Source: an uncultured Clostridia bacterium
Lineage (GTDB): Bacteria > Bacillota > Clostridia > TANB77 > CAG-508
Assembly: GCA_934120045.1 (NCBI GenBank)
Contig: CAKOTF010000003.1
Location: 1,210-65,209, forward strand
Length of the DNA stretch: 64,000 nt
Direction of reading: 5' to 3'
Part shown: one piece after another, positions 1-64,000 of the stretch
Layout: each line of letters opens with the position of its first letter
Position numbering within the stretch: position 1 is the stretch's first letter
Notes under the pieces: generated by a model
What the model was told of the DNA's origin: nothing
What the model saw: the letters and a program-made list of their open reading frames with translations, nothing else
Databases searched by the model: none
Program-made: the position numbers and the translations under genes

Positions 1-1
1 C

Positions 2-946
2 ACAATAAGAGAAAAATTAGCACTATTTTGTAATGTAAGAAAAAGTAGTGTAATACAAAATAAAACAGCAGATAATTTATATGCAGTTCCACTAATGCTT
101 GAAGAAGAAGGGTTAGCCAGAGAAGTATGTAATCATATGAGATTAGATAGATATGTTCCAGATAATACAGAATGGCAAAAAATGATAGATAATATAAGAA
201 GCATAGGAAATGAATCTGTAAATATAGGAATAGTAGGAAAATATATTCAATTAGAAGATTCATATTTGTCAGTAATAGAAAGTTTACATCATGCAGGATT
301 TGCCAATAAGGTAAAAGTTAACATTAAATTAATAGATTGTGAAACAATAAATAAAGAAACAGCCCAAGAAAAATTAAAAGGATTGCAAGGAATAATAGTT
401 CCAGGTGGATTTGGAAATAGAGGAATAGAAGGAAAAATAGAAACAATTAGATATGCAAGAGAGAATAAAATTCCATTCTTAGGAATATGTTTAGGTATGC
501 AAATGGCAGTTATAGAATTTGCAAGAAATGTATTGGGACTAAAAGATGCAAATTCAGCAGAATTTAATGAATCTACTGCAAATCCAGTTATACATATAAT
601 GGATGATCAAATAGGAATAGATAAAAAAGGTGGAACAATGCGTTTAGGAGCATATCCATGTATATTAAAAGAAGGAACATTAGCAAAAGAATTATATGGA
701 AAAGAGCAAATTTCAGAAAGACACAGACATAGATATGAATATAATAATGAATATAAAGAAAGATTAGAAAAAGCAGGTTTAATATGTTCTGGAACATCAC
801 CAGATGGAAAATTAGTTGAAATAGTAGAATATAAAGAACATCCATATTTTATAGCAGGACAATTCCATCCAGAATTAAAATCAAGACCTAATAGACCAGC
901 ACCATTATTTGTAGGATTGGTTAAAGCAGCTAAAAATATTAAATAA
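2..946 (+). CDS. pyrG: CTP synthase, C-terminal glutamine amidotransferase part (5' end lies outside the window)
   Basis: The frame is open from the window edge. GATase class I motifs are visible (GICLGMQ, HRHRYE, GQFHPE). Protein length and order fit a PyrG C-terminus. Confidence 0.9.
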   Translation, partial: TIREKLALFCNVRKSSVIQNKTADNLYAVPLMLEEEGLAREVCNHMRLDRYVPDNTEWQKMIDNIRSIGNESVNIGIVGKYIQLEDSYLSVIESLHHAGFANKVKVNIKLIDCETINKETAQEKLKGLQGIIVPGGFGNRGIEGKIETIRYARENKIPFLGICLGMQMAVIEFARNVLGLKDANSAEFNESTANPVIHIMDDQIGIDKKGGTMRLGAYPCILKEGTLAKELYGKEQISERHRHRYEYNNEYKERLEKAGLICSGTSPDGKLVEIVEYKEHPYFIAGQFHPELKSRPNRPAPLFVGLVKAAKNIK

Positions 947-976
947 ATTATTCTAATATAAGAAAGGAAAAAGTTT

Positions 977-1498
977 ATGAATAATGAGTTTGAAAAATGG
1001 CAAGAAAAGTGTAAAGAATCAGGAAATAAAAGAAATGATTATTTGACTTGGGACGAATACTTTATGGCAATTGCAAAACTATCATCAAAAAGAAGTAAAG
1101 ATCCTAATACACAAGTTGGAGCATGTATTGTAAGTAATGATAATAGAATATTATCAATAGGATATAATGGAGCACCAAATGGATTTGAAGATGAAAATTT
1201 TCCATGGGCAAGAGATGGAGAAAAAATTTATACAAAATATCCATATGTATGTCATGCAGAAATGAATGCAATTTTAAATTATAGAGGAACAAAAAAAGAA
1301 TTTGAAAATGCAAAAATATATGTAGACTTATTTCCATGTAATGAATGTGCAAAATTAATAATTCAATCAGGAATAAAAGAAGTAATATATTTGTCAGATA
1401 AGTATAATGGAACAGATGAAAATATTGCATCAAAAAGATTATTTGACACATGTAAAGTTAAATATAAACAGATTGAATGTAAAGAAATAACAATTTAA
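977..1498 (+). CDS. dCMP/cytidine deaminase family protein (ComEB-like dCMP deaminase)
   Basis: Zinc-binding deaminase motifs HAEMNAI and PCNECAKLI in a 173-aa protein. Confidence 0.8.
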   Translation: MNNEFEKWQEKCKESGNKRNDYLTWDEYFMAIAKLSSKRSKDPNTQVGACIVSNDNRILSIGYNGAPNGFEDENFPWARDGEKIYTKYPYVCHAEMNAILNYRGTKKEFENAKIYVDLFPCNECAKLIIQSGIKEVIYLSDKYNGTDENIASKRLFDTCKVKYKQIECKEITI

Positions 1499-1608
1499 TA
1501 AAAATAGACTTATAGTTTGAAAATACTCAAATTATGGGTCTATTTTTTATATAATGAACATATAATTATTATGAATGTGAAGATTTTGTGAAAAATAAAT
1601 AAAACTAT

Positions 1609-1637
1609 TGACAAAGGAAAAAATAGGGTATATATTA
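1609..1637 (+). promoter_or_regulatory. sigma-A-type promoter for groES-groEL (ttgaca-17-tatatt)
   Basis: Near-consensus -35 and -10 hexamers with a 17-nt spacer, immediately upstream of the CIRCE element. Confidence 0.5.
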
Positions 1638-1992
<355 letters not shown>

Positions 1993-2027
1993 AAAAATTA
2001 TATTAACAAATAATTTTAGGAGGTTGA

Positions 2028-3671
<1,644 letters not shown>

Positions 3672-3700
3672 TAAAACATTATACAAAAGTGTCGAAAAAA

Positions 3701-3728
3701 GCAACAAATTTAGTTTTGTTGCTTTTTA
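3701..3728 (+). terminator. rho-independent terminator of groESL
   Basis: A gcaacaaa / tttgttgc stem followed by a T-tract. Confidence 0.6.
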
Positions 3729-3759
3729 TATAAAAAAATGACTTGTATGTATACATAAC

Positions 3760-3795
3760 TTGCAAAAAAAGTAAAAATATGGTATAATAGTTCTA
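3760..3795 (+). promoter_or_regulatory. putative promoter (ttgcaa-17-extended -10 tatggtataat)
   Basis: An extended -10 (TGnTATAAT) and a -35-like hexamer sit upstream of the GC-rich small ORF/RNA. Confidence 0.45.
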
Positions 3796-3828
3796 TCATG
3801 ATGGCTGTATGCCAAGGAGGTAAATTTC

Positions 3829-3972
3829 ATGATTAAATATGATGCTATCGTTGGGTTTTATTATGTGGATATGACCGGACAGGTTATGTCTGCAGAAATC
3901 TTCAAGCTGAATCAGGTGGCTCACGAATTGAACAGAAATCTGATCAGGCTCAGAGAGCTCAGCGCAAGTTAA
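3829..3972 (+). CDS. GC-rich 47-codon small ORF (MIKYDAIVGFYYVDMTGQVMSAEIFKLNQVAHELNRNLIRLRELSAS), or alternatively a structured small RNA
   Basis: A perfect RBS (aaggaggt) sits 8 nt before the ATG, a strong promoter lies upstream and an intrinsic terminator follows directly. The codon usage has G/C-ending codons, unlike all the neighbouring genes. It is too short to appear in the ORF track. Confidence 0.35.
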   Translation: MIKYDAIVGFYYVDMTGQVMSAEIFKLNQVAHELNRNLIRLRELSAS

Positions 3973-3996
3973 AGAACCAACAATATCCCTGGCAAG

Positions 3997-4025
3997 GGAC
4001 CCAAGCAGTGCTTGGGTCCTTTTTA
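3997..4025 (+). terminator. rho-independent terminator (ggacccaagc-agtg-cttgggtcc then TTTTT)
   Basis: A GC-rich perfect stem followed by a T-tract. Confidence 0.6.
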
Positions 4026-4072
4026 TATAGTAGGAAAGTTCTCCTTGTAGGAGGACTTTCTGTACTAGATAA

Positions 4073-4137
4073 ATATGGCGAGTCTTAGATTTTATTAAAA
4101 TTCTCATTTGATAGAAAATCTTATACTCGCTTTTTTA
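4073..4137 (+). repeat. copy A of a conserved roughly 65-bp hairpin repeat (aaatatggcgagtct...actcgctttttta)
   Basis: About 90% identical to 20843..20912. It forms a long imperfect hairpin followed by a T-tract and is terminator-like. Confidence 0.5.
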
Positions 4138-4162
4138 CATAAAAAATCACAAAAATTTCATT

Positions 4163-4191
4163 GACAATTCAAATTATTATCCTTATAATTA
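4163..4191 (+). promoter_or_regulatory. promoter of pflB (ttgaca-17-tataat)
   Basis: Consensus -35 and -10 hexamers with a 17-nt spacer. Confidence 0.5.
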
Positions 4192-4230
4192 GTATGGCAA
4201 AAGAATAAAAATGTAATACAATAAACAAAT

Positions 4231-6498
4231 ATGGAAAAAATAAAAATGGAGGTAATAAAAATGGATTTTGAACAATGGAAAGGCTTTGAAAAAGGCGAAT
4301 GGAAAAGAAAAATCGATGTAAGAAATTTCATTCAAAAGAACTATACACCATATGAAGGAAATGCAACATTTTTAACAGGAACAACAGAAAAAACAAAAAA
4401 ATTATGGGATGAAGTATTAAAATTATATGAAAAAGAAAGAAATTCAAATGGTTCAGTATTAGATATAGATACAAAAACAATATCAACAGTATCAGCACAT
4501 GAAGCTGGATATATAGATAAAGACTTAGAAGAAATAGTAGGATTACAAACAGATGCACCATTAAAAAGAGCAATAATGCCTTATGGTGGGATTAAAATAG
4601 TAGAAAAATCATGTGAAGCTTATGGAAGAGAAGTAGACCCAGAAGTTGACAAAATATTCCATACAGTAAGAAAAACACACAATGATGGAGTATTTAGTGT
4701 ATATACACCAGATATAAGAGCTGCAAGAAGTGCACACTTAATTACAGGACTTCCAGATGGATATGGAAGAGGAAGAATAATTGGAGATTACAGAAGAGTA
4801 GCACTATATGGTGTTGATGAATTAATTAGAGAAAAACAATTAGATTTAGAAGAATTAGATGTAGATGAATTTACAGAAGATGTAATAAGAGAAAGAGAAG
4901 AAATCTATGAACAAATAAAAGCATTAAACGAATTAAAAGCAATGGCTGCAAAATATGGATTTGATATATCAAGACCAGCTGGAAATGCAAAAGAAGCAAT
5001 ACAATGGTTATATTTTGGATATTTAGGAGCAATAAAAGATCAAAATGGTGCTGCAATGAGTATTGGTAGAACATCAACATTTTTAGATATATATATAGAA
5101 AGAGATTTCAAAAATGGAACATTAACAGAAGAACAAGCACAAGAATTAATGGATCATTTTGTAATGAAATTAAGATTAGTAAGATTTTTAAGAACACCAG
5201 AATACAATGAATTATTTAGTGGAGATCCAGTTTGGGTAACAGAAAGTATTGGTGGTATGGGAGTTGATGGAAGAACATTAGTAACAAAGAACTCATTCAG
5301 AATTTTACACACACTAGAAAATTTAGGACCTGCACCAGAACCAAATTTAACAGTATTATGGTCAACAAGATTACCAGAAGGATTTAAACGTTATACAGCA
5401 AACTTATCAATCAAAACATCTTCAATTCAATATGAAAATGATGATGTAATGAGAACAACATTAGGTGATGATTATGGAATTGCTTGTTGTGTATCACCAA
5501 TGAAGATAGGAAAACAAATGCAATTCTTTGGAGCAAGAGCAAATTTAGCAAAAACATTATTATATGCAATAAATGGTGGAAAAGACGAAAAATCTGGAAA
5601 ACAAGTAGCTCCAAGATTTGAACCAATAACATCAGAATATCTAGATTATGATGAAGTTATGGTAAAATTTGATCAAATGATGGATTATGTAGCAAAAATT
5701 TATATAAAAGCATTAAATGCAATACACTATATGCATGATAAATATTCTTATGAAGCAATAGAAATGGCTTTACATGATAAAGATGTAATAAGAACAATGG
5801 CATGTGGTATAGCTGGACTTTCAGTAGTTGCAGACTCATTATCAGCAATTAAATATGCAAAAGTAAAAGTTATAAGAGATGAAAACGGATTAGCAGTTGA
5901 CTATGAAATTGAAGGAGATTATCCAAAATTCGGAAATGATGATGACAGAGTTGATCAAATAGCTGTTGATGTTGTAACACAATTTTTAAGAAAATTAAAG
6001 AAACATCCTGCATATAGAGGGGCAAAACAAACATTATCAATATTAACAATAACATCAAATGTTGTATATGGAAAAGCAACAGGAAATACACCTGATGGAA
6101 GAAGAGCAGGAGCTCCATTTGGACCAGGTGCAAACCCATTACATGGAAGAGATACAAATGGTGCATTAGCTGTAATGAACTCAATTGCAAAATTACCATT
6201 TGAAGAATCAGAAGATGGTATTTCATTCACATTTGCAATTACACCTTCAACATTAGGTCAAGATATGTGGACAAAAGAAACAAATCTTGTAAGTATGTTA
6301 GATGGATATTTTGCAGAAACAGGACATCATATTAATGTTAATGTATTTGATAGAGCTTTACTTGAAGATGCTATGGAACATCCAGAAAAATATCCTCAAC
6401 TTACAATTAGAGTTTCAGGATATGCTGTAAACTTTACAAAATTAACAAGAGAACAACAATTAGATGTAATTAACAGAACAATTCATGAAAGAATTTAA
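4231..6498 (+). CDS. pflB: formate C-acetyltransferase (pyruvate formate-lyase), a glycyl radical enzyme
   Basis: A 755-aa protein with the C-terminal glycyl radical motif RVSGYAV and the active-site CC (GIACCVSPM). The overall PflB organisation is present. Confidence 0.93.
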
Positions 6499-6518
6499 TA
6501 AAAGATAGATATAAAGCT

Positions 6519-6592
6519 TTAAGAATTTCTATATAATAGTAATTCTTAAAGTTATTTTTTATATAGTAGGAAAGTTATACTTTCCTACTATA
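6519..6592 (+). terminator. tandem hairpins downstream of pflB (ctttaagaatt...aattcttaaag, then the perfect palindrome atatagtaggaaagt-tata-ctttcctactatat)
   Basis: Two inverted repeats seen directly, the first followed by a T-tract. The ttatatagtaggaaagtt motif is also present at 4024. Confidence 0.5.
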
Positions 6593-6739
6593 TAAAAAGT
6601 TACAATCGCTAGCATTTTGATATTTCATCGCTTCGCTCAGAAACTCAAATCGGGCGAAAACAAATAATAATGTTATAAAGATTGACGCAATTTACATAAT
6701 GTGATATACTGATAAATAGTGTAAAAAAGGAGAATTCAT

Positions 6740-8515
6740 ATGAATATAGAAATAAATACAGATAATAATCTACTACAGAATAGAACCAAATCAACCAATT
6801 GTGATGGGTTATCAGTTTCAAAAAAAATCGATTTATTTGAAAGATATTTGAAAGAAAATTCAAATGAATCAATTCATTCTAATACTATTTTTGAAGGATA
6901 TAATATAGGAAGAATTCTTATACAACTTAGATATTTAATGAAAAATAATTTGATAAAATATAACTCTGAAGAACTTAAAAGAATGGAAAATTTAGGATTA
7001 TTAGAAAACACTAAAGAAACAATATATGTAAAAATTAAACGTTTAAAACAGTTTTGCGAAAAACATCCTTATGCATTTTCCAATATTTATAGATTACGTA
7101 AAGATTTAAATAAGAAAGAAAAAATGGAATTTGAAAAAGTTTTTAAAGATTATACTTATATAAGGGAAAGAAAATCTAGAGGAAAATTGCCCAAAAAATT
7201 AGAAGAAGAATTAAATAATAGTCAAATTGGAGGAGTATTTAAAAAAGAGGATATTGGAGAACTTTATGAGAAATATGAAATTGGTGATAAAGAAAAAAGA
7301 CAAATAATAAATGAATTTGGAAATATGGAAAAATTAAAAAAATCTTATAAAAAATATATGATAAAACTTGCTAATGCTAAAAATTATAATGAGATACATA
7401 GAATAAAAATTGAAAATAAAGAGTCAGCTATGGAAAACCCAAAAATTCCATTAGTAAGAAATTTCTATTTAGGATCTCAAAGTTTAGAAAAACAGAAAGC
7501 TTTATTGAATTTTATCTCATATATGTACGGAGAAAAATATGCTACTAATATAATATTAGGACCAGAAGTTGATGTGATTTTAGAAAAAATCTTAAGAGAA
7601 ATGTTAACAGATAGAGAAAGACATATTGTGGAATTTAAATTTGGATTAAAAAGAGAAGAAGAAATACCCAAAGAAGTAAGGAATATGAAACAACAAAGCA
7701 TGTATCAAATAATGTGTTATCAAGTAGTACGAAAAATGCGTAAAAAAGAAATAAAAGATGTTTTTTTTAATCATCTTTATAAACCATCTGAAGAATTTAT
7801 TAGAGCATATTTTAGTAAAATGGATGTTTTTGAAAAAGATAGCGAACAGTTATCAGATGAAGATAAACAAGAACTATTAAATATGATAGATGTGGAAAAT
7901 GAAAATATTGGAGTAATAGATGAAGATACAATAGAAGAAATGGCAATTGAAAACATAAATTTTTCAACCCAATTATTATATAAGGCAATGAAATATAATG
8001 GGGTAAATACAGTTGGAGATTTATTAGCAAAAGCAAGAAGTAAAAAAGATTTATTAACTATGGCATATATTGGCAATAAAGAAGCAGAAGAAATAATAGA
8101 AAAATTATCAGAATTTGGAATTACAGTTTATAATGGAGTAAAAACGAGAGAAAAAATAGGACTAGAGATAAAAAGCTTAAACTTATCACATAGATCATAT
8201 ATGGTGTTGGCAAGAAATGAAATACATACAGTTGAACAATTAGTAGAGAGAATAAAAAGTAAGGATGATTTGTTGCAATTAAGATGGATTGGAGAAACAA
8301 CAGCTAATGAAATAATAGAAAAATTGGCTGAAAATGGAATTACAATTTATAAAGATGAAAATGAAGAAGCAATAAAAATAGCATTATCAAAATTAAGAAT
8401 ACAACAAGAAAAAATGCAAGAATTAGATGCGAATATTCTTTATCTTAAGAAACAAAGAGAAGTAGGAGAACAATTGGAAAATCAATCTAAAGGAGAAGAT
8501 GATAATGGAAGATAA
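6740..8515 (+). CDS. large K/E-rich protein that combines a sigma-70 region-4-like HTH (LTDRERHIVEFKFGL...), two tandem RNA polymerase alpha-subunit C-terminal-domain-like (HhH)2 modules and a C-terminal coiled coil
   Basis: Motif recognition. LSHRSYMVLARNEIHTVEQLVERIKSKDDLLQLRWIGETTANEIIEKLAENGI aligns with RpoA alpha-CTD ([21 protein letters not shown]...LL...[17 protein letters not shown]), and the module is duplicated. A strong promoter (ttgacg-17-TGtgatatact) lies upstream. Confidence 0.7.
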   Translation: MNIEINTDNNLLQNRTKSTNCDGLSVSKKIDLFERYLKENSNESIHSNTIFEGYNIGRILIQLRYLMKNNLIKYNSEELKRMENLGLLENTKETIYVKIKRLKQFCEKHPYAFSNIYRLRKDLNKKEKMEFEKVFKDYTYIRERKSRGKLPKKLEEELNNSQIGGVFKKEDIGELYEKYEIGDKEKRQIINEFGNMEKLKKSYKKYMIKLANAKNYNEIHRIKIENKESAMENPKIPLVRNFYLGSQSLEKQKALLNFISYMYGEKYATNIILGPEVDVILEKILREMLTDRERHIVEFKFGLKREEEIPKEVRNMKQQSMYQIMCYQVVRKMRKKEIKDVFFNHLYKPSEEFIRAYFSKMDVFEKDSEQLSDEDKQELLNMIDVENENIGVIDEDTIEEMAIENINFSTQLLYKAMKYNGVNTVGDLLAKARSKKDLLTMAYIGNKEAEEIIEKLSEFGITVYNGVKTREKIGLEIKSLNLSHRSYMVLARNEIHTVEQLVERIKSKDDLLQLRWIGETTANEIIEKLAENGITIYKDENEEAIKIALSKLRIQQEKMQELDANILYLKKQREVGEQLENQSKGEDDNGR

Positions 8516-8702
8516 AAAGCAATTTTTTGAAATATATCAAAAAGTAAAAAAAGAAGAAATGAATATAAAAACTTTAGATTCAAAAACAATATTAAAAATT
8601 TTACAGATGCTTAATGAAGAAATTAAAATAAATGATAGAAGAATTGCCCAAAAAACTGAAGAATATGAAAAACTTTTAAAGATACAAAAAAAGACTTCAT
8701 AA
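8499..8702 (+). CDS. small coiled-coil protein, translationally coupled to the preceding gene by a 17-nt overlap
   Basis: A 67-aa ORF whose ATG lies inside the stop region of the upstream gene. It is followed by a terminator-like sequence. Confidence 0.4.
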   Translation: MIMEDKKQFFEIYQKVKKEEMNIKTLDSKTILKILQMLNEEIKINDRRIAQKTEEYEKLLKIQKKTS

Positions 8703-8737
8703 CTAATGTTATGAGGCCTTTTTCTTGTATTTAAAGA

Positions 8738-9238
8738 TTAATGATTATTGTCATCATCATAGTAATTAGTTCTTCTATTATTAGAAGAAGCATAATACCA
8801 AATTAAAGCAATAATAACAGCAGTGGCAATAGCAATTATAATCCAAGTCCACATAGTAGAATTCATACCTAAGAAATTACCTGTGTTTGCATCTGTTGCT
8901 GTTCTAGTAGCATTATAACCTGTAGTATTTCTAACTGCTGTATTAGCATCATTACCAATACCAGTCATAATATTATTATTATTAGTATTATTTGTAGTAT
9001 TAGTATTTGCATTATTGTTGTTATTGTTCATATTAGTCATATCATTTATTCCATCTCCAACTCCTTTTACGGCATCTTCAACAGCATTTTCAGCTCCACC
9101 AACAACATCTCTTATACCATTAACAACATTATTACCAGCATTTTGCATAGTATTTTCAGTAGCAAAACTTAAAGTGATAGAAAAAGAGAATATTATTGCT
9201 ATAGCCAAACCAATTGCAAGAAACAATTTTTTACTCAT
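8738..9238 (-). CDS. secreted/membrane protein with an N-terminal signal peptide, an Asn/Thr-rich low-complexity region and a C-terminal TM helix
   Basis: N-terminus MSKKLFLAIGLAIAIIFS, a poly-N/T tract and C-terminal IIIAIATAVIIALIWYY. Confidence 0.55.
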   Translation of the reverse strand: MSKKLFLAIGLAIAIIFSFSITLSFATENTMQNAGNNVVNGIRDVVGGAENAVEDAVKGVGDGINDMTNMNNNNNNANTNTTNNTNNNNIMTGIGNDANTAVRNTTGYNATRTATDANTGNFLGMNSTMWTWIIIAIATAVIIALIWYYASSNNRRTNYYDDDNNH

Positions 9239-9386
9239 AATGTCTAAATTCCTTTCTAAAAATTACAATTAAAGGTTTCAAAACAAAACCTTATTTATAG
9301 TATTAATTTATTAAACCAAAATATACTTGAAAAATCTTGCAAAAAAATAAAAAATCATATAAAATTAATCAAAAGGAGCAAACATA

Positions 9387-9890
9387 ATGAGAATTATAAA
9401 CAATGTAGATGACTTTAAATCATTAAAATCAATAGATTTAGAAGATATGAAAACTACTAAAATTAATGATTTAAAAAGAAAAGATGAAGCTAAAACAAGA
9501 ATAATGAAATATATTGCATATAAAAAAAGAACAGAGCAAGAAGTAAGAAAAAAATTTAAAAATGAAATAGATGAACAATTACTTGATGAAATAATTGAAT
9601 ATCTTAAAGAAGCTAGCTATTTAGATGACTATCAATTTATTAAAAAACAAGTAAATGAATATATGATGTTAAAAATATTATCAATAAGAGAATTAAAATA
9701 CAAACTTTTAGAAAAAGGATTAGACAAAAAATTAGTCGAAAAATATATAGAAGATAATAAAGAAGAACTTGAAGAATATGAAAAGAAATGTATAGAAAAA
9801 ATAAGAAGAAAAAAAGCAGGAAATATGGAAGAAGAAAAAATTAATCAATATTTGTTTAGAAAAGGATATCCAATAAGCAAATATGAATAA
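9387..9890 (+). CDS. recX: RecX-like regulatory protein
   Basis: The repeated three-helix pattern (KYIAYKKRTEQEVRKKF...ASYLDDYQF...IRELKYKLLEKGL) is typical of RecX. It is short for the family. Confidence 0.5.
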   Translation: MRIINNVDDFKSLKSIDLEDMKTTKINDLKRKDEAKTRIMKYIAYKKRTEQEVRKKFKNEIDEQLLDEIIEYLKEASYLDDYQFIKKQVNEYMMLKILSIRELKYKLLEKGLDKKLVEKYIEDNKEELEEYEKKCIEKIRRKKAGNMEEEKINQYLFRKGYPISKYE

Positions 9891-9933
9891 ATTAATTTTG
9901 GACAGAGTTGTAGCTTAAAGGAAGGAAAAACAA

Positions 9934-10701
9934 ATGCAAAATTTAATTACAATGGGAAAAATATATTCAATAAAATTAGAAAATTTTGAAGGACCATTAG
10001 ATTTATTATGTCACTTAATAGACAAAAATAAAATGGATATTTATGACATAAATATTAGTGAAATAGCAGATCAATATATAGATTATATAAATCAAATGGA
10101 AAAAATGAATTTAGATATAACAAGTGAATTTTTAGTTATGTCATCAACATTATTATATTTAAAATCAAAACATTTATTACCAAAAGTAGAAAATGAAGAG
10201 GAAGAAATTACAGAAGAAGAACTTATTAGAAGAATAATTGAATATAAAAAATATAAAGAAATAACAAAAAAATTAAAAGAAGCATTTTTAGTAAATTCAA
10301 AAAGATTATTTAAAATGACAGAAGAAATTGAATTACCAAAACAAAAAATTCAAAAAGAATATACTCCAAATATAATACCAGAAGTTTATCAAAAATTGTT
10401 GCAAACAAATGCTGAAAAAATAAATGAAAATGCTGCAAATATTGAGAAAATAGCGATAACAGAAACATTTTCCGTTGGAGATAAAGTAAAAGATATGTAT
10501 AGAGTATTAATAAAATATAAGAAATTTACATTTAATAAATTATTTACATTAAAAAAACATAGTAAAAATGAAGTTGTTACAGCATTTACAGGACTTTTAG
10601 AAATGTCACGTAGAAATAAAGTTGTAACAGAACAAGATGAATTATTTGGAGATATAGAGGTAGAAAAGTCAAAATTTCACCCAAAACAAATTGAAGATTA
10701 A
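9934..10701 (+). CDS. scpA: segregation and condensation protein A (kleisin)
   Basis: N-terminal FEGPLDLLCHLIDKNKMDIYDINISEIADQY, the ScpA hallmark. Confidence 0.85.
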   Translation: MQNLITMGKIYSIKLENFEGPLDLLCHLIDKNKMDIYDINISEIADQYIDYINQMEKMNLDITSEFLVMSSTLLYLKSKHLLPKVENEEEEITEEELIRRIIEYKKYKEITKKLKEAFLVNSKRLFKMTEEIELPKQKIQKEYTPNIIPEVYQKLLQTNAEKINENAANIEKIAITETFSVGDKVKDMYRVLIKYKKFTFNKLFTLKKHSKNEVVTAFTGLLEMSRRNKVVTEQDELFGDIEVEKSKFHPKQIED

Positions 10702-10748
10702 AAAAGAAAAAATAGGAAAAAATAATATTATAACTTTTAAGAAAAGAG

Positions 10749-11339
10749 TTGATAATATTGTTTTTTCTTTTTATATTAGGAATATTTACAATTTTGATAA
10801 TTGCAATACATACAAGTAAAATTGGTATAGATATAAAAAATCTTATAATTGATACAGATGCAGAAGAAAAAGTAAATGAAGATGGAAAAATATATGTTTA
10901 TTTATTATTGTTTAATAAAATTAAATTATTTAGAAAAAATGTAAGAAGTTTACCAATGAAAGATGTGAAATTCGAAGCAAGTGATTTTGATATAAAAATT
11001 TTTAAAAATAAAGATATAAAAATAAATTATATTGAATTGATTAGAAATATTGATATAGATATAAAAAATATAGATTTGAATGTCAAGATTGGAACAGAAG
11101 ATGCAGGAATAACTGCAATATTAGTGGGAATTTTGGCTGGAATATTGGGAATAATTATAAAAAAGTCGAAATATCAGATTTTGCCAATTTATGCAAATAG
11201 AAATTTATTAAAAATTAATCTAAATGGTATATTTACAATATATTTGATGCATTATATATATAAATTTATAAAAGACAATATAAAGGAAAGGTTTATGGAT
11301 AAATCCTTAAATAAAAATCTAAATTTTAAAGTAAGGTAA
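10749..11339 (+). CDS. membrane protein, YtfI/DUF2953-like (sporulation-associated), TTG start
   Basis: An N-terminal TM segment. It sits immediately upstream of ytfJ/gerW, as in Bacillus/Clostridium ytfI-ytfJ. Confidence 0.4.
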   Translation: MIILFFLFILGIFTILIIAIHTSKIGIDIKNLIIDTDAEEKVNEDGKIYVYLLLFNKIKLFRKNVRSLPMKDVKFEASDFDIKIFKNKDIKINYIELIRNIDIDIKNIDLNVKIGTEDAGITAILVGILAGILGIIIKKSKYQILPIYANRNLLKINLNGIFTIYLMHYIYKFIKDNIKERFMDKSLNKNLNFKVR

Positions 11340-11347
11340 GTGATATT

Positions 11348-11965
11348 ATGGGAGAACATCCTATTGAAAATTTAATGATGACAGCAATGAATAGTATTCA
11401 AAACATGGTAGATGTGAATACTATAGTAGGTGAGCCAATTCAATCAATGAATGGAATTACAATTATTCCAATTTCTAAAGTATCTTTTGGATTCGCAGCA
11501 GGTGGAAGTGAATTTACAGGTGAAACTATAAAACAATATAGAATGAAAGACAAAGATGAAGAAATTGAATACAAATTACCATTTGGAGGTGGAGCAGGGG
11601 CAGGTGTTTCAATAAATCCAGTTGCTTTTTTAGTTGTGCAAGGAGATAATGTAAAATTAATGCCTGTTGACCATCAATCTTGTATTGATAGACTTATAGA
11701 TTATGTTCCAGATTTAATGCAGAAAATTAATGAAATGTTTAATAAATCTATTTGTCAAAAAGATGAAAGAACACAAAGAATTTTAGAAGATATAAAAAAG
11801 AAGAATTGTAAAAAATCGGATTGTAATAAGAATCAAGAGGAAAAAGGTGAAGAAGTGAAAAAACAAGATGAAAAAATTGCTCAAAATGAAGCTGATTCTC
11901 AAAAAGAAAATAAGATGAATATTGAAATAATTGAATCAGATGGAGAAGTTTTTGGGGAAGAATAA
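11348..11965 (+). CDS. ytfJ: GerW/YtfJ family sporulation protein with a long charged C-terminal extension
   Basis: VGEPIQSMNGITIIPISKVSFGFAAGGSEF, the Spore_YtfJ core. About 90 extra K/E/D-rich residues follow. Confidence 0.7.
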   Translation: MGEHPIENLMMTAMNSIQNMVDVNTIVGEPIQSMNGITIIPISKVSFGFAAGGSEFTGETIKQYRMKDKDEEIEYKLPFGGGAGAGVSINPVAFLVVQGDNVKLMPVDHQSCIDRLIDYVPDLMQKINEMFNKSICQKDERTQRILEDIKKKNCKKSDCNKNQEEKGEEVKKQDEKIAQNEADSQKENKMNIEIIESDGEVFGEE

Positions 11966-11981
11966 AGAGATAGTTTTATAA

Positions 11982-13367
11982 CTATCTCTTTTCAACAATC
12001 ATAGGTCCTATATTTGTAACAGTTCCAGCTCCTAAAGTAAGAACAATATCATCTTTTTTTACATTTTCTTTTAGATAAGAAGCACATTCTTCGAGAGAAG
12101 GAAGATATATAGCATTTTTTCCTAATTCAATTATTTTATTAACCAAATCTTTTGAAGAAATATTATAAGTATTAGTTTCTCTTGCTGCATAAATATCTGT
12201 AACAATAATATTATCAAATTCAAGTAAAGCATTTGCAAAATCATCTAAAAGATTAAATGTTCTACTATATGTATGTGGTTGAAATACAACCCAAGATTTA
12301 TTATATTTTTTATTTTTTAAAGCTTTTGCAGTAGCTTTAACTTCTGTTGGATGATGACCATAATCATCATAAACTCTAGCACCATTTAACATACCTTTAA
12401 ATTCAAATCTTCTATCAGCACCTTTAAATTTATGAATAGCATTTTTTATATCAGTTTTTGAAATTCCATAAGTATCACATAACGCAATACAAGCTAAAGC
12501 ATTTAAAACATTGTGTTTTCCTGGAATAGAAAGTGAAATATGTTCATAAAATTCATTATATTTATAAACATCAAATTCAGCCATTCCTTCATCATCAAAT
12601 TTAATATTTTTTGCTTGAAAATCAACATCATCATTTTCGATACCATATTTAATTGCTTGAGCTTTTGAATAAACAGGTAGGTCTAAACAATTATTATCAT
12701 CAGCATTTATTATTAAATGTCCATCTTCAGGTAGTAATTTTACATATTTTATAAAAGCATTCTTTATATTTTCTAAATTTTTATAATAATCTAGATGATC
12801 ATTATCAATGTTTAAAATTATTTCAGATTTTGGACTAAATTTTAAAAAACTCTCAACATATTCACAAGCTTCTATTATAAAATTTTCACTATTTCCAATT
12901 CTATAATTTCCATCAAGTTCTTTTATTATTGCACCAACTTGTATACTTGGATCTCTTAATGCTTCTAAGAAACATAAAGAAACAAGTGATGTTGTAGTTG
13001 TTTTTCCATGTGTTCCTGAAATTGCAATAGTATTTTTATAACATCTTGTAAGTTCACCTAAAAAATCAGATCTTTCTATAGTAGGAATTCCAAGTTCTTT
13101 TGCATGTACAAGTTCTGGATTGTCTTGATGGATTGCAGCTGTATAAACAACACAATCAGCTCCAATTACATTTTTTGCATCATGACCAACAAATACTTTA
13201 ATTCCTGCATTTTCTAAAGTATGTAAAATTTCTGAATCAACATTATTGCTTCCAGAAACAGAAAATCCCCAATTAGCAAGTATTTCTGCAATTCCACTCA
13301 TGCTAATTCCACCAATTCCTATCATATGTATTTTTTGATATTTTTTAATATTTTCAATATTTGGCAT
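11982..13367 (-). CDS. murC: UDP-N-acetylmuramate--L-alanine ligase
   Basis: MIGIGGISMSGIAEIL N-terminus, GTHGKTTTTS P-loop, 461 aa. Confidence 0.92.
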   Translation of the reverse strand: MPNIENIKKYQKIHMIGIGGISMSGIAEILANWGFSVSGSNNVDSEILHTLENAGIKVFVGHDAKNVIGADCVVYTAAIHQDNPELVHAKELGIPTIERSDFLGELTRCYKNTIAISGTHGKTTTTSLVSLCFLEALRDPSIQVGAIIKELDGNYRIGNSENFIIEACEYVESFLKFSPKSEIILNIDNDHLDYYKNLENIKNAFIKYVKLLPEDGHLIINADDNNCLDLPVYSKAQAIKYGIENDDVDFQAKNIKFDDEGMAEFDVYKYNEFYEHISLSIPGKHNVLNALACIALCDTYGISKTDIKNAIHKFKGADRRFEFKGMLNGARVYDDYGHHPTEVKATAKALKNKKYNKSWVVFQPHTYSRTFNLLDDFANALLEFDNIIVTDIYAARETNTYNISSKDLVNKIIELGKNAIYLPSLEECASYLKENVKKDDIVLTLGAGTVTNIGPMIVEKR

Positions 13368-13598
13368 TATAAAATCTCTCCTTGTATTTTCAAAATATAT
13401 GTCTAAATTATTAGTTCACATTATATACTTATATAATGCAAATTTCAAGTTTTTTGAGACAATAAATCTAAAAAAAAATAAAATAAAAAATTTTTTTGAA
13501 AAAAAAGAGGGAAAAAAGAAAATATTGGAGAATAATAGACTAGTACATAAGATATAAAACTTATTAGTACAAAAAATTTAACAGTGGAGGTGCACACA

Positions 13599-13871
13599 AT
13601 GCAAATAACAGACGTACGTTTAAGAAAAGTAAATTCAGAGAACAGAATGAAAGCTGTTGCTTCTGTAACATTCGATAATGAATTTGTTATCCATGATATC
13701 AAAGTTATCGAAAGTCAAGATGGATTATTCATTGCTATGCCAAGCAGAAAAACTCCAAACGGAGAATTCAAAGACATAGCTCATCCAATCAATGCTGAGA
13801 CAAGAGAAAAAATTCAAAAAGCTATTTTAGAAGCTTACAACGCTCCTGAAACAGAAGAATCAGCAGAATAA
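13599..13871 (+). CDS. spoVG: septation/stage V sporulation protein G
   Basis: [38 protein letters not shown], the canonical SpoVG. A ggagg RBS precedes the ATG at 13599 (the ORF track starts at an upstream in-frame GTG). Confidence 0.9.
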
Positions 13872-13917
13872 TATATAAATATTATTAAAGCCCCAATTAA
13901 GGGGCTTTCTTTTATAT

Positions 13918-14163
13918 CTATATAATTTGTTTCCTGATAGAATCAACAATAATACCACAAATGACAAATTGTGTAGCAAAAGTAAAACTAGACTTAATTA
14001 AAACTTCACCAATATGATAAAATAAGTTAATTCCAAGTAATATGTAAGAAATTAATATTGCAGATGCAATACTTGCAAGAAATATTGAAAATAATATACC
14101 ATATTTTATAATTTTATAAGTATCTTTATCTAAATTTTTTAACCCTGTAATAATTTTATTCAT
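13918..14163 (-). CDS. small two-TM membrane protein
   Basis: An 81-aa ORF with two hydrophobic helices. The region is free of other genes. Confidence 0.4.
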   Translation of the reverse strand: MNKIITGLKNLDKDTYKIIKYGILFSIFLASIASAILISYILLGINLFYHIGEVLIKSSFTFATQFVICGIIVDSIRKQII

Positions 14164-14360
14164 AATAAATTCCAGTCCTTTCTGTCTTAAAACAAAGGCA
14201 AAATAAAATTAGTTCTTATAATTAATAATAACATCAAAATTTGTCGAAATCAAAGGAAATAAATCACAAATAATTACAAACATTTTTTCGAAAATATATT
14301 GACTAATAAAAACAAAAAATATATAATTCAAAAAGAAAAATAAGATAGGAATGATGAAAA

Positions 14361-15722
14361 ATGGCAAAAGCAAAAACAATATTTGTATGTAGTGAATGTG
14401 GAAATGAATCACCAAAATGGTTAGGAAAATGTCCAGCATGTAATAGTTGGAATACATTTTATGAACAAAAAATAGAAAAATACACAGAAGAAAACAAAAT
14501 AGAAAAAAAGATAAATAATACGCCAAAACCATTAAACACATATATAGGACAAGAAGCAAATAGAACATCAACAGGATATTCAGAATTAGATAGAGTTTTA
14601 GGGGGGGGATTAGTAAAAGGCTCATTGATATTATTAGGAGGAGAACCTGGAATAGGAAAATCAACATTAATATTACAATTATGTGAGAAAGTACAAGGAG
14701 AAGGAAAGGTATTATATGTATCTGGAGAAGAATCAGCAGAACAAATAAAATTAAGAGCAGATAGATTAAATGTAAAAAGTGAAGAATTAATGTTTTTAGG
14801 AGAAACAGATATTGACATAGTAAAAGAAGCAATATCAGAAATGCAACCAAAACTAGTAATAATAGACTCAATACAAACAATGTATTCAGATGAAATAACT
14901 GCTGCAGCAGGAAGTGTAAGTCAAGTAAGAGAAATAACAGCACAAATAATGAGAGTATGTAAAGCACAACAAATAACAACAATAATAATAGGACATGTAA
15001 CAAAAGAAGGAAACATAGCAGGTCCAAGAGTCTTAGAACATATGGTAGATACAGTACTTTATTTAGAAGGAGAGAGATATAATACATATAGAATATTAAG
15101 AGCAGTAAAAAATAGATTTGGATCAACAAATGAAATAGGAATGTTTGAAATGAGACAAGAAGGAATGTGTGAAGTAACAAATCCATCAGACATTTTAATA
15201 ACAGAAAGAGAAGACAATCCATCTGGCTCATGTATTATAGCAAGCATAGAAGGAACGAGACCAATACTAGTAGAAATGCAAGCACTAACATCACAATCAG
15301 TATTTGGAATACCAAAAAGAACTGCAAATGGATTTGATTATAACAGATTAGCAGTATTAATTGCAGTTTTAGAAAAAAGAGCAGGACTAGCATTGGGAGG
15401 GCAAGATATTTATTTAAATATAGCAGGTGGAATGAAATTAAATGAACCAGCAGTCGATTTAGGAATAATAGCAACAGTTGCATCTGCATATAAAAATATA
15501 CCAATTCCACAAAGTACAGTTGTTATGGGAGAAGTAGGCTTAACAGGAGAAGTAAGAAGAATTAATTTAATTGAAAAAAGATTAAAAGAAGCAGAAAAAT
15601 TGGGTTTTAAAACATGTATAATTCCAGAAAATAACAAAAAAAGCTTGAAAGATGAATACAAATTAGATATAATAGGTGTGAAAAATATTGGAGAAGCACT
15701 AAGAAAATTAGGAATAAAATAA
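14361..15722 (+). CDS. radA: DNA repair protein RadA/Sms
   Basis: N-terminal C4 zinc finger (CSECGNESPKWLGKCPACNSWNT), RecA-like Walker A (GGEPGIGKST) and a Lon-like C-terminus. The promoter is ttgact-17-tataat. Confidence 0.95.
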   Translation: MAKAKTIFVCSECGNESPKWLGKCPACNSWNTFYEQKIEKYTEENKIEKKINNTPKPLNTYIGQEANRTSTGYSELDRVLGGGLVKGSLILLGGEPGIGKSTLILQLCEKVQGEGKVLYVSGEESAEQIKLRADRLNVKSEELMFLGETDIDIVKEAISEMQPKLVIIDSIQTMYSDEITAAAGSVSQVREITAQIMRVCKAQQITTIIIGHVTKEGNIAGPRVLEHMVDTVLYLEGERYNTYRILRAVKNRFGSTNEIGMFEMRQEGMCEVTNPSDILITEREDNPSGSCIIASIEGTRPILVEMQALTSQSVFGIPKRTANGFDYNRLAVLIAVLEKRAGLALGGQDIYLNIAGGMKLNEPAVDLGIIATVASAYKNIPIPQSTVVMGEVGLTGEVRRINLIEKRLKEAEKLGFKTCIIPENNKKSLKDEYKLDIIGVKNIGEALRKLGIK

Positions 15723-15772
15723 AAACAAAAGATTAGAAAAATAGGCTTTATAGTAGAGAGGAAGGTTTTTCA

Positions 15773-16843
15773 ATGAAGGCAATAAAAGAAGATCCAATTG
15801 CAGAAATTTTAAAGAAAATAGCACCAGGAACACCTATAAGAGAAGGACTAGACAATATATTAAAAGCAAGAACAGGAGCATTATTATTAATAACAGATAA
15901 GCAGGAAGTAATTGATGAAATTGTTGATGGTGGATTTAATATAAATGAAGATTATACATCATCAAAATTATATGAATTAGCAAAAATGGATGGTGCAATA
16001 ATATTAAGTGGAGATATGAAAAAAATATTATTTGCAAATGCACAATTAATACCATCATATCAAATACCAACAGTTGAAACAGGAACGAGACACAGAACTG
16101 CAGAAAGAACAGCAAAACAAACAGGAGAATTAGTTATAAGTATATCTCAAAGAAGAAATATAATAACAATCTTTAAAGACAACTATAGATATATATTAGA
16201 AGATACAGATGTAGTATTAAACAAAGCAAATCAAGCAATTCAAACATTAGAAAAATACAGAAAAGTATATGATAGTAAATTAAGTATATTAAATGAATAT
16301 GAATTTAATGATATTGTAACATTAGATAATGTAATATCTGTAATTCAAAGAGCAGAAATGGTAAAAAGAATTGTAGAAGAAATAAAGAAGAAAATTTATG
16401 AATTAGGTGAAGATGGAAGACTTGTAAGTATGCAATTAGAGGAACTAATTGGGGGATTAGAAAAAGAAGAAATGCAATTAGTTAAAGATTATTTAGTTTC
16501 AGAATCAACTCCAGATGAAGTAATAGAACATTTAGAAAACTTAAATCACGAAGAATTAATGAAACAAAATACTATAGCTAAATTACTAGGATATGAAAGC
16601 TTTGAAAATTATGAAGATTTAGCAGTATATCCAAAAGGATATAGAATATTAAACAAAGTTCCAAGAATGCCAAGCTCAATTGTTGATAATTTAGTAAAAT
16701 CATTTAAATCATTTCAACATATATTAGTTGCAGACATAAATGACTTGGACAAGGTAGATGGAATTGGAGAAGTAAGAGCAGAAGCAATAAAACAATATTT
16801 AAGAAAAATGCAAGAACAATTTGCTTTTGATAATTTAACTTAG
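15773..16843 (+). CDS. disA: DNA integrity scanning protein DisA (diadenylate cyclase)
   Basis: DAC domain (DGAIIL, RHRTAERTAKQTGELVISIS) and a C-terminal HhH (VDGIGEVRAEAI). Confidence 0.93.
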   Translation: MKAIKEDPIAEILKKIAPGTPIREGLDNILKARTGALLLITDKQEVIDEIVDGGFNINEDYTSSKLYELAKMDGAIILSGDMKKILFANAQLIPSYQIPTVETGTRHRTAERTAKQTGELVISISQRRNIITIFKDNYRYILEDTDVVLNKANQAIQTLEKYRKVYDSKLSILNEYEFNDIVTLDNVISVIQRAEMVKRIVEEIKKKIYELGEDGRLVSMQLEELIGGLEKEEMQLVKDYLVSESTPDEVIEHLENLNHEELMKQNTIAKLLGYESFENYEDLAVYPKGYRILNKVPRMPSSIVDNLVKSFKSFQHILVADINDLDKVDGIGEVRAEAIKQYLRKMQEQFAFDNLT

Positions 16844-16956
16844 AATTTTTTTTAAAATTAAAAATAAAAATGTGAAATGTTTCTGAAAAATGTTGCAATT
16901 TAAAAAAATAAAATGTATAATTAGCTTCGTAAAACACAAAAGGAAGGATTAAAAAA

Positions 16957-17778
16957 ATGAAAAAAATATCAAACATTTTAACAATAATAGCATTAGTTGT
17001 TATTGTAGTATTAATAGGAACAATATCATTTGGATATTACAAAAAAATAACAATGGAAGTAAAAAATCCAATAGTAACAATGGAAGTGAAAGATTTTGGA
17101 ACAATAAAATTAGAATTATATCCAGAGATGGCTCCAGATACAGTTGCTAATTTCATAACATTAGCAAATCATGGATTTTATGATGGATTAAAATTTCATA
17201 GAATTGTAAAAGGATTTATGATTCAAGGTGGAGATAGCAATGGAGATGGTACAGGTTCTCCAGAATTAAGTGATATAGGATTAGCAGAATCAGGAACAGA
17301 TACAGATAAGAAATATGCAATAACTGGTGAATTTCTTGCAAATGGATATAAAAATAAAATAAAGAATGTGGAAGGAACTATTGCTATGGCAAGAGCTGAT
17401 TATACTTCATATTCATCACAATTAACAACAGAAAGTTATAATTCAGCAGGTTCACAATTTTTTATAAATACAGCAAATAATTCTTCACTTGATGGAAGTT
17501 ATGCTACATTTGGTAAAGTAATAGAGGGATTAGATGTAGTACATGCAATTGAAAATGTTGAAGTAAAGGCAACAGCAAAATCAACAGATTCAAATTCTGA
17601 TTCAAAATCAAATACAGAAGTAAGTACACCAGTAAATGATGTTATAATATCAAGTGTTACAGTAGAAACATATGGTATTGACTATGGAAAACCAAAAACA
17701 TTAGATGTATGGGATTATTATGATTGGGTATATAAAACATATGGAATAAATTTGAAATCATATAATACAGGAAATTAA
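16957..17778 (+). CDS. peptidyl-prolyl cis-trans isomerase, cyclophilin type, membrane-anchored with a Ser/Thr-rich C-terminal extension
   Basis: FHRIVKGFMIQGGD cyclophilin core with an N-terminal TM helix. Confidence 0.85.
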   Translation: MKKISNILTIIALVVIVVLIGTISFGYYKKITMEVKNPIVTMEVKDFGTIKLELYPEMAPDTVANFITLANHGFYDGLKFHRIVKGFMIQGGDSNGDGTGSPELSDIGLAESGTDTDKKYAITGEFLANGYKNKIKNVEGTIAMARADYTSYSSQLTTESYNSAGSQFFINTANNSSLDGSYATFGKVIEGLDVVHAIENVEVKATAKSTDSNSDSKSNTEVSTPVNDVIISSVTVETYGIDYGKPKTLDVWDYYDWVYKTYGINLKSYNTGN

Positions 17779-17783
17779 CAAAA

Positions 17784-17828
17784 AAAGATTTATAATAAAC
17801 TTTTGATTTATTATAAATCTTTTTTTAG
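17784..17828. terminator. bidirectional hairpin terminator (aaagatttataataaa / tttattataaatcttt flanked by A and T tracts)
   Basis: A perfect 16-bp inverted repeat lying between convergent ORFs. Confidence 0.5.
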
Positions 17829-17833
17829 TATGA

Positions 17834-17983
17834 TTATTTTTTATTGGATTTTTTTTCAGATGGAACGATAATTTTCTTTGTAGTTTTTGGCTTAGGGGTA
17901 ACATCTTTAATATGATTATATACAGGTGAAATGTCTAATGTTGAACCATCTCCATCAACAATCTTTATTTTATTATTTGCCAT
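17834..17983 (-). CDS. possible 49-aa basic small protein (MANNKIKIVDGDGSTLDISPVYNHIKDVTPKPKTTKKIIVPSEKKSNKK)
   Basis: An ATG with an aaaggat RBS. It ends at the bidirectional terminator and is below the ORF-track size cutoff. Confidence 0.25.
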   Translation of the reverse strand: MANNKIKIVDGDGSTLDISPVYNHIKDVTPKPKTTKKIIVPSEKKSNKK

Positions 17984-18118
17984 AACTAATCCTTTCTAAA
18001 AAAGTAGACTTTTATTTATATTATCATAAAAAATGATATATGACAATAAAATTTATTGAAAAAAGTTAATAAAAGTGATATAATATTTGTTACAAAAACC
18101 ATAAGGAGGTTTATTAAT

Positions 18119-18922
18119 ATGGTTAAACGGTTTGTGAGTATTTTCTTGGTTGGTATTGTACTTTGCATTTGCAATGTATGTGCAATGGCAGAAAATCCTT
18201 CTGAAGTCAAAGAGGAAGGAGAGTATTTCTGCGAAGTTGATGAGAATATTGTTACTGGAATTGTTAATGCCAATAATATTATTCTCAGAGATGGTCCAAC
18301 AGTAGAAAATAACAAAATTGCAACTTTAGAAAAAGGAACACGGGTAAGCATCATTATTGGAAGTGAGGTAGAAAATCAAGACAAATATGGTACAAGGATC
18401 AGAGTAAGGACTGAAAACTTAGAAGGATATGTAGCCCAAAAATATGTTTTGACCACAGAAACTGATGGGACAGAATGGTACCTTTTAAGTTATGCAACAA
18501 CCAAAGCAGGTGCCAATGCAGATCGTGATGTTAATGTGAAAATTGCATCAGAATACATTAATGGTAAGGTTTTAAGTCCGAACGAGAAGTTCTCTTTTTG
18601 GGATACTGTAGGTAAGTGTACTTATGAAAAAGGCTATAAGGATGCTACTGTTTACAGTAATGGTAAAAAAACACAAGGTATTGGTGGTGGTGTATGTCAA
18701 GTATCCACTACAGTGAACATTGCGGCAAAAAGTGCTGGAATTGTTACAAATGCAAGACGGCATTCTCTTCCTGTTAGTTATGCTAAGCGTGAAGATGAAG
18801 CAACAGTTTCTTATGGAAATTGTGACTTTAAATTCACAAATACTACGGAAAAGACAGTAAAAATTGTAATGAAAACAGGAGAAGGATTTTGCACGTGTGA
18901 AATTTGGGCAAAAGTTGAATAA
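18119..18922 (+). CDS. VanW-domain protein with a signal peptide and an SH3b-like domain
   Basis: GGGVCQVSTTVNIAAKSAG VanW motif. An aaggagg RBS sits before the ATG at 18119. GC content is noticeably higher than in the flanks. Confidence 0.75.
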   Translation: MVKRFVSIFLVGIVLCICNVCAMAENPSEVKEEGEYFCEVDENIVTGIVNANNIILRDGPTVENNKIATLEKGTRVSIIIGSEVENQDKYGTRIRVRTENLEGYVAQKYVLTTETDGTEWYLLSYATTKAGANADRDVNVKIASEYINGKVLSPNEKFSFWDTVGKCTYEKGYKDATVYSNGKKTQGIGGGVCQVSTTVNIAAKSAGIVTNARRHSLPVSYAKREDEATVSYGNCDFKFTNTTEKTVKIVMKTGEGFCTCEIWAKVE

Positions 18923-18934
18923 AGTTTAACAAAA

Positions 18935-18968
18935 ACAGAGGGAGTCATTGACTCCTTCTGTTGATTTT
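18935..18968 (+). terminator. rho-independent terminator after the vanW-like gene
   Basis: A cagagggagtc / gactccttctg stem followed by a T-rich tail. Confidence 0.5.
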
Positions 18969-19067
18969 ATAACTAAAAAATAATTGTGAAAAATTTCACA
19001 AAAAGTATTGACAAAGAAAAAAACGAATAGTATAATAAGAAAGCATTCGGCGAGTGCATAAAATCTT

Positions 19068-19153
19068 GGACAGATGGCCGAGTGGCTAAAGGCGGCAGAC
19101 TGTAAATCTGTTCTCATATGAGTACGATGGTTCGAATCCATCTCTGTCCACCA
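19068..19153 (+). tRNA. tRNA-Tyr (anticodon GTA), long variable arm, encoded CCA
   Basis: Acceptor stem GGACAGA/TCTGTCC and anticodon loop cagaCTGTAAatctg with a type II variable arm. A ttgaca-17-tataat promoter lies upstream. Confidence 0.9.
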
Positions 19154-19268
19154 AAAAAAGAAATCTAAAATGCTTTATAGTATTTTAGATTTTTTTATTG
19201 ACAATTTTAATATAAAAGAGATAAAATTTATTTAGAATAATAAAAAATAAATAGGAGAACAGAAGAAA

Positions 19269-20840
19269 ATGAAAATAATAAAAAAGGTAACAATAATTTT
19301 GAGCATAATTCTTTTTATTATAAGCTTAGAAGAAAATTTAGTAGCATATGCAAGTACAACAGAAGATATATCTGTAATAAAAAATCCAGATAGAGGTTTT
19401 TTTAAAACAATTAAAGTAGAGCTTCAAAAACAAGATGAAAATTTTGAAGAATTTGAAGAAAAAATTGATGAAATAAAAGATAATGATAAAGACGTATCAT
19501 TAATTTCACTACAATTAAATTTAAAAAACTTTGTTAAAGAATATGAAATAACAACAAAAAAGATAGAAGAAATTAATAAATATTTTTCAATAATAAGAGA
19601 AAATGGATATAAAACTATATTTAGAGTTGTATATAATTCAGAAGGAAATCAAAAACCAGAACCAGAAATTGATATTATTTTAAAACAAATAGAGCAGTTA
19701 AAAGATGTGTATGTATCAAATAAAGATATAATTTTTGTGGTGGAAGCTGGATTTTTAGGAGAAAATGGAGAATGGGTAAATGGAAGATATGATGGATCTG
19801 TTGTTGAAAGAAATAAAGTTATATCTAAGATGTTAGAAGTTATACCACAAGAAATACAAATAAATTTTAGAAAACCAAATTTTATAACAGATTATTTAGA
19901 AAGTAAAAATACTGTAAATGAGCAAAATGCATATTCAAGTGAGATAATAGCAAGAGTTGGATTATACAATACAGGATATTTATCATCTGAAACAGATAAT
20001 AATACATATCAAAGAATAGATAGAACAGAGAGTTTAAAATGGCAAAATTTTCAAACAAAATATACTATATTTGGTGGAATAGTGAAAAACTGGAAAAGTA
20101 CATATAACGATTTAGAAAATGCCATAAATGATATGAAAAATAGACATTGTACATACTTAGATAAAGATGAAGAACAAAATGTTAAAGAAAAATGGAAAAA
20201 TACATTATATATAGGAAGTGAAGAATTATATAATAGACAAAATGGATATATATATATTCAAAATCATTTAGGCTATAGATTATTATTAACAAACGCAGAA
20301 ATAAAAGGAACTGAAGCAGGAAAATCTGCCAATATATCTATAAATTTAGAAAATATAGGATTTGGAAATATAATAAAAGAAAAAAAGACTAGCATAATTT
20401 ATAAGAACTCAAAAAATACATATAAAGTTGAAACAAATATTGATATTAGAAAACAATTAAAAGATAATAATTATATTTTAAAAATTAATGAAGATATTCC
20501 AGAATATATGGAAAATGGAGAATATGATGTATATTTAAGCATAGGTGAGCCATATGAAACATTAGAAAATAATTCTAATTATTATATAAAGTTAGCTAAT
20601 AAAAATTTGTGGAGTGAAGAAACTAAAGGAAATTATCTAGGAAAAGTAACAATTGGGACTAATGCAAATAAGAATGGAAGCAATTCTGCAGATACAATAA
20701 ACCAAGTTACAGACAATCAAGGAAATACAATAAATTCTAAAATTATTATAGGAAGTGTAGTTGGAATTCTTGTTATAATAGTTTTAATAATAATTATAAT
20801 AATAAAAAAGAAAAAAGATACAGATTTATCAATTAAATAA
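19269..20840 (+). CDS. surface protein with a signal peptide and a C-terminal TM anchor, possibly glycoside-hydrolase-like
   Basis: An N-terminal signal and C-terminal IIIGSVVGILVIIVLIIIIIIKKKK. The family call is weak. Confidence 0.55.
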   Translation: MKIIKKVTIILSIILFIISLEENLVAYASTTEDISVIKNPDRGFFKTIKVELQKQDENFEEFEEKIDEIKDNDKDVSLISLQLNLKNFVKEYEITTKKIEEINKYFSIIRENGYKTIFRVVYNSEGNQKPEPEIDIILKQIEQLKDVYVSNKDIIFVVEAGFLGENGEWVNGRYDGSVVERNKVISKMLEVIPQEIQINFRKPNFITDYLESKNTVNEQNAYSSEIIARVGLYNTGYLSSETDNNTYQRIDRTESLKWQNFQTKYTIFGGIVKNWKSTYNDLENAINDMKNRHCTYLDKDEEQNVKEKWKNTLYIGSEELYNRQNGYIYIQNHLGYRLLLTNAEIKGTEAGKSANISINLENIGFGNIIKEKKTSIIYKNSKNTYKVETNIDIRKQLKDNNYILKINEDIPEYMENGEYDVYLSIGEPYETLENNSNYYIKLANKNLWSEETKGNYLGKVTIGTNANKNGSNSADTINQVTDNQGNTINSKIIIGSVVGILVIIVLIIIIIIKKKKDTDLSIK

Positions 20841-20842
20841 AT

Positions 20843-20912
20843 ATGGCGAGTCTAAGATTTTCTTAAAATTTTCATTTGATAGAAAATTTTAGACTCGCTT
20901 TTTTATACATAT
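20843..20912 (+). repeat. copy B of the conserved hairpin repeat (aaatatggcgagtctaagatttt...aaaattttagactcgctttttta)
   Basis: About 90% identical to 4073..4137. It forms a near-perfect 16-bp stem followed by a T-tract. Confidence 0.5.
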
Positions 20913-21004
20913 AGAAAAATTAACAATCTATTAATAATTAAAAAAACTATTGAAAAAAAGTAAAAAAAGAAATAAAATATACCCATAAATTTTATAGAAA
21001 AGGA

Positions 21005-21652
21005 ATGATAAAAATGAAAATAGCAATAATAAATGAAAATAGTCAAGCAACAAAAAATAAAATAATATATGATGCATTAAAAACAATAGCAGATAAAAAA
21101 GGATATGAAGTATATAATTATGGAATGGAAAATCCAGATGAAGAGAATTTAACATATGTGCAAGCAGGATTATTATCAGCAATATTAATAAACTCTAAAG
21201 CTGTAGATTTCATAATAACAGGTTGTGGAACAGGAGAAGGTGCAATGCTTGCATTAAATAGTTTTCCAAATGTATTATGTGGACATATAGAAGATCCAAC
21301 AGATGCATATTTATTTAGCCAAATAAATGCTGGAAATGCAGTAGCAATAGGATATGCAAAAGGATTTGGTTGGGGAAGTGAATTAACATTAACATACATA
21401 TTTGAAAAATTATTTGAATCAGATTTTGGAGGAGGATATCCAAAAGAAAGAGTTGTTCTAGAACAAGCAAATAAAAAAATATTAGATGAAGTAAAAAAGA
21501 TAACACATAAAGATATGATGACAATATTGAAAGAAATAGATCAAAAATTTTTATACCAAACAGTAAATAGAAATCAATTCAAAAAATACTTCTTTGAAAA
21601 TGCTGAAGATGGTGAAATAAAAGAATATATAAGAAAAATACTACAAAAATAA
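21005..21652 (+). CDS. RpiB/LacA/LacB-family sugar-phosphate isomerase-like protein with a C-terminal extension
   Basis: MKIAIINENSQ...DFIITGCGTGEGAMLALNSFPNV resembles the RpiB fold. Confidence 0.5.
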   Translation: MIKMKIAIINENSQATKNKIIYDALKTIADKKGYEVYNYGMENPDEENLTYVQAGLLSAILINSKAVDFIITGCGTGEGAMLALNSFPNVLCGHIEDPTDAYLFSQINAGNAVAIGYAKGFGWGSELTLTYIFEKLFESDFGGGYPKERVVLEQANKKILDEVKKITHKDMMTILKEIDQKFLYQTVNRNQFKKYFFENAEDGEIKEYIRKILQK

Positions 21653-21799
21653 TTTACATAAAAAGTAAAAAATAGCAGAAATTTTATTAAAATTATTGCA
21701 AAATAATAATAAACATAGTATAATATAAAAGGCAAAAAAATACAATATAGTAAATATAAAGAAAAAATATATAATATAAGAAAAAAGAGAGGTTAAAAA

Positions 21800-23053
21800 A
21801 TGGAATATTTATATATACTAAAGCAAGCACTTATATGGGTGTTAACAGCATTTTGGTGTTATCAATTTGTAATAAGTTTGTGTGCATTAGTTAAATTGAA
21901 AGATAAACCATATTTAGTAAATAAAAATCACAAATTTATGGCAATAATACCAGCACATAATGAAGAAATGGTAGTTGGAAATTTAATAGAGAGCCTAAAA
22001 AATCAAACATATGATAAAAACTTATATGATATATATGTTATTGCAGATAACTGTACAGATAAAACAGCAGATGTTGCAAGAAAAGCAGGAGCAATAGTAT
22101 ATGAAAGATTTGATAATGCACATAAAACAAAAGGATATGCATTACAATGGTTTTTAAAACAAAAAATAGCAGAAAATGCAGATTATGATGCATTCTTTGT
22201 ATTTGATGCAGACAACATTGTTGATAAAAACTTTATAAAAAATATGAACAAAAAACTATGTCAAGGAGAAGAAGTTGTTCAAGGATATAGAGATATAAAA
22301 AATCCAACAGACAATTGGATAACAGCAGGATATGCATTGTTTTATTGGACAATGCACAGAATGTACCATTTAGCAAGATATAATATAGGATTATCACCAT
22401 TACTAAATGGAACAGGATTTATGGTAAAATTTGATGTAGTAAAACCAAATGGATGGGAAACAGAAACACTAACAGAAGATATTGAATTTTCATTAAAACA
22501 AATAATTCAAGGAAGAAAATTAGGCTGGGCAACAGATGCAATAGTATATGATGAACAACCAACATCATTTAAACAAGCATGGTCACAAAGAAGTAGATGG
22601 ACAGTAGGACATATGCAATGTTTAAAAAAATATACAGGTAAATTATACAAAGCAGTAAAAGAACACAAAACATTAATGAATTTTGACGGATTGCTATATA
22701 TAGCAGGAACAACACCAATATTAGTAGTAACATTTGGATTAATATTAATAAACTGTATAATGTATGCAAGCCAAGCAATGACAACGTGGTTATTTATAGT
22801 AAATATTTTAAATTATTTAATTCCAACATTAATATTCCCAATATTTACAGCACTATTTGTAATGATATTAGAAAAGAAACCAATAAAACCAATGATAAAA
22901 GGATTGTTATGTTATCCAGCATTTATGGGAACATGGGTAATAATAAACTTGAAATGTTTATTTAAACGAGAAACAACATGGGAAAAAATAGATCATGTTA
23001 GAGATATAAAAATAGCAGAAGTTAAAGAGGAAGAAGTTCCTGAAAAGATTTAA
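21800..23053 (+). CDS. family 2 glycosyltransferase, membrane-integrated and processive type
   Basis: AIIPAHNEE...YVIADNCTD (DXD region), QRSRWTVGHMQ (QxxRW) and several TM segments. Confidence 0.85.
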   Translation: MEYLYILKQALIWVLTAFWCYQFVISLCALVKLKDKPYLVNKNHKFMAIIPAHNEEMVVGNLIESLKNQTYDKNLYDIYVIADNCTDKTADVARKAGAIVYERFDNAHKTKGYALQWFLKQKIAENADYDAFFVFDADNIVDKNFIKNMNKKLCQGEEVVQGYRDIKNPTDNWITAGYALFYWTMHRMYHLARYNIGLSPLLNGTGFMVKFDVVKPNGWETETLTEDIEFSLKQIIQGRKLGWATDAIVYDEQPTSFKQAWSQRSRWTVGHMQCLKKYTGKLYKAVKEHKTLMNFDGLLYIAGTTPILVVTFGLILINCIMYASQAMTTWLFIVNILNYLIPTLIFPIFTALFVMILEKKPIKPMIKGLLCYPAFMGTWVIINLKCLFKRETTWEKIDHVRDIKIAEVKEEEVPEKI

Positions 23054-23157
23054 AACTAAAGACACGTACAATCGTGTCTTTATCATGTAAATAAGGTGGA
23101 CAAAATAATCCACTTTTGTTTTACTAAAAAGATAAAAATTAAAATAGAGGAAAAAAT

Positions 23158-24009
23158 ATGGGATTTGAAAAAATCAAAGTATATGCATTTGTAGGACCAT
23201 CTGGAACAGGAAAAAGTTATAGAGCACAGATGGTTGCGAGTGAAAATGATATAAACTTCATAATAGATGATGGGTTACTTATAAAAGATAATGAAATTGT
23301 TGCTGGATTATCTGCAAAAAAAGCACCAACAAAAATAGAAACAGTAAAACACGCATTATTTTTAAATAAAGAGGAACAAGATCAAATAGATAAAGCATTA
23401 AAAAAATATAAACCTAAAAAAATATTAATATTAGGAACATCTGATGGAATGGTAGCCAAAATAGCAGAAAATTTAGGCTTACCACAAATATCAAAAACAA
23501 CATATATAAGTGAAGTAGCAACAGAAGAAGAAATGAAAACAGCAAGACATATTAGAGAAACAGAAGGAAAACATGTAATACCAGTACCAACATTTGAATT
23601 GAAAAAAGATTTCTCAGGATATTTATTAGATCCATTACAAATTTTCAAATCAAAAGGAATTGGAGAAAAACCATATATATCAGAAAAAACAATAATAAGA
23701 CCAACATTTAGCTATATGGGAAAATTCACAATATCTGACACAGTATTTAGACAAATAATGGAAAATGTTGCAAGAAAAATTCCAGAGATATATAAAGTTC
23801 AAAGAACAAGAGTAACAAGCTCTGCAGAAGGACCGAGTATCTATATGGAAGTAACAATAATATATGGTTGTAAAGTAAAAGATGTTTTAAGAGAATTTAA
23901 AGAAAGGGCAAAAAAGGAAATGGATAAATTAACATCAATGAATGTTGTATCATTAGAAGTAGTAGCTAAAAATGTCTATGTCCCAGAAAAAGAAAATGAA
24001 GAAAATTAA
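23158..24009 (+). CDS. P-loop NTPase (GPSGTGKS) fused to an Asp23/Gls24-like C-terminal domain
   Basis: Walker A FVGPSGTGKSYRAQ. The C-terminal half resembles alkaline-shock Asp23-family proteins. Confidence 0.5.
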   Translation: MGFEKIKVYAFVGPSGTGKSYRAQMVASENDINFIIDDGLLIKDNEIVAGLSAKKAPTKIETVKHALFLNKEEQDQIDKALKKYKPKKILILGTSDGMVAKIAENLGLPQISKTTYISEVATEEEMKTARHIRETEGKHVIPVPTFELKKDFSGYLLDPLQIFKSKGIGEKPYISEKTIIRPTFSYMGKFTISDTVFRQIMENVARKIPEIYKVQRTRVTSSAEGPSIYMEVTIIYGCKVKDVLREFKERAKKEMDKLTSMNVVSLEVVAKNVYVPEKENEEN

Positions 24010-24610
24010 ATTATTTTTTAAACAGATAATTAGAATAATAGTAAGATTTGCTATAAAGCTGTATTTTGTAGTAATATATAGAGTAAAAGTTATTGGACAA
24101 GAAAACATTCCAAAGAATAAAAAAGAGCCATTAATATATTGTGGAAATCATAGAACATATAAAGACCCACCATTAATAGTAGTAACAGCAAAAAGACATG
24201 TAAGATTTTTAGCAAAAGAAGAACTACGAAAAAACAAATTTTTTGCATTTCTTGGAGTTGTATTTGATGGAATATATGTTAAAAGAGACTCAAAAGATTT
24301 ATCAGCTATAAAAACAACATTAAAAGCATTAAAAAATGGTGAAAGTATAGCACTATTTCCAGAAGGAACAAGAAATGGAATAGAAAAAGGTGAAAAAGTA
24401 AAAGATGGTGCTGCATTTTTTGCTGTTAGAACTGGTGCCAAAGTTATTCCAGTAGGAATAACTGGAGGAGAAAAACCATTTAAACAAATGACAATTAGAT
24501 ATGGAAAACCAATGGACTTTAGTGATAGAGATAAAAATGATAAAGAAGAACTTGATAAAATAACAGAAGAAATAATGGAAGAGATAATTAAATTAAGTAA
24601 AGAAAAATAA
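23996..24610 (+). CDS. plsC: 1-acyl-sn-glycerol-3-phosphate acyltransferase (LPLAT family)
   Basis: NHRTYKD (HX4D) and FPEGTRN motifs. The ATG at 23996 is in frame and overlaps the end of the upstream gene. Confidence 0.8.
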   Translation: MKKIKLFFKQIIRIIVRFAIKLYFVVIYRVKVIGQENIPKNKKEPLIYCGNHRTYKDPPLIVVTAKRHVRFLAKEELRKNKFFAFLGVVFDGIYVKRDSKDLSAIKTTLKALKNGESIALFPEGTRNGIEKGEKVKDGAAFFAVRTGAKVIPVGITGGEKPFKQMTIRYGKPMDFSDRDKNDKEELDKITEEIMEEIIKLSKEK

Positions 24611-24677
24611 AAACGTTAATAAAACCAAAACACGAATAGTGCAAAAATCAAAGTAATAAAAAAGGAAGGAAATAAAA

Positions 24678-26498
24678 ATGAATAACAAAAATATAAGAAA
24701 TATAGCAATTATAGCACACGTTGACCATGGAAAAACAACATTAGTAGATGCATTATTAAGACAAAGCCATGTATTTAGAGATAATGAACAAGTAGCAGAA
24801 AGAGTAATGGACTCAAATGACCAAGAAAAAGAAAGAGGAATTACAATATTAGCAAAAAATACAGCAGTTATGTTTAATGGAGTAAAAATTAATATAGTTG
24901 ACACTCCTGGACATGCTGATTTTGGTGGAGAAGTAGAAAGAGTTTTAAAAACAGTTGATGGAGTACTTTTATTAGTAGATGCATTTGAAGGAGCAATGCC
25001 ACAAACAAGAGAAGTATTGAAAAAATCATTAGCAATGAATTTAAAACCAATTGTAGTAATAAACAAAATAGACAGACCAGGTGCAGAACCACAAAAAGTA
25101 TTAGATGAAGTAATGGAATTATTCATAGAATTAGATGCAAATGATGATCAATTAGATTTCCCAGTAGTATATGCATCAGCTAAAAATGGAGTTGCAAAAT
25201 TAAACTTAGATGATCCAGATGGAGATTTAACATGTTTATTTGAAACAATAATAAACACAATTCAAGCACCAAACTGTGATGTAGAAGGACCTGCACAAAT
25301 GTTAGTATCAAATATTGATTATGATGATTATGTAGGAAGAATTGCAGTAGGAAGACTTGAAAGAGGAACAATAAAAGTTGGTATGCCAGTAAGCATTTGT
25401 GAAAAAGATGATAAAATATCACAAGGAAAAGTAGCAAAAGTTTATACACATATGGGATTAAAGAAAGTAGAAGTTGATGAAGCATCTGCTGGAGATATTA
25501 TAGAATTAGCAGGACTTCCAAACATTCATATTGGAGATACAATCTGTGATTTCAATAATCCAGAAAAAATACCATTTGTAGATATTGATGAACCAACAGT
25601 ATCTATGACATTTAGTGTAAACAATGGACCATTTGCAGGAAGAGAAGGACAATTCATAACATCAAGACATTTAAGAGATAGATTATTCAAAGAATTAGAC
25701 AGAAATGTAAGCTTAAGAGTTGAAGAAACAGCATCACCTGATTCATTTATAGTATCAGGAAGAGGAGAATTACACTTATCAGTATTAATAGAAACAATGA
25801 GAAGAGAAGGATATGAATTATTAGTATCTAGACCAAAAGTAATCATGAAAGAAATTGATGGTGTAAAATGTGAACCAATTGAAAGATTAGTTGTAAACAT
25901 TCCAGATGATTCAGTAGGAACAGTAATTGAAAAACTAGGAAGAAGAAAAGCTGAAATGGTTAATATGGAACCAGCTGAAGCAGGACATACAAAAATCGAA
26001 TTCAAGATTCCAGCAAGAGGATTAATTGGATATAGAACAGAATTCCTTACAGATACAAAAGGTGAAGGAGTTATGAACAGTATATTTGATTGCTACGAAC
26101 CATATAAAGGAGAAGTTGTAGCAAGAGTTAGAGGAACAATTGTAGCATTTGAAGCAGGAACATCAATAACATATGGATTATACAATGCACAAGACAAAGG
26201 AGAATTATTCATAGGACCTGGTGTTGATGTATATGAAGGAATGATAGTTGGATTAAATTCAAGAGGAGAAGATTTAGCTATAAATGTATGTAAAGAAAAA
26301 CATTTAACAAACACAAGAGCTTCAGGATCTGATGATGCCTTAAGATTAGTACCACCAATTCAAATGTCACTTGAAAAAGCAATAGAATTTATCCAAGATG
26401 ATGAATTAGTAGAAGTTACACCAAAATCAATAAGATTAAGAAAGAAAATCTTAGACAATAAAGAAAGAGAAAGAGCAGCAAGAAACGCAAATAAATAG
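24678..26498 (+). CDS. typA: translational GTPase TypA/BipA
   Basis: IRNIAIIAHVDHGKTTLVD, DTPGHADF, 606 aa, EF-G-like architecture. Confidence 0.95.
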   Translation: MNNKNIRNIAIIAHVDHGKTTLVDALLRQSHVFRDNEQVAERVMDSNDQEKERGITILAKNTAVMFNGVKINIVDTPGHADFGGEVERVLKTVDGVLLLVDAFEGAMPQTREVLKKSLAMNLKPIVVINKIDRPGAEPQKVLDEVMELFIELDANDDQLDFPVVYASAKNGVAKLNLDDPDGDLTCLFETIINTIQAPNCDVEGPAQMLVSNIDYDDYVGRIAVGRLERGTIKVGMPVSICEKDDKISQGKVAKVYTHMGLKKVEVDEASAGDIIELAGLPNIHIGDTICDFNNPEKIPFVDIDEPTVSMTFSVNNGPFAGREGQFITSRHLRDRLFKELDRNVSLRVEETASPDSFIVSGRGELHLSVLIETMRREGYELLVSRPKVIMKEIDGVKCEPIERLVVNIPDDSVGTVIEKLGRRKAEMVNMEPAEAGHTKIEFKIPARGLIGYRTEFLTDTKGEGVMNSIFDCYEPYKGEVVARVRGTIVAFEAGTSITYGLYNAQDKGELFIGPGVDVYEGMIVGLNSRGEDLAINVCKEKHLTNTRASGSDDALRLVPPIQMSLEKAIEFIQDDELVEVTPKSIRLRKKILDNKERERAARNANK

Positions 26499-26577
26499 AT
26501 TATTAAAACAAAGACTGATTTGGTGAAATAAATTTATCTAATTAGTCTTTGTTTCTATTGAGAAAGGAAGGAGTTTT

Positions 26578-26841
26578 ATGTCAAAAAGAGATTGCAATAG
26601 AAAAGGTTATTTAAAAGGAAGTGTAAGAAGTAAAATTGTTTGTAAGAAACAATTAATAAGTATTGAAAAAGCTGCAAAAGATAAAAAAGAGATAAGAAAA
26701 CCACAATTAGGACCAAGAGCTTTAGCATGGAATGAATTCAAAAAAACTGGAAAAATAGACAGAGCATATGAAATGATTGCTGAAATATATGGAGAAAATA
26801 CTTTTTCTAATAATGTTATACTTCAATGGATTAATGAATAA
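26578..26841 (+). CDS. small basic hypothetical protein
   Basis: An 87-aa ORF with an RBS (aaggaagg) in an otherwise empty intergenic gap. Confidence 0.4.
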   Translation: MSKRDCNRKGYLKGSVRSKIVCKKQLISIEKAAKDKKEIRKPQLGPRALAWNEFKKTGKIDRAYEMIAEIYGENTFSNNVILQWINE

Positions 26842-26887
26842 ATGCAAAAAGAAGAACAAAAAAGAGAAGATTTAAAAGGTAGTAGTT

Positions 26888-27502
26888 ATGATGAGGCAAG
26901 ATAGAATGAATAAAAAAGAATTAGAAAAAATAAAACAAAAAGCATTGGAAGAACATATTCCAATAATAATGGATGATACATTAGAAGTTGTAGATAAAAT
27001 TTTAAAAGAAGTAAAACCAAAAAGAATATTAGAAATAGGAACAGCTGTTGGATATTCAGCAATGTGTTTTTCCGAATATCTTGAAGATGATGGAATAATA
27101 GATACAATAGAAAGAGATGAAGAAAGAATTGCAGAAGCTAAAATAAATATAAAAAATGTTGGGGTAGAAGATAAGATAAATATTTATGAAGGTGATGCTG
27201 TTGAAATTCTACCAACTTTAAATGAACAATATGATATAGCATTTATAGATGCTGCAAAAGGAAAATATCCATTTTTCTTAAAAGAAGCATTGCGAATGTT
27301 AAAACCTAATGGAGTTATATTAGCTGATAATATATTATATAAAGGTTATGTTATGAGTGATTATAATAAACATAAACAACGTACAGCTGTAAGAAATTTG
27401 CGTGAATATATAAAAGAGGTTACAGAAGATCCAAACCTTGAAACTGAAATACTAGAAGTTGGAGATGGTCTTGCTGTAAGTAGAAGAAAAAAAATCGACT
27501 AA
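26888..27502 (+). CDS. class I SAM-dependent O-methyltransferase (caffeoyl-CoA OMT / YrrM-like)
   Basis: EIGTAVGYSA SAM-binding loop, IAFIDAAKGKYP and LKPNGVILADN. Confidence 0.8.
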   Translation: MMRQDRMNKKELEKIKQKALEEHIPIIMDDTLEVVDKILKEVKPKRILEIGTAVGYSAMCFSEYLEDDGIIDTIERDEERIAEAKINIKNVGVEDKINIYEGDAVEILPTLNEQYDIAFIDAAKGKYPFFLKEALRMLKPNGVILADNILYKGYVMSDYNKHKQRTAVRNLREYIKEVTEDPNLETEILEVGDGLAVSRRKKID

Positions 27503-27523
27503 TTTAGCCGATTTTTTTAGTTT

Positions 27524-28510
27524 TTATTTTAATTTCTTTCTTACTTGGTCAATTTGTTCTTGAGTAGCATTTGTACATTTTTTTATTTCGTCATCTTTGT
27601 AATTAAGATTAAGCATATTTTTTATAGTTGAAAATAGATTTTCTAATTTTCCTCTAGTTTCACCAATTTTTATATTTTTCTTCTTTTCCAATCTTATATT
27701 ATTATTAATTCTTTCAATTAAATCTTCCATATTTTCGTTTTTCTCCTTTTCATATAACAATTTTAAAATTTTTGATTTAGAAGTATCATCTAAAGTTTTA
27801 GCAAAAACATATGTTACTAAATTATTAACCCATTCTTTTGTATTAGATGTGTTTGCATGAATTGCAATATATTCAAGTGTTTGTGCTAATTCTAAATGAT
27901 TTTTACACTTTTCAATTAAAAGCATATAAGATATTTTATTGTGGATATTTTTTAATTTATCTATACTGTAAGCATGAATATCAATTAGCTTATAAATTTG
28001 ATTGATAACAAATGATTTGTTAGAAAAATTAAATGTTTGAGTATCTGAAAAATTAGTTGGAATATTCCAAGGTTGTTTTCCTGTGTAAATAACAATTGGA
28101 ACAATTAAAGGATTTTTTAATTCAATTTTATTTTTCTTGATTTCACGCATAAGTTCAGTAGAATATTCTAAAATTCTTCTAGGCATGTCAATGTTTACAG
28201 TGGATTGATGTTCAATTAAATAAAAAGTATTTTGAATTATATCTTTATATAAAATATCTGATTCTCTTCGCTTGTAATTATTTGTAATAAAACTACTATT
28301 ATATATTTTTAAATTTTCTGAATTCACCTCCAATCCAATAAATGTTTTTAAAAAATCTGTCATTTCATATGAACTCTTTAATATTTCTTTGAATGTTTTA
28401 TCATGAACTTGAAATATAACATCTTTAGAAATGATAATAATGTCATTTGAGTAAGTTGATGAAAATTCGCTCGAAGAAATAGAGTTGTTTGTATTTAAAA
28501 ATTTGGGCAA
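27524..28510 (-). CDS. Rpn-family recombination-promoting nuclease / putative transposase (Transposase_31-like)
   Basis: An N-terminal DxxFKxIL...IEHQST region typical of the YhgA/Rpn PD-(D/E)XK family. Confidence 0.55.
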   Translation of the reverse strand: MPKFLNTNNSISSSEFSSTYSNDIIIISKDVIFQVHDKTFKEILKSSYEMTDFLKTFIGLEVNSENLKIYNSSFITNNYKRRESDILYKDIIQNTFYLIEHQSTVNIDMPRRILEYSTELMREIKKNKIELKNPLIVPIVIYTGKQPWNIPTNFSDTQTFNFSNKSFVINQIYKLIDIHAYSIDKLKNIHNKISYMLLIEKCKNHLELAQTLEYIAIHANTSNTKEWVNNLVTYVFAKTLDDTSKSKILKLLYEKEKNENMEDLIERINNNIRLEKKKNIKIGETRGKLENLFSTIKNMLNLNYKDDEIKKCTNATQEQIDQVRKKLK

Positions 28511-28873
28511 TAAAAATCACCTTTACCTTTCTGTTTTCTCTTATTGAAATAGAAATTAATAAGAAAATAATTTATGAGATTATAAAAAATATGAATAATA
28601 AGTTTTTTACACAATGAAAATGTGTGAAATAAAAGTGTATAAAAAATATACACAAATAATATATCATAAAATGGTGTAATTAACAAGAGTAATCTTAAAA
28701 ATAATATAAAAAAATTTCGACAAAATATGTCAAATTTATTTTACAATTTTATACTTTTTGTGAAATAAATTTTAATGAAATGTCGAAAAAAGTATTGATA
28801 AAATAAAAATGTATTGATATAATTAAATTGATTTTATAATCATTAAGAATAACAAAAGAAAGAGGCGAAAATA

Positions 28874-30931
28874 TTGAAAAATAAAGAAAAAACAAGAAAA
28901 AAGAAGAATCAAGATGGGCCTATAGTAATAGAATTAAATTTAAGTTTAACAGTGGGAATAATTGGAGCAATAATAGCAATAATAGTTGCAATAACAACAG
29001 TAAAAGTAATAACAACAATGATCCAAGCAAATGAAAACAAAAATGCAGCAAATGAAAGTGATATAAATCAATATGCAACATATGTAACAAGTACAACTAA
29101 AAATGAGAGTGGAAATATTGTAGAAGACAAAGATAGTAATGGAAATGTTATAAAAATTCCAGTTCCAAAAGGATATACTGCGTCACAAATAGATGGTGAA
29201 ACATCATTAAATAAAGGCTTTGTAATTTATGAAGGAGATGTAGACTGGAATACAATATTATTAAATACAAGTATGCAAAGTACAAATTCAAGTAATACAA
29301 AACCAGTAAATACTAATACAGAAAGCACACAAAGTAGTAAAACACAGCCTACAAATAGTGAGGAAACACAAAATACAGAAACACAAAGTACAACAACACA
29401 ATCTACAAACACAGAAACAAAATCAACAAATGATATGCCAAACGATGAAGAACAAACAGAAGAAAATACAATAATAGATAATGTTCAAAATACACAAAGT
29501 ACAATGAATACACAAACATCAAGTACAGATGCAACAAATAATAAAACAATAAGTACTGAAAAAACAAGCGAAACACTAAAAACAGAAAATGAAGAAAATA
29601 AAAATGAAAATCAAAATAATATAACAACATCAACAAAACAAGAAGAAAATCAAGAGAATCAAGCAACAAAAAGTACAGTAGAAGATAGCTCAACATCAAA
29701 TAAAGTAACAAATTCAACAGCAAATAATACAACAGAAAGCACTAACCCAAAACAAAATGAGAACAATGAAAATAATATACAAGAAAATCCAAAAGAAACA
29801 ATAGTAGAAAAAAGTACAGAAAATGGAATAGATGGAACGAATGCAGTAGATGTAGAAGATGAAACAGCAGATGATACAGGTACAACAGGTTCAACAGAAT
29901 TAACATTAGAAGAACAACAAAACAAAAATATATTTGATTTACAAAAGGAAAGAAACCAGTATGTATGGGTGCCAGTAAGTAACATATCAGAAATATATGG
30001 AGTAGATAGTAATAAAAAAATATGGGGAAAATTATACAACTTTTCAAGTTCAGGAAGATCAAATAGAAACTGGACAGAAACAAATGGAATAATGAGTATA
30101 ACAAATGCAACAAACTATAGAGAACCAGATGTGTTAAGTAATTTTTCAGGTAACTATGAGTATCAACATTACGACCAAGACGGTTATTCATATATGCACA
30201 GTTATGGATTAGGACAAACAAGATATGAAATGTTAGCACAGGAATTAGAACAAAACTATTTAGAAATAATGGAAAGCATAAAGAAATATGGAGGCTTTTA
30301 TATAGGAAGATATGAAACAGGAGGATTGAACGGAACAGCAGTAGTAAGAAAAATGGACACAAATATAGCTTCTCAAAATTGGTATACGATGTATAAAAAA
30401 TGTTTAACATTAAAAGGAAGTAATGATAATATAAAAACAATGATGATAACAGGAAGTTTGTGGGATGAGACATTAGAGTGGTTAGTGAAATCAGGAGCAA
30501 CGAATTCAGCAGGAACAACATTAACATATCAATTAGTAGGAAGCAATTCAACAACATTCGGAAATTATAATAATGCAACATTTAGTTATATAGCGAAAGA
30601 TGCAGAACAGCCAGTAGAGACAGAGACAAAAGAGACAAGTAAAGGTGTTTTAATACCAACAGGAAGTGCAGAATATACGAAGACGAATAACATATATGAT
30701 ATGGCAGGAAATGTGTGGGAGTGGACTACAGAGGCCTACTCTTCTTTCTCCAGGGTCTATCGTGGTGGCGTTTACAACAGCTACGGCTACGGCTATCCGA
30801 TGGCATACCGTAACGACGGCAGTCCGAGCAACTACAGCAGTGACTTACGGGTGCAGGAGCTTACTTTGCATAAAATAGGGTATCCTGAAACACTGTATCC
30901 TGATACAGCACCAAGAAGAGTAACAAATTGA
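28874..30931 (+). CDS. DGR variable (target) protein: N-terminal TM helix, long Thr/Asn/Gln/Ser-rich linker and a C-terminal FGE-sulfatase / C-type-lectin-fold domain containing the VR
   Basis: YIGRYETG...NIYDMAGNVWEWT...RGG FGE-sulfatase signature. The VR occupies the last about 65 codons. The start may be TTG at 28874 or ATG at 28913. Confidence 0.85.
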   Translation: MKNKEKTRKKKNQDGPIVIELNLSLTVGIIGAIIAIIVAITTVKVITTMIQANENKNAANESDINQYATYVTSTTKNESGNIVEDKDSNGNVIKIPVPKGYTASQIDGETSLNKGFVIYEGDVDWNTILLNTSMQSTNSSNTKPVNTNTESTQSSKTQPTNSEETQNTETQSTTTQSTNTETKSTNDMPNDEEQTEENTIIDNVQNTQSTMNTQTSSTDATNNKTISTEKTSETLKTENEENKNENQNNITTSTKQEENQENQATKSTVEDSSTSNKVTNSTANNTTESTNPKQNENNENNIQENPKETIVEKSTENGIDGTNAVDVEDETADDTGTTGSTELTLEEQQNKNIFDLQKERNQYVWVPVSNISEIYGVDSNKKIWGKLYNFSSSGRSNRNWTETNGIMSITNATNYREPDVLSNFSGNYEYQHYDQDGYSYMHSYGLGQTRYEMLAQELEQNYLEIMESIKKYGGFYIGRYETGGLNGTAVVRKMDTNIASQNWYTMYKKCLTLKGSNDNIKTMMITGSLWDETLEWLVKSGATNSAGTTLTYQLVGSNSTTFGNYNNATFSYIAKDAEQPVETETKETSKGVLIPTGSAEYTKTNNIYDMAGNVWEWTTEAYSSFSRVYRGGVYNSYGYGYPMAYRNDGSPSNYSSDLRVQELTLHKIGYPETLYPDTAPRRVTN
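30731..30866 (+). repeat. DGR variable region (VR)
   Basis: It aligns base-for-base with 32924..33059. About 35 differences all fall where the TR has A, and it ends in a conserved gggtgcaggagcttact (IMH-like). Confidence 0.88.
30889..30906 (+). other. short hairpin (ctgtatc-ct-gatacag) just downstream of the VR/IMH
   Basis: A perfect 7-bp inverted repeat 24 nt after the IMH-like sequence. Such hairpins are known to flank DGR VRs. Confidence 0.4.
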
Positions 30932-31123
30932 AAACATAAAAGGCGAGAAAATTTTTCACAAGTTCATATAAAAAGTAAATAAAAAGCCAAACAATTCTTT
31001 TTAGAATTGTTTGGCAAAATATAAAAATAAACTTATTGTCGAGAGTTATATTTTTATAAAGTCAAATAATGGAAATTGAATTGAATTAATGAGGTAGTAT
31101 AATATTAGGCAGAAAGGAAAAAG

Positions 31124-31522
31124 ATGAAATATATAGAAATACTACAAAAATTACAAAAAGAAGAACCAGACCACATAATTCTGATGAAAAATGGAATCTT
31201 TTTTATAGCAATAGGAAAAGATGCAATAGAATTAAATAAATTAATAGGACTTCAATTAACATGTATGAAAAAAGAATTATGCAAAGTTGGTTTTCAAACT
31301 AAGAGTTTGGAAAAATATATAGAAAAAATAAAAGAAACACAAAAATCATTTATAATATATACATATAATAAAGAAACCCAAAAAGAAGAAAAAATATATC
31401 AATATACAAATGAGCCAGTAACTGAAACAAAAACATGTAATGATTGTAACAAATGCAGTAGAAAAAAAGAAACAGAAGATGAAATAATAGAAAGAGTGAA
31501 AAAACTTGGAACAATATCTTAA
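31124..31522 (+). CDS. DGR accessory ORF with an N-terminal MutS domain-I (mismatch-binding)-like segment and a CxxCxxC motif
   Basis: KYIEILQKLQKEEPDHIILMKNGIFFIAIGKDAIELNKLIGLQLT resembles the MutS N-terminus ([45 protein letters not shown]). It lies between the target gene and avd. Confidence 0.5.
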   Translation: MKYIEILQKLQKEEPDHIILMKNGIFFIAIGKDAIELNKLIGLQLTCMKKELCKVGFQTKSLEKYIEKIKETQKSFIIYTYNKETQKEEKIYQYTNEPVTETKTCNDCNKCSRKKETEDEIIERVKKLGTIS

Positions 31523-31922
31523 TATACAAGATAAGAAAAAGCAAGAACAAAGAATAATAGAAAATAATTGCTTAACAATAATTCCAAAAACAGAAAGATA
31601 TATACAATATATGCTTGACTTAATATTAAAATTACCAAGAACAGAAAAATTTAATATAGGAACAGAATATAAGACGAGTATGTATCAAATGATGGAAGAA
31701 GTAATTTATGTTAGTAAATTACCACTTGAAGAAAGATATACACATGTTATAAAAATAGATGTTTTAGTTCAATTACAAAGAATATATTTAAGACTTATGA
31801 AAAATAATAAATGGATTGATGAAAGAAAATTTAAAATAGCAATAGAGCAATTAGGCGAAATAGGAAAAATAAATGGAGGTTTAATAAAGTTCTATGGCAA
31901 GAACTATAAGAAACCAATTTGA
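31506..31922 (+). CDS. avd: Avd (accessory variability determinant) homologue, a four-helix-bundle protein
   Basis: The ERYIQYMLDLILKLPRTEKF and LVQLQRIYLRLMKNNKWIDERKFKIAIEQLGEIGKINGGLI pattern parallels Bordetella bAvd (ERYERVISYLYPIAQSIPRKH ... LRFWLRFL...AEVGRILGSWI). It overlaps the RT start. Confidence 0.7.
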   Translation: MEQYLNIQDKKKQEQRIIENNCLTIIPKTERYIQYMLDLILKLPRTEKFNIGTEYKTSMYQMMEEVIYVSKLPLEERYTHVIKIDVLVQLQRIYLRLMKNNKWIDERKFKIAIEQLGEIGKINGGLIKFYGKNYKKPI

Positions 31923-32904
31923 TAAATATTTAACATATGATAACTTAATGAAAGCACATAAGTTATCAAGAAAAGGTAAAAACCTAAGAAGGGAAGTAGT
32001 ATTATTTGACTTAAAGCAAGAAGAATATATACAATGGATATATGAACAACTGAAAACAGAAAAATATCAGCATGGAGGATACAGAATATTTATAATAACA
32101 ATACCAAAAGAAAGAAAAGTACAAGCATCAAGATATATAGACAGAATAGTACACAGATGGGTAGTAGATAATTTTTTAAAACCATATTTTGAAACACAAT
32201 TCATAAATACAACATATGCTTGCATAAAAAATAGAGGAATGCATAGAGCAACGCTAGATGTTCAAAAAGCGATGAGACATTGCAAAAATAAATGGCAAGA
32301 TTATTATATATTGAAAATGGATGTAGCAAAATACTTTCAAAATATTGATAAAGATATTTTATTTAAAATTTTAAAAAGAAAGATTAAAGATAAAAAATTA
32401 TTAAACCTAATGTGGAAAATAATATATTCAGAAGAATCACCTAAAGGAATGCCAATAGGAAATTATACTTCACAAACACTAGCAAACATATATTTGAATG
32501 AAGTTGATCAATATGCGAAAAATGAATTAAAATGTAAATATTATTTTAGATATATGGATGATACAATAATTTTATTAAAAACAAAACAAGAAGCTATCAT
32601 AGTACTAGAAAAAATAAGAAAATTCTTAAAAGAAAAGTTAGAACTTGAACTGAATTCAAAAACTCAAATTTTCAAGTCAAAACAAGGAGTGAATTTTTGT
32701 GGATATAAAATTAATGAATATAGATTAAAAATTAGAACAAGAGGAAAAAAGAGCTTAAAAGATAAAGTAAAAAAATTAGAAACGCAAATACAGCAAGGAA
32801 AGTTGACAACAAAAGATGCTTATAAATTTCTAAGTGGACATTTAGGATACATACAAATAGCTAATGTAAAAACATTAGAAAATAAATTATTTTATGAAGA
32901 TTAA
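31894..32904 (+). CDS. DGR reverse transcriptase
   Basis: RT motifs are present, including PIGNYTSQTLANIYLNEVD (the DGR-specific [IVL]GxxxSQ) and FRYMDDTIIL (YxDD). The 336-aa size is typical of DGR RTs. Confidence 0.92.
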   Translation: MARTIRNQFDKYLTYDNLMKAHKLSRKGKNLRREVVLFDLKQEEYIQWIYEQLKTEKYQHGGYRIFIITIPKERKVQASRYIDRIVHRWVVDNFLKPYFETQFINTTYACIKNRGMHRATLDVQKAMRHCKNKWQDYYILKMDVAKYFQNIDKDILFKILKRKIKDKKLLNLMWKIIYSEESPKGMPIGNYTSQTLANIYLNEVDQYAKNELKCKYYFRYMDDTIILLKTKQEAIIVLEKIRKFLKEKLELELNSKTQIFKSKQGVNFCGYKINEYRLKIRTRGKKSLKDKVKKLETQIQQGKLTTKDAYKFLSGHLGYIQIANVKTLENKLFYED

Positions 32905-32923
32905 AATAATAGGGATAAATCGT

Positions 32924-33059
32924 AAGGCCAACTCTACTAACAACAGGGTCTATCGTGGTGGCAATTACAACAACAACGGCAACAACAATCCGATGGCAAA
33001 CCGTAACAACAACAATCCGAACAACAACAACAGTAACAAACGGGTGCAGGAGCTTACTC
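32924..33059 (+). repeat. DGR template repeat (TR), AAC-rich
   Basis: It is homologous to the VR, with adenines at every variable position, and lies immediately 3' of the RT gene. Confidence 0.88.
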
Positions 33060-33243
33060 TAATATCATTCTAGATTATTTATTTCATGGAATAAATACAA
33101 CGAAATATTAGATATTAAAGAGGTTTATTCCTTCCTAATTTAGGTAAAAATGTATCGGCTAATTATGTGTTAGTAGTTATTATGAAAATATGTAATTTAG
33201 CAAAAATATTTTGAATAAAAAATTCAAAACATAGGAATAAGAA

Positions 33244-33516
33244 ATGAATGAATGTTTTTTTATAGGAAAAATAATAAAAAACAATGGATTTAAATTTATT
33301 TTAAACAAAAAAAATAAATCTAAAATTGAATTTGAACTGAAATTAATAGATAATAACATATTAAAAATAGTTGCATATGATGAAAAAGCAGATTTTATAT
33401 TCAGAAATAATTTTGATATAAATGATATTGTTTTCATTAAGGGAAAAATAAGAACAGAACATGAAAAATTAATAATTGTTATTAATTATATAGAAAAAAT
33501 ATTTAGGAAAAAATAG
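33244..33516 (+). CDS. small hypothetical protein upstream of the pilus operon
   Basis: A 90-aa ORF with no recognisable motifs. Confidence 0.35.
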   Translation: MNECFFIGKIIKNNGFKFILNKKNKSKIEFELKLIDNNILKIVAYDEKADFIFRNNFDINDIVFIKGKIRTEHEKLIIVINYIEKIFRKK

Positions 33517-33536
33517 AAGGGAGGTATACCAAAGAA

Positions 33537-36500
33537 ATGAGCAAAAAGAAACTTACGAAAAAAAGTATAATATTAAGAACAATAATTGTACTAATAGCAG
33601 TAAGTATAGTAATTGGTATATATGTATTAAACAAAACACAAAAAATTGATAAATCTACAATGTCATCAGAATTACAAAGAACACAAGCATATGATGATGT
33701 AAAAGATGGAGATAATGCAATAAAAGATAATGCTGGAAATACAGTAAATGCAGTAAAATTTGATGCATTTTTCTTAAAAGATAAAAATGGAGACGGAGTA
33801 GCAGAATCAATAAGAGGAACATGTAATGAAATAGGAAGCCAAGCAAGTTTATACATGGAATTAAGTGTACTTGAACAAGGAAGACTAAAAGATGGAAAAA
33901 TAACAATTAATTCTAACAACTTTTATTTTAATACAACAATTGTAAAAGACAACGAAGTAAAAGACAACTATATTTCATCAAATACAAAAGAAATAAACTT
34001 TAATGAAATAGGTAATGGTACACAAAAATTATTAATAGGTTCAGTTCGTTCAGGTGATTATTCAAATTCTTATACAAAAACAAGTGCAATTGGAAATGAT
34101 ACAACAAAATATAGTAAAGAAAATTCTATAACATTTTCAGGAACATTTGTAGATAGTGAAGGGAATGAAACTACATTTTCTAAGGAAGTTCCGTTTACAG
34201 TTGACTGGTATGGTGAAACACATGTAGAAATTGATCCTAAAAGTCAAACTGTAGAAGTTACAGAAATGAATGATTTATCTACAGAAGATGGAGTAAAATT
34301 AAATTTTAATATTAGAACTGTAGAAAATAAAAACCAATTAAGTATATCAAGTTCAGAAATTAGTGGAACTATACCAGAATTAAATGGATATAAACCAACA
34401 TCAGTAAAAATATCTGGAACAAATGTAACATATACATATGATGCAGAAACAAGTGAATTTACAGCACAAAGAACAGCTGTGTTAAATGAAACTGGAGTTA
34501 TAACTTCAAATGGATATTCTTATTCATACTCTTCTGGTAATAGATATACAGAATTTAATTTTGAAATAACATATCCGGAAGAAGCATATACAGCTTTAGG
34601 TCAAGATGTAACAAGTTTTGAATTAGCAATTCCTGTACAAGCAGTAACAAGAGGATATAACAATCCAAATGAAGAAGACGGATTTATAAATCCATATGTA
34701 TCAAATACTGCAACAGGAATAGTAACAACAACATGGAGAAAACATGTAGGGCAATTATATGATTTTGCTATATATGTAGGAACATATATGGGTTCACCAT
34801 ATAATACATATGTTATTCAAAAGAAGAAACCATTAAACATTTATAATGGAATATCAGCAGAAGAAAAAAATGATACATATTTAGTACAATGGAGAACATA
34901 TACAGGCTCAAATGGTGCAACAGATGGAATAATAATGAATGAAACAACAGGAAAAACAGATTCATTTTTAAACACATCAGCAAAATATGAATCAATGGAT
35001 GAATTAACAACAAATGTTGGAATTTATTTTAGTGGTGCAAATAATGCATTAAATTCTGATGGATGGATTAAAGTATATGATGCAGATACAGATACACTAA
35101 TAAATACATTTACAGAAGAAGACTGGTCAGACTATACTTCTTCAAATCCATATAAATACGAAAATTCTATAAAACATATTAGAGTAGAAACAAGTAGTAC
35201 AAATGAACAATGTTATTTCTATGTAAATAATATCAAAGAATTAGATGATGAATATATAACAACAAAATATACAAAAGAAGAATTTGACAATTTATCATAC
35301 ATATACAGTTATTTAGATGGAAAAATGATAAAACCAAAAACAGATGAAAATGAAGAAACAACATATTGTTTTAAAGAAAGTGAAAGTAATAGAGCATTAT
35401 ATCAAGCACCAACATCTGTTGCAACAATATCAATAAAAGACAATACAATATCAACACATGTAACAGCAGAACACCAACAAATAACAATATCAACACAAAC
35501 ATCAGGATATAATGAACAAGGTTGGAAAAATAGTTCATTTTTAGTACAATTACCAAGTGAAATAATACTTGGAGAAATTAATACTGTAACAACAAATAAT
35601 TCAAATGTAAAAATAACAGCATATGATATATATGAAGAAAATGGAAATTATTACATAAGAATATTAACAGAAAATTCAAATGAGGAAACATTTAATATTA
35701 TAGTAGATTGTGATTTAACACCAGACCCAAGAATAGCAAAAACAACAAAATATGTAAAATTATGGGCTAAAAATGGAATAGCATCAGATTATTATTATTC
35801 TGGTGAAGATAAATATGATGTTGATGGAAATTCTAATACAACAGAAAAAGTAAATTATAGAGAAACATCATTTACATTTGATCCAGGTTCAAGTTTAAGT
35901 ACAACTCAAGTAGGAAGTAATTATGATGGTGAAGGTGGTATAACAATAGCACCAAGAGTTGCAAAAACAGATAAAGGACAAAGAACAGCAACAATTACAG
36001 TATCTGCAACAAATAATTACACATATGATATACAAGACTTGAAAATATTGGGTGTAATACCATTTGAAGGAAATCAATTTGTAATTAGTGGAAATGATTT
36101 AGGTTCAACATTTACAACATATATAAGTAAAGGTGGATTATCAACAATAACTAATGCAATAAAAGATAAAGTAAAAATATATTATTCAACAACAGAAAGA
36201 CCAAGCAAAGATGTAGAAGATTTAGCAAATGGTTGGAAATTAGCTAATGATGTTGAAGATTGGACAAAAATAAAAACATATTTAATTGTATTAGATAATT
36301 CATATAAATTATCATCAGGAGATAAAATTGAATTTGAATATGAAATCAATTTACCAGAAGGTGTTGATTATAATAAAATAGCATATTCAGAACATGCAAT
36401 ATATTTCGCATTAAATACTGATGAAGGATTATATTATACCTCAACAGGCTCTGCAAGATTAGGATTTATGATAGCAAAACAATATGATTTAGAAATTGTA

Positions 36501-39500
36501 AAATATCAAAAAGATACTGAAAAAACATTACAAGGAATAACATTTGCAATTACTGAAGATGGTGCAGAAACAAGTACAATTAAAACAACAGATGCAGATG
36601 GAAAACTTTTAGTAACAGGTTTATATGCAGAAAGATATTATACAATAAAAGAAATAAAAACAACAGATGATTATGTATTAAATCAAGAAGAAATAAGATT
36701 TTATACATACACAAAAATAAATGAAGATGGATCAGAGAGTTTATATTTAACATATCCAAATAAAGAAAATGAAAGTACACATTTGAATGTTATATATAAA
36801 ACAGTTAGAAATGACCAAGTAAATCCACCAAGTAATGGAAAAGATTATAAAATTCAAGTAAAAGTTAATAATGAAGTAAAAGCTAAATTAAAAATTAATA
36901 AAACAGATTTATCTGGAAATGTTTTAAAAAATGTTAAATTTATATTAACAGGAGAAGGAAAAAATGGCGAGATATTAACAACAGATAAAAATGGAGATAT
37001 TAATACATCAGGACTTCTTTTAGGTAAAGAATATACATTAGAAGAGATAAAAGCAACAGGTTATTATATTCCACAGACAAAAATTAAGTTTACAATATCA
37101 AATAATAATGGAAATTTTGAATTAAATTATACAGATAATAATACAACAAAAACAAAACAGATTATAACAACAGATGAAATACCAACAATAGAGTTAAATT
37201 TACAAAATGAAAAAATACCTACATATAGTTTACAATTAACCAAATATGCAAAAGGAGAAAAAGATACAAATGGAAATGATAAAAAATTAGCAAAAGCTCA
37301 ATATTTAATTAAAGGTGAAGGCATAAAAGATGAAGGTAAGATTTATACAACAGATGATAATGGAGTTCTTACAATAAATGATTTATATGAATATGTAGAA
37401 GGAAAATATATAACAGGTGAATATATATTAAAAGAAATTTATGCACCAGAAGGATATTCTCTAGACTCTACTGAATTGAAATTTAAAGCATATAGAGAAA
37501 ATGGGACATTGAAAATACAAATTCTTGAAGGTGATTCTGTAATTAGAAAGATTACAGTTGATGGTGTAGATAAAACAGACTTAAATATAAAAGATGCAGC
37601 TACTTCAAATGCAATAATTGAAATAGGTGTTGAAGATGGACAAATATTTTCAATTTATAAATATTATCAAGATGGTACAAGTTCAGCTAAAAAGCCAATA
37701 CCTGGAACAAGATTTAAAATTACAGATTTAAATGGAAATTATGTTACAGGTTCAGATGGGAAGACTGTTGGACAATGGTTTGATACAACTCCAGAACAAT
37801 TACCTGTACCAGATATAACATTATCTTCTACAGGAACATATCAATGGACACAAAGAGATGATGGAACTTGGGAAAGTACAGGAATTTATCATCAAGCAAG
37901 TAAAACAACAACATTGACATCAAATGAAATAGATTTAAAGCAAGCAGCAACATTGAAATTTGATTGGTCAGTATCATCTGAAAGTGTAAGTTATGATTAT
38001 GTTTATTATACAATTACAAATTTAGATACAAATAAAGTAGTAAATGGAACAGGAACATCAACCAAAATTGGTGGAACAAGTTATGGAACAGTTTATGAAA
38101 GTTTGAAATTTTTAAATGTATCATTAGATTTAACAGCAGGAAAATATAAAATCGAATTTACTTATAGGAAAGATGGATCAGGAGATAAAGGCTTAGACGC
38201 AGCTTTTATAAGAAATGTAAGATTTGAACAAAAAGAAGTTGAAAAAACAGGATATTATGCTGTAACAACAGATTCAAATGGACAAATAACAGCAAATTTA
38301 CCAGAAGGTTTATACAAGGCAATAGAAGTATATACAAATGATAGATATGTATTACCAGAAAAAGAAGCAGATAGAACATATTATTTTGGAATTGGTTCAT
38401 CACAAGCAGCAACATGGGATTGGGTAACAGGATTAACAGGAGAAGGTTGGAACTATGTAAATTCAGTTTCTGCACAAAAAGATGGAGGAGTAATAGCAGT
38501 TGGTTCATTCTCTAAATATTCAACAAATGTTGTAGCAAATGCTGTAGATGGAATTGATATAGATAATGATGGAACAGTTGATGAAATATCAGAAGGAAGC
38601 AATGATGGACTAATAATATCTTATGATACAGACGGAAAAGTAGTATGGTCAAAAACATTTGGAGGAGATAGTGATGATTCATTAAATAAAGTTATTCAAA
38701 CATCAGATGGAGGATATGTTGCAGTTGGATATGCTGAGAGTAATTCAATAAAATATGATGGAAAAATAATAAGTGAGCTTTCAAGAACATCAACAGATAA
38801 TTTATCACAAAAAGATGCAATATTATTAAAAATAAGTAAAGATGGAACTTATGAATGGGGCTTAAGAATTGGTGGAACAGGTGATGATGAAATACAATCA
38901 GTAATAGAAACAAGTGAAGGAAATTTCGCAATTACAGGAAACTATTATAGTTCACCATTTAACTTTTTTGATAGAGCAGGAACTGAAGTCAAAGGAACAA
39001 TGACAAATACTGGAGAAAGAGATGCATTTGTAGCATCATATTCTTCAACAGGAATATATCAGTGGAGTTCAGCAATAGGAGGAACAAATAATCAAGATGC
39101 GCCAGATTTAACAGAATATTCTACAGGAATTGCAGTAGCATCAAATTCAAGTACATCAGCACGTATCAGCTTATATTCATTAACAGGATCAGCTATAAAA
39201 AGTGCATTTTTAATAGGTAGTGGAACAAGCAAAATAACAAGTTTAGATACATATACAGATGGAACAATTATTGCAGGTGTAAATTATACAGGAACACAAT
39301 TTGATGCAGGAATATATAAAATAACAACAACAGGAAGTTCAACAAGAATTTATGAATTAACAGGAACTTATGATGAATATGTATCAGATGTACAAGTAAC
39401 ATCAGATGGAGGAATTTTATTTGGAGGCTGGTATTATTCAACAGATACAGCTGGAAGTGATGGAACAACATTTGAAGAAAAATCTGGTGAATATGCATGT

Positions 39501-41228
39501 GATGGATATGTAATAAAACTAAATTCAAAAAATGTTGTTGAATATTCAAGCAGATTATATGGAGACAATTATGATGGAGTAAATACAGTTACAGAAACAA
39601 GAAATGGAGCATTAGTATCTGGAGGATTTTATAATTCGTCAACATTTAGTGCAACAAATTGTAAAATAGAGAAAAGTGAAGATGATACAACACCAGTAGA
39701 ACAAATGCTTACAAGAGTTGGAAATTCAGAAGCATTTATAATAGCAGAAGGTGCATCAGGTGCAGAAGTACCAGAATCACAAAAATTAGAAGTTGAAAAC
39801 CAAATAAAATCATTCAAAATAACAACAGAGGTTAAAAAGAAAAATAATGTAGCTGGTGGAGATATAGATGGACAAACAGGTGTAACAATAGATGGAGTTA
39901 ACTATACAAAAGACGGAATAAGATATGTAGAAAAAGTAAAATATGGAGAAAATTCAAAAAATGCAATAAAAATAACACCAAATGCAAAATATGTAATAGA
40001 CAGTATAATAATAAATGGAAAAGAATATACAAACTTTACAACAGCAGAAGATGGAACAGTAACATTACCAATATTTGATAATGTATTAGAAGATAAGCAC
40101 ATTGTAGTACAATTTAGTAATACAATGGCAAATATAGAAGTAAATCATTATCTATGGACAAAAGCTGATGGGCCAACAACTACAAAAGTAGCAGAAACAC
40201 AAACAAGTACAGGAGAAGTTGGAACAACATATGAAACATCACCAAATACAGATATAGAATATGTAATTATAACAAATTCAGATTATTATGGTGAGAATTT
40301 ACCAGAAGGAGTAGTAGGAAGTGATTACTATATTCCAGCAAATTATAAAGGAACATATACAGAAGGAACAAAAGAAGTAATAAATTATTATTATAAAGAA
40401 AAAACATATAAATTAACAGTTCATCACTATTTAGATGGAACAACAGAATCAGTACCACTTAAAGATTCAACAACAGGTGAAAAAGTAGCAGATGAAATAA
40501 CAGAAGATTTAAAGAAAAATAGTGAATACACAACAACACAAGCAGGAGAAACAAAAATAGATTATTCAATTTATGAACTAGTTTCAATTCCAGAAAATGC
40601 TACTGGAACAATACAAGAAGATACAGAAGTAACATATTATTATAAAATAAAAACAGCAGATATTAGAATAACTAAAGTAGCAGAAGAAGATCATGAAAAA
40701 ACATTAGTAGATACGCAATTTGTATTATATCAATTTGTAGGAACAACTTCAAAAGATGAATTGATAGATACAAAAAATGTAAGCTCAGATTGGAAATTAA
40801 TTGGAACATATGCAACATCAAATTTAGGAATATTAAAACTAGAAAATTTACCAATAAATGAAGAATATAGATTAATAGAAATAAAAGCAACAGAAGGAAG
40901 AATAATTCCAGATGGACAATGGAAAATTCAATTTGTTACTGGAAATTATGACACAACAGATACATCAATAGTTACTATTAATGGGGTACCATTTAAAATA
41001 AATGCAATAGGAAATCCACCAGCTATGGTAAAAACAGATGATGGAAAACTATTACTTCCAAACAAGGAATATTATAAATTTCCAACAAGTGGAAGTATAG
41101 AACTAAAAATGTTTTATCAAACTGGAATGATTATTGTTACGATAGGGGTTGTTATAATGGCTCTTATAATAGTAAAAAGGTGTTATGTAAAAAACACTAA
41201 AAAAGTAAAGAAAGGGAGAAAACACTAA
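33537..41228 (+). CDS. giant (2563-aa) pilus tip/surface adhesin with an N-terminal signal-anchor, several Cna-B/SpaA-like isopeptide domains, an SBBP beta-propeller repeat region and a C-terminal membrane anchor
   Basis: Repeated domains of the form LEIVKYQKDTEKTLQGITFAITEDG...YYTIKEIKTTDDY (prealbumin-like fold). Repeats GGDSDDSLNKVIQTSDGGYVAVGY and GGTGDDEIQSVIETSEGNFAITGN are SBBP-type. The C-terminus has a hydrophobic helix and a KRK tail after FPTSG. Confidence 0.85.
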   Translation: MSKKKLTKKSIILRTIIVLIAVSIVIGIYVLNKTQKIDKSTMSSELQRTQAYDDVKDGDNAIKDNAGNTVNAVKFDAFFLKDKNGDGVAESIRGTCNEIGSQASLYMELSVLEQGRLKDGKITINSNNFYFNTTIVKDNEVKDNYISSNTKEINFNEIGNGTQKLLIGSVRSGDYSNSYTKTSAIGNDTTKYSKENSITFSGTFVDSEGNETTFSKEVPFTVDWYGETHVEIDPKSQTVEVTEMNDLSTEDGVKLNFNIRTVENKNQLSISSSEISGTIPELNGYKPTSVKISGTNVTYTYDAETSEFTAQRTAVLNETGVITSNGYSYSYSSGNRYTEFNFEITYPEEAYTALGQDVTSFELAIPVQAVTRGYNNPNEEDGFINPYVSNTATGIVTTTWRKHVGQLYDFAIYVGTYMGSPYNTYVIQKKKPLNIYNGISAEEKNDTYLVQWRTYTGSNGATDGIIMNETTGKTDSFLNTSAKYESMDELTTNVGIYFSGANNALNSDGWIKVYDADTDTLINTFTEEDWSDYTSSNPYKYENSIKHIRVETSSTNEQCYFYVNNIKELDDEYITTKYTKEEFDNLSYIYSYLDGKMIKPKTDENEETTYCFKESESNRALYQAPTSVATISIKDNTISTHVTAEHQQITISTQTSGYNEQGWKNSSFLVQLPSEIILGEINTVTTNNSNVKITAYDIYEENGNYYIRILTENSNEETFNIIVDCDLTPDPRIAKTTKYVKLWAKNGIASDYYYSGEDKYDVDGNSNTTEKVNYRETSFTFDPGSSLSTTQVGSNYDGEGGITIAPRVAKTDKGQRTATITVSATNNYTYDIQDLKILGVIPFEGNQFVISGNDLGSTFTTYISKGGLSTITNAIKDKVKIYYSTTERPSKDVEDLANGWKLANDVEDWTKIKTYLIVLDNSYKLSSGDKIEFEYEINLPEGVDYNKIAYSEHAIYFALNTDEGLYYTSTGSARLGFMIAKQYDLEIVKYQKDTEKTLQGITFAITEDGAETSTIKTTDADGKLLVTGLYAERYYTIKEIKTTDDYVLNQEEIRFYTYTKINEDGSESLYLTYPNKENESTHLNVIYKTVRNDQVNPPSNGKDYKIQVKVNNEVKAKLKINKTDLSGNVLKNVKFILTGEGKNGEILTTDKNGDINTSGLLLGKEYTLEEIKATGYYIPQTKIKFTISNNNGNFELNYTDNNTTKTKQIITTDEIPTIELNLQNEKIPTYSLQLTKYAKGEKDTNGNDKKLAKAQYLIKGEGIKDEGKIYTTDDNGVLTINDLYEYVEGKYITGEYILKEIYAPEGYSLDSTELKFKAYRENGTLKIQILEGDSVIRKITVDGVDKTDLNIKDAATSNAIIEIGVEDGQIFSIYKYYQDGTSSAKKPIPGTRFKITDLNGNYVTGSDGKTVGQWFDTTPEQLPVPDITLSSTGTYQWTQRDDGTWESTGIYHQASKTTTLTSNEIDLKQAATLKFDWSVSSESVSYDYVYYTITNLDTNKVVNGTGTSTKIGGTSYGTVYESLKFLNVSLDLTAGKYKIEFTYRKDGSGDKGLDAAFIRNVRFEQKEVEKTGYYAVTTDSNGQITANLPEGLYKAIEVYTNDRYVLPEKEADRTYYFGIGSSQAATWDWVTGLTGEGWNYVNSVSAQKDGGVIAVGSFSKYSTNVVANAVDGIDIDNDGTVDEISEGSNDGLIISYDTDGKVVWSKTFGGDSDDSLNKVIQTSDGGYVAVGYAESNSIKYDGKIISELSRTSTDNLSQKDAILLKISKDGTYEWGLRIGGTGDDEIQSVIETSEGNFAITGNYYSSPFNFFDRAGTEVKGTMTNTGERDAFVASYSSTGIYQWSSAIGGTNNQDAPDLTEYSTGIAVASNSSTSARISLYSLTGSAIKSAFLIGSGTSKITSLDTYTDGTIIAGVNYTGTQFDAGIYKITTTGSSTRIYELTGTYDEYVSDVQVTSDGGILFGGWYYSTDTAGSDGTTFEEKSGEYACDGYVIKLNSKNVVEYSSRLYGDNYDGVNTVTETRNGALVSGGFYNSSTFSATNCKIEKSEDDTTPVEQMLTRVGNSEAFIIAEGASGAEVPESQKLEVENQIKSFKITTEVKKKNNVAGGDIDGQTGVTIDGVNYTKDGIRYVEKVKYGENSKNAIKITPNAKYVIDSIIINGKEYTNFTTAEDGTVTLPIFDNVLEDKHIVVQFSNTMANIEVNHYLWTKADGPTTTKVAETQTSTGEVGTTYETSPNTDIEYVIITNSDYYGENLPEGVVGSDYYIPANYKGTYTEGTKEVINYYYKEKTYKLTVHHYLDGTTESVPLKDSTTGEKVADEITEDLKKNSEYTTTQAGETKIDYSIYELVSIPENATGTIQEDTEVTYYYKIKTADIRITKVAEEDHEKTLVDTQFVLYQFVGTTSKDELIDTKNVSSDWKLIGTYATSNLGILKLENLPINEEYRLIEIKATEGRIIPDGQWKIQFVTGNYDTTDTSIVTINGVPFKINAIGNPPAMVKTDDGKLLLPNKEYYKFPTSGSIELKMFYQTGMIIVTIGVVIMALIIVKRCYVKNTKKVKKGRKH

Positions 41229-42793
41229 TGAAAGAAAAAACATTATTTAAAGCAATAGTTGTTGCTATTGCAATTGTCCTAATTGTTATGGGACTAAATT
41301 TACAAGCGTTTGCATCAATAACTACAACAACAAATACAAAAAATATTACTGTTTCAGGAATTGAAGCAGGAGTAAAAGTATCTGCATATCAATTAACAAC
41401 AGTTAATTATGATTATACAGCAGACCAACCACAAGCTGTTCCATATACTTGGAATAGCAGTGTGAAAACATGGGTAGATGCTAATTATTCAACATATTCA
41501 AACCCAGAAAACTTTTATAAAAATGTAACAAGTAATTCTGATGAAGCAAAAGAATTTTATAGTGCATTATCAGGAGCTATAAAAGCTGGAACTGTTACAT
41601 TAACAGCAAAAACAGAAACTGCAACAGGAACAGCATCATATCCTGTTACAGATGATAAATTAACAGGAACAGTTACATTCACAGGATGTGAAATGGGAAC
41701 ATATTTAATTTTAATTGAAAATGGTTACAAAGTATATACACCATCTGTAATTAATTTAACACCAGAATTTGATAGAACATCAAATGAATGGAAATTACCA
41801 GATTCAATGATAGTAACAGTAAAAGCAACTAATCCCCAAGTTACAAAAACTGTTACAGATACAGCAAAAAACAAAGATAATTACAGTACAAAAGATGTAA
41901 TACCATTTACAATCGTTGCAGATATACCAACATATTTAACAGGAAGTTTATCAAAAACATATAAAGTTGGAGATACATTAAGTAATGGTTTAAAATTAGA
42001 TGATTCAACAATTAAAGTATATGGACAAAAAGGTTCAGGAAATCCTGTTGAATTAACAAAAACAACAGATTATACAAGTTCAGTAACAGGAACAACATCA
42101 TTTGAAATTAATTTTAAATATGATCAAATAAAAAATTATGACAAAGTAAGAGTTACATATAGTGCATCTCTTGCAAAAGAAACAACAACAAATATTGGTG
42201 GAGCTGGAAATACAAACACAGCAAAATTAACATATAGCAATAATCCATATGTTGCAAATTCTACACAAGAACAAGAAACAAGCAACAAAGTATTTACATA
42301 TGGTGCAGAAATTACAAAAACAGATAAAACATCTGGTGAAGCATTAACAGGTGCTGAATTTGAATTAACAAAAGATTCAAACAAATTATATTTTGTAAAA
42401 ACAGCTGATGGAGTATATTATCAAGCAAATAGCTCTGATGTAGGAGCAACAACAACTTTAGGAGTTGATAATAAGGGAAAATTAAACATATTTGGTTTAG
42501 CAGAAGGAACATATAGTTTAACAGAAACAAAAGCACCTTCAGGATATAATAAATCAGCAGAAACAAAAGAAATAAAAATAACAGATGCTGACTTAAATGG
42601 AGCATTAGATGATGAAACAGGTTCAACAGGAATTTATAAATTAACATTCCCTAACTCACAAGGATTCCAATTACCAGTAACAGGTGGAGCTGGAACAGTA
42701 GCATTTGTAGCAGGAGGAGTAGTATTTGTTGGATTAGGTATTGCATTATTTGTAATTGCTATGAAAAAAGGAAAAAAAGTAAATGAAAAATAA
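41228..42793 (+). CDS. major pilin subunit, LPXTG-anchored (LPVTGG, TM, KKGKK)
   Basis: A signal peptide and a C-terminal sorting signal LPVTGGAGTVAFVAGGVVFVGLGIALFVIAMKKGKK. A Cna-B-like domain is present (ETKAPSGYN). The start overlaps the adhesin stop (taATGa). Confidence 0.8.
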   Translation: MKEKTLFKAIVVAIAIVLIVMGLNLQAFASITTTTNTKNITVSGIEAGVKVSAYQLTTVNYDYTADQPQAVPYTWNSSVKTWVDANYSTYSNPENFYKNVTSNSDEAKEFYSALSGAIKAGTVTLTAKTETATGTASYPVTDDKLTGTVTFTGCEMGTYLILIENGYKVYTPSVINLTPEFDRTSNEWKLPDSMIVTVKATNPQVTKTVTDTAKNKDNYSTKDVIPFTIVADIPTYLTGSLSKTYKVGDTLSNGLKLDDSTIKVYGQKGSGNPVELTKTTDYTSSVTGTTSFEINFKYDQIKNYDKVRVTYSASLAKETTTNIGGAGNTNTAKLTYSNNPYVANSTQEQETSNKVFTYGAEITKTDKTSGEALTGAEFELTKDSNKLYFVKTADGVYYQANSSDVGATTTLGVDNKGKLNIFGLAEGTYSLTETKAPSGYNKSAETKEIKITDADLNGALDDETGSTGIYKLTFPNSQGFQLPVTGGAGTVAFVAGGVVFVGLGIALFVIAMKKGKKVNEK

Positions 42794-43676
42794 TAGTGAA
42801 AAACTACTATTAATAATATCAATAATTTTTATAATACTAGGGGTAGGAATTTTCCTATACCCTAGTATTAGTAATTATTTGGCAGAAAAAAATCATATTG
42901 ATATAATTAGAAATTATGATAATCTAATTGTAAAAATAAATGAAGAAAAAATAAATGAGGAAAAAGAAAAAGCTAGAATATATAATGAAAACTTGTCTGG
43001 AGATCCAGTACATGACCCATTTGTTATAGGAAGCGGATATGCTTTACCTGAAAATTATAAAGAAGTACTTAATGTTAGTGATGATGGTGTAATGGGATAT
43101 GTTGAAATTCCCAAAATTTCAGTATATTTACCAATATATCATGGAACAAGTGATGAGGTACTTGAAAAAGGTGTAGGACATATTCAAAATACTTCTGTAC
43201 CTATTGGTGGAAATTCTACACATAGTATATTAACAGGACATACAGGTTTGCCAAATGCAGAATTATTTACAAGACTTGATGAACTTGGAATAGATGATAT
43301 TTTCTATATTCATGTTTTAGGTGATGTATTAACATATAAAGTTTTTGAAACAAAAGTTATATTACCAGATAAAATTGATGAATTACGAATATTAAATGGA
43401 AAAGATTATGTAACATTAGTAACATGTACACCATATGGAGTAAATTCACATAGACTATTAGTAAAAGCAGAAAGAGTAGAATATGAGGAATATTTTGCAA
43501 ATAAGGACAATACTAATAATGAAGGAACAAACACTAAAACAGAAAATGTAAGTAAACATTATTATTTAACAGGAGCTCAGATTGGTATTGTAATATTGGC
43601 TTTAATTTTGATGATTACTGTAATTATTATTGTATCAATGAGAAACAAAAAGAATAAATATAAAATAAAAAAATAG
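42783..43676 (+). CDS. class C (pilus-specific) sortase
   Basis: N- and C-terminal TM helices, a DPF lid motif, catalytic LTGHTG His and a TLVTCTPY Cys motif. Confidence 0.85.
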   Translation: MKNNSEKLLLIISIIFIILGVGIFLYPSISNYLAEKNHIDIIRNYDNLIVKINEEKINEEKEKARIYNENLSGDPVHDPFVIGSGYALPENYKEVLNVSDDGVMGYVEIPKISVYLPIYHGTSDEVLEKGVGHIQNTSVPIGGNSTHSILTGHTGLPNAELFTRLDELGIDDIFYIHVLGDVLTYKVFETKVILPDKIDELRILNGKDYVTLVTCTPYGVNSHRLLVKAERVEYEEYFANKDNTNNEGTNTKTENVSKHYYLTGAQIGIVILALILMITVIIIVSMRNKKNKYKIKK

Positions 43677-43701
43677 CATATACAAAATTTTAAGATAGGG
43701 T

Positions 43702-44397
43702 GTGATAAATTTGAAAGAAAAAATATTAATTATAATTTCAATTATATTGATTTTAGTTGGTATATCAATGTTTTGCTTTCCACATGTAAGTAATTTTGTA
43801 TATGAAAAGGGTGTTGAAAGAGACAAAGAGGAATTTGTAGAGAAAATATCAAAAGATGAAAATGAAGAAGTTCTAGATAGGTTATATAAAGATTTACAAG
43901 AAAAAAATAAAATACTTTATAAAGATATGCAAAATAATTTAGTTGATCCATTTTCATATGAGCAACCAGCAATAGATTTGAATGAATATGGAATTGATAA
44001 TAATGTTATAGGATATATAAATATTCCTAAAATGAATATTGAACTTCCGATATTATTAGGTGCAAATTCTTCTAATATGTTAAAAGGTGCAGTTCATCTT
44101 ACAGAAACATCTTATCCAATTGGTGGAATTAATACAAATAGTGTTATTGCAGGACATAGAGGATATGGAAGAGCAACATTATTTAGACATATTGAAAAGC
44201 TTGAAATTGGAGATGAAATTTATATTAAAAATTTTAAAGAAGAGCTTACATATGTTGTTTATGATATTAAAATTATTGAACCAGATGATGTTAGTGAACT
44301 TAAGGTTCAAGATGGGGAAGATATTATTACATTAATAACATGTCATCCATATCGTGTAAATTCTCATAGATATATTGTAAAAGCAAAGAGAAAATAA
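43702..44397 (+). CDS. class C sortase, second copy
   Basis: DPF lid, IAGHRG and ITLITCHPY. The GTG/TTG start is ambiguous (43702 or 43711). Confidence 0.85.
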   Translation: MINLKEKILIIISIILILVGISMFCFPHVSNFVYEKGVERDKEEFVEKISKDENEEVLDRLYKDLQEKNKILYKDMQNNLVDPFSYEQPAIDLNEYGIDNNVIGYINIPKMNIELPILLGANSSNMLKGAVHLTETSYPIGGINTNSVIAGHRGYGRATLFRHIEKLEIGDEIYIKNFKEELTYVVYDIKIIEPDDVSELKVQDGEDIITLITCHPYRVNSHRYIVKAKRK

Positions 44398-44492
44398 AAT
44401 AGCATTACGGAAATATTCCATAAGTGGAAAATTTCGTAATGCTTTAATTTATAATGTTTTAAATTTTATATAATTTAGTAGGTTTGAGTAAA

Positions 44493-45647
44493 TTATATAT
44501 TATAATTATAATTTATAGTAACACTAGGTGATGGATATGCAATATCATCTATCATTATTTTAGACCAGTCTTCTTGAGAACCTTTATAATTCAATATTGA
44601 AAGTTCATTAAAAAATCCAGTTCCAATTTTTTCAATACTTTTTGGCATTAAGACTATTAAGTTCCAATTATTAGATTCAAAAGCATTATTTGCAATAACT
44701 TTTGTTCCATCTTTTATTTCAATTCTTTTTCTTTGGCTTAAACTACCTTTATAAGTGTAGTATATATTTCCTATATAAACATCTTTATTATTTGTTTGAT
44801 TTTTATACCATTTTGTTCCGGTAAATGAATTTCCATAAATTGATGTTACACTTTCTGGAACATCAATATTTTCCAAATTAGAACAATTTTTAAAAGTATT
44901 TGATCCTATTTCTGAAACAGTATTTGGAATTATGATTTCAGTTAATCCTTTGCAATATATAAAAGCATTGTCTGAAATTTTCTCAATACCAGAATTTAAA
45001 GTTATTTTACTTAAATTTGTAAAACATCCAAATGAAGTAGTAGGAATATTTTTTACTGTTGATGGAATATTAACACCTTTTAATTTTGGAGTTCCTGCCA
45101 TAGAACTTGTTTTTGTTTCGCCATATTTACTTAATTCATTTATTTGGCTTGATATTACTAAGTCTCCATCAAGATTATAACTTATCTTTGTAAGTTTTTT
45201 TTCATCTACAGTTATATCACCATTATCTATAAGTTCTTTCCAAGATTTTATTAATTGAGTTGTTCCTGCTTGATACAATCCAGGTTTTAATTCATCATCA
45301 TCTTCTAAATTAAAATTTATGTTATGACTTCCAATTGTTATAGTGCCATCATTTTGAACTTGTTCTATTTCATTATCATATAAAAGTCCTTTTTCTTTTA
45401 AAGTTTCTAATAGTTCTTCAAGTGTTTTAGCAGTTGAAAATCCCATTTCATTGTCTGTTCTAACATTACTTTTCCAGAGGTTACAATATTCTTCAACAGA
45501 GCCACCTCTGCTTTCTTCTTTTGATTTTTTTGCTTGCCTTATAATACTATTTTCTCCTGTAAAGAGATTAATGCTTACTCCTGCAAGTATTAACATTACT
45601 ATTATTGTTACGGCTAATGCTATTAAAGTTACACCTTTATTTTTCAT
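44493..45647 (-). CDS. protein with a type IV prepilin-like N-terminus (KG/VTLIALAV...) and a BspA-type leucine-rich-repeat C-terminal domain
   Basis: MKNKGVTLIALAVTIIVMLILAGVS resembles a class III signal peptide but has Ala, not Glu, at mature position 5. LRR_5-like repeats are present (KITLNSGIEKISDNAFIYCKGLTEIIIPNTVSEIGSNTFKNCSNLENIDVPESV). Confidence 0.6.
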   Translation of the reverse strand: MKNKGVTLIALAVTIIVMLILAGVSINLFTGENSIIRQAKKSKEESRGGSVEEYCNLWKSNVRTDNEMGFSTAKTLEELLETLKEKGLLYDNEIEQVQNDGTITIGSHNINFNLEDDDELKPGLYQAGTTQLIKSWKELIDNGDITVDEKKLTKISYNLDGDLVISSQINELSKYGETKTSSMAGTPKLKGVNIPSTVKNIPTTSFGCFTNLSKITLNSGIEKISDNAFIYCKGLTEIIIPNTVSEIGSNTFKNCSNLENIDVPESVTSIYGNSFTGTKWYKNQTNNKDVYIGNIYYTYKGSLSQRKRIEIKDGTKVIANNAFESNNWNLIVLMPKSIEKIGTGFFNELSILNYKGSQEDWSKIMIDDIAYPSPSVTINYNYNI

Positions 45648-45699
45648 ATAATCACCTATCTTTTTTTCTTTTGATTACATATATATTTTAATAGATTTT

Positions 45700-46635
45700 T
45701 TAATATATATCAATACAAGTTTGTAATTTTTTCATATCTTCTGGTAATTCACAGTAAATATCTATAACTTTATTTGAAATAGGGTGAATGAGAGAAATAT
45801 GATAGCTATGCAATGCTTGCTTATTGATTAGATCAGATTTTGAGCCATATAAAGAATCACCAATAAGAGGATGACCAATTGAACTAAAATGAACTCTTAT
45901 TTGATGAGTACGACCTGTTTGTAATACACATTTTACAACAGACATATTATCTAATTCTTTAATAACAGAATAATCTGTAATTGCAGTTTGGCCATTTTCA
46001 GAAATACATCTTTCAATAATACTTCCATCTTTGCGAGAAATAGGAAGGTTAATAGTACCAGTTTTTTCTTTTAAAATTCCAGAAACAATTGCTATATATT
46101 CTTTCTTTAAAATATGTGAATTCATTTGTTGAATTAAACACTCTTGAATATATTCATTTTTTGCAAAAATTATAATTCCAGAAGTATCTAAATCAAGCCT
46201 ATTAACAGGTCTAATTTTTTTCTTCAAACCAATTGAATCAAAATAAAATCTAACTCCATTTGATAAACTATCTTTAAAATGTAAAATAGATGGGTGTACA
46301 GCAATTCCAGCAGGCTTATTTAATATTAATAATCCATCATCTTCATATAATATATTTAGTTTCATTTGTGTTGAAACAATATTATCATTTTCTTCTTCAT
46401 AATTTAAGTCAACTTTTATTGTGTCTCCATAGTTTGGTCGATTTCGTGTGTCTGTTTGCATGCCGTTTAATAAGACAAGATTGTTGCTTATTACTTTGTG
46501 CATTAATCTTGCAGAAAGTTTGAATTCTTGTTTTAAAATTTGATTTATATTTGTATATTTATTATCTATAACTTTATATTCTAAGTACATATTAGCCTCC
46601 GCAATTATTTTACAAAATCTTTTATAAATAGTCAA
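45700..46635 (-). CDS. RluA-family 23S rRNA pseudouridine synthase (RluD-like) with an N-terminal S4 domain
   Basis: HRLDLDTSGIIIFAKNE catalytic motif, 311 aa. Confidence 0.85.
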   Translation of the reverse strand: MTIYKRFCKIIAEANMYLEYKVIDNKYTNINQILKQEFKLSARLMHKVISNNLVLLNGMQTDTRNRPNYGDTIKVDLNYEEENDNIVSTQMKLNILYEDDGLLILNKPAGIAVHPSILHFKDSLSNGVRFYFDSIGLKKKIRPVNRLDLDTSGIIIFAKNEYIQECLIQQMNSHILKKEYIAIVSGILKEKTGTINLPISRKDGSIIERCISENGQTAITDYSVIKELDNMSVVKCVLQTGRTHQIRVHFSSIGHPLIGDSLYGSKSDLINKQALHSYHISLIHPISNKVIDIYCELPEDMKKLQTCIDIY

Positions 46636-46720
46636 ATTTTGTGAAAGAAAATAAAAAGTGTTTACAAAAAAATATATTATTGTTATAATTTATTTGTACT
46701 AATGAAAGTGGAAAATAAAA

Positions 46721-47956
46721 ATGAAAAAGATAAGTATAATGTTAGTGATGATGGTATTAATTAGTAATATGGTAATTGATGTTTTTGCGATAACTGAGGC
46801 AACAGACAAAATTAGCAATAGTAAAATTACAAAAGAACAATTAAAAGAACAATTTCAACAGCTTAAAGAGTATATGAATTCAGATGATGATGAGAGTTCA
46901 AAAATAGAAAATATTGCTGTTAATGATAAGTCAATAGAAGTAACTACAGATAAAAATAAGTATGAAATGAATTATGAAATACAAGATAATAAAGTTGTAT
47001 TTTCAAGTGAAACAGAGATAAAACAAGGAATGAGTTATGAAGAATATCAAAGAAATACAAAGGATATAGACAATGTATTTTGGGGATATTTGGCTGTTGC
47101 AAATATATTAGGAATAAAATATGAAGATTCAGTTATGTATTGTGCTTTTGCTAAATTAAGTGGTACAAGTGGAACATTGGATACAAGTGATTCGTATACT
47201 ATTTATACTCCAGCACCAGGAGTAACATTAGAAAACCCTGATGATAAAATAATTATTTCAACAGAATTTGGAAATAGAACAATGGAATATTTTAATTCTG
47301 TTTATAAAGAAGATAAACATACATATAATGATTCAGAACAATATAATACATTTGAATGTGTAGTAGAAAAGAAAGAAAAAAAAGATACATCTTGTAAATT
47401 GTCAGAAACATTAACTATAAATACAGAAGCAGATTTTTCGAAGATAAGTGGGATTTCTAATTCATTTTTAGATAATGGAGTTACAAAAGAAAATGCAGAT
47501 TATGTATATAATATGAAAATAGGGCAAAAGTTAAAGTTTGAAACTAATGAAAAATTTTCAGAATATCAAAGTGTTGGGGAAGGAGTTGAAAATTCTGAAA
47601 ATGAAAAGGAACTTGTTGCAACAAAAAAAGGAACAACTAAAGGATATATAACATTTGGTAGTACAAAAAAATCTTTCTATATTACAGTTGAAGAGAATAT
47701 AAATAATGAACAATTAGAAGATATTATAGTAAAAATAGACTCTGATGAATCAAAAACGGAAAATTCAAATGATAAAATAGAAAACAATACTAATGATGTA
47801 AAAAGTAATGAAAAACAAACAGCTAACATATCAGTTATGCCAAAAACAGGAAGAGAACAAAATATAGTTTTGATTATTTTATATATTTTAATAGCTATTG
47901 CAATTATTGGTATAGTTAGTTTAATTTTTTCTGGAAAAAGAATAAATAAAAAGTAA
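46721..47956 (+). CDS. secreted surface protein with the C-terminal sorting signal MPKTG, a TM helix and KRINKK
   Basis: A signal peptide and SVMPKTGREQNIVLIILYILIAIAIIGIVSLIFSGKRINKK. Confidence 0.65.
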   Translation: MKKISIMLVMMVLISNMVIDVFAITEATDKISNSKITKEQLKEQFQQLKEYMNSDDDESSKIENIAVNDKSIEVTTDKNKYEMNYEIQDNKVVFSSETEIKQGMSYEEYQRNTKDIDNVFWGYLAVANILGIKYEDSVMYCAFAKLSGTSGTLDTSDSYTIYTPAPGVTLENPDDKIIISTEFGNRTMEYFNSVYKEDKHTYNDSEQYNTFECVVEKKEKKDTSCKLSETLTINTEADFSKISGISNSFLDNGVTKENADYVYNMKIGQKLKFETNEKFSEYQSVGEGVENSENEKELVATKKGTTKGYITFGSTKKSFYITVEENINNEQLEDIIVKIDSDESKTENSNDKIENNTNDVKSNEKQTANISVMPKTGREQNIVLIILYILIAIAIIGIVSLIFSGKRINKK

Positions 47957-48003
47957 GCAGTTGGAAAAATTTTCTAACTGCTTTATAAAAAGGAGTATAT
48001 TTA

Positions 48004-48630
48004 ATGGATAAAGGAGAAAGAATTTGTATTTTTTTTCTACTATTATTGATATTAATTTTTTCTATTATTTTAGTATATAGAATAAAGTCAGGACCACAAT
48101 ATAATGAAAAATTATATAATGAAGTATATGAAGAATATGGACAATTATTTGAAAATAATAAAGAAGAACCAGAAGGAGATAATATCTCTAATTCAAGAAA
48201 AAAAGATAATGCAATTTATATAAGAGTAGATGCACAAGGAAATGAATATAGAGTTATTGGAAAAATAGTTATTCCTAAAATTAGTATACAATATCCCATT
48301 ATTTATGAAACATCTGAAAGTTATTTAAAAATAGCCCCAACCAAGTTATTTGGACCAGATATTAATGAAGTTGGAAACTTATGTATAGTAGGACATAATT
48401 ATAGAAATAAACAGTTTTTTAGTAGGTTATCAGAATTGAATATTGGAGATAAGGTGTATTTAACTTCAAATAATGGAAATGATATGACTTATTTGGTTTA
48501 TGATAAGTACGAAATTGAAGAAAATGACATGGAATGTACTAGCCAAGATACAAAAGGAAATATAGAATTGACATTAATAACATGTACTTCCAAAAAGAAG
48601 AAGAGGTTAGTTGTAAAATGTAAAGCATGA
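48004..48630 (+). CDS. sortase (small, class B/other) adjacent to the MPKTG substrate
   Basis: An N-terminal TM helix, LCIVGHNYRN (His) and ELTLITCTS (Cys). Confidence 0.75.
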   Translation: MDKGERICIFFLLLLILIFSIILVYRIKSGPQYNEKLYNEVYEEYGQLFENNKEEPEGDNISNSRKKDNAIYIRVDAQGNEYRVIGKIVIPKISIQYPIIYETSESYLKIAPTKLFGPDINEVGNLCIVGHNYRNKQFFSRLSELNIGDKVYLTSNNGNDMTYLVYDKYEIEENDMECTSQDTKGNIELTLITCTSKKKKRLVVKCKA

Positions 48631-48810
48631 AATTTTATTAAAAATAATATAAAGCTAATTAAGAATGTTTAGTTGTTGATAAAAAGGTGACAAAAGGTGA
48701 CAAAGTCACTTTTTTTGTTTTATTCCAAATACAAATTGACTATCTGTACAAAACTTGATATAATAACATACGTAGAAAATAAGGCAGAAGAAGGGAAATG
48801 AAACAAAATA

Positions 48811-49383
48811 ATGAACATAGTAGAAAAAATATTCAAACATATAAAACTAGTATCAAAACACAAATGGGTAGTATTTAAATTAGCATGTAAAGTAGGAATA
48901 CCATGGAGAGGATTTATGCATGATTGGTCAAAATTCTCACCAGAAGAATTTTTTGAAAGCGTAAAATACTATAATGGTAAAAAAAGCCCCATAATAGTAT
49001 GCAAGCAAAAAAATGGATATTCAAAAGCATGGCTACATCACAAAGGAAGAAATAAACATCATCCAGAATATTGGGTAGACTGGGCATTGCCACAAAAAGC
49101 AATAATAATGCCATATAAATATGCAGTAGAAATGGTATGTGACAAAATGGCAGCAGGAATAGTATATAATGGTAAAGATTGGAAACAAGACACACAAATA
49201 AAATATTATATGAAAGAAAGAGAAACATCAATAGTACATCCACAAATAGACAAATTTTTATTAGAAATATTTACACAAGTAAGTGAACAAGGAATAGATA
49301 AAACACTTACAAAAAAGAATGTTAGAGAAGTATATGACAAATATTGTGTAAGAATGGAGAAGTTAGATGAGAATAAGGTTTAA
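48811..49383 (+). CDS. hypothetical His/Trp-rich protein
   Basis: A 190-aa ORF with no confidently recognised family. The promoter is ttgact-17-tataat. Confidence 0.5.
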
Positions 49384-50032
49384 ACCATGGGCAAGACCAG
49401 AACTAGAAGCAAGTGAATTTTATAGAGACAATCCAGAAGAATTAAAAGGAAAATGGATACAAGAGTTTAGCAATAAAGAAAATCCAATACATTTAGAATT
49501 AGGTTGTGGAAAGGGACAATTTATATCACAAATAGCATTTCAAAATCCAGAAATAAATTATATTGCAATAGATTTAGTTGATGCAATGTTAGGACTAGCA
49601 AAAAGAACAGTTGAACAAACATATAATGAAGCAAATAAAGAAATAGATAATGTATTATTAACAAGGTTTGACATAGAAAGAATAGGATTAATACTAGCTA
49701 AAGAAGACAATGTTAAAAGAATATATATAAATTTCTGTAATCCTTGGCCAAAGGGAAAACACAGAAAAAAGAGATTAACACATACAAGACAATTAGAAAA
49801 ATATAAAGAATTTTTAGCAAATGATGCAGAAATTTACTTCAAAACAGATGATGATGATTTATTTAGAGCAAGTTTAGGATATTTTGAAGAAGCTGGTTTT
49901 GAGATAATAAATAAAACATATGATTTACATAGTGAATCAATATGGGAAAACAACATAGAAACAGAACATGAAAAAATGTTTTCAAAACAAGGAATAAAAA
50001 TAAAAGCATTAATAGCAAAAATAAAAAATTAG
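49367..50032 (+). CDS. trmB: tRNA (guanine46-N7)-methyltransferase
   Basis: [13 protein letters not shown] motif and [15 protein letters not shown] (the FPDPWxKxRHxKRR equivalent). Confidence 0.88.
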
Positions 50033-50056
50033 ATGAACAAAGGAGTCTTGATAAAA

Positions 50057-50533
50057 ATGAAGAAAAAAAGAGTATTATTTATATCAAGTACAGGTGGACA
50101 TTTTAATGAATTACAACAATTACAACCATTATTTGAAAAATATGATTACCATATAATAACAGAAAAAGACAAATCAACAGAAAAATTAACAGAAAAATAT
50201 GGTGATAAAATAATGTATTTACCATATGGAACAAGACAAAAATTATTTAGATATATTTTTATTTATACATTTTTATGTTTTAAAACAATATATTTATATT
50301 TTAAATTAAGACCACAATATATAGTAACAACAGGAACACATACAGCAGGACCAATGTGTTATTTAGGAAAAATATTTGGAAGTAAAATAATATATATAGA
50401 AACATTTGCAAATAGAAATAGAAAAACTGCAACAGGAAGGTTAGTTTACCCAATAGCAGACTTATTTATTGTACAATGGGAAGAATTGTTAAAAATATAT
50501 CCAAAAGCTGTATATGGAGGTGCAATATATTGA
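50057..50533 (+). CDS. Alg14-like glycosyltransferase membrane subunit (PssD/Cps14F-type)
   Basis: KRVLFISSTGGHFNEL N-terminal motif. An aaaggag RBS sits before the ATG at 50057. Confidence 0.7.
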   Translation: MKKKRVLFISSTGGHFNELQQLQPLFEKYDYHIITEKDKSTEKLTEKYGDKIMYLPYGTRQKLFRYIFIYTFLCFKTIYLYFKLRPQYIVTTGTHTAGPMCYLGKIFGSKIIYIETFANRNRKTATGRLVYPIADLFIVQWEELLKIYPKAVYGGAIY

Positions 50534-51003
50534 TATTAGTAACATTAGGAACACAAAATAATAGTTTCCATAGACTATTAGAAGAAGTTCAAAAAAATAT
50601 AGATAATGGAAAAATAAAAGAAGAAGTTGTTGTACAAAGTGGATATACAAAATTTACTTCGCCTAATATGAAAATACTAGATGAAGTACCACAAGACGAG
50701 TTTGCAAAATTAGTAGATAAAGCAGATTTAATTATTACACATGGAGGGGTAGGATCAATAATAACAGCTATAACAAAAGGAAAAAAAGTAATAGCAGTTC
50801 CAAGATTAGGAAAATATAATGAACATGTTAATGACCATCAAGTAGAAATAATAGAATCATTTAATGAAAAAGGATATATAATAGGACTACATGATGTAAG
50901 TGAATTAGGTGAGGCATTAGACAAAGTAAAAAAATTTATTCCTCAAAAATATGTAAAAAATACAGGAAAAATATTAAAAATTGTCGAAGATTTTATTGGA
51001 TAA
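50530..51003 (+). CDS. Alg13-like glycosyltransferase catalytic subunit (PssE/Cps14G-type), TTG start overlapping the upstream stop by 4 nt
   Basis: MILVTLGTQ...ITHGGVGSIITAI. A GGAGG RBS lies 9 nt upstream of the TTG. Confidence 0.7.
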   Translation: MILVTLGTQNNSFHRLLEEVQKNIDNGKIKEEVVVQSGYTKFTSPNMKILDEVPQDEFAKLVDKADLIITHGGVGSIITAITKGKKVIAVPRLGKYNEHVNDHQVEIIESFNEKGYIIGLHDVSELGEALDKVKKFIPQKYVKNTGKILKIVEDFIG

Positions 51004-51159
51004 AAGAGACTATTTTAAAAAATTTACAAAGAATTTACAAATAAGAGATAAATAGAGAAAAAGGGGCAAAATTCCACAAAATTTTGCTCTTTAACTATTG
51101 CAAAAAAAGAGTATTATTGTTATGATAAGAGAGAGTAAAATTTCGAAAGGGAAAGAAAA

Positions 51160-51846
51160 ATGATAGAATTTAAGAATGTTTGTAAAAGATATAATACTGG
51201 AACTGAAGCAGTAAAAAATGCAAGTTTTAAAATCGAAAAAGGAGAATTTGCATTTTTAGTAGGAAGTTCTGGAAGCGGAAAATCAACATTAATTAAATTA
51301 ATATTAAAAGAAGAAGAACCAACAAGTGGAAATATAATAATAAATGGTAAAGACACAACATTTTTAAAACAAAGTAGAGTACCATATTTAAGAAGAAGTA
51401 TGGGAATAGTATTCCAAGACTTCAGATTATTACCAGATAAAACAGTATATGAAAATGTGGCATTTGCAATGTATATAGTAAAAGCTACACCAAGACATAT
51501 TCGTAGACAAGTACCAATGGTATTATCATTAGTAGGTTTAAGTGGAAAAGCAAAAATGTATCCTAATGAATTATCAGGAGGAGAACAACAAAGAGTAGCA
51601 TTAGCAAGAGCACTTGTAAACAATCCATCAATGATAATCGCAGACGAGCCTACAGGAAACTTAGATCCAGATACAGCATGGGATATAATGAATTTATTAA
51701 ATGAAATAAATTTAAGAGGAACAACAGTTGTTGTTGCAACACATGCAAAAGATATAGTTGATCAAATGAGAAAAAGAGTAATACATATACACAAAGGTGT
51801 AATCGTAAAAGATGATAAAAAAGGTGGGTACGATTGTGAGATTTAA
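51160..51846 (+). CDS. ftsE: cell division ATP-binding protein FtsE
   Basis: ABC ATPase motifs (GSSGSGKST, LSGGEQQR), 228 aa, followed directly by ftsX. Confidence 0.92.
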   Translation: MIEFKNVCKRYNTGTEAVKNASFKIEKGEFAFLVGSSGSGKSTLIKLILKEEEPTSGNIIINGKDTTFLKQSRVPYLRRSMGIVFQDFRLLPDKTVYENVAFAMYIVKATPRHIRRQVPMVLSLVGLSGKAKMYPNELSGGEQQRVALARALVNNPSMIIADEPTGNLDPDTAWDIMNLLNEINLRGTTVVVATHAKDIVDQMRKRVIHIHKGVIVKDDKKGGYDCEI

Positions 51847-52729
51847 TGTTATAAGTTATTTATTAAAAGAAGGAATTAGAAATGTATTCAAAAACAAAAA
51901 ATCAACAATATCATGTTTAATGATAATGTGTGCAACAATGCTTATATTTGGATTATTTCTAGTTATAGGAGAAAATATTAACGCATTTGTAAAAAGTGTT
52001 GCAGATGCCCAAGGAATAATGGTGTATCTAAAAACAGGAGCAACAGATGAAGAAATTGAACAAGTTGGGAAAGACATATTACAAATAGATGGTGTAAGAG
52101 ATGCAAAATATATATCAAATACTGAAGGACTTGAATCAATGAGAGATACTTTGGGAGACAAAATGATTGAAGGATATACAACAGAAAATATATTGCCAGC
52201 AAGTTATGAAGTAACACTTACAGATTTGGAATTAAGTTCAGATGTTCAAGATAGCTTGAAACAAATACCCAATATAGATGATATACGTTCAAGTAATATT
52301 ATAATTGAGCAAATAATAAGATTAGCAAAAGGAATAAAAATTGTTACATGGGTAATTTTAGTACTATTAATAATAATTTCTACTGCAATAATATCAAATA
52401 CAATAAAATTAACAGTACATGCAAGAAGAAAAGAAATATCAATAATGAAATATGTTGGAGCTACAAATAGCTTTATAAGATGGCCATTTTTAGTTGAAGG
52501 TATTATTATAGGTGTTATAGCAGGAGCAATTTCAGTTGGAATTATAGGATTAGCATATACATATATTGTTGGACAAATTTCAGGAACATCATTCTTTGAA
52601 ATAGCAAATATAAGTTTCATTGATTTCTCAAGTATGAGTGAATTATTAATATTAGTATATCTTGGATTAGGAATAGGGGTAGGAGCAGTAGGAAGTACAA
52701 TATCTATGAAAAAATATTTGGAAGTTTAG
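51836..52729 (+). CDS. ftsX: cell division permease-like protein FtsX
   Basis: Four TM segments and a large extracellular loop. The GTG start is preceded by aaggtggg and overlaps the ftsE stop. Confidence 0.85.
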   Translation: MRFNVISYLLKEGIRNVFKNKKSTISCLMIMCATMLIFGLFLVIGENINAFVKSVADAQGIMVYLKTGATDEEIEQVGKDILQIDGVRDAKYISNTEGLESMRDTLGDKMIEGYTTENILPASYEVTLTDLELSSDVQDSLKQIPNIDDIRSSNIIIEQIIRLAKGIKIVTWVILVLLIIISTAIISNTIKLTVHARRKEISIMKYVGATNSFIRWPFLVEGIIIGVIAGAISVGIIGLAYTYIVGQISGTSFFEIANISFIDFSSMSELLILVYLGLGIGVGAVGSTISMKKYLEV

Positions 52730-52740
52730 GAGGTCAGAGT

Positions 52741-53940
52741 ATGCGCAAATATTTAATAACTATTTTTGCTGTTGTAACAATGAGCGTTACAAGTATTTGC
52801 GTATATGCTGAAAATATTACAGAATTACAAGACAAATCTAATGAAATAACTCAAAATATTACAGAAGCAAATAATAGGTTACAAGTTGTACAAGAACAAA
52901 TGTCAGAAAACATGCAACAATTACAAGAACTTGATACACAATTAGCACAATCTGAAGAAGAGTTAAATAAAATAAATACAGAAGTTAGTACATTAACAAC
53001 TCAAATATCAGAAAATGAGCAAAAATTATCAAATGTCCAAGAAAACTATAATAAGATAAAAAAAGTATTAGATGCAAGAGTTATAGAAATTTATAAATCA
53101 GATAATTTACAATTATTAGGAACACTATTTGCATCAAAAAATGTAAAAGAATTTTTTCAGACATATGATAAATTAATATTGTTAAGCAAATATGATAAAA
53201 CACTATTAGACAGTGCAGAAAAACAAATAGAAGAAATAGAATTAACAAAAAAAATACTAGATGAAAAAAAGAAACAAATTGTTGAGAGCAAACAATTACA
53301 ACAAAAGAAAACACAAGTAGTTCAAAATTCTAAAACAAGAAGACAATATTATTTAAGTAAATTAACTAAACAAGAACAAGAACTTCAGGCACAGATTGAT
53401 GAATATAATTCACAAGTAACACAAATTGAAAATGAAATAAAATTATTAGCATTAGGGACTATAGGAGAAGATTATGTTGGAGGAACATTGGTATGGCCAG
53501 TTCCAGGACGTACATCATTGACATCACTTTATGGAATGAGAGTTCATCCAATTACAGGAGCATATAGATTACATACAGGTATTGATATAAGTGCACCAAT
53601 TGGGACAAACTTTGTTGCAGCAGCAAATGGAGTTGTTTCTAAAGCAACATATAATACAGCATATGGAAATATGGTAATAATTGACCATGGTGGTGGAGTA
53701 CAAACATTATATGCACATGGAAGTGAAATTCTAGTTCAAGTTGGAGATGAGGTAAAGGCAGGTACTCCAGTTTTAGCAGTAGGCTCAACAGGATATTCAA
53801 CAGGACCACATGCACATTTCGAAATAAGAATAAATGGTCAAACAGTAAATCCATTAGATTATTATCAAAATAAAAACAGTGTAACATCAAGTACAAATAA
53901 AGATGAAGAAAATAAAACAGAAAGTACAGAGAATAATTAA
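52741..53940 (+). CDS. coiled-coil M23 metallopeptidase (EnvC/CwlO-partner-like)
   Basis: A signal peptide, a long coiled coil, HTGIDISAP...HAHFEIR M23 motifs (catalytic residues present) and a C-terminal low-complexity tail. Confidence 0.8.
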   Translation: MRKYLITIFAVVTMSVTSICVYAENITELQDKSNEITQNITEANNRLQVVQEQMSENMQQLQELDTQLAQSEEELNKINTEVSTLTTQISENEQKLSNVQENYNKIKKVLDARVIEIYKSDNLQLLGTLFASKNVKEFFQTYDKLILLSKYDKTLLDSAEKQIEEIELTKKILDEKKKQIVESKQLQQKKTQVVQNSKTRRQYYLSKLTKQEQELQAQIDEYNSQVTQIENEIKLLALGTIGEDYVGGTLVWPVPGRTSLTSLYGMRVHPITGAYRLHTGIDISAPIGTNFVAAANGVVSKATYNTAYGNMVIIDHGGGVQTLYAHGSEILVQVGDEVKAGTPVLAVGSTGYSTGPHAHFEIRINGQTVNPLDYYQNKNSVTSSTNKDEENKTESTENN

Positions 53941-53964
53941 AAAACACAAGAAAGGAAAAAAATT

Positions 53965-55137
53965 ATGAAAAAGAAAATAATAGAAATTATTGGAATTATA
54001 ATATCTATAATAATAATTTTTCAAAATATATCATATGCAACAAGCTCGAAGTCAAGTTTACAAAATCAAAAATCAGATATTGATAATCAAATAAAAGAAC
54101 TTGAAAATGAACAAAAAGAAATACAAGCAAATAAATCTGAGACAATGAAATCAGTAGAAGAGTTAATCTATCAAATTTCAGATGTTGAAAATGAAATTGA
54201 TGATTTGAAAACTCAAGTAAGAGATTTACAATCACAGATAAAAGCTACTGAAAAAAGCATAGAACAAAAAGAAGAAGAATATAATAAACAAAAAGAATTA
54301 TTAGATGCAAGAGTTATTGCATTATATAAAAATGGAGAAAATTCATATTTAGAGATATTTTTATCATCATCTAGTTTAAAAGATTTTTTATCAAAATATT
54401 ATTATGCAGAAACTTTAATGAATGCTGATAAAGAATTTATGCAAAAAGTAACAGAAGAAAAGAAAGAAATAGAAGAAAAGAAAGAAGAACTTGAAAAAAG
54501 TAAAAAAGATTTAAATGATGCGTTAATACAACAACAAGCAAAACAAAAATCATTAGAAAATCTAAAATCTGAAAAACAGGCATATGTAGCAAAATTAACA
54601 GCAGATGAAAAAGAAAATCAGCAAGAAATAGAAAAATTTGAGGAAGATAAGAGAAAAATTCAAGCAGAATTAAAAAGAATTGCTGAAGAAGAATCTAAGA
54701 AAAATACAACAAATATTACAACAAAACCAAGTGCAAGTGGATATATATTTCCAGTACAAGGACTAAGTAAATCAAATATAAATAATAAAACATATCCATC
54801 ATATAAAGGACATACAGGTGTTGATGTTAACATAGGAGTTGTTGGTAAGAATGTTGTAGCAGTAAAAGATGGAACAGTAGTTATATCAACAGCACGTATA
54901 AGTAATGGAAGGTACTTTAGTTATGGAGAATATGTAGTTATAAGTCATGGAGATGGAACAATGACATTATATGGACATATGTTAGCGAATTCAAGAAAAG
55001 TTCAACCTGGAGATAAAGTAAAACAAGGTCAAGTCATCGGAACAGTAGGATCAACAGGTAATTCAACAGGAACACATCTTCATTTTGAAGTTAGAGTTGG
55101 TGGAAGTCCTGTAAATCCATTGCCATATTTACCATAA
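53965..55137 (+). CDS. second coiled-coil M23 metallopeptidase
   Basis: A signal-anchor, a coiled coil and GHTGVDV...THLHFEVR. Confidence 0.8.
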   Translation: MKKKIIEIIGIIISIIIIFQNISYATSSKSSLQNQKSDIDNQIKELENEQKEIQANKSETMKSVEELIYQISDVENEIDDLKTQVRDLQSQIKATEKSIEQKEEEYNKQKELLDARVIALYKNGENSYLEIFLSSSSLKDFLSKYYYAETLMNADKEFMQKVTEEKKEIEEKKEELEKSKKDLNDALIQQQAKQKSLENLKSEKQAYVAKLTADEKENQQEIEKFEEDKRKIQAELKRIAEEESKKNTTNITTKPSASGYIFPVQGLSKSNINNKTYPSYKGHTGVDVNIGVVGKNVVAVKDGTVVISTARISNGRYFSYGEYVVISHGDGTMTLYGHMLANSRKVQPGDKVKQGQVIGTVGSTGNSTGTHLHFEVRVGGSPVNPLPYLP

Positions 55138-55167
55138 AATATTTAAAGATAAAGGAGAATAAATTAA

Positions 55168-56427
55168 ATGGAAGATAATAACAAATACATAAAAAGACAA
55201 AGAATATATAAGATTATAATGTTAATGGTATTAACAGCATTTATTACAAGTATATTAACTGCTATGTATGTTGTAAATTTAGGAGAAAATAATCAACAGT
55301 TATCAACTGGTAATTCAAGTACATCTTCAATATTAAGTAGTTTAACAAATGATAGCAATTTATCAAAATCATTAAAATTTATTGAAAAGTTAGTAAAAAG
55401 TAAATATTTAAATGCATCAAGTATAGACGAAACAAAAGCGATTGATGGAGCTATAGAAGGATATATAGATTCTTTAGGAGATGAATATACAGAATATATT
55501 CCAGCAGACAAAATGAAAGATTATACAGAAAATATAATGGGAAATTTTGTTGGAATAGGAATATATATGGTAAAAAATACTGAAAAAAATTTAGTACAAG
55601 TACTTTCACCAATTAGAGAGAGCCCTGCAGAAAAGGCAGGAATTAAAGCAGGAGATTTAATAACAAAAGTAGATGGAGTTACATATACAGCAGATCAAAT
55701 GTCAGAGATGGCTGATAAAATAAAAGGTGAAGCTGGTTCTAAAGTGAATCTTGAAATTCTAAGAGGAGAACAATTATTAACATTTGAGGTTATAAGAGAA
55801 AAAGTTAATACAAACCCTGTTTATTCAGAAAAATTAGAAAATAATATTGGATACTTAGATATATCTAGTTTTGATGACGGAACAGCCGAAGATTTTAAAG
55901 CAAAATATTTATCATTAAAAGAACAAGGAATAAAAGGATTAATAATAGATTTGAGAGATAATGGTGGGGGAATTGTAGATGAGGCTTTAAAAATAGTTGA
56001 TTATATAGTTCCAAAAGATCAAACAACATTAATAACAGTAGATAAAGATGGAAAAGAAGAAGTTACAAAATCAAAAGAAGATAAATTAATTGAAGAACCA
56101 GTAGTTGTATTAGTAAATGCAAGTTCTGCAAGTGCTTCTGAAATAATGGCTGGAGCCTTAAAAGATTTAAATGTAGCTCAAATTGTTGGAACAAAAACTT
56201 ATGGAAAAGGTGTAATTCAACAGCTTCTAACATTAACTAATGGAGCAGGTTTAAAAATTACAGTAGAGGAATATTACACTCCAAATAAAACAAAGATAAA
56301 TAAAGTTGGAATAACACCAGATTATGAAGTATTATTAGAAACAAGTGTAACAAGAGAACCAACAGATGCAAATGATACACAACTTAATAAAGCAAAAGAA
56401 ATACTAAAAGAAAAAATAGGAAATTAG
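55168..56427 (+). CDS. ctpA: carboxy-terminal processing protease (S41) with a PDZ domain
   Basis: GIGIYM...ESPAEKAGIKAGDLI PDZ domain, plus the NASSASASEI and TKTYGKG S41 core. Confidence 0.88.
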   Translation: MEDNNKYIKRQRIYKIIMLMVLTAFITSILTAMYVVNLGENNQQLSTGNSSTSSILSSLTNDSNLSKSLKFIEKLVKSKYLNASSIDETKAIDGAIEGYIDSLGDEYTEYIPADKMKDYTENIMGNFVGIGIYMVKNTEKNLVQVLSPIRESPAEKAGIKAGDLITKVDGVTYTADQMSEMADKIKGEAGSKVNLEILRGEQLLTFEVIREKVNTNPVYSEKLENNIGYLDISSFDDGTAEDFKAKYLSLKEQGIKGLIIDLRDNGGGIVDEALKIVDYIVPKDQTTLITVDKDGKEEVTKSKEDKLIEEPVVVLVNASSASASEIMAGALKDLNVAQIVGTKTYGKGVIQQLLTLTNGAGLKITVEEYYTPNKTKINKVGITPDYEVLLETSVTREPTDANDTQLNKAKEILKEKIGN

Positions 56428-56476
56428 TCCAATAAAGAAATATAAGCTACTTTTTGTAGCTTATATTTAAGTTATA

Positions 56477-57148
56477 TTGAAAGGAAAATTAAAAATGAAG
56501 ATGAATTTAGCAAATAAATTAACAATATTTAGAATATTATTAGTACCAGTTATGATGTTAGTTCCTATAATTGATAATTTAGTAGGCATTCATGTTGAAT
56601 TTCTTGGAATTTCAACAGCATTTTGGATAATGAACATTATATTTATAATAGCATCTATAACAGATAAATTAGATGGATATATAGCAAGAAGTAGAAATCA
56701 AGTAACAACATTTGGAAAATTTTTAGATCCATTAGCAGATAAAATATTAGTATTATCAGCATTAGTTATATTAGTAGAGTATGGAAAAATACCATCATGG
56801 ATTCCAATAATAGTATTATCAAGAGAATTTATTGTATCAGGATATAGATTAATTGCAGTAGAAAAAGGTGGAAAAGTAATTGCAGCATCAATATGGGGAA
56901 AATTAAAAACAGTAACTCAGATGATAGGAATAATATTTGCATTTTTAGATAAATTCAGCTTTGGAGAATTCATATTTAGAGTATCAACACAAGCTGAGGC
57001 TCAAATAAATTTAGCAAGTATATATATGACAACAGGACAATTTGTAATAAATATAATAACAACAATAGTATTAACATTATCAGTAATAGCTACAATATTT
57101 TCAGGAATAAACTACTTGAAAGGTGGAAAAGAGTTATTTAAAGATTAA
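56477..57148 (+). CDS. pgsA: CDP-diacylglycerol--glycerol-3-phosphate 3-phosphatidyltransferase-like (CDP-alcohol phosphatidyltransferase)
   Basis: NKLTIFRILLVP, DGYIAR and DPLADK motifs. Alternative ATG starts lie at 56495 and 56501. Confidence 0.8.
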   Translation: MKGKLKMKMNLANKLTIFRILLVPVMMLVPIIDNLVGIHVEFLGISTAFWIMNIIFIIASITDKLDGYIARSRNQVTTFGKFLDPLADKILVLSALVILVEYGKIPSWIPIIVLSREFIVSGYRLIAVEKGGKVIAASIWGKLKTVTQMIGIIFAFLDKFSFGEFIFRVSTQAEAQINLASIYMTTGQFVINIITTIVLTLSVIATIFSGINYLKGGKELFKD

Positions 57149-57255
57149 AAACTATTGACAAAAAACAAAAAATAATATAATATACTGCATAAACAAAATT
57201 ATGAATTTTGGAAAATCTTATAATATTTTATGCATAAGAAAGGATTGCGATTATT

Positions 57256-57732
57256 ATGGAAGAGAAAGAAGTAATATTAACACAAGAAGGATATGACAAA
57301 ATAGAAAAAGAATTAGAATTTTTAAGAACAGAAAAAAGAACAGAAATTGCAGAAAGAATAAAGGTGGCATTAGGTTTTGGAGATTTATCAGAAAATTCTG
57401 AATATGATGAAGCTAAAAATGCACAAGCTGAAAATGAAGGAAAAATAGCAGAATTAGAAAATAAAATAAGACATGCAAAAATAATAGATGAGGCAGAAAT
57501 AGATACAAAAACTGTTCAAATAGGAAATACAGTAAAACTATATGATGTAGAATTTGAAGAAGAAGTTGAATATACAATAGTTGGATCAACAGAAGTAAAC
57601 TTGGCAGAAAATAAAATATCTAATGAATCACCAATAGGAAAAGCATTATTAGGAGCTAAAAAAGGAAGTACAGTTGAAGTTAATGCGCCAGCAGGTGTTA
57701 TAAAATATCAAATTTTATCAATAACAAAATAA
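57256..57732 (+). CDS. greA: transcription elongation factor GreA
   Basis: [28 protein letters not shown] coiled-coil N-terminus and an FKBP-like C-terminus. Confidence 0.93.
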
Positions 57733-57736
57733 TTTA

Positions 57737-57775
57737 AAGAAATGTCAAATATTTGTTTGACATTTCTTTTCTTTT
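57737..57775 (+). terminator. rho-independent terminator after greA (aaagaaatgtcaaa-tattt-gtttgacatttcttt)
   Basis: A perfect 14-bp stem followed by a T-tract. Confidence 0.6.
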
Positions 57776-57801
57776 ATGATAGTATATAGTCATGATAAAC
57801 G

Positions 57802-57813
57802 GAATAAATGTTC
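57802..57813 (+). promoter_or_regulatory. putative LexA (SOS/Cheo) box GAATAAATGTTC upstream of lexA
   Basis: It matches GAAC-N4-GTTC with one mismatch and lies about 25 nt upstream of the lexA RBS. Confidence 0.45.
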
Positions 57814-57836
57814 TGTATAGAAGGAGAAGTGATTAA

Positions 57837-58484
57837 ATGGGAACAAGAGCTGAAACTACCAAAAAAGAAAAAGCAATCTTGAAATTTATAGAAACACAAG
57901 TATTAGAAAACGGATATCCACCATCAGTAAGAGAGATTGGGAAAGCAATAGGATTAAGTTCAACAGCAACAGTACATGCATATTTAGAAAAGTTAGAAAA
58001 AGATGGATATATAAAAAAAGAAGATAAAAAAGGAAGAACACTAAAAATTATAAAAGGAAGCAATGGTGAACCATATGTAAAATCTTCTAAAGATTTTTAT
58101 GTTCAAAAAGAATTAGTAGATGTTCCTGTTATAGGAAGAATAACAGCAGGTCAACCAATATTAGCAGTAGAAAATGTAACAGATACTTTTCCAATTCCAG
58201 TAGACTTTGTAGGAAATAGTGAAAGTTTTATGCTAACAGTAAGAGGAGAAAGCATGATAGAAGCTGGAATATTAGATGGTGATTATATATTGGTAAAAAA
58301 ACAAAGTAATGCAAATAATGGGGAGATAGTAGTAGCATTAATTGGAGATGAAGCAACAGTAAAGACATTTTATAAAGAAAAAGATCACATTCGACTTCAA
58401 CCAGAAAATCATACAATGGATCCAATAATAGTTCCAGACTGTAGTATTTTAGGTAAAGTTGCAGGAGTTTTTAGAAAAATGTAA
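57837..58484 (+). CDS. lexA: LexA repressor
   Basis: N-terminal winged HTH ([30 protein letters not shown]) and an S24 peptidase domain (RGESM, K in LVKKQ). Confidence 0.93.
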
Positions 58485-58575
58485 TAAGAAAAAATTAATA
58501 CAAAATAGCAAGAAAAATCTTGCTATTTTATTATTGATATAATATAATTAAACAAAAAGCGAGGAGAGCAAACAA

Positions 58576-60279
58576 ATGAAGCATAAAAATGACCTAAAAA
58601 TTAAGATAGATAAAGAGTCAAGAAAGAAAGACAATATATTAAAAAGAATAGTAATAATTGCAATTTTATTACTTATTGTAATTTTTGTATTAAATAAAGC
58701 AGAAAATTATTTAAAAGAAAAAACAGCAAATGAAATAAATTTGGTACTTAATAATAAAAATGTTACTGCAAATTTAAAGCATGAAATAATAGAAGAAGAT
58801 GGAAACATCTATATGTCAATGGATGATATAAAAAACTATTTTGATAAATACATATATATAGAAGATGAAATAAATGAGATAGTAACAACATATGATAAAA
58901 AAATAGCAAGTATAGGATTTGAAACAAATAAATTAACATTAAATGGAGCAACCAAAAAAATATATGCACATGCAATAAAAAAAGATGATGTAATATATAT
59001 GCCAATTATTGAAATGAAAGATGTATATAATTTAGAAACAACAATTGTAGAGAAAAATGTTATATTAGATTCATTAACGAGAAAGCAAGTAAAAGCATAT
59101 GCCAAAACAAATTTATCAGCAAAATGGAAATCTGATTTTTTCTCAAAGACAGTTGACAAAATAGATAAAGGTGATGTAGTTATAGCAATAGAGGAGAAAA
59201 ATGGATGGACAAGAATTAGAACTGAAAGTGGAAATGTAGGATTTGTAAAAAGTAGTAAATTGACAAATTATACAACAACTCGAGATGATTGGGAAGAAGA
59301 AAAACAAATAACTGGAAAAGTAAATATGTTTTGGGATTATTACTCAAAATATGTACAAGCACCAGATAGAACAGGTCAAGTAATTGAAGGTATAAATGTA
59401 GTATCACCAACATTTTTCTATATAGATACTAATGGAAATTTGAAAAATAAAATAGGAGAATCTGGAAAAAAATATATAGAATGGGCTCATTCAAATGGAT
59501 ATAAGGTTTGGCCAGCTATACAAAACGATGAAGCAGGAATAAAGGTAACATCAACAATATTGAATAGTTATACTAAAAGACAAGAATTAATTGAAAATAT
59601 AGTTGAAGCATGTGTAGAATATCAATTGGATGGAATAAATATAGATTTTGAAAATATGTATCAAGCTGATAAAGATAAATTTTCAAGATTTATAATAGAA
59701 TTAGATCCAAGAATGAAAGAATTAGGAGCTGTATTATCTGTTGATGTAACAGCACCAGATGGTGATGCAAATTGGTCATTATGTTATGATAGAAATGTAA
59801 TTGGACATGTTGCAGATTACTTAATATTTATGGCATATGATCAATATGGAACTTCGAGTACAAAACCAGGGACAACAGCAGGATATAATTGGGTAGAGAC
59901 AAATTTAAAGAAAATTATTGAATATGATGAAGTAAAAGCAGAAAAAATTATTTTAGCAGTGCCATTTTATACAAGACAATGGAAAGTAAATGCTAATGGG
60001 GAATTAATAGGAAAGCCATCTACAGTAAGCATGTTAAACATAAAAATTCCAAATGGAGTTGAAAAACAATGGGATGAAGATTTACAACAATATTATATTG
60101 AATATGCAGATGGAAAAGATACTGTAAAGATGTGGATTGAAGATGGAACATCAATTACAGCAAAAGTTTCACTAGTTTCAAAATATGGATTAGGTGGAAC
60201 ATCTGGCTGGAGAAAAGATATGGAAACATCTAATGTATGGTCAATAATTAATACTGAATTACAAAAAGCATCAAATTAA
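58576..60279 (+). CDS. membrane-anchored GH18-family glycoside hydrolase-like protein with an SH3b-like domain
   Basis: LDGINIDFENM (DxxDxDxE) GH18 catalytic motif. It also has an N-terminal TM helix and a KGDVVIAIEEKNGWTRIRTESGNVGFVKSSKL SH3b-like segment. Confidence 0.75.
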   Translation: MKHKNDLKIKIDKESRKKDNILKRIVIIAILLLIVIFVLNKAENYLKEKTANEINLVLNNKNVTANLKHEIIEEDGNIYMSMDDIKNYFDKYIYIEDEINEIVTTYDKKIASIGFETNKLTLNGATKKIYAHAIKKDDVIYMPIIEMKDVYNLETTIVEKNVILDSLTRKQVKAYAKTNLSAKWKSDFFSKTVDKIDKGDVVIAIEEKNGWTRIRTESGNVGFVKSSKLTNYTTTRDDWEEEKQITGKVNMFWDYYSKYVQAPDRTGQVIEGINVVSPTFFYIDTNGNLKNKIGESGKKYIEWAHSNGYKVWPAIQNDEAGIKVTSTILNSYTKRQELIENIVEACVEYQLDGINIDFENMYQADKDKFSRFIIELDPRMKELGAVLSVDVTAPDGDANWSLCYDRNVIGHVADYLIFMAYDQYGTSSTKPGTTAGYNWVETNLKKIIEYDEVKAEKIILAVPFYTRQWKVNANGELIGKPSTVSMLNIKIPNGVEKQWDEDLQQYYIEYADGKDTVKMWIEDGTSITAKVSLVSKYGLGGTSGWRKDMETSNVWSIINTELQKASN

Positions 60280-60463
60280 AAAAGAAGAAGGAAATGCACC
60301 TTATTTAGTAGACAAAAAATGAGTCAACTAAACTGAGGTGTATTTTTATATATTAGTTTTGATGTAAAATTTATATGAAAAGCCTTGTCAAAAAGCAAGA
60401 AAAAAGATATAATGAGGGTGAACTAGGTGTCAACAATAAAAGAAAAGAGAGGAGCGATTTTTT

Positions 60464-60988
60464 ATGAAAATAAAAATTACAGGAAAAGAACTTAAGATAA
60501 CAGATGCAATAAACGATTATGCAGAAAAGAAAATGGAAAGGATAGAAAAATACTTTGACAATGCTGAAGCTGAAATAATAGCAAAAGTTGAAAAAAATTA
60601 TCAAATAGCTGAAATCAAAGTAATAGCTAATGGAGAAACATTTAGAGCAGTTGCTGAAGAAAAAGACTTATATGCATCTATAGATAAAGATATAGATATA
60701 ATAGAAGGACAAATTAGAAAAGCAAAAACCAAAAGAGAAAAAATGCAAAAAGATTCAAGTTTAAAAGACTTAAATGCACAAACAACAGTACATGAAGTTG
60801 AAGATGAAATTTTAAAAGTAGAATACTATGAAATAAAACCAATGACACCAGAAGATGCAAAACTAAAATTAGAAGAAAGATCAAGTCAAATGTTTTTAAC
60901 ATTTGTTAACCAAGAAAGTGGTAAAGTAAATGTTATCCATAGATTAAAAGATGGTAAAAACTTTGGTTTAATAGAACCAGAAGCATAA
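60464..60988 (+). CDS. hpf: ribosome hibernation promoting factor (long HPF)
   Basis: MKIKITGKELKITDAINDYAEKKMERIEKYF with a C-terminal dimerisation domain, 174 aa. Confidence 0.9.
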   Translation: MKIKITGKELKITDAINDYAEKKMERIEKYFDNAEAEIIAKVEKNYQIAEIKVIANGETFRAVAEEKDLYASIDKDIDIIEGQIRKAKTKREKMQKDSSLKDLNAQTTVHEVEDEILKVEYYEIKPMTPEDAKLKLEERSSQMFLTFVNQESGKVNVIHRLKDGKNFGLIEPEA

Positions 60989-61012
60989 ATAAAAAAATTA
61001 ATGAGGCTCAAA

Positions 61013-62734
61013 TTAATGAGCCTCATTATAATATGTAACTGAAATTGTTTTATTATTTGTAAAAATTACCATACCAGGTTTTGCACCATTAGGTTTTTTT
61101 ACATATTGAACCTTGCAATAATCAACAGGAACATTAGATGAGAATTTTGCTTTGCTATGTTCAACAGCAAGTTTAGCACATTTTACTAATGTATCATCAG
61201 AAACATTTTGACCAGAATTTTTTAGTATAACATGACTTCCTTGAATATCTTTTGTATGAAGCCAAATATCATTTTTGTTGGCAAATGTGAATGTAAGCCA
61301 ATCATTTTCTTTATTATTTTTTCCGACATATACATCAAAATTATCTATATTAAAATGTAAAGGGGAATATTGCTTATCTAATTTTTTCTTTTTTGAAATT
61401 TTAGTATTTTGTTTCTTTGAATTTTGTTTCTTTTTTATAATTAAGTTTTCAGATATCTCATCCAAAATTTCTTGAATTTCAGTAACAGAAGAGGCTGATT
61501 CAATTTCATAAATAATACTTTCAATATAATTTAATTCTGTTTCTGTTTCTGATTTTTGAATTGAAACAATTTGAAGTGCATTTTTTAATTTGTTATATTT
61601 TTTGAAATAATGTTTTGCATTTATATTTGGAGAATATTTTCTATCTAATGGAATTTTGATTAGATTATTATTATCATAATAATTCTCAAGTTCAATACAA
61701 TCTGTGTGAGTATTTGTTAATTTATATAAATTTGAAGTTATTAATTCTCCATAAAGTCTATATTTATCTCTTTCTTCACAATCTTTTAATTTGGTATTAA
61801 TACTATTTAAACGATTTAATAATTTTTTTTGTAAATCAATTACTAATTTTAAAGCATTATTTTTATAATTATTAAAATTTTCAATCTCTTCTCTATTAAA
61901 ATAGAAATTATCAATAAATCTGTTTAATATAAGTTCATTTGTTTGACTATCTCCAAGTGTTAAGGCAAAATCTGAAAGTTTATTATTTTTATATATTTCA
62001 GTAAATTGTAACTTATTTGTAAATGTTAAGATATTATTTAGATATTTTTCTAATTTTATTATATTTTCTTTATTAATAGTGTTAATATTACACTTTTCAA
62101 GAGAAGATTTTACAAATGATAAACTAAATCCGGTAAATGTATTAGCAAATCGTTTTGAAAATTCTTCAACCGATAGATTTAAATTATCTTGAAAGATATT
62201 GTATATATTAGATATTTTTGTGTAATCTAATTTTTCAGAAGTAGGGAAACTATATGTTCTAGATGGAAGAATATCTCTATAGATAGTATCTGTTGCGTAA
62301 ATATGTCTTGAAGCATCAAGTATAATATTTTTACTATTTACCAAGATAATATTGCTATGTTTTCCCATAAGTTCAATTATTAAACTTTTTATTTCGATTT
62401 CATTAAAATCATTAATTGTTTCAATATCAATTTTTACTAATCTTTCTAATCCATACATTTCGATATTTGAAATTTTTCCACTAATTAGATGTTTTCTTAG
62501 TAACATACAAAAATTTGGAGCGACAAATGGATTAGGTTTTGAGTTTGTTGTTAAATTTATTCTGTAATTGTGTGCATCAATACATATGTTTAAGGCATAA
62601 TGCACTGAATTGGAGTAAATTCCTAATACAATAGTGTTTTTATCAGGTTGGTGTATTTTATCGATTTTTCCACCAATTAAAATATTTTTAAATTCATTTG
62701 TAATTGCTTTTGTAACAATTCCATCAAATGCCAT
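61013..62734 (-). CDS. rqcH: RqcH / NFACT-family (FbpA-like) ribosome quality control protein
   Basis: MAFDGIVTKAITNEFKNILIGGKIDKIHQP N-terminus, and a C-terminal DUF814-like region including GSHVILK. 573 aa. Confidence 0.85.
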   Translation of the reverse strand: MAFDGIVTKAITNEFKNILIGGKIDKIHQPDKNTIVLGIYSNSVHYALNICIDAHNYRINLTTNSKPNPFVAPNFCMLLRKHLISGKISNIEMYGLERLVKIDIETINDFNEIEIKSLIIELMGKHSNIILVNSKNIILDASRHIYATDTIYRDILPSRTYSFPTSEKLDYTKISNIYNIFQDNLNLSVEEFSKRFANTFTGFSLSFVKSSLEKCNINTINKENIIKLEKYLNNILTFTNKLQFTEIYKNNKLSDFALTLGDSQTNELILNRFIDNFYFNREEIENFNNYKNNALKLVIDLQKKLLNRLNSINTKLKDCEERDKYRLYGELITSNLYKLTNTHTDCIELENYYDNNNLIKIPLDRKYSPNINAKHYFKKYNKLKNALQIVSIQKSETETELNYIESIIYEIESASSVTEIQEILDEISENLIIKKKQNSKKQNTKISKKKKLDKQYSPLHFNIDNFDVYVGKNNKENDWLTFTFANKNDIWLHTKDIQGSHVILKNSGQNVSDDTLVKCAKLAVEHSKAKFSSNVPVDYCKVQYVKKPNGAKPGMVIFTNNKTISVTYYNEAH

Positions 62735-62810
62735 TATAAATCAGTCCTTATTTATAAATTTAGATTTTATGGATATCTATAACCATTAATGATAATACCA
62801 TAAAAATAGG

Positions 62811-63449
62811 CTATTGTAAATAATCTAATGGATTTACATAGTTGTTTTCAACTCTAAAACCTATATGAAGATGACAACCTGTTGTGGCTCCATTTGTCGG
62901 TTTTCCAGTATTTGGATCACTATAAGTATTTCCAGCTACTCCATAAACATATTTGGGTCCAACATTTCCAATAATTTGACCTTGCTTAATTATTTGGTCA
63001 ACAAAAACAATGTAGAGAGGTGAGACATGACAATAAGAAATTTTTATACCATCATAATTAGTAAGCGTTATTGTATATCCACCACCTCCAAGAAATCCAG
63101 TAAAAGTAATGATTCCATCACAGGTAGCAATTAAATTTGTTCCTTCTGGTGCAGGTATGTCAATACCTTTGTGAAATGTAGATGCTCCTGTTGTTGGAGC
63201 AACTCTTTTTCCAAATTTTGAGGAAAGAGTGGTATAGCCTGGAATTGGCCAAGAATAATTAGAATTTCCTAAAAATATTAAATCTTTTTCAGGAGAGATT
63301 CGTTCAAAATTTGATGAAGAAAATATTGGAACGAAAAATGTGCATATGATAAGTGTAAATATAATTATTGAATAAAAAGTTTTTGACAAATAATCAGTCC
63401 TCCTTTCAGGATAAAAAAAATAGAGAATAGCTAATACTATTCTCTTCAA
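62811..63449 (-). CDS. M23 family metallopeptidase, membrane-anchored
   Basis: FHKGIDIPAPEGT and GCHLHIGFR motifs. Confidence 0.8.
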   Translation of the reverse strand: MKRIVLAILYFFYPERRTDYLSKTFYSIIIFTLIICTFFVPIFSSSNFERISPEKDLIFLGNSNYSWPIPGYTTLSSKFGKRVAPTTGASTFHKGIDIPAPEGTNLIATCDGIITFTGFLGGGGYTITLTNYDGIKISYCHVSPLYIVFVDQIIKQGQIIGNVGPKYVYGVAGNTYSDPNTGKPTNGATTGCHLHIGFRVENNYVNPLDYLQ

Positions 63450-63451
63450 TA

Positions 63452-63526
63452 TGGCAGGGGTACTAGGATTCGAACCCAGACAAGCGGTTTTGGAGACCGA
63501 TGTGCTACCATTGACACTATGCCCCT
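63452..63526 (-). tRNA. tRNA-Trp (anticodon CCA)
   Basis: The reverse complement reads AGGGGCATAGTGTCAATGGTAGCACATCGGTCTCCAAAACCGCTTGTCTGGGTTCGAATCCTAGTACCCCTGCCA. This is very close to Bacillus tRNA-Trp, with a C6:A67 mismatch in the acceptor stem. Confidence 0.85.
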
Positions 63527-63592
63527 AAATCAATTACTTACTTATAGTAACACAGATTAAAAAAAATTACAATAGATTTCTTTAAAAAAAAT

Positions 63593-63628
63593 AAAAAAGA
63601 AAGTCTATTTAATAAACTTTCTTTTTTA
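63593..63628. terminator. hairpin terminator (aaagaaagt-ctatttaataa-actttcttt) between the tRNA-Trp region and the convergent surface-protein gene
   Basis: A 9-bp perfect stem with flanking A and T tracts. Confidence 0.45.
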
Positions 63629-63633
63629 TAAGA

Positions 63634-64000
63634 TTAAAAATCAAATTTTTTAGACTTTAATCCCAATATAACAGTTATTATAGCTATGATAGATATAAAT
63701 CCAATTATTATAGGAGCACCTGTTTTTGGCAATTCTTCAGGAGCTTTTGTTTCATCATTTGTTGGTCGAGTTAATTGTTGAATTGCAGTAAGTTTTATTT
63801 TTGGTGTTACATCAGATTTTGTAGTTTTTGCAGTATTATCAAAATCTTTATAATTAATTTCAACTTTTTGATTTGTATTTAATATTTGATCTATTATTTT
63901 TTCGTCAAATTTATCTTTTAAAGTTAAAGTATATTGAACTTTTAAAGTTTCTTCAGCCTTTAATTCTGGAATTGTCCAAGTTATACTATTTGTTTCTTTA
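63634..64000 (-). CDS. C-terminal part of an LPXTG (LPKTG) cell-wall-anchored surface protein; the gene continues beyond the window end
   Basis: The minus-strand translation ends ...TKAPEELPKTGAPIIIGFISIIAIITVILGLKSKKFDF*, which is a sortase signal, a TM helix and a basic tail. Confidence 0.6.
   Translation of the reverse strand, partial: KETNSITWTIPELKAEETLKVQYTLTLKDKFDEKIIDQILNTNQKVEINYKDFDNTAKTTKSDVTPKIKLTAIQQLTRPTNDETKAPEELPKTGAPIIIGFISIIAIITVILGLKSKKFDF

What the first reader, a model, noticed from the sequence alone, without database searches (positions are those of the whole stretch)
6740..8702. Chimeric transcription-factor-like protein: sigma-70 region 4 plus two RNAP alpha-CTD-like modules, with a coupled mini-ORF
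The 591-aa K/E/N-rich protein contains LTDRERHIVEFKFGLKREEEIPKEVRNMKQQSMYQIMCYQVVRKMRK, the pattern of sigma-70 region 4.2 (LsdREreVlxLRfGL...HTH). It is followed by two tandem copies of a module that matches the RpoA C-terminal domain closely, LSHRSYMVLARNEIHTVEQLVERIKSKDDLLQLRWIGETTANEIIEKLAENGI against [51 protein letters not shown]. The N-terminal region also resembles a helicase-associated (HA) domain (GYNIGRILIQLRYLMKNNL...LGLL). A protein carrying both the -35/beta-flap-binding element and UP-element/activator-contact domains of RNAP is highly unusual. It could be a sigma appropriator, a decoy that titrates alpha-CTD-binding activators, or a phage or plasmid-derived transcription hijacker. 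It has its own strong promoter and a 67-aa coiled-coil ORF translationally coupled at its 3' end.
Basis: inference. Interest (0 to 1): 0.7.

Follow-up and report, generated by a model that had tools for sequence, protein, structure and literature searches.

The report
Hypervariable sigma4–alphaCTD chimera, helicase-less allele
A gut Clostridia gene really does combine copies of RNA polymerase's two promoter-reading domains (sigma region 4 and the alpha C-terminal domain) with helicase-associated repeats, but here it is a motor-less, partly degenerate allele of an undescribed, hypervariable helicase family whose function is unknown.

Summary
ORF 6740-8515 (591 aa) has two HA-like repeats, a sigma-70 region 4 homologue, two RpoA alpha-CTD modules and a coiled-coil tail. 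A conserved small ORF (8505-8702) overlaps its stop codon.

- **Family.** It is small (117 clusters at 50% identity), unnamed, and found in metagenomes of low-GC gut Clostridia. Some members carry an N-terminal SF2 helicase like those of PbeA and SauUSI. This copy has lost it.
- **Degeneracy.** This copy lacks most -35-reading and UP-element-reading residues.
- **Hypervariability.** Between flanks at least 97% identical, alleles are 99, 95, 84, 65, 60 and 36% identical, carry one to three alpha-CTD modules, and may or may not have the helicase. dN/dS is about 0.4.

There is no phage or plasmid origin and no housekeeping role. My best guess is a DNA- or promoter-targeting array for a translocase, here reduced to an adaptor. 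RNAP mimicry and an immune decoy role remain open.

The parts
6560..8740 (+). Hypervariable two-gene cassette (promoter, large gene, small gene, terminator) between conserved flanks (pflB on the left; a 166-aa membrane protein, recX and scpA on the right)
   Evidence: Window against L017: flanks are 98.6% and 96.9% nt identical, but the large gene is only 36% aa identical. 31 metagenome loci share an exact 55-nt right flank. Where enough upstream DNA is held, the pflB tail is mostly >=97% aa identical (92-96% in L054 and L040). Their alleles are 99, 95, 84, 65 and 60% identical.
6682..6710 (+). Sigma-A-type promoter: TTGACG, 17 nt, extended -10 TGTGATATACT
   Evidence: 10 of 12 matches, with TG. 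The same promoter block is conserved upstream of the divergent L016 and L017 alleles.
6727..6732 (+). Ribosome-binding site AAGGAG, 7 nt before ATG 6740
   Evidence: Read from the sequence
6740..8515 (+). 591-aa chimeric protein (HA x2, helical middle region, sigma-4, linker, alpha-CTD x2, coiled coil)
   Evidence: The ORF is intact at 591 aa in all 120 listed database clusters, 98-99% identical. dN/dS is 0.41-0.43.
6812..7009 (+). HA (helicase-associated) repeat 1, aa 25-90
7019..7234 (+). HA-like repeat 2, aa 94-165 (degenerate, with an insertion)
   Evidence: hhalign of repeat 1 against repeat 2: probability 94.5%, E 8e-8
7235..7552 (+). Helical middle region, aa 166-271, with no recognisable family
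7553..7747 (+). Sigma-70 region 4 (4.1 plus 4.2) homologue, aa 272-336, with a degenerate recognition helix
   Evidence: Searches show family-level homology to group-1 sigma region 4. Searches show that only aa 282-304 align directly, and that no equivalents of R584, E585, R588 or Q589 can be aligned.
7748..7924 (+). Conserved helical linker, aa 337-395 (PSEEFIRAYF..DVF motif and an acidic stretch)
   Evidence: Family consensus FIRxYFxxxDIF. This is the most relaxed segment, dN/dS 0.83.
7928..8140 (+). Alpha-CTD-like module 1, aa 397-467
   Evidence: The residues at E. coli positions 265/268/296/298/299 are Q, K, G, K, E.
8150..8359 (+). Alpha-CTD-like module 2, aa 471-540
   Evidence: The residues at positions 265/268/296/298/299 are R, M, G, T, T.
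8357..8494 (+). C-terminal long helix or coiled coil, aa 540-585
   Evidence: A single helix 540-585 in the AF2 model. It is identical in the otherwise 65%-identical L034 allele.
8505..8702 (+). Conserved small partner protein, 65 aa from ATG 8505 (67 aa from ATG 8499). It overlaps the large gene's stop codon (8513-8515). GGAG lies at 8492-8495.
   Evidence: Sequence. It is 41-52% identical to the ORF lying -11 to +31 nt after the large gene in nine other loci. 150 database relatives have no Pfam domain or name, and most near-identical ones are called at 65 aa. No PDB relative.
8695..8726 (+). Intrinsic terminator ending the two-gene operon
   Evidence: 9-bp stem followed by a T-run

Best explanation
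SHOWN. The gene is a helicase-less allele of a small, fast-evolving family found in metagenomes of uncultured low-GC gut Clostridia. The family architecture is: an optional SF2 helicase, two HA repeats, a helical middle region, a region 4 derived from the housekeeping sigma factor, one to three domains derived from the RpoA alpha-CTD, and a coiled-coil tail. A tightly linked 60-120-aa helical partner gene always follows. The two genes form a stand-alone chromosomal cassette that is exchanged as divergent, mosaic alleles between otherwise near-identical genomes.

INFERRED. The HA repeats, the sigma-4 helix-turn-helix and the alpha-CTD helix-hairpin-helix modules together form a duplex-DNA-targeting array. 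The ancestral target would have been promoter-like: a -35-type hexamer next to A/T-rich minor groove, the arrangement that sigma-4 and alpha-CTD read inside RNAP. In full-length relatives this array would position a PbeA/SauUSI/RadD-like translocase on DNA. The C-terminal coiled coil and the small partner would mediate assembly or control.

In the window allele the motor has been deleted. The promoter is kept, while the 5' UTR and about 400 codons are gone. Most base-contact residues are replaced. This copy therefore probably acts as a motor-less adaptor or competitor, with weak or non-specific DNA binding, or mainly protein contacts through the retained folds, the tail and the partner. It is unlikely to be a sequence-specific promoter binder.
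For: - **Architecture.** Pfam on 72 relatives gives RNA_pol_A_CTD in 57, Sigma70_r4 in 42, HA in 15, and ResIII/DEAD/Helicase_C in 11-12.
- **Origin of the domains.** The sigma-4 region is closest to group-1 sigma. The alpha-CTD modules are closest to Firmicute RpoA.
- **DNA-contact residues retained in many relatives.** Of 116 alpha-CTD modules, R265 is kept in 71, N268 in 58, G296 in 94 and K298 in 61. Among the 55 relatives with a clear sigma-4, R584 is kept in 18 (K in 8 more), R588 in 20 and Q589 in 33. One example is P0163, SKERIRQIEAKALRKLKHPAR.
- **HA domain.** It is reported to bind DNA (reference 64, cited in PMC12191111).
- **Helicase.** It resembles DNA translocases: SauUSI 7clg at 1e-12 and RadD; PbeA and type IV REase at 1e-22 to 1e-28.
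- **Loss of the helicase.** The syntenic L017 allele has it (955 aa). The nearest relative, L016, has it too, at 48% identity over aa 19-286. The promoter is conserved across the three.
- **Partner gene.** It is found next to every relative examined.
- **Selection.** dN/dS is 0.41-0.43, and 0.23-0.41 in the HA and alpha-CTD modules.
Against: - No binding was tested.
- The window copy lacks R265 in module 1 and lacks N268 and K298 in module 2. Its recognition helix cannot be aligned to RpoD.
- Only about a third of relatives keep the full set of -35-reading residues.
- No nuclease or other effector domain explains what a targeted translocase would do.
- The hypervariability is not predicted by a simple DNA-binding regulator.
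Confidence: 0.45

Rival explanations
1. RNAP or regulator mimic. The sigma-4 domain docks on the beta-flap tip of core RNAP, or the alpha-CTD modules bind factors that normally contact RpoA (Spx-type regulators, activators, NusA). The protein would then compete with sigma-A or titrate regulators. In helicase-bearing relatives the motor would be tethered to RNAP, in the manner of Mfd, RapA or HelD.
For: - The folds and hydrophobic cores of both domains are retained even where DNA-contact residues are lost: LTDRERHIVEFKFGL, F563/G564/L565 equivalents, G296.
- The best structural match is the B. subtilis alpha-CTD from its Spx complex, 1z3e_B.
- The sigma-4 segment best conserved in this copy is region 4.1 and early 4.2.
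- From my own knowledge, that segment contributes to the flap-binding surface.
Against: - No region 2 or 3 is present, so this is not a sigma factor.
- Many relatives keep the DNA-reading residues, which a pure protein-binding role would not require.
- Allele-to-allele divergence of 35-64% is hard to reconcile with binding the highly conserved RNAP.
- Nothing was tested directly.
Confidence: 0.2
2. Conflict or immunity module. The captured sigma-4 and alpha-CTD domains would act as integrated decoys for phage or mobile-element factors that attack exactly these RNAP modules. From my own knowledge, examples are T4 AsiA, S. aureus phage G1 gp67 on sigma-A region 4, and T4 Alt/ModA on alpha R265. 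Binding would trigger the helicase. Helicase-less alleles would act as sponges.
For: - Extreme within-population allelic diversity and mosaicism at one locus. dS is 0.46 inside the gene against about 2% nt divergence in the flanks. The number of alpha-CTD modules and the presence of the helicase both vary.
- The helicase is most similar to the motors of the defence proteins PbeA and type IV REase/SauUSI (PbeA domain composition from PMC6459918).
- There are weak matches of the sigma-4 and alpha-CTD regions to the defence proteins MzaA and PglW.
- One contig (L007) carries three paralogues together with ParE, an Endonuclease_NS_2 protein and an amidase.
Against: - No PADLOC system is matched beyond the helicase core. 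There is no PLD or other nuclease, toxin or effector domain.
- Neighbours are housekeeping genes, not defence islands.
- dN/dS is below 1 in every domain.
- There are no phage data.
Confidence: 0.2
3. Decaying remnant. After losing the helicase, the gene is drifting towards loss and has no function of its own.
For: - The helicase is deleted.
- DNA-contact residues are degenerate.
- Related loci are frameshifted or split: L016 inside sigma-4 and L045.
- dN/dS is fairly high, 0.4 overall and 0.5-0.8 in sigma-4 and the linker.
Against: - The 591-aa frame is intact in all 120 listed near-identical database clusters, in the 94% (L002) and 65% (L034) alleles, and in most metagenome loci.
- The consensus-like promoter, the RBS and the coupled partner gene are preserved.
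- dN/dS is clearly below 1 at dS 0.46.
- AF2 folds every domain confidently.
Confidence: 0.1

Closest known systems
RpoA C-terminal domain (alpha-CTD, Pfam PF03118), as in B. subtilis RpoA (PDB 1z3e_B, 3gfk_B)
   Different: It is not attached to an alpha N-terminal (dimerisation and assembly) domain. It is present as a tandem pair inside a larger protein. The 265-determinant is incomplete in both modules: Q265/K268/E299 and M268/T298.
Region 4 of group-1 sigma factors (SigA/RpoD, Pfam PF04545)
   Same: Family-level homology covers regions 4.1 and 4.2. Relatives score up to 8e-14 against Pfam and 1e-10 against solved SigA/RpoD region 4 structures. hhalign gives 98.6%.
   Different: Regions 1-3 are absent. 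In the window copy the helix-turn-helix is about 3 residues shorter and is not aligned by HMMER. Read by eye from the sequence, QQSMYQIMCYQ stands where RpoD has the VTRERIRQIE recognition helix. The protein itself is below the Pfam threshold.
SF2 helicases with helicase-associated (HA, PF03457) repeats, such as B. vulgatus BVU_0683 (PDB 2kta) and P0133
   Same: The N-terminal repeats are homologous to HA repeats. Relatives have the same ResIII/Helicase_C motor followed by HA repeats.
   Different: The family adds sigma-4, alpha-CTD modules, a coiled coil and a small partner. I found no description of this combination in the searchable literature. The window copy has no helicase.
PLD-helicase defence proteins: PbeA of DndCDEA-PbeABCD (PMC6459918) and the type IV restriction enzyme SauUSI (PDB 7clg)
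   Same: The helicase cores of relatives match these best: PADLOC 1e-22 to 1e-28, and phmmer 1e-12 to 7clg_A. That 7clg is SauUSI rests on my own knowledge.
   Different: The match covers only the motor. There is no PLD nuclease, no Dnd, PbeBCD or methyl-reading domain, and no defence-island context. This does not apply to the window copy.
RNAP upstream-promoter recognition complex (sigma-4 on -35 plus alpha-CTD on the UP element, PDB 3n97)
   Same: The same two domain types that sit side by side on promoter DNA in RNAP are here joined in one chain in the order sigma-4, alpha-CTD, alpha-CTD. 3n97 chains appear among the structural and sequence hits.
   Different: This is only an analogy of parts. 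No DNA binding has been shown, and the contact residues in this copy are degenerate.

Membership tests
RNA_pol_A_CTD domain (PF03118) | Sequence score above the Pfam gathering threshold | tested here: met
   68.9 bits against 23.8, in two stretches
RNA_pol_A_CTD domain (PF03118) | Alpha-CTD fold (compact helix-hairpin-helix domain) | tested here: met
RNA_pol_A_CTD domain (PF03118) | Complete DNA-binding '265 determinant' (R265, N268, C269, G296, K298, S299; residue list from my own knowledge of E. coli alpha) | tested here: not met
   Residues at 265/268/269/296/298/299 are Q/K/A/G/K/E in module 1 and R/M/V/G/T/T in module 2
RNA polymerase alpha subunit (RpoA) | N-terminal dimerisation and assembly domain; full-length equivalog score | tested here: not met
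   NCBIfam rpoA models score 40-65 bits against cutoffs of 228-523, and only over the CTD
Sigma70_r4 domain (PF04545) | Sequence score above the Pfam threshold on this protein | tested here: not met
   No hit even at E<=10 on the isolated segment. The RpoD region-4 HMM aligns only aa 282-304, 7.2 bits.
Sigma70_r4 domain (PF04545) | Homology to region 4 shown through the family profile | tested here: met
Sigma70_r4 domain (PF04545) | -35-reading residues (R584, E585, R588, Q589; from my own knowledge of E. coli sigma-70) | tested here: not met
   The window recognition helix cannot be aligned. The residues are kept in only 14-33 of 55 relatives.
Sigma-70 family sigma factor | Regions 2 and 3 (core binding, -10 recognition) | tested here: not met
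   hhalign of aa 1-390 against RpoD regions 2-4 aligns region 4 only. No Sigma70_r2 or r3 in Pfam.
HA, helicase-associated domain (PF03457) | Sequence homology to HA repeats | tested here: met
   aa 24-93 against P0133 HA repeats, E 1e-24, six stretches. There is no direct Pfam hit on this protein. Relatives score 21-28 bits against a 28.4-bit cutoff.
HA, helicase-associated domain (PF03457) | Fold of the solved HA domain (2kta) | tested here: inconclusive
SF2 helicase (ResIII / Helicase_C) | Motor domains with ATP-binding motifs | tested here: not met
   Absent from the window protein and from the 240-bp upstream spacer. Present in 11-12 of 72 relatives and in the syntenic L017 allele.
Known anti-phage defence systems (PADLOC-DB v2) | Full-length match to a system protein, plus the system's partner genes | tested here: not met
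   The window protein has only a 14-bit PglW hit. Relatives match only the helicase core of PbeA and mREase_IV. The small partner has no hit.
Phage or plasmid transcription hijackers (sigma appropriators and similar) | Homologues in phage or plasmid genomes, or in PHROG families | tested here: not met
   No tblastn match in phages or plasmids. With P0193, only the alpha-CTD part matches, mostly true rpoA genes. PHROGs gives E>=0.006 only.
RNAP beta-flap or activator binding (functional sigma-4 / alpha-CTD behaviour) | Physical interaction with RNAP core or alpha-CTD-binding regulators | not testable with these tools
   No multimer prediction or experiment was available

The most novel reading that the evidence does not exclude
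The family is an 'integrated decoy' immune sensor. Bacteria have copied the two RNAP modules that phages most often hijack, sigma-A region 4 and the alpha-CTD, onto a defence-type SF2 translocase. Phage anti-sigma or alpha-modifying factors would be trapped by the decoys and would trigger the motor. Helicase-less alleles such as this one would act as sponges. Arms-race selection would explain the old, mosaic, copy-number-variable alleles at one chromosomal site. A nearly as novel alternative is a single-chain 'promoter reader' that occupies -35 plus UP elements and delivers a translocase to strong promoters.
Probability: 0.18. Interest if true: 0.9.

Novelty: new variant of a known kind. Interest (0 to 1): 0.6.

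Why it matters
Sigma region 4 and the alpha-CTD are the two RNAP modules that read the upstream half of bacterial promoters. They are also the modules that regulators and phage factors target. I found no description of a protein family that has captured both, usually on a DNA translocase.

Such a family could be a new way of targeting promoters or RNAP, or a new class of decoy. It also shows clearly how housekeeping domains are recruited into fast-evolving genes.

The locus is a natural experiment. Near-identical gut strains carry alleles that differ by up to 64% in sequence, in the number of alpha-CTD modules, and in whether the helicase is present. This gives ready-made variants for testing function.

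Tried and rejected
- **Direct Pfam, NCBIfam and PHROGs scans** of the protein and of the isolated segments. Only alpha-CTD and generic HhH were found.
- **Phage or plasmid origin.** Rejected.
- **A paralogue elsewhere in the window.** None found.
- **An RNA element in the spacer or operon.** Only a spurious miRNA hit on the pflB terminator hairpin.
- **A repeated element at 6628-6660.** It is unique in the window.
- **Autoregulation through a special promoter motif.** Other loci simply have ordinary extended -10 sigma-A promoters.
- **Viral-contig scan with the family alignment.** It failed because no stretch was conserved enough.
- **Second word-indexed profile search.** It returned only four family members, plus RpoD proteins and one Sigma70_r4-only protein.
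- **N-terminal model fold search.** No strong structural relative.
- **Small partner.** No Pfam, PDB or PADLOC relative.
- **Literature searches** for the domain combination found nothing relevant.
- **The HA structure paper** (PMC3637686) is not held.
Full report
**1. What is at the coordinates**

The window is about 26% G+C. It is chromosomal DNA of an uncultured gut Clostridiales organism. The best genome match is MAG UBA10678, collinear with the window over 13.8 kb at 98.1%.

The gene order is a GATase, a dCMP deaminase, groEL, pflB, then the gene and its small ORF. After these come a 166-aa N-rich membrane protein on the minus strand, recX, scpA, ytfJ and a Mur ligase.

Upstream lie the pflB terminator hairpin and a good sigma-A promoter: TTGACG, 17 nt, TGTGATATACT at 6682-6710, followed by AAGGAG. 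Downstream, a small ORF overlaps the stop codon. GGAG sits at 8492-8495, ATG codons at 8499 and 8505, and the stop at 8513-8515. An intrinsic terminator follows at 8695-8716.

**2. Domain calls**

*Alpha-CTD.* This is confirmed on the protein itself.
- Pfam RNA_pol_A_CTD scores 68.9 bits against a cutoff of 23.8, in two stretches. NCBIfam rpoA models match the same residues.
- phmmer against the PDB hits C. difficile and B. subtilis RpoA.
- The two modules are still 72% identical as DNA, so the duplication is fairly recent.

*Sigma region 4.* The protein alone gives no Pfam hit, and an RpoD region-4 HMM aligns only LEKILREMLTDRERHIVEFKFGL. The family evidence is nevertheless clear.
- Sigma70_r4 is found in 42 of 72 relatives, best 8e-14.
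- A profile of 22 relatives retrieves primary sigma factors at 2e-13.
- hhalign of family columns for aa 272-336 against RpoD region 4 gives 97.5-98.6% probability.
- The relative P0125 hits solved SigA/RpoD region 4 structures at 1e-10.
- Several relatives carry an almost textbook motif, for example P0163 LTVREKKVINRRFGL...SKERIRQIEAKALRKLKHPAR.
- No region 2 or 3 is present.

**3. The family**

An exhaustive phmmer search with aa 1-390 against 1.8 billion cluster representatives finds only 117 clusters. Nearly all come from metagenome assemblies and none of those checked carries a name. For near-identical copies, NCBI uses 'hypothetical protein' or 'RNA polymerase subunit alpha C-terminal domain-containing protein'.

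The architecture is an optional N-terminal ResIII/DEAD/Helicase_C motor of about 400 aa (11-12 of 72 relatives), then HA repeats, sigma-4 and one to three alpha-CTD modules. The motor resembles SauUSI (7clg) and RadD. In PADLOC it resembles the helicase cores of PbeA and type IV restriction enzymes at 1e-22 to 1e-28, but without their PLD nuclease.

No full-length relative occurs in phage or plasmid collections. All contexts are chromosomal and not syntenic with one another. The gene lies next to ligA, uvrC, bipA, PFOR, mfd or pflB in different organisms.

**4. The small ORF is a real, conserved partner**

In nine other loci an ORF of 60-120 aa starts between -11 and +31 nt from the end of the large gene. 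These ORFs are 41-52% identical to the window's small ORF even where the large proteins are about 35% identical. They share the motif FFEIYxKVKxxEhxIxxLDxET..IL.M..EEL.IN.

A profile search finds 150 such proteins with no Pfam domain and no name. Most near-identical ones are called at 65 aa, which favours ATG 8505 as the start. There is no relative in the PDB. One low-coverage contig (L027) encodes an in-frame fusion of the large protein to the partner. I treat that as a hint of physical interaction only.

**5. This copy is truncated and degenerate**

The syntenic locus L017 has the same gene order (groEL, pflB, gene, small ORF, the 166-aa gene, recX, scpA). Its flanks are 98.6% and 96.9% identical to the window. 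Its gene, however, encodes 955 aa with the helicase and a single alpha-CTD, and is only 36% identical.

The closest relative, L016, is a helicase-HA protein of 677 aa. It is 48% identical to window aa 19-286 and is frameshifted inside sigma-4. A 317-aa ORF with two alpha-CTD modules follows it.

The promoter block is conserved among the three. The window lacks the roughly 70-nt 5' UTR and the motor, and the gene starts in the helicase-HA linker.

Using E. coli numbering, which I take from my own knowledge:
- Module 1 has Q265, K268, G296, K298, E299.
- Module 2 has R265, M268, G296, T298, T299.
- Across 116 family modules, R265 is kept in 71, N268 in 58, G296 in 94 and K298 in 61.
- The window recognition helix has no alignable equivalents of R584, E585, R588 or Q589. 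By eye, QQSMYQIMCYQ occupies that position.
- Those four residues are kept in 14-33 of the 55 relatives with a clear sigma-4.

**6. The locus is hypervariable**

A metagenome scan with an exact 55-nt right-flank pattern returned 31 loci. Where enough upstream DNA is held, the pflB tail is mostly at least 97% aa identical. In those loci the large protein is about 98-99%, 95%, 84%, 65% or 60% identical to the window's.

The alleles carry one (L017), two (window, L034) or three (L040) alpha-CTD modules. The extra module in L040 has the canonical R265, N268 and GKKS residues.

Comparing the window with L034:
- The left flank is 98.2% nt identical, while the gene is 80% nt identical.
- dS is 0.46 and dN/dS is 0.43 over the gene.
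- By segment, dN/dS is 0.23-0.32 for the HA repeats, 0.53 for sigma-4, 0.83 for the linker and 0.32-0.41 for the alpha-CTD modules.
- The last 51 residues are identical and the small ORF differs by one residue, so the alleles are mosaics with a breakpoint in alpha-CTD module 2.

L001 (98.1%) and L002 (96.7%) are collinear with the window throughout. These are therefore old allelic lineages exchanged at one site, under moderate purifying selection. The gene is not a pseudogene and not a conserved housekeeping gene.

**7. Interpretation**

*Shown:* the architecture, the captured RNAP domains, the partner gene, the loss of the helicase, the degenerate contact residues and the allelic hypervariability.

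*Inferred:* the function. I favour a DNA-targeting array, ancestrally promoter-like, that positions a translocase. This rests on three points. Many relatives retain the DNA-reading residues of both captured domains. HA is reported to bind DNA (cited in PMC12191111). The motor resembles DNA translocases. The window allele would then be a motor-less adaptor or competitor working with its partner.

None could be tested directly with the tools available.

**8. Novelty**

Searches of the held literature for the domain combination, for alpha-CTD-like or sigma-4-like domains outside RNAP, and for HA-domain biology returned nothing describing this family. Every part is a known domain. The combination, the partner gene and the population behaviour are new, so I rate it a new variant of a known kind. 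The mechanism is unresolved, but the decisive tests are straightforward to design.

Noticed in passing
L027 (oriented as the window), ORF 5454-7424: On one low-coverage (2.9x) metagenome contig, the large gene runs in frame through a novel ~48-aa insert into the small partner's sequence. This would be a natural fusion of the two proteins. It could be an assembly artefact.
   Followed up: partly
L016:3002-6189: A split form of the family gene next to mfd. A 677-aa helicase-HA ORF ends at a frameshift inside sigma region 4. A 317-aa ORF (rest of sigma-4 plus two alpha-CTD modules) and the small partner follow. The same split products recur as database clusters (P0122, P0199), so the split may be real. 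L016 comes from the same sample as L018, which carries the 591-aa allele.
   Followed up: partly
L007:6519-11989: One 14.6-kb contig carries three family paralogues: 601 aa, a 255-aa protein made only of three alpha-CTD-like modules, and 639 aa. They sit among DUF2201, NUDIX, Endonuclease_NS_2, ParE and amidase genes. This may be a mobile or prophage-like setting, unlike all the other loci.
   Followed up: no
Bacillus phage vB_BmeM-Goe8 (MN043729.1 / NC_048797.1) 2121-2582: A jumbo Bacillus phage has a gene annotated 'RNA polymerase subunit alpha' that matches the tandem alpha-CTD region of family member P0193 (30% identity, two places in the record). Free-standing alpha-CTD repeats therefore also exist in phages.
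   Followed up: no
window 6596-6660: A ~65-nt, relatively G+C-rich segment (…TCGCTTCGCTCAGAAACTCAAATCGGGCGAAAA) lies between the pflB terminator and the cassette promoter. It is absent from the L017 allele and unique in the window. The L008 upstream region has repeated GGGCGAAAA-type hairpins. It may be a small insertion scar or repeat element at the cassette boundary.
   Followed up: partly
window 8738-9238 (-): A 166-aa predicted membrane protein with a long Asn/Thr-rich low-complexity tract (NNNNNNANTNTTNNTNNNN) and no family assignment. It forms the conserved right border of the variable cassette.
   Followed up: no
window 33537-43676 (+): A 2,563-aa SpaA/Cna-B-repeat protein is followed by a 521-aa pilin-backbone-like protein and further ORFs. 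This looks like a Gram-positive pilus or adhesin cluster.
   Followed up: no
L045 (oriented), frame 3672-4787: The ~60%-identical allele at the same locus appears interrupted: its last open stretch (stop codon to stop codon) is only 372 codons. It is either a pseudogenised allele or an assembly error.
   Followed up: no
P0125 aa 671-733 and aa 783-888; L016:5058-6011: PADLOC profiles of the defence proteins MzaA (C-terminus) and PglW (positions ~770-880) weakly match the sigma-4 and alpha-CTD regions of family members (36 and 22-31 bits). Similar captured domains may therefore exist in known defence proteins.
   Followed up: no

What the first reader, a model, noticed from the sequence alone, without database searches (positions are those of the whole stretch)
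28874..33060. Complete diversity-generating retroelement with an FGE-sulfatase/C-type-lectin-fold target
The last about 136 bp of the 685-aa membrane-anchored protein (VR, 30731-30866) is repeated at 32924-33059 (TR), just after a reverse transcriptase gene. In my base-by-base alignment every one of the roughly 35 mismatches sits where the TR has an adenine. Examples are TR aac aac aac versus VR agc tac ggc and TR aat versus VR gtt. This is the adenine-specific mutagenesis signature of DGRs. The RT carries IGNYTSQ, the DGR-type [I/V/L]GxxxSQ that replaces QGxxxSP of group II intron and retron RTs, and YMDD. An Avd-like gene sits just upstream of the RT. Both repeats end in the same GC-rich gggtgcaggagcttact (IMH-like), and the sequences diverge immediately afterwards. 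The target C-terminus (GNVWEWT...RGG) is the FGE-sulfatase C-type-lectin fold that DGR variable proteins commonly use. The cassette looks intact and potentially active and would diversify a surface-displayed ligand-binding domain. The TR is dominated by AAC codons, which gives the maximum amino-acid repertoire.
Basis: seen in the sequence. Interest (0 to 1): 0.9.

Follow-up and report, generated by a model that had tools for sequence, protein, structure and literature searches.

The report
Intact, recently active diversity-generating retroelement
This is a genuine, complete diversity-generating retroelement (DGR) in the chromosome of a low-GC gut Clostridia bacterium that rewrites the tip of a membrane-anchored surface protein. 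DGRs are a well-known kind of system, but this lineage also carries a MutS-like protein, a tiny SSB-like protein and a structured RNA (Rfam RT-14) that had no assigned role.

Summary
VR (30731-30865) and TR (32924-33058) are a 135-nt ungapped repeat with 26 mismatches, all at TR adenines (P about 8e-13). All 80 non-A positions are identical.

The RT is DGR-type. Its best solved relative is Bordetella phage bRT (E 7e-41, against 1e-20 for group II RTs). It has IGNYTSQ, YMDD and the Arg74 equivalent. Avd lies upstream.

A sister strain is 99.5% identical in the flanks. Its VR differs at 28 of 132 positions, all at TR adenines, which argues for recent mutagenic retrohoming. That strain has since lost the 3' end of avd, plus the RT, TR and downstream parts, in a 1.6-kb microhomology deletion.

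- A MutS-domain-I-like gene (MSL, a published DGR accessory class).
- The Rfam RT-14 RNA, which starts exactly at the TR 3' end. This is the position the priming 'Sp' RNA holds in phage BPP-1.
- A 90-aa SSB/PriB-like OB-fold gene, present in 66 of 71 related cassettes. I found no paper describing it.

Verdict: a new member of a known kind (MSL-type chromosomal DGR). The RNA assignment and the mini-SSB accessory add modest novelty.

The parts
28874..30931 (+). Target (variable protein) gene, 685 aa. It has an N-terminal basic stretch and a single TM anchor (aa ~23-50), a T/N/E/S-rich low-complexity linker (aa ~125-355), and a C-terminal FGE-sulfatase/CLec-type domain carrying the VR.
   Evidence: ORF. 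Kyte-Doolittle maximum of 2.65 at aa 23-47 and linker composition. Pfam PF03781 E 2.4e-5 (full protein) and 4.5e-6 (C-domain), above the gathering score. 38 of 49 homologs hit PF03781.
30731..30865 (+). Variable repeat (VR), encoding aa 620-664 of the target.
   Evidence: 26 of 26 mismatches to the TR are at TR adenines; the sister-strain VR differs at 28 positions, all at TR adenines.
30847..30865 (+). IMH-like 3' tail of the VR (ACGGGTGCAGGAGCTTACT). It is identical in the TR and in both strains' VRs. Its 4 A are never mutated.
   Evidence: The last variable A is TR position 116.
30986..31015 (.). Terminator-like hairpin (13-bp stem) after the target gene. It separates the target from the accessory/RT operon.
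   Evidence: This is only a consensus match.
31076..31103 (+). Promoter-like site (TTGAAT-16-TATAAT) ahead of the MSL-avd-RT-TR unit.
   Evidence: This is only a consensus match, and such sites are not enriched over shuffles.
31124..31522 (+). MSL: a MutS-domain-I-like accessory protein, 132 aa. It overlaps the avd start by 17 nt.
   Evidence: Pfam MutS_I E 1.5e-7, 32 bits against a cutoff of 20.6. It is present upstream of avd in 55 of 65 related loci. The family conserves G-x-F...GKDA and 4 Cys. MSL is a published DGR accessory class (PMC5758913).
31506..31922 (+). avd (accessory variability determinant), 138 aa, pI 9.5. It overlaps the RT start by 29 nt.
   Evidence: Pfam bAvd 1e-16. NCBIfam DivGenRetAVD 5.7e-18, which is below its curated cutoff of 80 bits. 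phrog_3206 'Avd protein of DGR' 9e-17. Present in 64 of 65 relatives.
31894..32904 (+). DGR reverse transcriptase, 336 aa. It carries IGNYTSQ, YMDD and the PKER arginine equivalent to bRT Arg74.
   Evidence: PDB best hit 8ub7 (sequence identical to the BPP-1 Brt over the aligned residues), E 7e-41, against 1.4e-20 for the best group II RT and 1e-19 for the best retron-type RT. BLASTP against BPP-1 Brt gives 31% identity, E 4e-50, full length. phrog_1423 E 2.5e-106.
32924..33058 (+). Template repeat (TR). It starts 20 nt after the RT stop. It has 55 A, 53 of them at codon positions 1-2 in the VR frame, and 17 AAC plus 3 AAT codons.
   Evidence: The ORF 32894-33073 that spans it is most likely a by-product of the TR's origin rather than a gene.
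33057..33201 (+). RT-14 RNA (Rfam RF02921), fused to the TR 3' end. I interpret it as the 3' (Sp-like) domain of the DGR RNA.
   Evidence: 109.1 bits against a gathering score of 48.1, full length. It starts within 0-9 nt of the TR end in 11 of 11 relatives, including the two tested loci (L019, L020) where the TR lies upstream of the RT. 15 of 34 pairs show compensatory changes. In BPP-1, RF03022 occupies the same position.
33244..33516 (+). Mini-SSB: a 90-aa SSB/PriB-like OB-fold protein, pI 9.6, without an acidic C-terminal tip. It is a candidate DGR accessory gene.
   Evidence: 30 of 51 family members hit Pfam SSB, best 2.9e-6. AlphaFold2 pLDDT 88. The Foldseek PDB top 50 are almost all bacterial SSB/PriB chains (a yeast mitochondrial SSB and two telomeric OB proteins are the exceptions), TM up to 0.84. 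A homolog lies within 1.2 kb downstream of the RT in 66 of 71 loci. 4 of 4 divergent members follow MutS_I-bAvd-RVT_1 cassettes.

Best explanation
This is a complete chromosomal diversity-generating retroelement of the MSL-containing type. The layout is target(VR) | MSL - avd - RT - TR - RT-14 RNA - mini-SSB.

Proposed mechanism:
1. The accessory operon is transcribed. The transcript segment made of TR plus the RT-14 structured RNA forms the DGR RNA.
2. The RT-Avd complex binds the RT-14 domain. It self-primes from that domain and starts cDNA synthesis inside the invariant GC-rich 19-nt tail of the TR.
3. The complex copies the TR while misincorporating opposite adenines, about 51 mutable A, mostly in AAC/AAT codons. 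This allows roughly 1e29 protein variants.
4. The single-stranded cDNA replaces the VR in the 3' part of the target gene. The shared IMH-like tail guides this step.
5. The target lies on the inferred leading strand, so the cDNA is complementary to the lagging-strand template. That is the orientation found to be favoured experimentally.
6. The result is a re-drawn ligand-binding surface on an N-terminally membrane-anchored, extracellular FGE-sulfatase/C-type-lectin-type domain.

What is shown by sequence and comparison: the components, the A-specific TR/VR pattern, VR turnover between strains, the RNA structure and its fusion to the TR, and conservation of the accessory genes.

What is inferred by analogy to phage BPP-1: priming from the RNA, the cDNA start site and the homing route.

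What is inferred from fold only: the mini-SSB coats and protects the cDNA, and MSL binds the cDNA:target heteroduplex or shields it from mismatch repair.
For: - TR/VR: 26 of 26 mismatches at TR adenines, all at codon positions 1-2, and 80 of 80 non-A positions conserved.
- RT: closest to BPP-1 bRT, with IGNYTSQ, YMDD and the Arg74 equivalent. These residues promote adenine mutagenesis in bRT (PMC7826257).
- Avd, MSL and RT form overlapping ORFs.
- Sister strain L082/L083: the flanks diverge by 0.53%, while the VR differs at 28 of 132 positions, all at TR adenines (hypergeometric 5e-14; binomial against the flank rate 3.5e-36). Its VR against the window's TR shows 31 of 31 mismatches at A.
- RT-14: full-length Rfam hit abutting the TR in the window and in 11 of 11 relatives, with covariation support. 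The BPP-1 Sp RNA (RF03022) abuts its TR in the same way. Sp binds Avd and supplies the priming site, A56 (PMC7826257).
- Orientation: GC skew is positive on the + strand in all 16 bins. Co-directional targets are favoured experimentally (PMC12875486).
- Family: 298 related RT loci, and most that have enough flank show the same architecture and A-biased TR/VR pairs.
Against: - There is no direct evidence of present-day activity. There are no reads and no within-sample heterogeneity, and all three contigs carrying this RT share one target sequence.
- The strain comparison shows at least one retrohoming event since divergence, but not in which lineage it happened.
- The target's CLec fold is supported only by a short Pfam match (about 48 aa). 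AlphaFold2 failed (pLDDT 36.5) and the profile-to-PDB search found nothing.
- No conserved hairpin follows the VR, and the TR and VR tails are identical. So the IMH/IMH* asymmetry and the cruciform that direct homing in BPP-1 are not evident here.
- The roles proposed for RT-14, MSL and the mini-SSB are analogies. RT-14 is not homologous by Rfam to the BPP-1 RNA.
- GC skew is partly confounded by coding-strand bias.
Confidence: 0.93

Rival explanations
1. The element is a structurally intact but now silent DGR. The TR/VR pattern and the between-strain VR differences would then be relics of past activity, and the element is on its way to decay, as in the sister strain.
For: - The sister strain has already deleted the 3' end of avd, plus the RT, TR, RT-14 and most of the mini-SSB gene. 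This shows the module is dispensable and can be lost.
- Only one VR sequence is seen on the three contigs that carry this exact RT.
- Related sub-lineages have an RT reading frame broken at YxDD.
Against: - All five ORFs are open, and the catalytic and signature motifs are intact.
- There are no non-A differences between TR and VR across 80 positions, although neutral drift accumulated 0.5% divergence in the flanks between strains.
- The RT-14 RNA scores well above threshold.
Confidence: 0.12
2. The RT belongs to a retron, a group II intron or a defence-associated RT system, and the repeat is an unrelated duplication or gene-conversion tract.
For: The NCBIfam best hit is the group II intron RT/maturase model (131 bits), and PADLOC lists many DRT models.
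Against: - Those hits are far below the family cutoffs (131 against 300 bits; DRT models at most 105 bits) and reflect generic RT homology.
- bRT scores 144 bits, against 77 for the best group II RT.
- The motif is IGNYTSQ, not QGxxxSP (PMC7826257).
- No intron RNA or retron ncRNA family is detected; only RT-14 matches.
- A duplication or conversion tract would not confine 26 of 26 and 28 of 28 differences to adenines of one copy.
Confidence: 0.01
3. The 90-aa OB-fold gene (and perhaps MSL) is only a syntenic neighbour or a passenger of the cassette and has no role in retrohoming.
For: - There is no experimental link, and neither PADLOC nor PHROGs matches it.
- 5 of 71 related cassettes lack it and 10 of 65 lack MSL.
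- BPP-1 needs only bRT, Avd and the RNA for cDNA synthesis (PMC7826257).
Against: - It stays directly downstream of TR/RT-14, or of the RT where the TR is upstream, across RTs that have diverged to 62-79% identity.
- It keeps that position in four divergent members whose further-downstream neighbours all differ.
- The family of 596 proteins is compact (80-90 aa) and distinct from housekeeping SSB.
- An ssDNA-binding fold fits a system whose intermediate is ssDNA and which is inhibited by ExoI (PMC12875486).
Confidence: 0.3

Closest known systems
Bordetella phage BPP-1 DGR (mtd-avd-TR-Sp-brt), the reference system
   Same: - The RT is homologous over its full length (31% identity, E 4e-50) and has the same signature residues.
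- An Avd is present.
- TR length is 135 nt here against 134 nt in BPP-1.
- Differences between TR and VR are adenine-only.
- The VR lies near the 3' end of the target gene.
- The last roughly 17-19 nt of the TR are not mutagenised. In BPP-1, cDNA synthesis starts at TR G117 of 134; here the last variable A is TR position 116 of 135.
- A structured RNA of about 130-145 nt lies immediately 3' of the TR.
   Different: - The context is chromosomal rather than phage. All phage RTs are at most 41% identical.
- The gene order is avd-RT-TR rather than avd-TR-RT.
- The RNA belongs to a different Rfam family (RF02921, not RF03022).
- There are extra MSL and mini-SSB genes.
- The TR and VR tails are identical, so no IMH/IMH* asymmetry is visible.
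- No convincing hairpin follows the VR.
- The target is a membrane-anchored cell-surface protein rather than a tail fibre.
MSL-containing DGRs ('Architecture D' of Wu et al. 2018, PMC5758913; includes the Legionella DGR)
   Same: A small MutS-domain-I-like gene (132 aa, within the published 112-283 aa range) occurs together with avd and without HRDC. The setting is chromosomal and non-phage.
   Different: This lineage adds a conserved SSB-like gene, and I show that its TR is fused to RT-14. MSL here is mildly basic (pI 8.7, against the published mean of 7.2) and carries four conserved Cys. I could not check whether Wu's 'PAG1-4' candidates include the OB-fold gene, because the supplements are not held.
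Rfam RT-14 (RF02921) and Phage_DGR (RF03022; the RT-10 motif of Weinberg et al. 2017, PMC5737381)
   Same: The window holds a full-length RT-14 member. Like the BPP-1 RNA, it begins at the TR 3' end and is a multi-stem RNA of similar size.
   Different: Weinberg et al. linked only RT-10 to a DGR and left RT-14 without a role. The two families do not cross-match. Priming from RT-14 is untested.
Bacterial SSB / PriB OB-fold proteins
   Same: The fold is a five-stranded OB barrel with a helix between strands 3 and 4. TM is 0.80-0.84 to SSB domains (3koj, 1z9f, 1ue7), and Pfam SSB is hit in 30 of 51 members.
   Different: It is only 80-90 aa, has no disordered linker and no acidic C-terminal tip (it ends ...IFRKK), and shares 9-18% identity with solved SSBs. 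It is encoded inside a retroelement cassette.

Membership tests
Diversity-generating retroelement (DGR) | TR/VR repeat pair whose differences are confined to adenines of the TR | tested here: met
   26 of 26 mismatches at TR-A, P 7.7e-13, and 80 of 80 non-A positions identical.
Diversity-generating retroelement (DGR) | RT of the DGR clade with the [I/V/L]GxxxSQ motif in place of QGxxxSP, plus YxDD | tested here: met
   IGNYTSQ and YMDD are present. The best solved relative is bRT (144 bits, against 77 for the best group II RT). The protein aligns full-length to BPP-1 Brt. phrog_1423 scores 358 bits. I did not build a formal phylogeny.
Diversity-generating retroelement (DGR) | Accessory variability determinant (Avd) adjacent to the RT | tested here: met
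   Pfam bAvd 1e-16, above cutoff. phrog 'Avd protein of DGR' 9e-17. The NCBIfam equivalog scores 65 bits, below its cutoff of 80.
Diversity-generating retroelement (DGR) | VR located in a variation-tolerant ligand-binding fold (C-type lectin / FGE-sulfatase type) at the C-terminus of the target | tested here: inconclusive
   Pfam FGE-sulfatase scores above the gathering threshold, but over only about 48 aa. 38 of 49 homologs also hit it. The AlphaFold2 model is unusable (pLDDT 36.5). The profile-to-PDB search gave no hits, and single-sequence PDB hits to PorK/SUMF2 have E 0.03-0.06.
Diversity-generating retroelement (DGR) | IMH-type GC-rich element at the VR 3' end, with IMH* at the TR, and a downstream hairpin/cruciform | tested here: inconclusive
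   A GC-rich 19-nt invariant tail is present in both repeats, but the two copies are identical, so there is no IMH/IMH* difference. The only hairpin (30893-30908, 6 bp) is not better than shuffles (z -0.5), and hairpins are not conserved in relatives (17 of 53 loci against 18% of controls).
Diversity-generating retroelement (DGR) | Evidence of mutagenic retrohoming: the VR varies between isolates at TR-A positions while the TR scaffold is fixed | tested here: met
   The sister strain's VR differs at 28 of 132 positions, all at TR adenines, against 0.53% divergence in the flanks. This evidence is indirect and historical. Present-day activity was not tested.
Diversity-generating retroelement (DGR) | Structured RNA 3' of the TR that recruits RT-Avd and primes cDNA synthesis (Sp of BPP-1) | tested here: inconclusive
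   A covariation-supported structured RNA (RT-14) abuts the TR in 12 of 12 loci, in the same position as RF03022 in BPP-1. Binding and priming cannot be tested here.
MSL-type DGR (Architecture D, Wu et al. 2018) | A small MutS-like accessory gene in the cassette, together with avd and without HRDC | tested here: met
   Pfam MutS_I scores 32 bits against a cutoff of 20.6. The gene is 132 aa and overlaps avd. No HRDC hit was found in the cassette proteins. The definition comes from PMC5758913.
Rfam RT-14 (RF02921) | Score at or above the curated gathering threshold over the full model, with the consensus helices supported | tested here: met
   109.1 bits against 48.1, model positions 1-144. 15 of 34 pairs show compensatory changes in 12 sequences.
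Canonical bacterial SSB | OB-fold ssDNA-binding domain | tested here: met
   AlphaFold2 pLDDT 88. The Foldseek top 50 are almost all bacterial SSB/PriB chains (a yeast mitochondrial SSB and two telomeric OB proteins are the exceptions), TM up to 0.84. Pfam SSB is hit in 30 of 51 members. This shows the fold only; DNA binding was not tested.
Canonical bacterial SSB | Disordered linker and acidic C-terminal tip that recruits partner proteins | tested here: not met
   The protein ends about 5 residues after the last strand, with the basic sequence IFRKK. Family members are 80-90 aa. I therefore file it as SSB-like, not as an SSB.
Retron / group II intron / defence RT (DRT) | A family-specific RT model above cutoff and the cognate ncRNA or intron RNA | tested here: not met
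   NCBIfam group II 131 bits against a cutoff of 300; retron St85 65 against 235; Drt3a 68 against 200. PADLOC gives only generic RT-level hits. No intron or retron RNA family is found in 30600-33600.

The most novel reading that the evidence does not exclude
This gut-Clostridia DGR lineage may be a distinct architectural variant in which the element encodes its own DNA-handling factors for steps after cDNA synthesis.
- The tail-less mini-SSB would coat the adenine-mutagenised cDNA. Because it lacks the acidic tip, it would keep host SSB-recruited nucleases such as ExoI away.
- The MutS-domain-I-like protein would bind the mismatch-rich cDNA:VR heteroduplex and shield it from mismatch repair.
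- The orphan Rfam RNA RT-14 would be the Avd-binding, self-priming domain of the DGR RNA. A conserved unpaired A lies 56 nt past the TR end, at 33114, the same distance as Sp A56 in BPP-1.

If true, this would give the first element-encoded handles on the still-unknown cDNA integration step of DGRs.
Probability: 0.35. Interest if true: 0.65.

Novelty: new member of a known kind. Interest (0 to 1): 0.4.

Why it matters
DGRs are the only known prokaryotic system for targeted protein hypervariation, and they are abundant in gut microbiomes. [quoted passage not shown]

This locus on its own is one more DGR. Three things about it could be useful beyond that:

1. It links an orphan Rfam RNA (RT-14) to the DGR RNA of a large lineage of gut Clostridia, with 298 related loci among species representatives.
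2. It points to a conserved SSB-like protein, alongside the known MutS-like one, as a candidate element-encoded factor for cDNA protection and integration. Recent E. coli reconstitution work implicates ssDNA exonuclease I and lagging-strand access in that step.
3. A natural pair of strains gives a ready comparison for studying DGR turnover and loss. One strain has the full element. The other has a clean RT/TR deletion and a differently diversified, now frozen VR.

The target is a membrane-anchored surface protein of uncultured, low-GC gut bacteria. The element therefore probably tunes adhesion or ligand recognition in the gut.

Tried and rejected
- AlphaFold2 on the target C-terminal domain, using 49 homologs, gave pLDDT 36.5. 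The model was unusable, so I ran no fold search on it.
- A profile of the target family against PDB sequences gave no hit. The single-sequence search gave only marginal PorK/SUMF2 hits.
- A metagenome scan with the TR scaffold (A replaced by N) plus the IMH-like tail found no further TR/VR copies.
- Looking up the exact RT returned only the window's own contig.
- The hairpin downstream of the VR is a 6-bp stem with folding energy no better than shuffles. Perfect hairpins of 6 bp or more are only weakly enriched in relatives. I rejected it as an established feature.
- My first VR comparison with the sister strain was off by one base and gave nonsense. I corrected it.
- A full-text search for '8UB7' found nothing. 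I established the identity of that chain by comparing it with the BPP-1 genome record instead.
- The supplements of Wu et al. 2018 are not held, so I could not check whether their PAG1-4 candidates include the OB-fold gene.
- The mini-SSB profile against PDB sequences gave only non-significant hits. The fold assignment rests on Pfam and the predicted structure.
- I considered retron, group II intron and DRT readings and rejected them.
- I considered a prophage context and rejected it. The flanks are housekeeping genes and are syntenic in the sister strain, and phage RTs are at most 41% identical.

Full report
**1. Observation**

The repeat finder reports one 134-nt direct repeat (30732-30865 / 32925-33058, 81% identity, spacing 2193) as the largest family in the region. 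MAFFT aligns the pair without gaps.

Over 30731-30865 against 32924-33058 (135 nt) I count 26 mismatches. Every one has an adenine in the downstream copy: 13 A>T, 12 A>G and 1 A>C. The TR holds 55 A in 135 positions, so 26 of 26 on A has a probability of 7.7e-13. All 80 non-A positions are identical. A scan of both strands of the whole window with the non-A scaffold finds only these two copies. All mismatches lie at codon positions 1 or 2 of the 685-aa ORF.

- There are 26 mismatches, not about 35.
- Position 30866/33059 is the first base after the repeat.
- The VR encodes aa 620-664, and 21 more codons follow it.

The last 19 nt (ACGGGTGCAGGAGCTTACT) are identical in both copies, including four unmutated A. 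Similarity ends right after them. VR and TR are 54% and 46% G+C, in a window of 26.8% G+C.

**2. Components**

- **Target gene (28874-30931).** The protein has a basic N-terminus, one strongly hydrophobic segment (aa ~23-50), a T/N/E/S-rich linker and a C-terminal domain. The C-terminal domain hits Pfam FGE-sulfatase above the gathering score. 38 of 49 homologs do the same. The family is large, with 5,243 hits.
- **Transcription signals.** A terminator-like hairpin (30986-31015) and a promoter-like site (31076-31103) separate the target from the next unit. These are consensus matches only.
- **Accessory operon.** Three overlapping ORFs follow:
  - A 132-aa MutS-domain-I-like protein (31124-31522; PF01624, 1.5e-7).
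  - Avd (31506-31922; bAvd, 1e-16).
  - The RT (31894-32904).
- **TR.** It begins 20 nt after the RT stop codon.

**3. The RT is DGR-type**

Against all PDB sequences, the best hit is 8ub7 (E 7e-41, 144 bits). The best group II intron RT scores 1.4e-20 and the best retron-type RT scores 1e-19. I fetched the BPP-1 genome record. Its annotated Brt has the sequence aligned in 8ub7. It matches the window RT over the full length (31% identity, E 4e-50). PKER pairs with PKPR (Arg74), IGNYTSQ pairs with IGSLTSQ (Ile181), and YMDD is conserved.

Handa et al. (PMC7826257) describe [I/V/L]GxxxSQ as the DGR signature that replaces QGxxxSP. They also show that Arg74 and Ile181 promote adenine mutagenesis.

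PHROGs places the RT in phrog_1423 (E 2.5e-106) and Avd in 'Avd protein of DGR'. NCBIfam and PADLOC give only sub-threshold, generic RT matches to group II, retron and DRT models.

**4. Evidence of activity from a sister strain**

The target protein's 90% cluster holds one other member, P0002 (684 aa, 97% identical). Its differences cluster in the VR. Its contigs (L082 and L083, from two data sets) are syntenic with the window and 99.1-99.3% identical in DNA on both sides.

With the register corrected (one search was off by one base):
- The two VRs differ at 28 of 132 aligned positions. All 28 are at TR adenines (hypergeometric 5e-14).
- One codon is missing in the sister VR, inside an AAC run.
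- Divergence outside the VR is 0.53%, against 21% inside it (binomial 3.5e-36).
- The sister VR against the window TR shows 31 mismatches, all at A (27 A>G, 4 A>T).
- Of the 18 adenines substituted in both strains, 7 carry different bases.

The two VRs therefore look like separate draws from the same template. At least one retrohoming event has happened since the strains split.

The sister strain has since lost about 1.62 kb (window ~31872-33490). The deleted stretch holds the 3' end of avd, the RT, the TR, RT-14 and most of the next ORF. The junction lies at an A-rich microhomology (GGAAAAATA / GAAAAAATA). Only one copy of the IMH-like sequence remains in that locus. Its VR is therefore presumably frozen, unless a second DGR elsewhere in that genome can act on it. 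I could not check that possibility.

**5. A structured RNA fused to the TR**

Rfam's RT-14 (RF02921) matches 33057-33201 full length, at 109 bits against a gathering score of 48. It is the only RNA family hit in the region, even at E up to 1. It starts two bases before the end of TR/VR homology.

In 11 of 11 related loci tested, RT-14 begins within 0-9 nt of the TR 3' end. This includes L019 and L020, where the TR lies upstream of MSL-avd-RT rather than after the RT. The RNA therefore follows the TR and not the RT gene.

In a 12-sequence alignment, 15 of 34 predicted pairs show compensatory double changes.

Weinberg et al. (PMC5737381) found RT-1 to RT-19 near RT genes. They tied only RT-10 to a DGR (BPP-1) and speculated about the others. 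In BPP-1, Rfam's Phage_DGR family (RF03022) lies 5 nt after the TR, in the Sp spacer. Sp binds Avd and provides the priming nucleotide A56, and cDNA synthesis starts at TR G117 of 134 (PMC7826257).

Here the last variable adenine is TR position 116 of 135. A conserved unpaired UAUUAAAG lies 55-62 nt after the TR end, and its A33114 sits at +56. By position, size and structure, RT-14 is the Sp-equivalent of this lineage. Binding and priming are inferred, not shown.

**6. Accessory genes across the family**

The RT has 298 relatives among GTDB species representatives. All of the best 80 come from low-GC uncultured Clostridia-type gut MAGs of human, sheep, chicken, rabbit and other origin. The closest is 79% identical.

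- **TR/VR pairs.** A self-BLAST screen finds A-biased TR/VR pairs in about 50 of the 80 loci. Most of the others lack enough upstream flank.
- **Avd and MSL.** Avd precedes the RT in 64 of 65 loci with enough flank, and MSL in 55 of 65. MSL is a published accessory class: Wu et al. 2018, 16 of 372 DGRs, 'Architecture D', found with avd and never with HRDC (PMC5758913). The MSL family here keeps the G-x-F...GKDA core and four conserved cysteines.
- **Mini-SSB.** The 90-aa ORF at 33244-33516 has a homolog within 1.2 kb downstream of the RT, on the same strand, in 66 of 71 loci.
  - 30 of 51 family members hit Pfam SSB (best 2.9e-6), and 15 hit the generic OB-fold model.
  - AlphaFold2 gives pLDDT 88, with five strands and one helix.
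  - The 50 best Foldseek PDB matches are almost all bacterial SSB or PriB OB domains (a yeast mitochondrial SSB and two telomeric OB proteins are the exceptions), with TM up to 0.84.
  - The protein has no linker and no acidic tip.
  - A profile search finds 596 family members.
  - Four divergent members with long contigs all sit directly after MutS_I-bAvd-RVT_1, and their further neighbours differ in every case.
  - I found no paper in the library that links a DGR with an SSB or OB-fold accessory. I could not inspect Wu's PAG1-4 list.

**7. Mechanism**

The best-supported reading is canonical mutagenic retrohoming, with lineage-specific extras. The statement under 'best explanation' marks which steps are shown and which are inferred.

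One further piece of context supports it. GC skew is positive on the + strand in all 16 four-kb bins, including those dominated by minus-strand genes, and most genes are on the + strand. The target is therefore probably co-directional with replication. That puts the cDNA's complement on the lagging-strand template. A 2026 E. coli reconstitution found this to be the favoured orientation and also identified ExoI as an inhibitor (PMC12875486). This makes an element-encoded, tail-less SSB-like protein and a MutS-domain-I-like protein plausible helpers for cDNA survival and for heteroduplex survival. That idea is a hypothesis from fold and context only.

The theoretical repertoire is about 1e29 protein variants, from 51 mutable adenines.

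**8. What does not fit the BPP-1 template**

- The TR and VR tails are identical, so no IMH/IMH* asymmetry is visible.
- The only hairpin after the VR is weak (z -0.5). Hairpins are not conserved in relatives (17 of 53 loci, against 18% of random segments).
- Directionality may instead come from RT-14 being attached only to the TR.
- The target's C-type-lectin fold remains a sequence-level inference.

**9. Verdict**

The element is a new member of a known kind: a chromosomal, MSL-type DGR from gut Clostridia. It was recently active by comparative evidence.

The added value lies in three places: the assignment of RT-14 as the TR-linked DGR RNA domain, a conserved mini-SSB candidate accessory gene, and a natural RT/TR-deletion sister strain. 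For a specialist the DGR itself is unsurprising, and the accessory findings are moderately interesting.

Noticed in passing
L084-L086 (RT ~2612-3620) and L087-L088 (RT ~495-1500): In two related species found through mini-SSB relatives, the DGR RT reading frame shifts (-1/+2) exactly at the catalytic YxDD. The sequences are TAT CTC TC GAT GAT (L087) and TAT CTC CT GAT GAT (L085). Both halves stay open and conserved (about 70-80% identity between the species). This looks more like recoding, programmed frameshifting or a split RT than a plain pseudogene. However, the target gene looks fragmented in L084 and L086. The window and 79 of 80 species-representative loci have an intact RT.
   Followed up: partly
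window 33537-41228 (+): A 2563-aa SpaA-domain surface protein lies directly after the cassette. It ends in ...KFPTSGS, then a hydrophobic segment, then a basic tail, which resembles a sortase sorting signal. Homologs of its N-terminus follow the DGR in several relatives (L001, L004, L007-L010, L014, L017, L019, L022, L067). I do not know whether this is only synteny or a functional pairing of two surface proteins.
   Followed up: no
L007, L008, L009 (~8100-9100); L009 VR2 at 8941-9074; L027 9137-9211: Some relatives carry a second target paralog downstream of the mini-SSB gene. In L009, a second A-biased VR matches the same TR. Several MAGs hold two or three separate copies of this DGR type (JAAWKD01: L035, L037, L070; CALXCF01: L041, L044; CALXRJ01: L050, L054).
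   Followed up: no
window 27524-28510 (-): A YhgA-like putative transposase (PF04754, E 6e-27) lies immediately upstream of the target gene on the opposite strand. It is also present at the same place in the sister strain.
   Followed up: no
window 32894-33073 (+): A 59-aa ORF spans the TR in the VR reading frame (MKIKIIGINRKANSTNNRVYRGGNYNNNGNNNPMANRNNNNPNNNNSNKRVQELTLISF). It is most likely a by-product of the TR being a copy of coding sequence, and it could be mis-annotated as a gene.
   Followed up: no
window 31124-31522 (MSL) and relatives: Besides the MutS-domain-I core (G-x-F...GKDA), the MSL family conserves four cysteines: LTCM, CKVG and a C-terminal CxxC. This suggests a possible zinc site that is not part of MutS domain I.
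   Followed up: no
10-30 nt downstream of the VR in many relatives (e.g. L007 5167+, L019 4482+, L023 1263+): A recurring short motif of the form ..CTGA(A/G)xxCT.. follows the VR in many loci. Examples are GCACTGAGCCCTG, AAGCTGAATGCTT and TATCCTGAAACACTG. It lies in the coding tail of the target. I did not resolve whether it is a DNA-level homing signal or a conserved peptide.
   Followed up: no
window 30731-30865 and 32924-33058: The VR (54% G+C) and TR (46% G+C) are strong compositional islands in a 26.8% G+C genome. This could serve as a quick screen for DGR repeats in very low-GC genomes.
   Followed up: no

What the first reader, a model, noticed from the sequence alone, without database searches (positions are those of the whole stretch)
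31124..31522. MutS-domain-I-like (mismatch-binding) mini-protein inside the DGR cassette
The 132-aa ORF between the target gene and avd has an N-terminal stretch, YIEILQKLQKEEPDHIILMKNGIFFIAIGKDAIELNKLIGLQLT. This tracks the MutS mismatch-recognition domain I ([40 protein letters not shown]) position for position, through PD-x-I-L, the G-x-F containing the mismatch-stacking Phe, DA and the LxLT ending. The Glu of the F-x-E motif is replaced here by Ile. A CNDCNKC cysteine cluster follows. A stand-alone mismatch-binding module in a system that creates A:N mispairs during mutagenic retrohoming is mechanistically suggestive. It could recognise or protect the cDNA:target heteroduplex, or recruit or shield it from mismatch repair. 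This is not a standard annotated DGR component in the way Avd and the RT are, and it may be a new accessory factor.
Basis: inference. Interest (0 to 1): 0.75.

Follow-up and report, generated by a model that had tools for sequence, protein, structure and literature searches.

The report
MutS-like DGR accessory protein (MSL)
The small gene between the variable-protein gene and avd really does encode a stand-alone copy of the MutS mismatch-binding domain, but this "MSL" accessory protein of diversity-generating retroelements was described in 2018, so it is a new member of a known family whose function has still not been tested.

Summary

The ORF lies in an active chromosomal DGR: 25 of 25 internal VR/TR mismatches are at TR adenines, and sister strains carry different VRs. 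It is translationally coupled to avd and RT.

In an RT-first survey, MSL was present in 39 of 44 cassettes whose RT is at least 42% identical, and in 0 of 22 more distant ones.

The claim of novelty fails. Wu et al. 2018 named this family MSL (MutS-like; "Architecture D"), and papers from 2023-2026 repeat it. No functional test was found.

My best mechanism, by inference, is a non-signalling mismatch or heteroduplex binder that shields the cDNA:VR heteroduplex from host MutS.

New details:
- An invariant Cys4 signature (C47, C53, C108, C111; C105 is not conserved).
- A co-inherited 90-aa tail-less SSB-like gene after the TR.
- An Rfam RT-14 RNA directly 3' of the TR.

The parts
28874..30931 (+). 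DGR target (variable protein) gene, 685 aa. It has an N-terminal membrane anchor, a long low-complexity S/T/N/Q-rich linker and a C-terminal FGE-sulfatase/C-type-lectin-like domain that carries the VR.
   Evidence: ORF. Pfam FGE-sulfatase E 2.4e-5 at aa 578-625. The C-terminus is 79-83% identical in sister strains, against 98-100% for msl, avd and RT.
30733..30866 (+). Variable repeat (VR), 134 nt, at the 3' end of the target gene.
   Evidence: Ungapped match to the TR. 25 of 25 internal mismatches lie at TR adenines; the only other mismatch is the boundary position. No second VR in the window.
30986..31015 (.). Inverted repeat with a 13-bp stem and 4-nt loop, 55 nt after the target gene's stop codon. 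It is terminator-like, but its T-run is on the - strand only. Its role was not tested.
   Evidence: sequence.
31076..31103 (+). Promoter-like site (TTGAAT-16 nt-TATAAT) ahead of msl. This is a consensus match only.
   Evidence: Such sites are not enriched over shuffles in this AT-rich region.
31124..31522 (+). msl: a MutS-like (MSL) accessory protein of 132 aa. Residues about 1-95 form the MutS domain I fold. Residues about 100-132 form a tail with a CxxC and a C-terminal helix. Key residues are F26 (the position of the MutS stacking Phe), I28 (the position of the MutS Glu), and C47, C53, C108 and C111.
   Evidence: dN/dS is 0.05-0.26 against orthologues.
31506..31922 (+). avd (accessory variability determinant), 138 aa from a TTG start. 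It overlaps the end of msl by 17 nt.
   Evidence: Pfam bAvd E 1e-16, PHROG 'Avd protein of DGR' 9e-17, NCBIfam DivGenRetAVD 5.7e-18. Gene callers predict the same overlap in sister loci.
31894..32904 (+). DGR reverse transcriptase, 336 aa. It overlaps the end of avd by 29 nt.
   Evidence: Pfam RVT_1 E 2.2e-21. NCBIfam group II RT-like 4.9e-38.
32926..33059 (+). Template repeat (TR), 134 nt with 53 adenines. The 59-aa ORF 32894..33073 is the TR read in frame and is not a gene.
33057..33201 (+). Rfam RT-14 RNA motif, directly 3' of the TR. It is probably the structured part of the DGR RNA that follows the template.
   Evidence: RF02921: 109.1 bits against a gathering score of 48.1, E 8e-16, full-length match. 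The same motif lies next to the TR in 14 of 17 related loci, including the MSL-less L076 and L091.
33244..33516 (+). Small SSB/PriB-like OB-fold protein, 90 aa, pI 9.6, with no acidic C-terminal tail. It is co-inherited with the msl-avd-RT cassette and is a candidate fifth cassette gene.

Best explanation
Shown: the ORF encodes a member of the MSL (MutS-like) accessory-protein family of diversity-generating retroelements. It is a stand-alone MutS domain I fold. It lacks the connector, lever, clamp and ATPase domains that MutS uses to signal repair. It is expressed from the same overlapping msl-avd-RT gene string as the retroelement's core proteins, and the DGR is demonstrably active in nature.

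Inferred mechanism: after the RT-Avd complex makes adenine-mutagenised cDNA from the TR RNA, the cDNA pairs with the VR and forms a heteroduplex dense in mismatches. MSL binds that distorted DNA using the retained Phe wedge (F26). It has lost the Glu that MutS uses for mismatch discrimination and for authorising repair, and it has no ATPase or MutL-contacting parts. It therefore occupies the mismatches without triggering repair, which keeps host MutS/MutL from restoring the parental VR. The four invariant cysteines (C47 and C53 in a core hairpin, C108 and C111 in the tail) are predicted to form a metal site, probably Zn, that staples the C-terminal tail onto the domain. The co-inherited tail-less SSB-like protein plausibly coats the single-stranded cDNA in the same pathway.
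For: Identity:
- Pfam MutS_I above threshold; 58 of 59 relatives hit it.
- The family profile hits only Taq MutS domain I in the PDB sequence set.
- Published MSL family.

Domain loss: the protein is 132 aa. The NCBIfam MutS equivalog model matches only positions 10-85 of 793, at 18 bits against a cut-off of 480.

Motif: F26 is kept in 127 of 130 relatives and G24 in 124 of 130. The MutS-Glu position is Glu in 1 of 130.

Cys4: C47 and C53 are each kept in 129 of 130. C108 and C111 are kept in about 90% of sequences that have a residue there. All four are invariant in the 59-sequence alignment.

Selection: dN/dS 0.05-0.26.

Linkage:
- msl overlaps avd, and avd overlaps RT.
- In the MSL-first search, 21 of 25 genome loci have avd and RT directly downstream. 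The other four carry truncated or remnant msl copies with no avd or RT detected.
- In the RT-first search, MSL is present in 31 of 36 cassettes (RT at least 53% identical), 8 of 8 (42-52%) and 0 of 22 (41% or less).

Active element: 25 of 25 VR/TR mismatches lie at TR adenines. Four strains differ at 39 VR positions, 35 of them at TR adenines, and the four non-adenine TR changes are copied into the cognate VRs.

MMR opposes DGRs: deleting mutS in Bacteroides raises retrohoming 5-10-fold. Engineered E. coli DGR systems add dominant-negative MutL or delete mutS.
Against: - No experiment on any MSL protein was found.
- Wu et al. note that MutS is not required for Bordetella phage retrohoming. That shows MMR is not needed; it does not show that MMR is harmless.
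- Deleting mutS had no effect in one E. coli reporter assay, but that assay scores an 18-nt insertion that is not a MutS substrate.
- The Msl-bearing Bacteroides DGRs were the low-activity ones. That observation is confounded by low transcription.
- 4-5 of 36 close cassettes lack msl, so it is not strictly essential.
- An isolated MutS domain I is, to my knowledge, a weak DNA binder on its own. MSL is only mildly basic (pI 8.7).
- The tail carrying the CxxC is modelled at pLDDT 52-75. I could not read model coordinates, so clustering of the Cys4 residues is untested.
Confidence: 0.45

Rival explanations
1. MSL is a targeting or assembly adaptor of the retrohoming machinery. It binds the RT-Avd-RNA/cDNA complex or the cDNA:VR joint (a D-loop or RNA:DNA hybrid carrying A:N mispairs). 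It stabilises strand invasion or priming at the VR, independently of host mismatch repair.
For: msl is translationally coupled to avd and RT. Wu et al. report MutS_I-like C-terminal extensions fused to three DGR RTs, which suggests the module works physically with the RT. MSL always occurs with Avd (39 of 39 here). The family has its own Cys4-plus-helix tail, absent from MutS, which could be a protein or RNA interaction surface.
Against: No interaction data exist. By my knowledge of the Bordetella system, RT-Avd alone suffices for adenine-mutagenic cDNA synthesis, and most DGRs work without MSL (0 of 22 distant cassettes here). The near-invariant Phe at the mismatch-stacking position points to DNA-lesion contact rather than pure scaffolding.
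Confidence: 0.25
2. MSL is a governor that restrains or times diversification. It binds mismatched intermediates and blocks their fixation, or acts as a checkpoint, so that hypermutation of a surface protein occurs only in bursts.
For: In Bacteroides the three Msl-bearing DGRs (Bfr, Bth, Bun) had minimal activity, while the two Msl-less ones (Bov, Bfi) were constitutively active.
Against: The same paper attributes the difference at least partly to lower avd/TR/rt transcript levels. VRs of this MSL-bearing element differ widely between near-identical strains, so the element is not silenced. Co-inheritance with the RT over long divergence fits a helper at least as well.
Confidence: 0.1
3. MSL recruits or redirects host mismatch repair so that the heteroduplex is resolved in favour of the cDNA strand.
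For: It is homologous to the mismatch sensor, and its location suits the idea. Macadangdang et al. infer all-or-nothing repair of VR heteroduplexes.
Against: MSL lacks every MutS part known to contact MutL or the clamp and to hydrolyse ATP (length). It has lost the Glu tied to repair authorisation. Host MutS lowers retrohoming rather than raising it.
Confidence: 0.08
4. The resemblance is incidental, or the ORF is a decaying remnant with no role in the DGR.
For: A few cassettes lack it or carry deletion fusions. The top phmmer hit in the PDB sequence set was diaminopimelate decarboxylase (E 0.005).
Confidence: 0.02

Closest known systems
MSL (MutS-like) accessory proteins of DGRs: Wu et al. 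2018 'Architecture D', including the Legionella DGR; Msl of the Bacteroides Bfr, Bth and Bun DGRs (Macadangdang et al. 2024)
   Same: A small protein (132 aa; published range 112-283 aa) with MutS homology. It is encoded inside a DGR cassette that also has avd and no HRDC gene, and it is restricted to clades of the RT tree. Like the Bacteroides examples, this cassette lies next to a pilus or adhesin locus.
   Different: The host is an uncultured, very AT-rich gut Clostridia lineage. I could not compare directly with the published sequences because the supplement is not held. The texts I could read do not mention the Cys4 signature, the systematic loss of the Glu, or the co-inherited SSB-like gene.
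Domain I (mismatch-binding domain) of MutS/MSH proteins, for example Taq MutS 1ewq/1fw6 and human MSH6 2o8b_B
   Different: It is stand-alone, with no domains II-V. The Glu of Phe-X-Glu is replaced by Ile, Val or Thr. The loop before the 'MAGIP' strand is shortened and bracketed by two Cys. A CxxC tail and helix are added.
MutS_I-like C-terminal extensions on three DGR reverse transcriptases (Wu et al. 2018)
   Same: The same domain type is associated with the DGR RT, which argues for a role in the retrohoming machinery.
   Different: Here it is a separate polypeptide upstream of avd. The fusions seen in this family (P0044 and L089) look like deletion products rather than designed fusions.
Small phage 'MutS domain I' or 'DNA mismatch repair' proteins in BFVD (74-153 aa; Myoviridae sp. 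ctsK93, ctPuP5; Siphoviridae sp. ctZro7)
   Same: Stand-alone MutS_I fold of similar size (Foldseek E 2e-5 to 8e-4).
   Different: Only 19-23% identical. I did not examine their genomic context. This subfamily has no match in the phage or IMG/VR collections.
Engineered MMR suppression in DGR and oligo recombineering (dominant-negative MutL E32K in pORTMAGE/DGRec; mutS-deleted hosts)
   Same: A functional analogy for the proposed role: blocking mismatch repair so that cDNA-templated changes survive.
   Different: A different protein and a different mechanism (poisoning MutL rather than occupying mismatches). The analogy is inference only.

Membership tests
MutS domain I (Pfam PF01624) | Sequence match to the family profile above the curated threshold | tested here: met
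   32 bits against a gathering score of 20.6, E 1.5e-7, covering profile positions 8-95 of 113. 58 of 59 diverse relatives also match.
MutS domain I (Pfam PF01624) | Domain I fold as in solved MutS/MSH structures | tested here: met
   [not shown]
MutS domain I (Pfam PF01624) | Phe of the Phe-X-Glu mismatch-recognition motif | tested here: met
   F26 aligns with Taq MutS F39. It is conserved in 127 of 130 relatives.
MutS domain I (Pfam PF01624) | Glu of the Phe-X-Glu motif | tested here: not met
   I28 aligns with Taq MutS E41. Across the family this position is I/V/T/N, and Glu occurs in 1 of 130.
Canonical MutS/MSH mismatch-repair protein | Connector, core/lever, clamp and ABC ATPase domains (II-V) | tested here: not met
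   The protein is only 132 aa. NCBIfam MutS equivalog models match positions 10-85 of 793 at 18 bits against a cut-off of 480. It is not a MutS enzyme.
DGR accessory protein MSL (Wu et al. 2018) | Small protein (112-283 aa) with detectable MutS homology | tested here: met
   132 aa with MutS_I by sequence and by fold. Definition.
DGR accessory protein MSL (Wu et al. 2018) | Encoded within a DGR cassette that also carries avd and has no HRDC gene | tested here: met
   The order is target, msl, avd, RT, TR, with msl overlapping avd and avd overlapping RT. None of the five cassette ORFs hits HRDC in Pfam.
DGR accessory protein MSL (Wu et al. 2018) | Distribution follows clades of the DGR RT tree | tested here: met
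   RT-first survey: MSL in 31 of 36 and 8 of 8 cassettes with RT at least 42% identical, and in 0 of 22 at 41% or less.
DGR accessory protein MSL (Wu et al. 2018) | Roughly neutral charge (pI 7.2 +/- 1.7) | tested here: met
   Calculated pI 8.7, within one standard deviation of the published mean.
DGR accessory protein MSL (Wu et al. 2018) | Direct sequence relatedness to the 16 published MSL proteins or to the Bacteroides Msl | not testable with these tools
   The supplementary sequences are not held. The protein databases returned no names or accessions.
Diversity-generating retroelement | TR/VR pair whose differences fall at TR adenines, next to a DGR-type RT | tested here: met
   The repeat is 134 nt, and 25 of 25 internal mismatches lie at TR adenines. 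RVT_1 RT and Avd are present. VRs differ between strains at adenine positions.
SSB/PriB-type OB-fold protein (for the 90-aa ORF 33244..33516) | OB fold superposable on SSB/PriB | tested here: met
   [not shown]
SSB/PriB-type OB-fold protein (for the 90-aa ORF 33244..33516) | Match to the Pfam SSB profile above threshold, and the acidic C-terminal partner-binding tail of bacterial SSB | tested here: not met
   Only sub-threshold OB or SSB hits and no NCBIfam hit. The protein ends ...IEKIFRKK, which is basic, and has no tail beyond the OB fold.

The most novel reading that the evidence does not exclude
This DGR clade carries a two-protein 'cDNA-fixation' module that has not been described as such. 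One part is an MSL protein that is a metal-stapled (Cys4), Glu-less MutS wedge hiding the mismatch-dense heteroduplex from host repair. The other is a tail-less mini-SSB that coats the cDNA and, lacking the SSB tail, keeps SSB-recruited host factors such as ExoI away. These would be natural counterparts of the MMR suppression and sbcB deletion that engineers had to add to make DGRs work in E. coli. The SSB-like gene would then be a new DGR accessory class.
Probability: 0.25. Interest if true: 0.65.

Novelty: new member of a known kind. Interest (0 to 1): 0.3.

Why it matters
The step after cDNA synthesis, in which mutagenised cDNA replaces the VR, is the least understood part of mutagenic retrohoming. 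Recent work shows that host MutS and ExoI oppose it.

MSL is the one DGR accessory family whose fold points directly at that step, and I found no test of it. This locus adds no new family. It does give a compact, clearly active, chromosomal cassette in which msl, avd, RT, TR, the RT-14 RNA and a mini-SSB travel together.

It also gives specific residues to mutate (F26, C47, C53, C108, C111), and natural msl-less relatives for comparison. That makes the question "does a DGR encode its own anti-mismatch-repair factor?" directly testable.

It could also improve DGR-based directed-evolution tools, which currently rely on crippling host MMR globally.

Tried and rejected
2. Phage origin. tblastn of MSL against 50,697 phage records found nothing. 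The MSL pattern scan of IMG/VR found no relative. The RT has only two distant IMG/VR relatives. The window is a chromosome carrying GroEL, PFL, MurC, RadA, BipA and RqcH.
3. Linking to published MSL sequences. The Wu 2018 supplement is not held. Cluster look-ups returned no names. The broad profile search returned only 'hypothetical protein' labels.
4. The 59-sequence alignment was too diverse for the search for related loci, so I used the closer alignment.
5. The afdb50 fold library was unavailable.
6. The plasmid search gave only a MutS_I-like stretch inside a 3,234-aa 'helicase-related protein' of a Prevotella plasmid, with no DGR context.
7. A second VR or remote target in the window: none found.
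8. Testing whether the four Cys cluster in space was not possible, because model coordinates are not exposed to the scripts.
9. I asked whether msl-less relatives prove dispensability. L076 still shows adenine-specific VR/TR mismatches, but its RT ORF is broken, so the result is inconclusive.
10. The literature search for the RT-14 RNA found nothing in the held library.
I rely instead on the Taq MutS alignments from the PDB set.

Full report
**1. What is at the coordinates**

- ORF 31124..31522 (+) is a real 132-aa ATG ORF with exactly the quoted sequence.
- It is preceded by an SD-like AAAGGA and by a TTGAAT-16-TATAAT promoter-like site at 31076..31103. The promoter site is a consensus match only.
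- It lies in a compact same-strand cassette:
  - variable-protein gene 28874..30931, with an FGE-sulfatase/C-type-lectin-like C-terminus (Pfam E 2.4e-5);
  - the ORF itself;
  - avd 31506..31922 (bAvd 1e-16; PHROG 'Avd protein of DGR' 9e-17; NCBIfam DivGenRetAVD 5.7e-18);
  - RT 31894..32904 (RVT_1 2e-21);
  - a template repeat.
- The ORF overlaps avd by 17 nt, and avd overlaps the RT by 29 nt. Gene callers predict the same overlaps in related loci. This indicates one translationally coupled unit.

**2. The retroelement is real and active**

- VR 30733..30866 and TR 32926..33059 align without gaps. All 25 internal mismatches fall at TR adenines; the TR has 53 adenines.
- Four metagenomic sister strains carry msl-avd-RT that is 98.9% identical in DNA. 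Their VRs differ at 39 positions, 35 of them at TR adenines.
- The four non-adenine differences are changes in the sister strains' TR that reappear in their own VRs. That is direct evidence of TR-to-VR information flow after the strains diverged.
- No second VR exists in the window.
- The window is an AT-rich (26.8% GC) bacterial chromosome, not a phage. It carries GroEL, pyruvate formate-lyase, MurC, RadA, BipA and RqcH.
- The closest genome records are uncultured gut Clostridia MAGs.

**3. Is the MutS resemblance more than chance? Yes, by three independent routes**

- Sequence against profile:
  - Pfam MutS_I gives E 1.5e-7 and 32 bits against a gathering score of 20.6, over residues 8-91.
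  - 58 of 59 diverse relatives hit the same model.
  - A profile of those relatives hits only Taq MutS in the whole PDB sequence set (E 2.7e-4, Taq residues 18-103).
- Fold:
  - The AlphaFold model has mean pLDDT 85.5. The core (residues 1-100) is at 84 or above, and the tail is at 52-75.
- Motif register:
  - Against Taq MutS the match is ungapped over 40 residues. G24-I-F26-F-I28 lies on G37-D-F39-Y-E41.
- The better-scoring phmmer hit to diaminopimelate decarboxylase is a chance local match. The fold search does not support it.

**4. The family**

- A full HMM scan of 1.84 billion representative proteins found 748 clusters (at 50% identity) at E up to 1e-3, and 230 at E up to 1e-10. The best 150 are all 64-269 aa long, so none of them is a full-length MutS.
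- Conservation across 130 aligned sequences:

| Position | Conservation |
|---|---|
| G24 | 124 of 130 |
| F26 | 127 of 130 |
| Residue 28 (MutS Glu position) | I/V/T/N; Glu only once |
| C47, C53, K54 | 129 of 130 each |
| C108, C111 | about 90% of sequences that have a residue there |
| C105 | variable |

- The conserved signature is G-x-F-[FY] ... C-x5-C-K-[VC]-G-[FIV] ... C-x2-C. C-x5-C-K occurs in 109 of 130.
- The two core cysteines bracket a hairpin loop that is 3 residues shorter than in Taq MutS.
- I infer a Cys4 metal site that ties the tail to the core.
- The gene is under purifying selection: dN/dS is 0.05-0.26 in unsaturated comparisons.

**5. Linkage to DGRs**

- MSL-first search: 25 genome loci were found, all in gut Clostridia MAGs. 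21 of them have avd and RT directly downstream. The other four carry truncated or remnant msl copies with no avd or RT detected.
- Flanking genes differ between loci (BipA, FtsH, HisS, an AI-2E transporter, a serine recombinase). The block therefore moves as a unit.
- RT-first search, which is not biased by MSL: 80 metagenomic loci were scored with HMMs.

| RT identity to window RT | MSL | Avd | 90-aa OB protein |
|---|---|---|---|
| at least 53% | 31 of 36 | 35 of 36 | 27 of 30 |
| 42-52% | 8 of 8 | 8 of 8 | 0 of 8 |
| 41% or less | 0 of 22 | 13 of 22 | 0 of 26 |

- MSL is therefore a clade-specific, co-inherited cassette gene. This is what Wu et al. reported for MSL on their RT tree.
- Exceptions exist. 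In L063, L076 and L083 the target gene abuts avd directly. L056 also lacks msl. L089 and protein P0044 are msl-RT deletion fusions.
- L076 keeps adenine-specific TR/VR mismatches, but its RT ORF is broken. These exceptions therefore do not settle whether msl is dispensable.

**6. What is already known**

- Wu et al. 2018 (PMC5758913) named this family MSL, for MutS-like. They found it in 16 of 372 DGRs, at 112-283 aa and pI 7.2 +/- 1.7. It always occurs with avd and never with HRDC, defines 'Architecture D', and includes the Legionella DGR. They also saw MutS_I-like extensions on three RTs.
- PMC10053308 lists MSL (PF01624) among known accessory proteins.
- Macadangdang et al. 2024 report Msl in the Bacteroides Bfr, Bth and Bun DGRs. 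They show that deleting host mutS raises retrohoming 5-10-fold in the Msl-less Bov DGR, with an all-or-nothing pattern.
- A 2026 preprint justifies MMR suppression by citing 'many MutS-like homologs' in natural DGRs.
- I found no experiment on Msl itself.

**7. Mechanism**

- Shown:
  - MSL has a MutS domain I fold, with the Phe retained and the Glu lost.
  - It has no ATPase, clamp or connector. The MutS equivalog models match only positions 10-85 of 793.
  - It is coupled to avd and RT, and the DGR is active.
- Established knowledge, recalled from the MutS literature rather than tested here:
  - In MutS the Phe stacks on the mismatched base.
  - The Glu hydrogen-bonds to that base and is linked to discrimination and to licensing of repair through the ATPase.
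- Inferred: MSL binds the mismatch-dense cDNA:VR heteroduplex, or a related distorted intermediate, through F26. It cannot signal, so it blocks host MutS and preserves the mutagenised strand. This fits the measured antagonism of MMR toward DGRs.
- I put this model at about 0.45.
- Rivals:
  - an MMR-independent adaptor for the RT-Avd-cDNA complex (0.25; supported by the RT fusions and the family-specific tail);
  - a governor that restrains diversification (0.10; suggested by the low activity of Msl-bearing Bacteroides DGRs, but confounded by transcription);
  - recruitment of MMR (0.08);
  - no function (0.02).
- An epistasis test, comparing an msl deletion in wild-type and mutS-deleted hosts, separates the shield, adaptor and governor models.

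**8. By-products**

- The 90-aa ORF 33244..33516, just after the TR:
  - It is conserved in 27 of 30 close cassettes and absent from all 34 more distant ones.
  - It is basic (pI 9.6) and lacks the acidic SSB tail.
  - Profile libraries barely see it. The held literature does not mention an SSB-like DGR accessory gene.
  - ExoI, an SSB-tail client to my knowledge, inhibits a reconstituted DGR non-catalytically. A cDNA-coating mini-SSB is therefore an attractive but untested idea.
- Rfam RT-14 RNA (RF02921):
  - It matches 33057..33201 at 109 bits against a gathering score of 48.1, directly 3' of the TR.
  - It lies next to the TR in 14 of 17 related loci, including the MSL-less L076 and L091.
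  - It is therefore a general feature of this DGR lineage and is not tied to MSL.

**9. Verdict**

- This is a new member of the known MSL family. The small additions are the Cys4 signature, the systematic loss of the Glu, the quantified clade restriction and the SSB-like partner gene.
- Interest for the finding as stated is modest, at 0.3. The family's function remains an open and now sharply testable question.

Noticed in passing
[not shown]
   Followed up: yes
window 33057..33201 (+): A full-length match to Rfam RF02921 'RT-14 RNA' (109 bits against a gathering score of 48.1) directly 3' of the TR. The same motif lies beside the TR in 14 of 17 related DGR loci, on either side of the genes and on either strand. 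It is probably the structured part of the DGR RNA that follows the template.
   Followed up: partly
window 30733..30866 compared with L002 5616-5749, L003 4875-5008, L004 2001-2134: Near-identical strains (msl-avd-RT 98.9% identical) carry VRs that differ at 39 positions, 35 of them at TR adenines. Four non-adenine TR substitutions in the sister strains are mirrored in their own VRs, which shows retrohoming in nature.
   Followed up: yes
window 33537..44397 (+): A sortase-dependent pilus or adhesin locus lies immediately downstream of the cassette. It has a 2,563-aa SpaA-domain protein, an LPXTG pilin-backbone protein and two sortases. SpaA-type giants also flank the cassette in L010 and the sister loci. 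This echoes the pilus-linked, Msl-bearing Bacteroides DGRs.
   Followed up: partly
P0044 (222 aa), P0088 (192 aa), L089 3435-4055: Deletion derivatives of the cassette. In P0044 and L089 the MSL N-terminus is fused in frame to the RT. In P0088 it is fused to an OB90-like sequence. These look like decaying cassettes rather than designed fusions.
   Followed up: partly
L063, L076, L083 (target gene abuts avd); L056: Natural msl-less cassettes within the same RT clade (RT 54-64% identical). L076 keeps adenine-specific TR/VR mismatches and the OB gene, but its RT ORF is interrupted.
   Followed up: partly
L108 4219-4361 and 4697-4782: Group II intron RNA domains (RF02004 at 110.7 bits; RF00029) lie right where the DGR RT ORF stops short (RT match ends at 4190). 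This suggests a group II intron inserted into a DGR RT gene.
   Followed up: no
window 27524..28510 (-): A Transposase_31 (YhgA/Rpn-like PD-(D/E)XK) gene on the opposite strand just upstream of the target gene. It is conserved at the same place in the sister strains.
   Followed up: no
window 30986..31015: A perfect 13-bp inverted repeat with a 4-nt loop, 55 nt after the target gene's stop codon. Its T-run is on the - strand only, so it is not an obvious + strand terminator. DGR target recognition in Bordetella phage uses a hairpin near the VR, but this one is about 120 nt from the VR end.
   Followed up: no
L123 4001-4324 (Prevotella sp. E2-28 plasmid pE2-28, NZ_CP091789.1): A MutS_I-like stretch (31.5% identity, E 4e-4) lies inside a 3,234-aa 'helicase-related protein' of a 205-kb plasmid, with no DGR nearby. 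The domain is reused in another mobile-element context.
   Followed up: no
L005 3003-4433 and 1494-2449; L036 1310-2932 and 7892-8605: Some MSL-type cassettes sit beside a large serine recombinase and a PemK toxin (with the pemK RNA motif in L005). This suggests carriage on integrative islands in those genomes, unlike the window.
   Followed up: no
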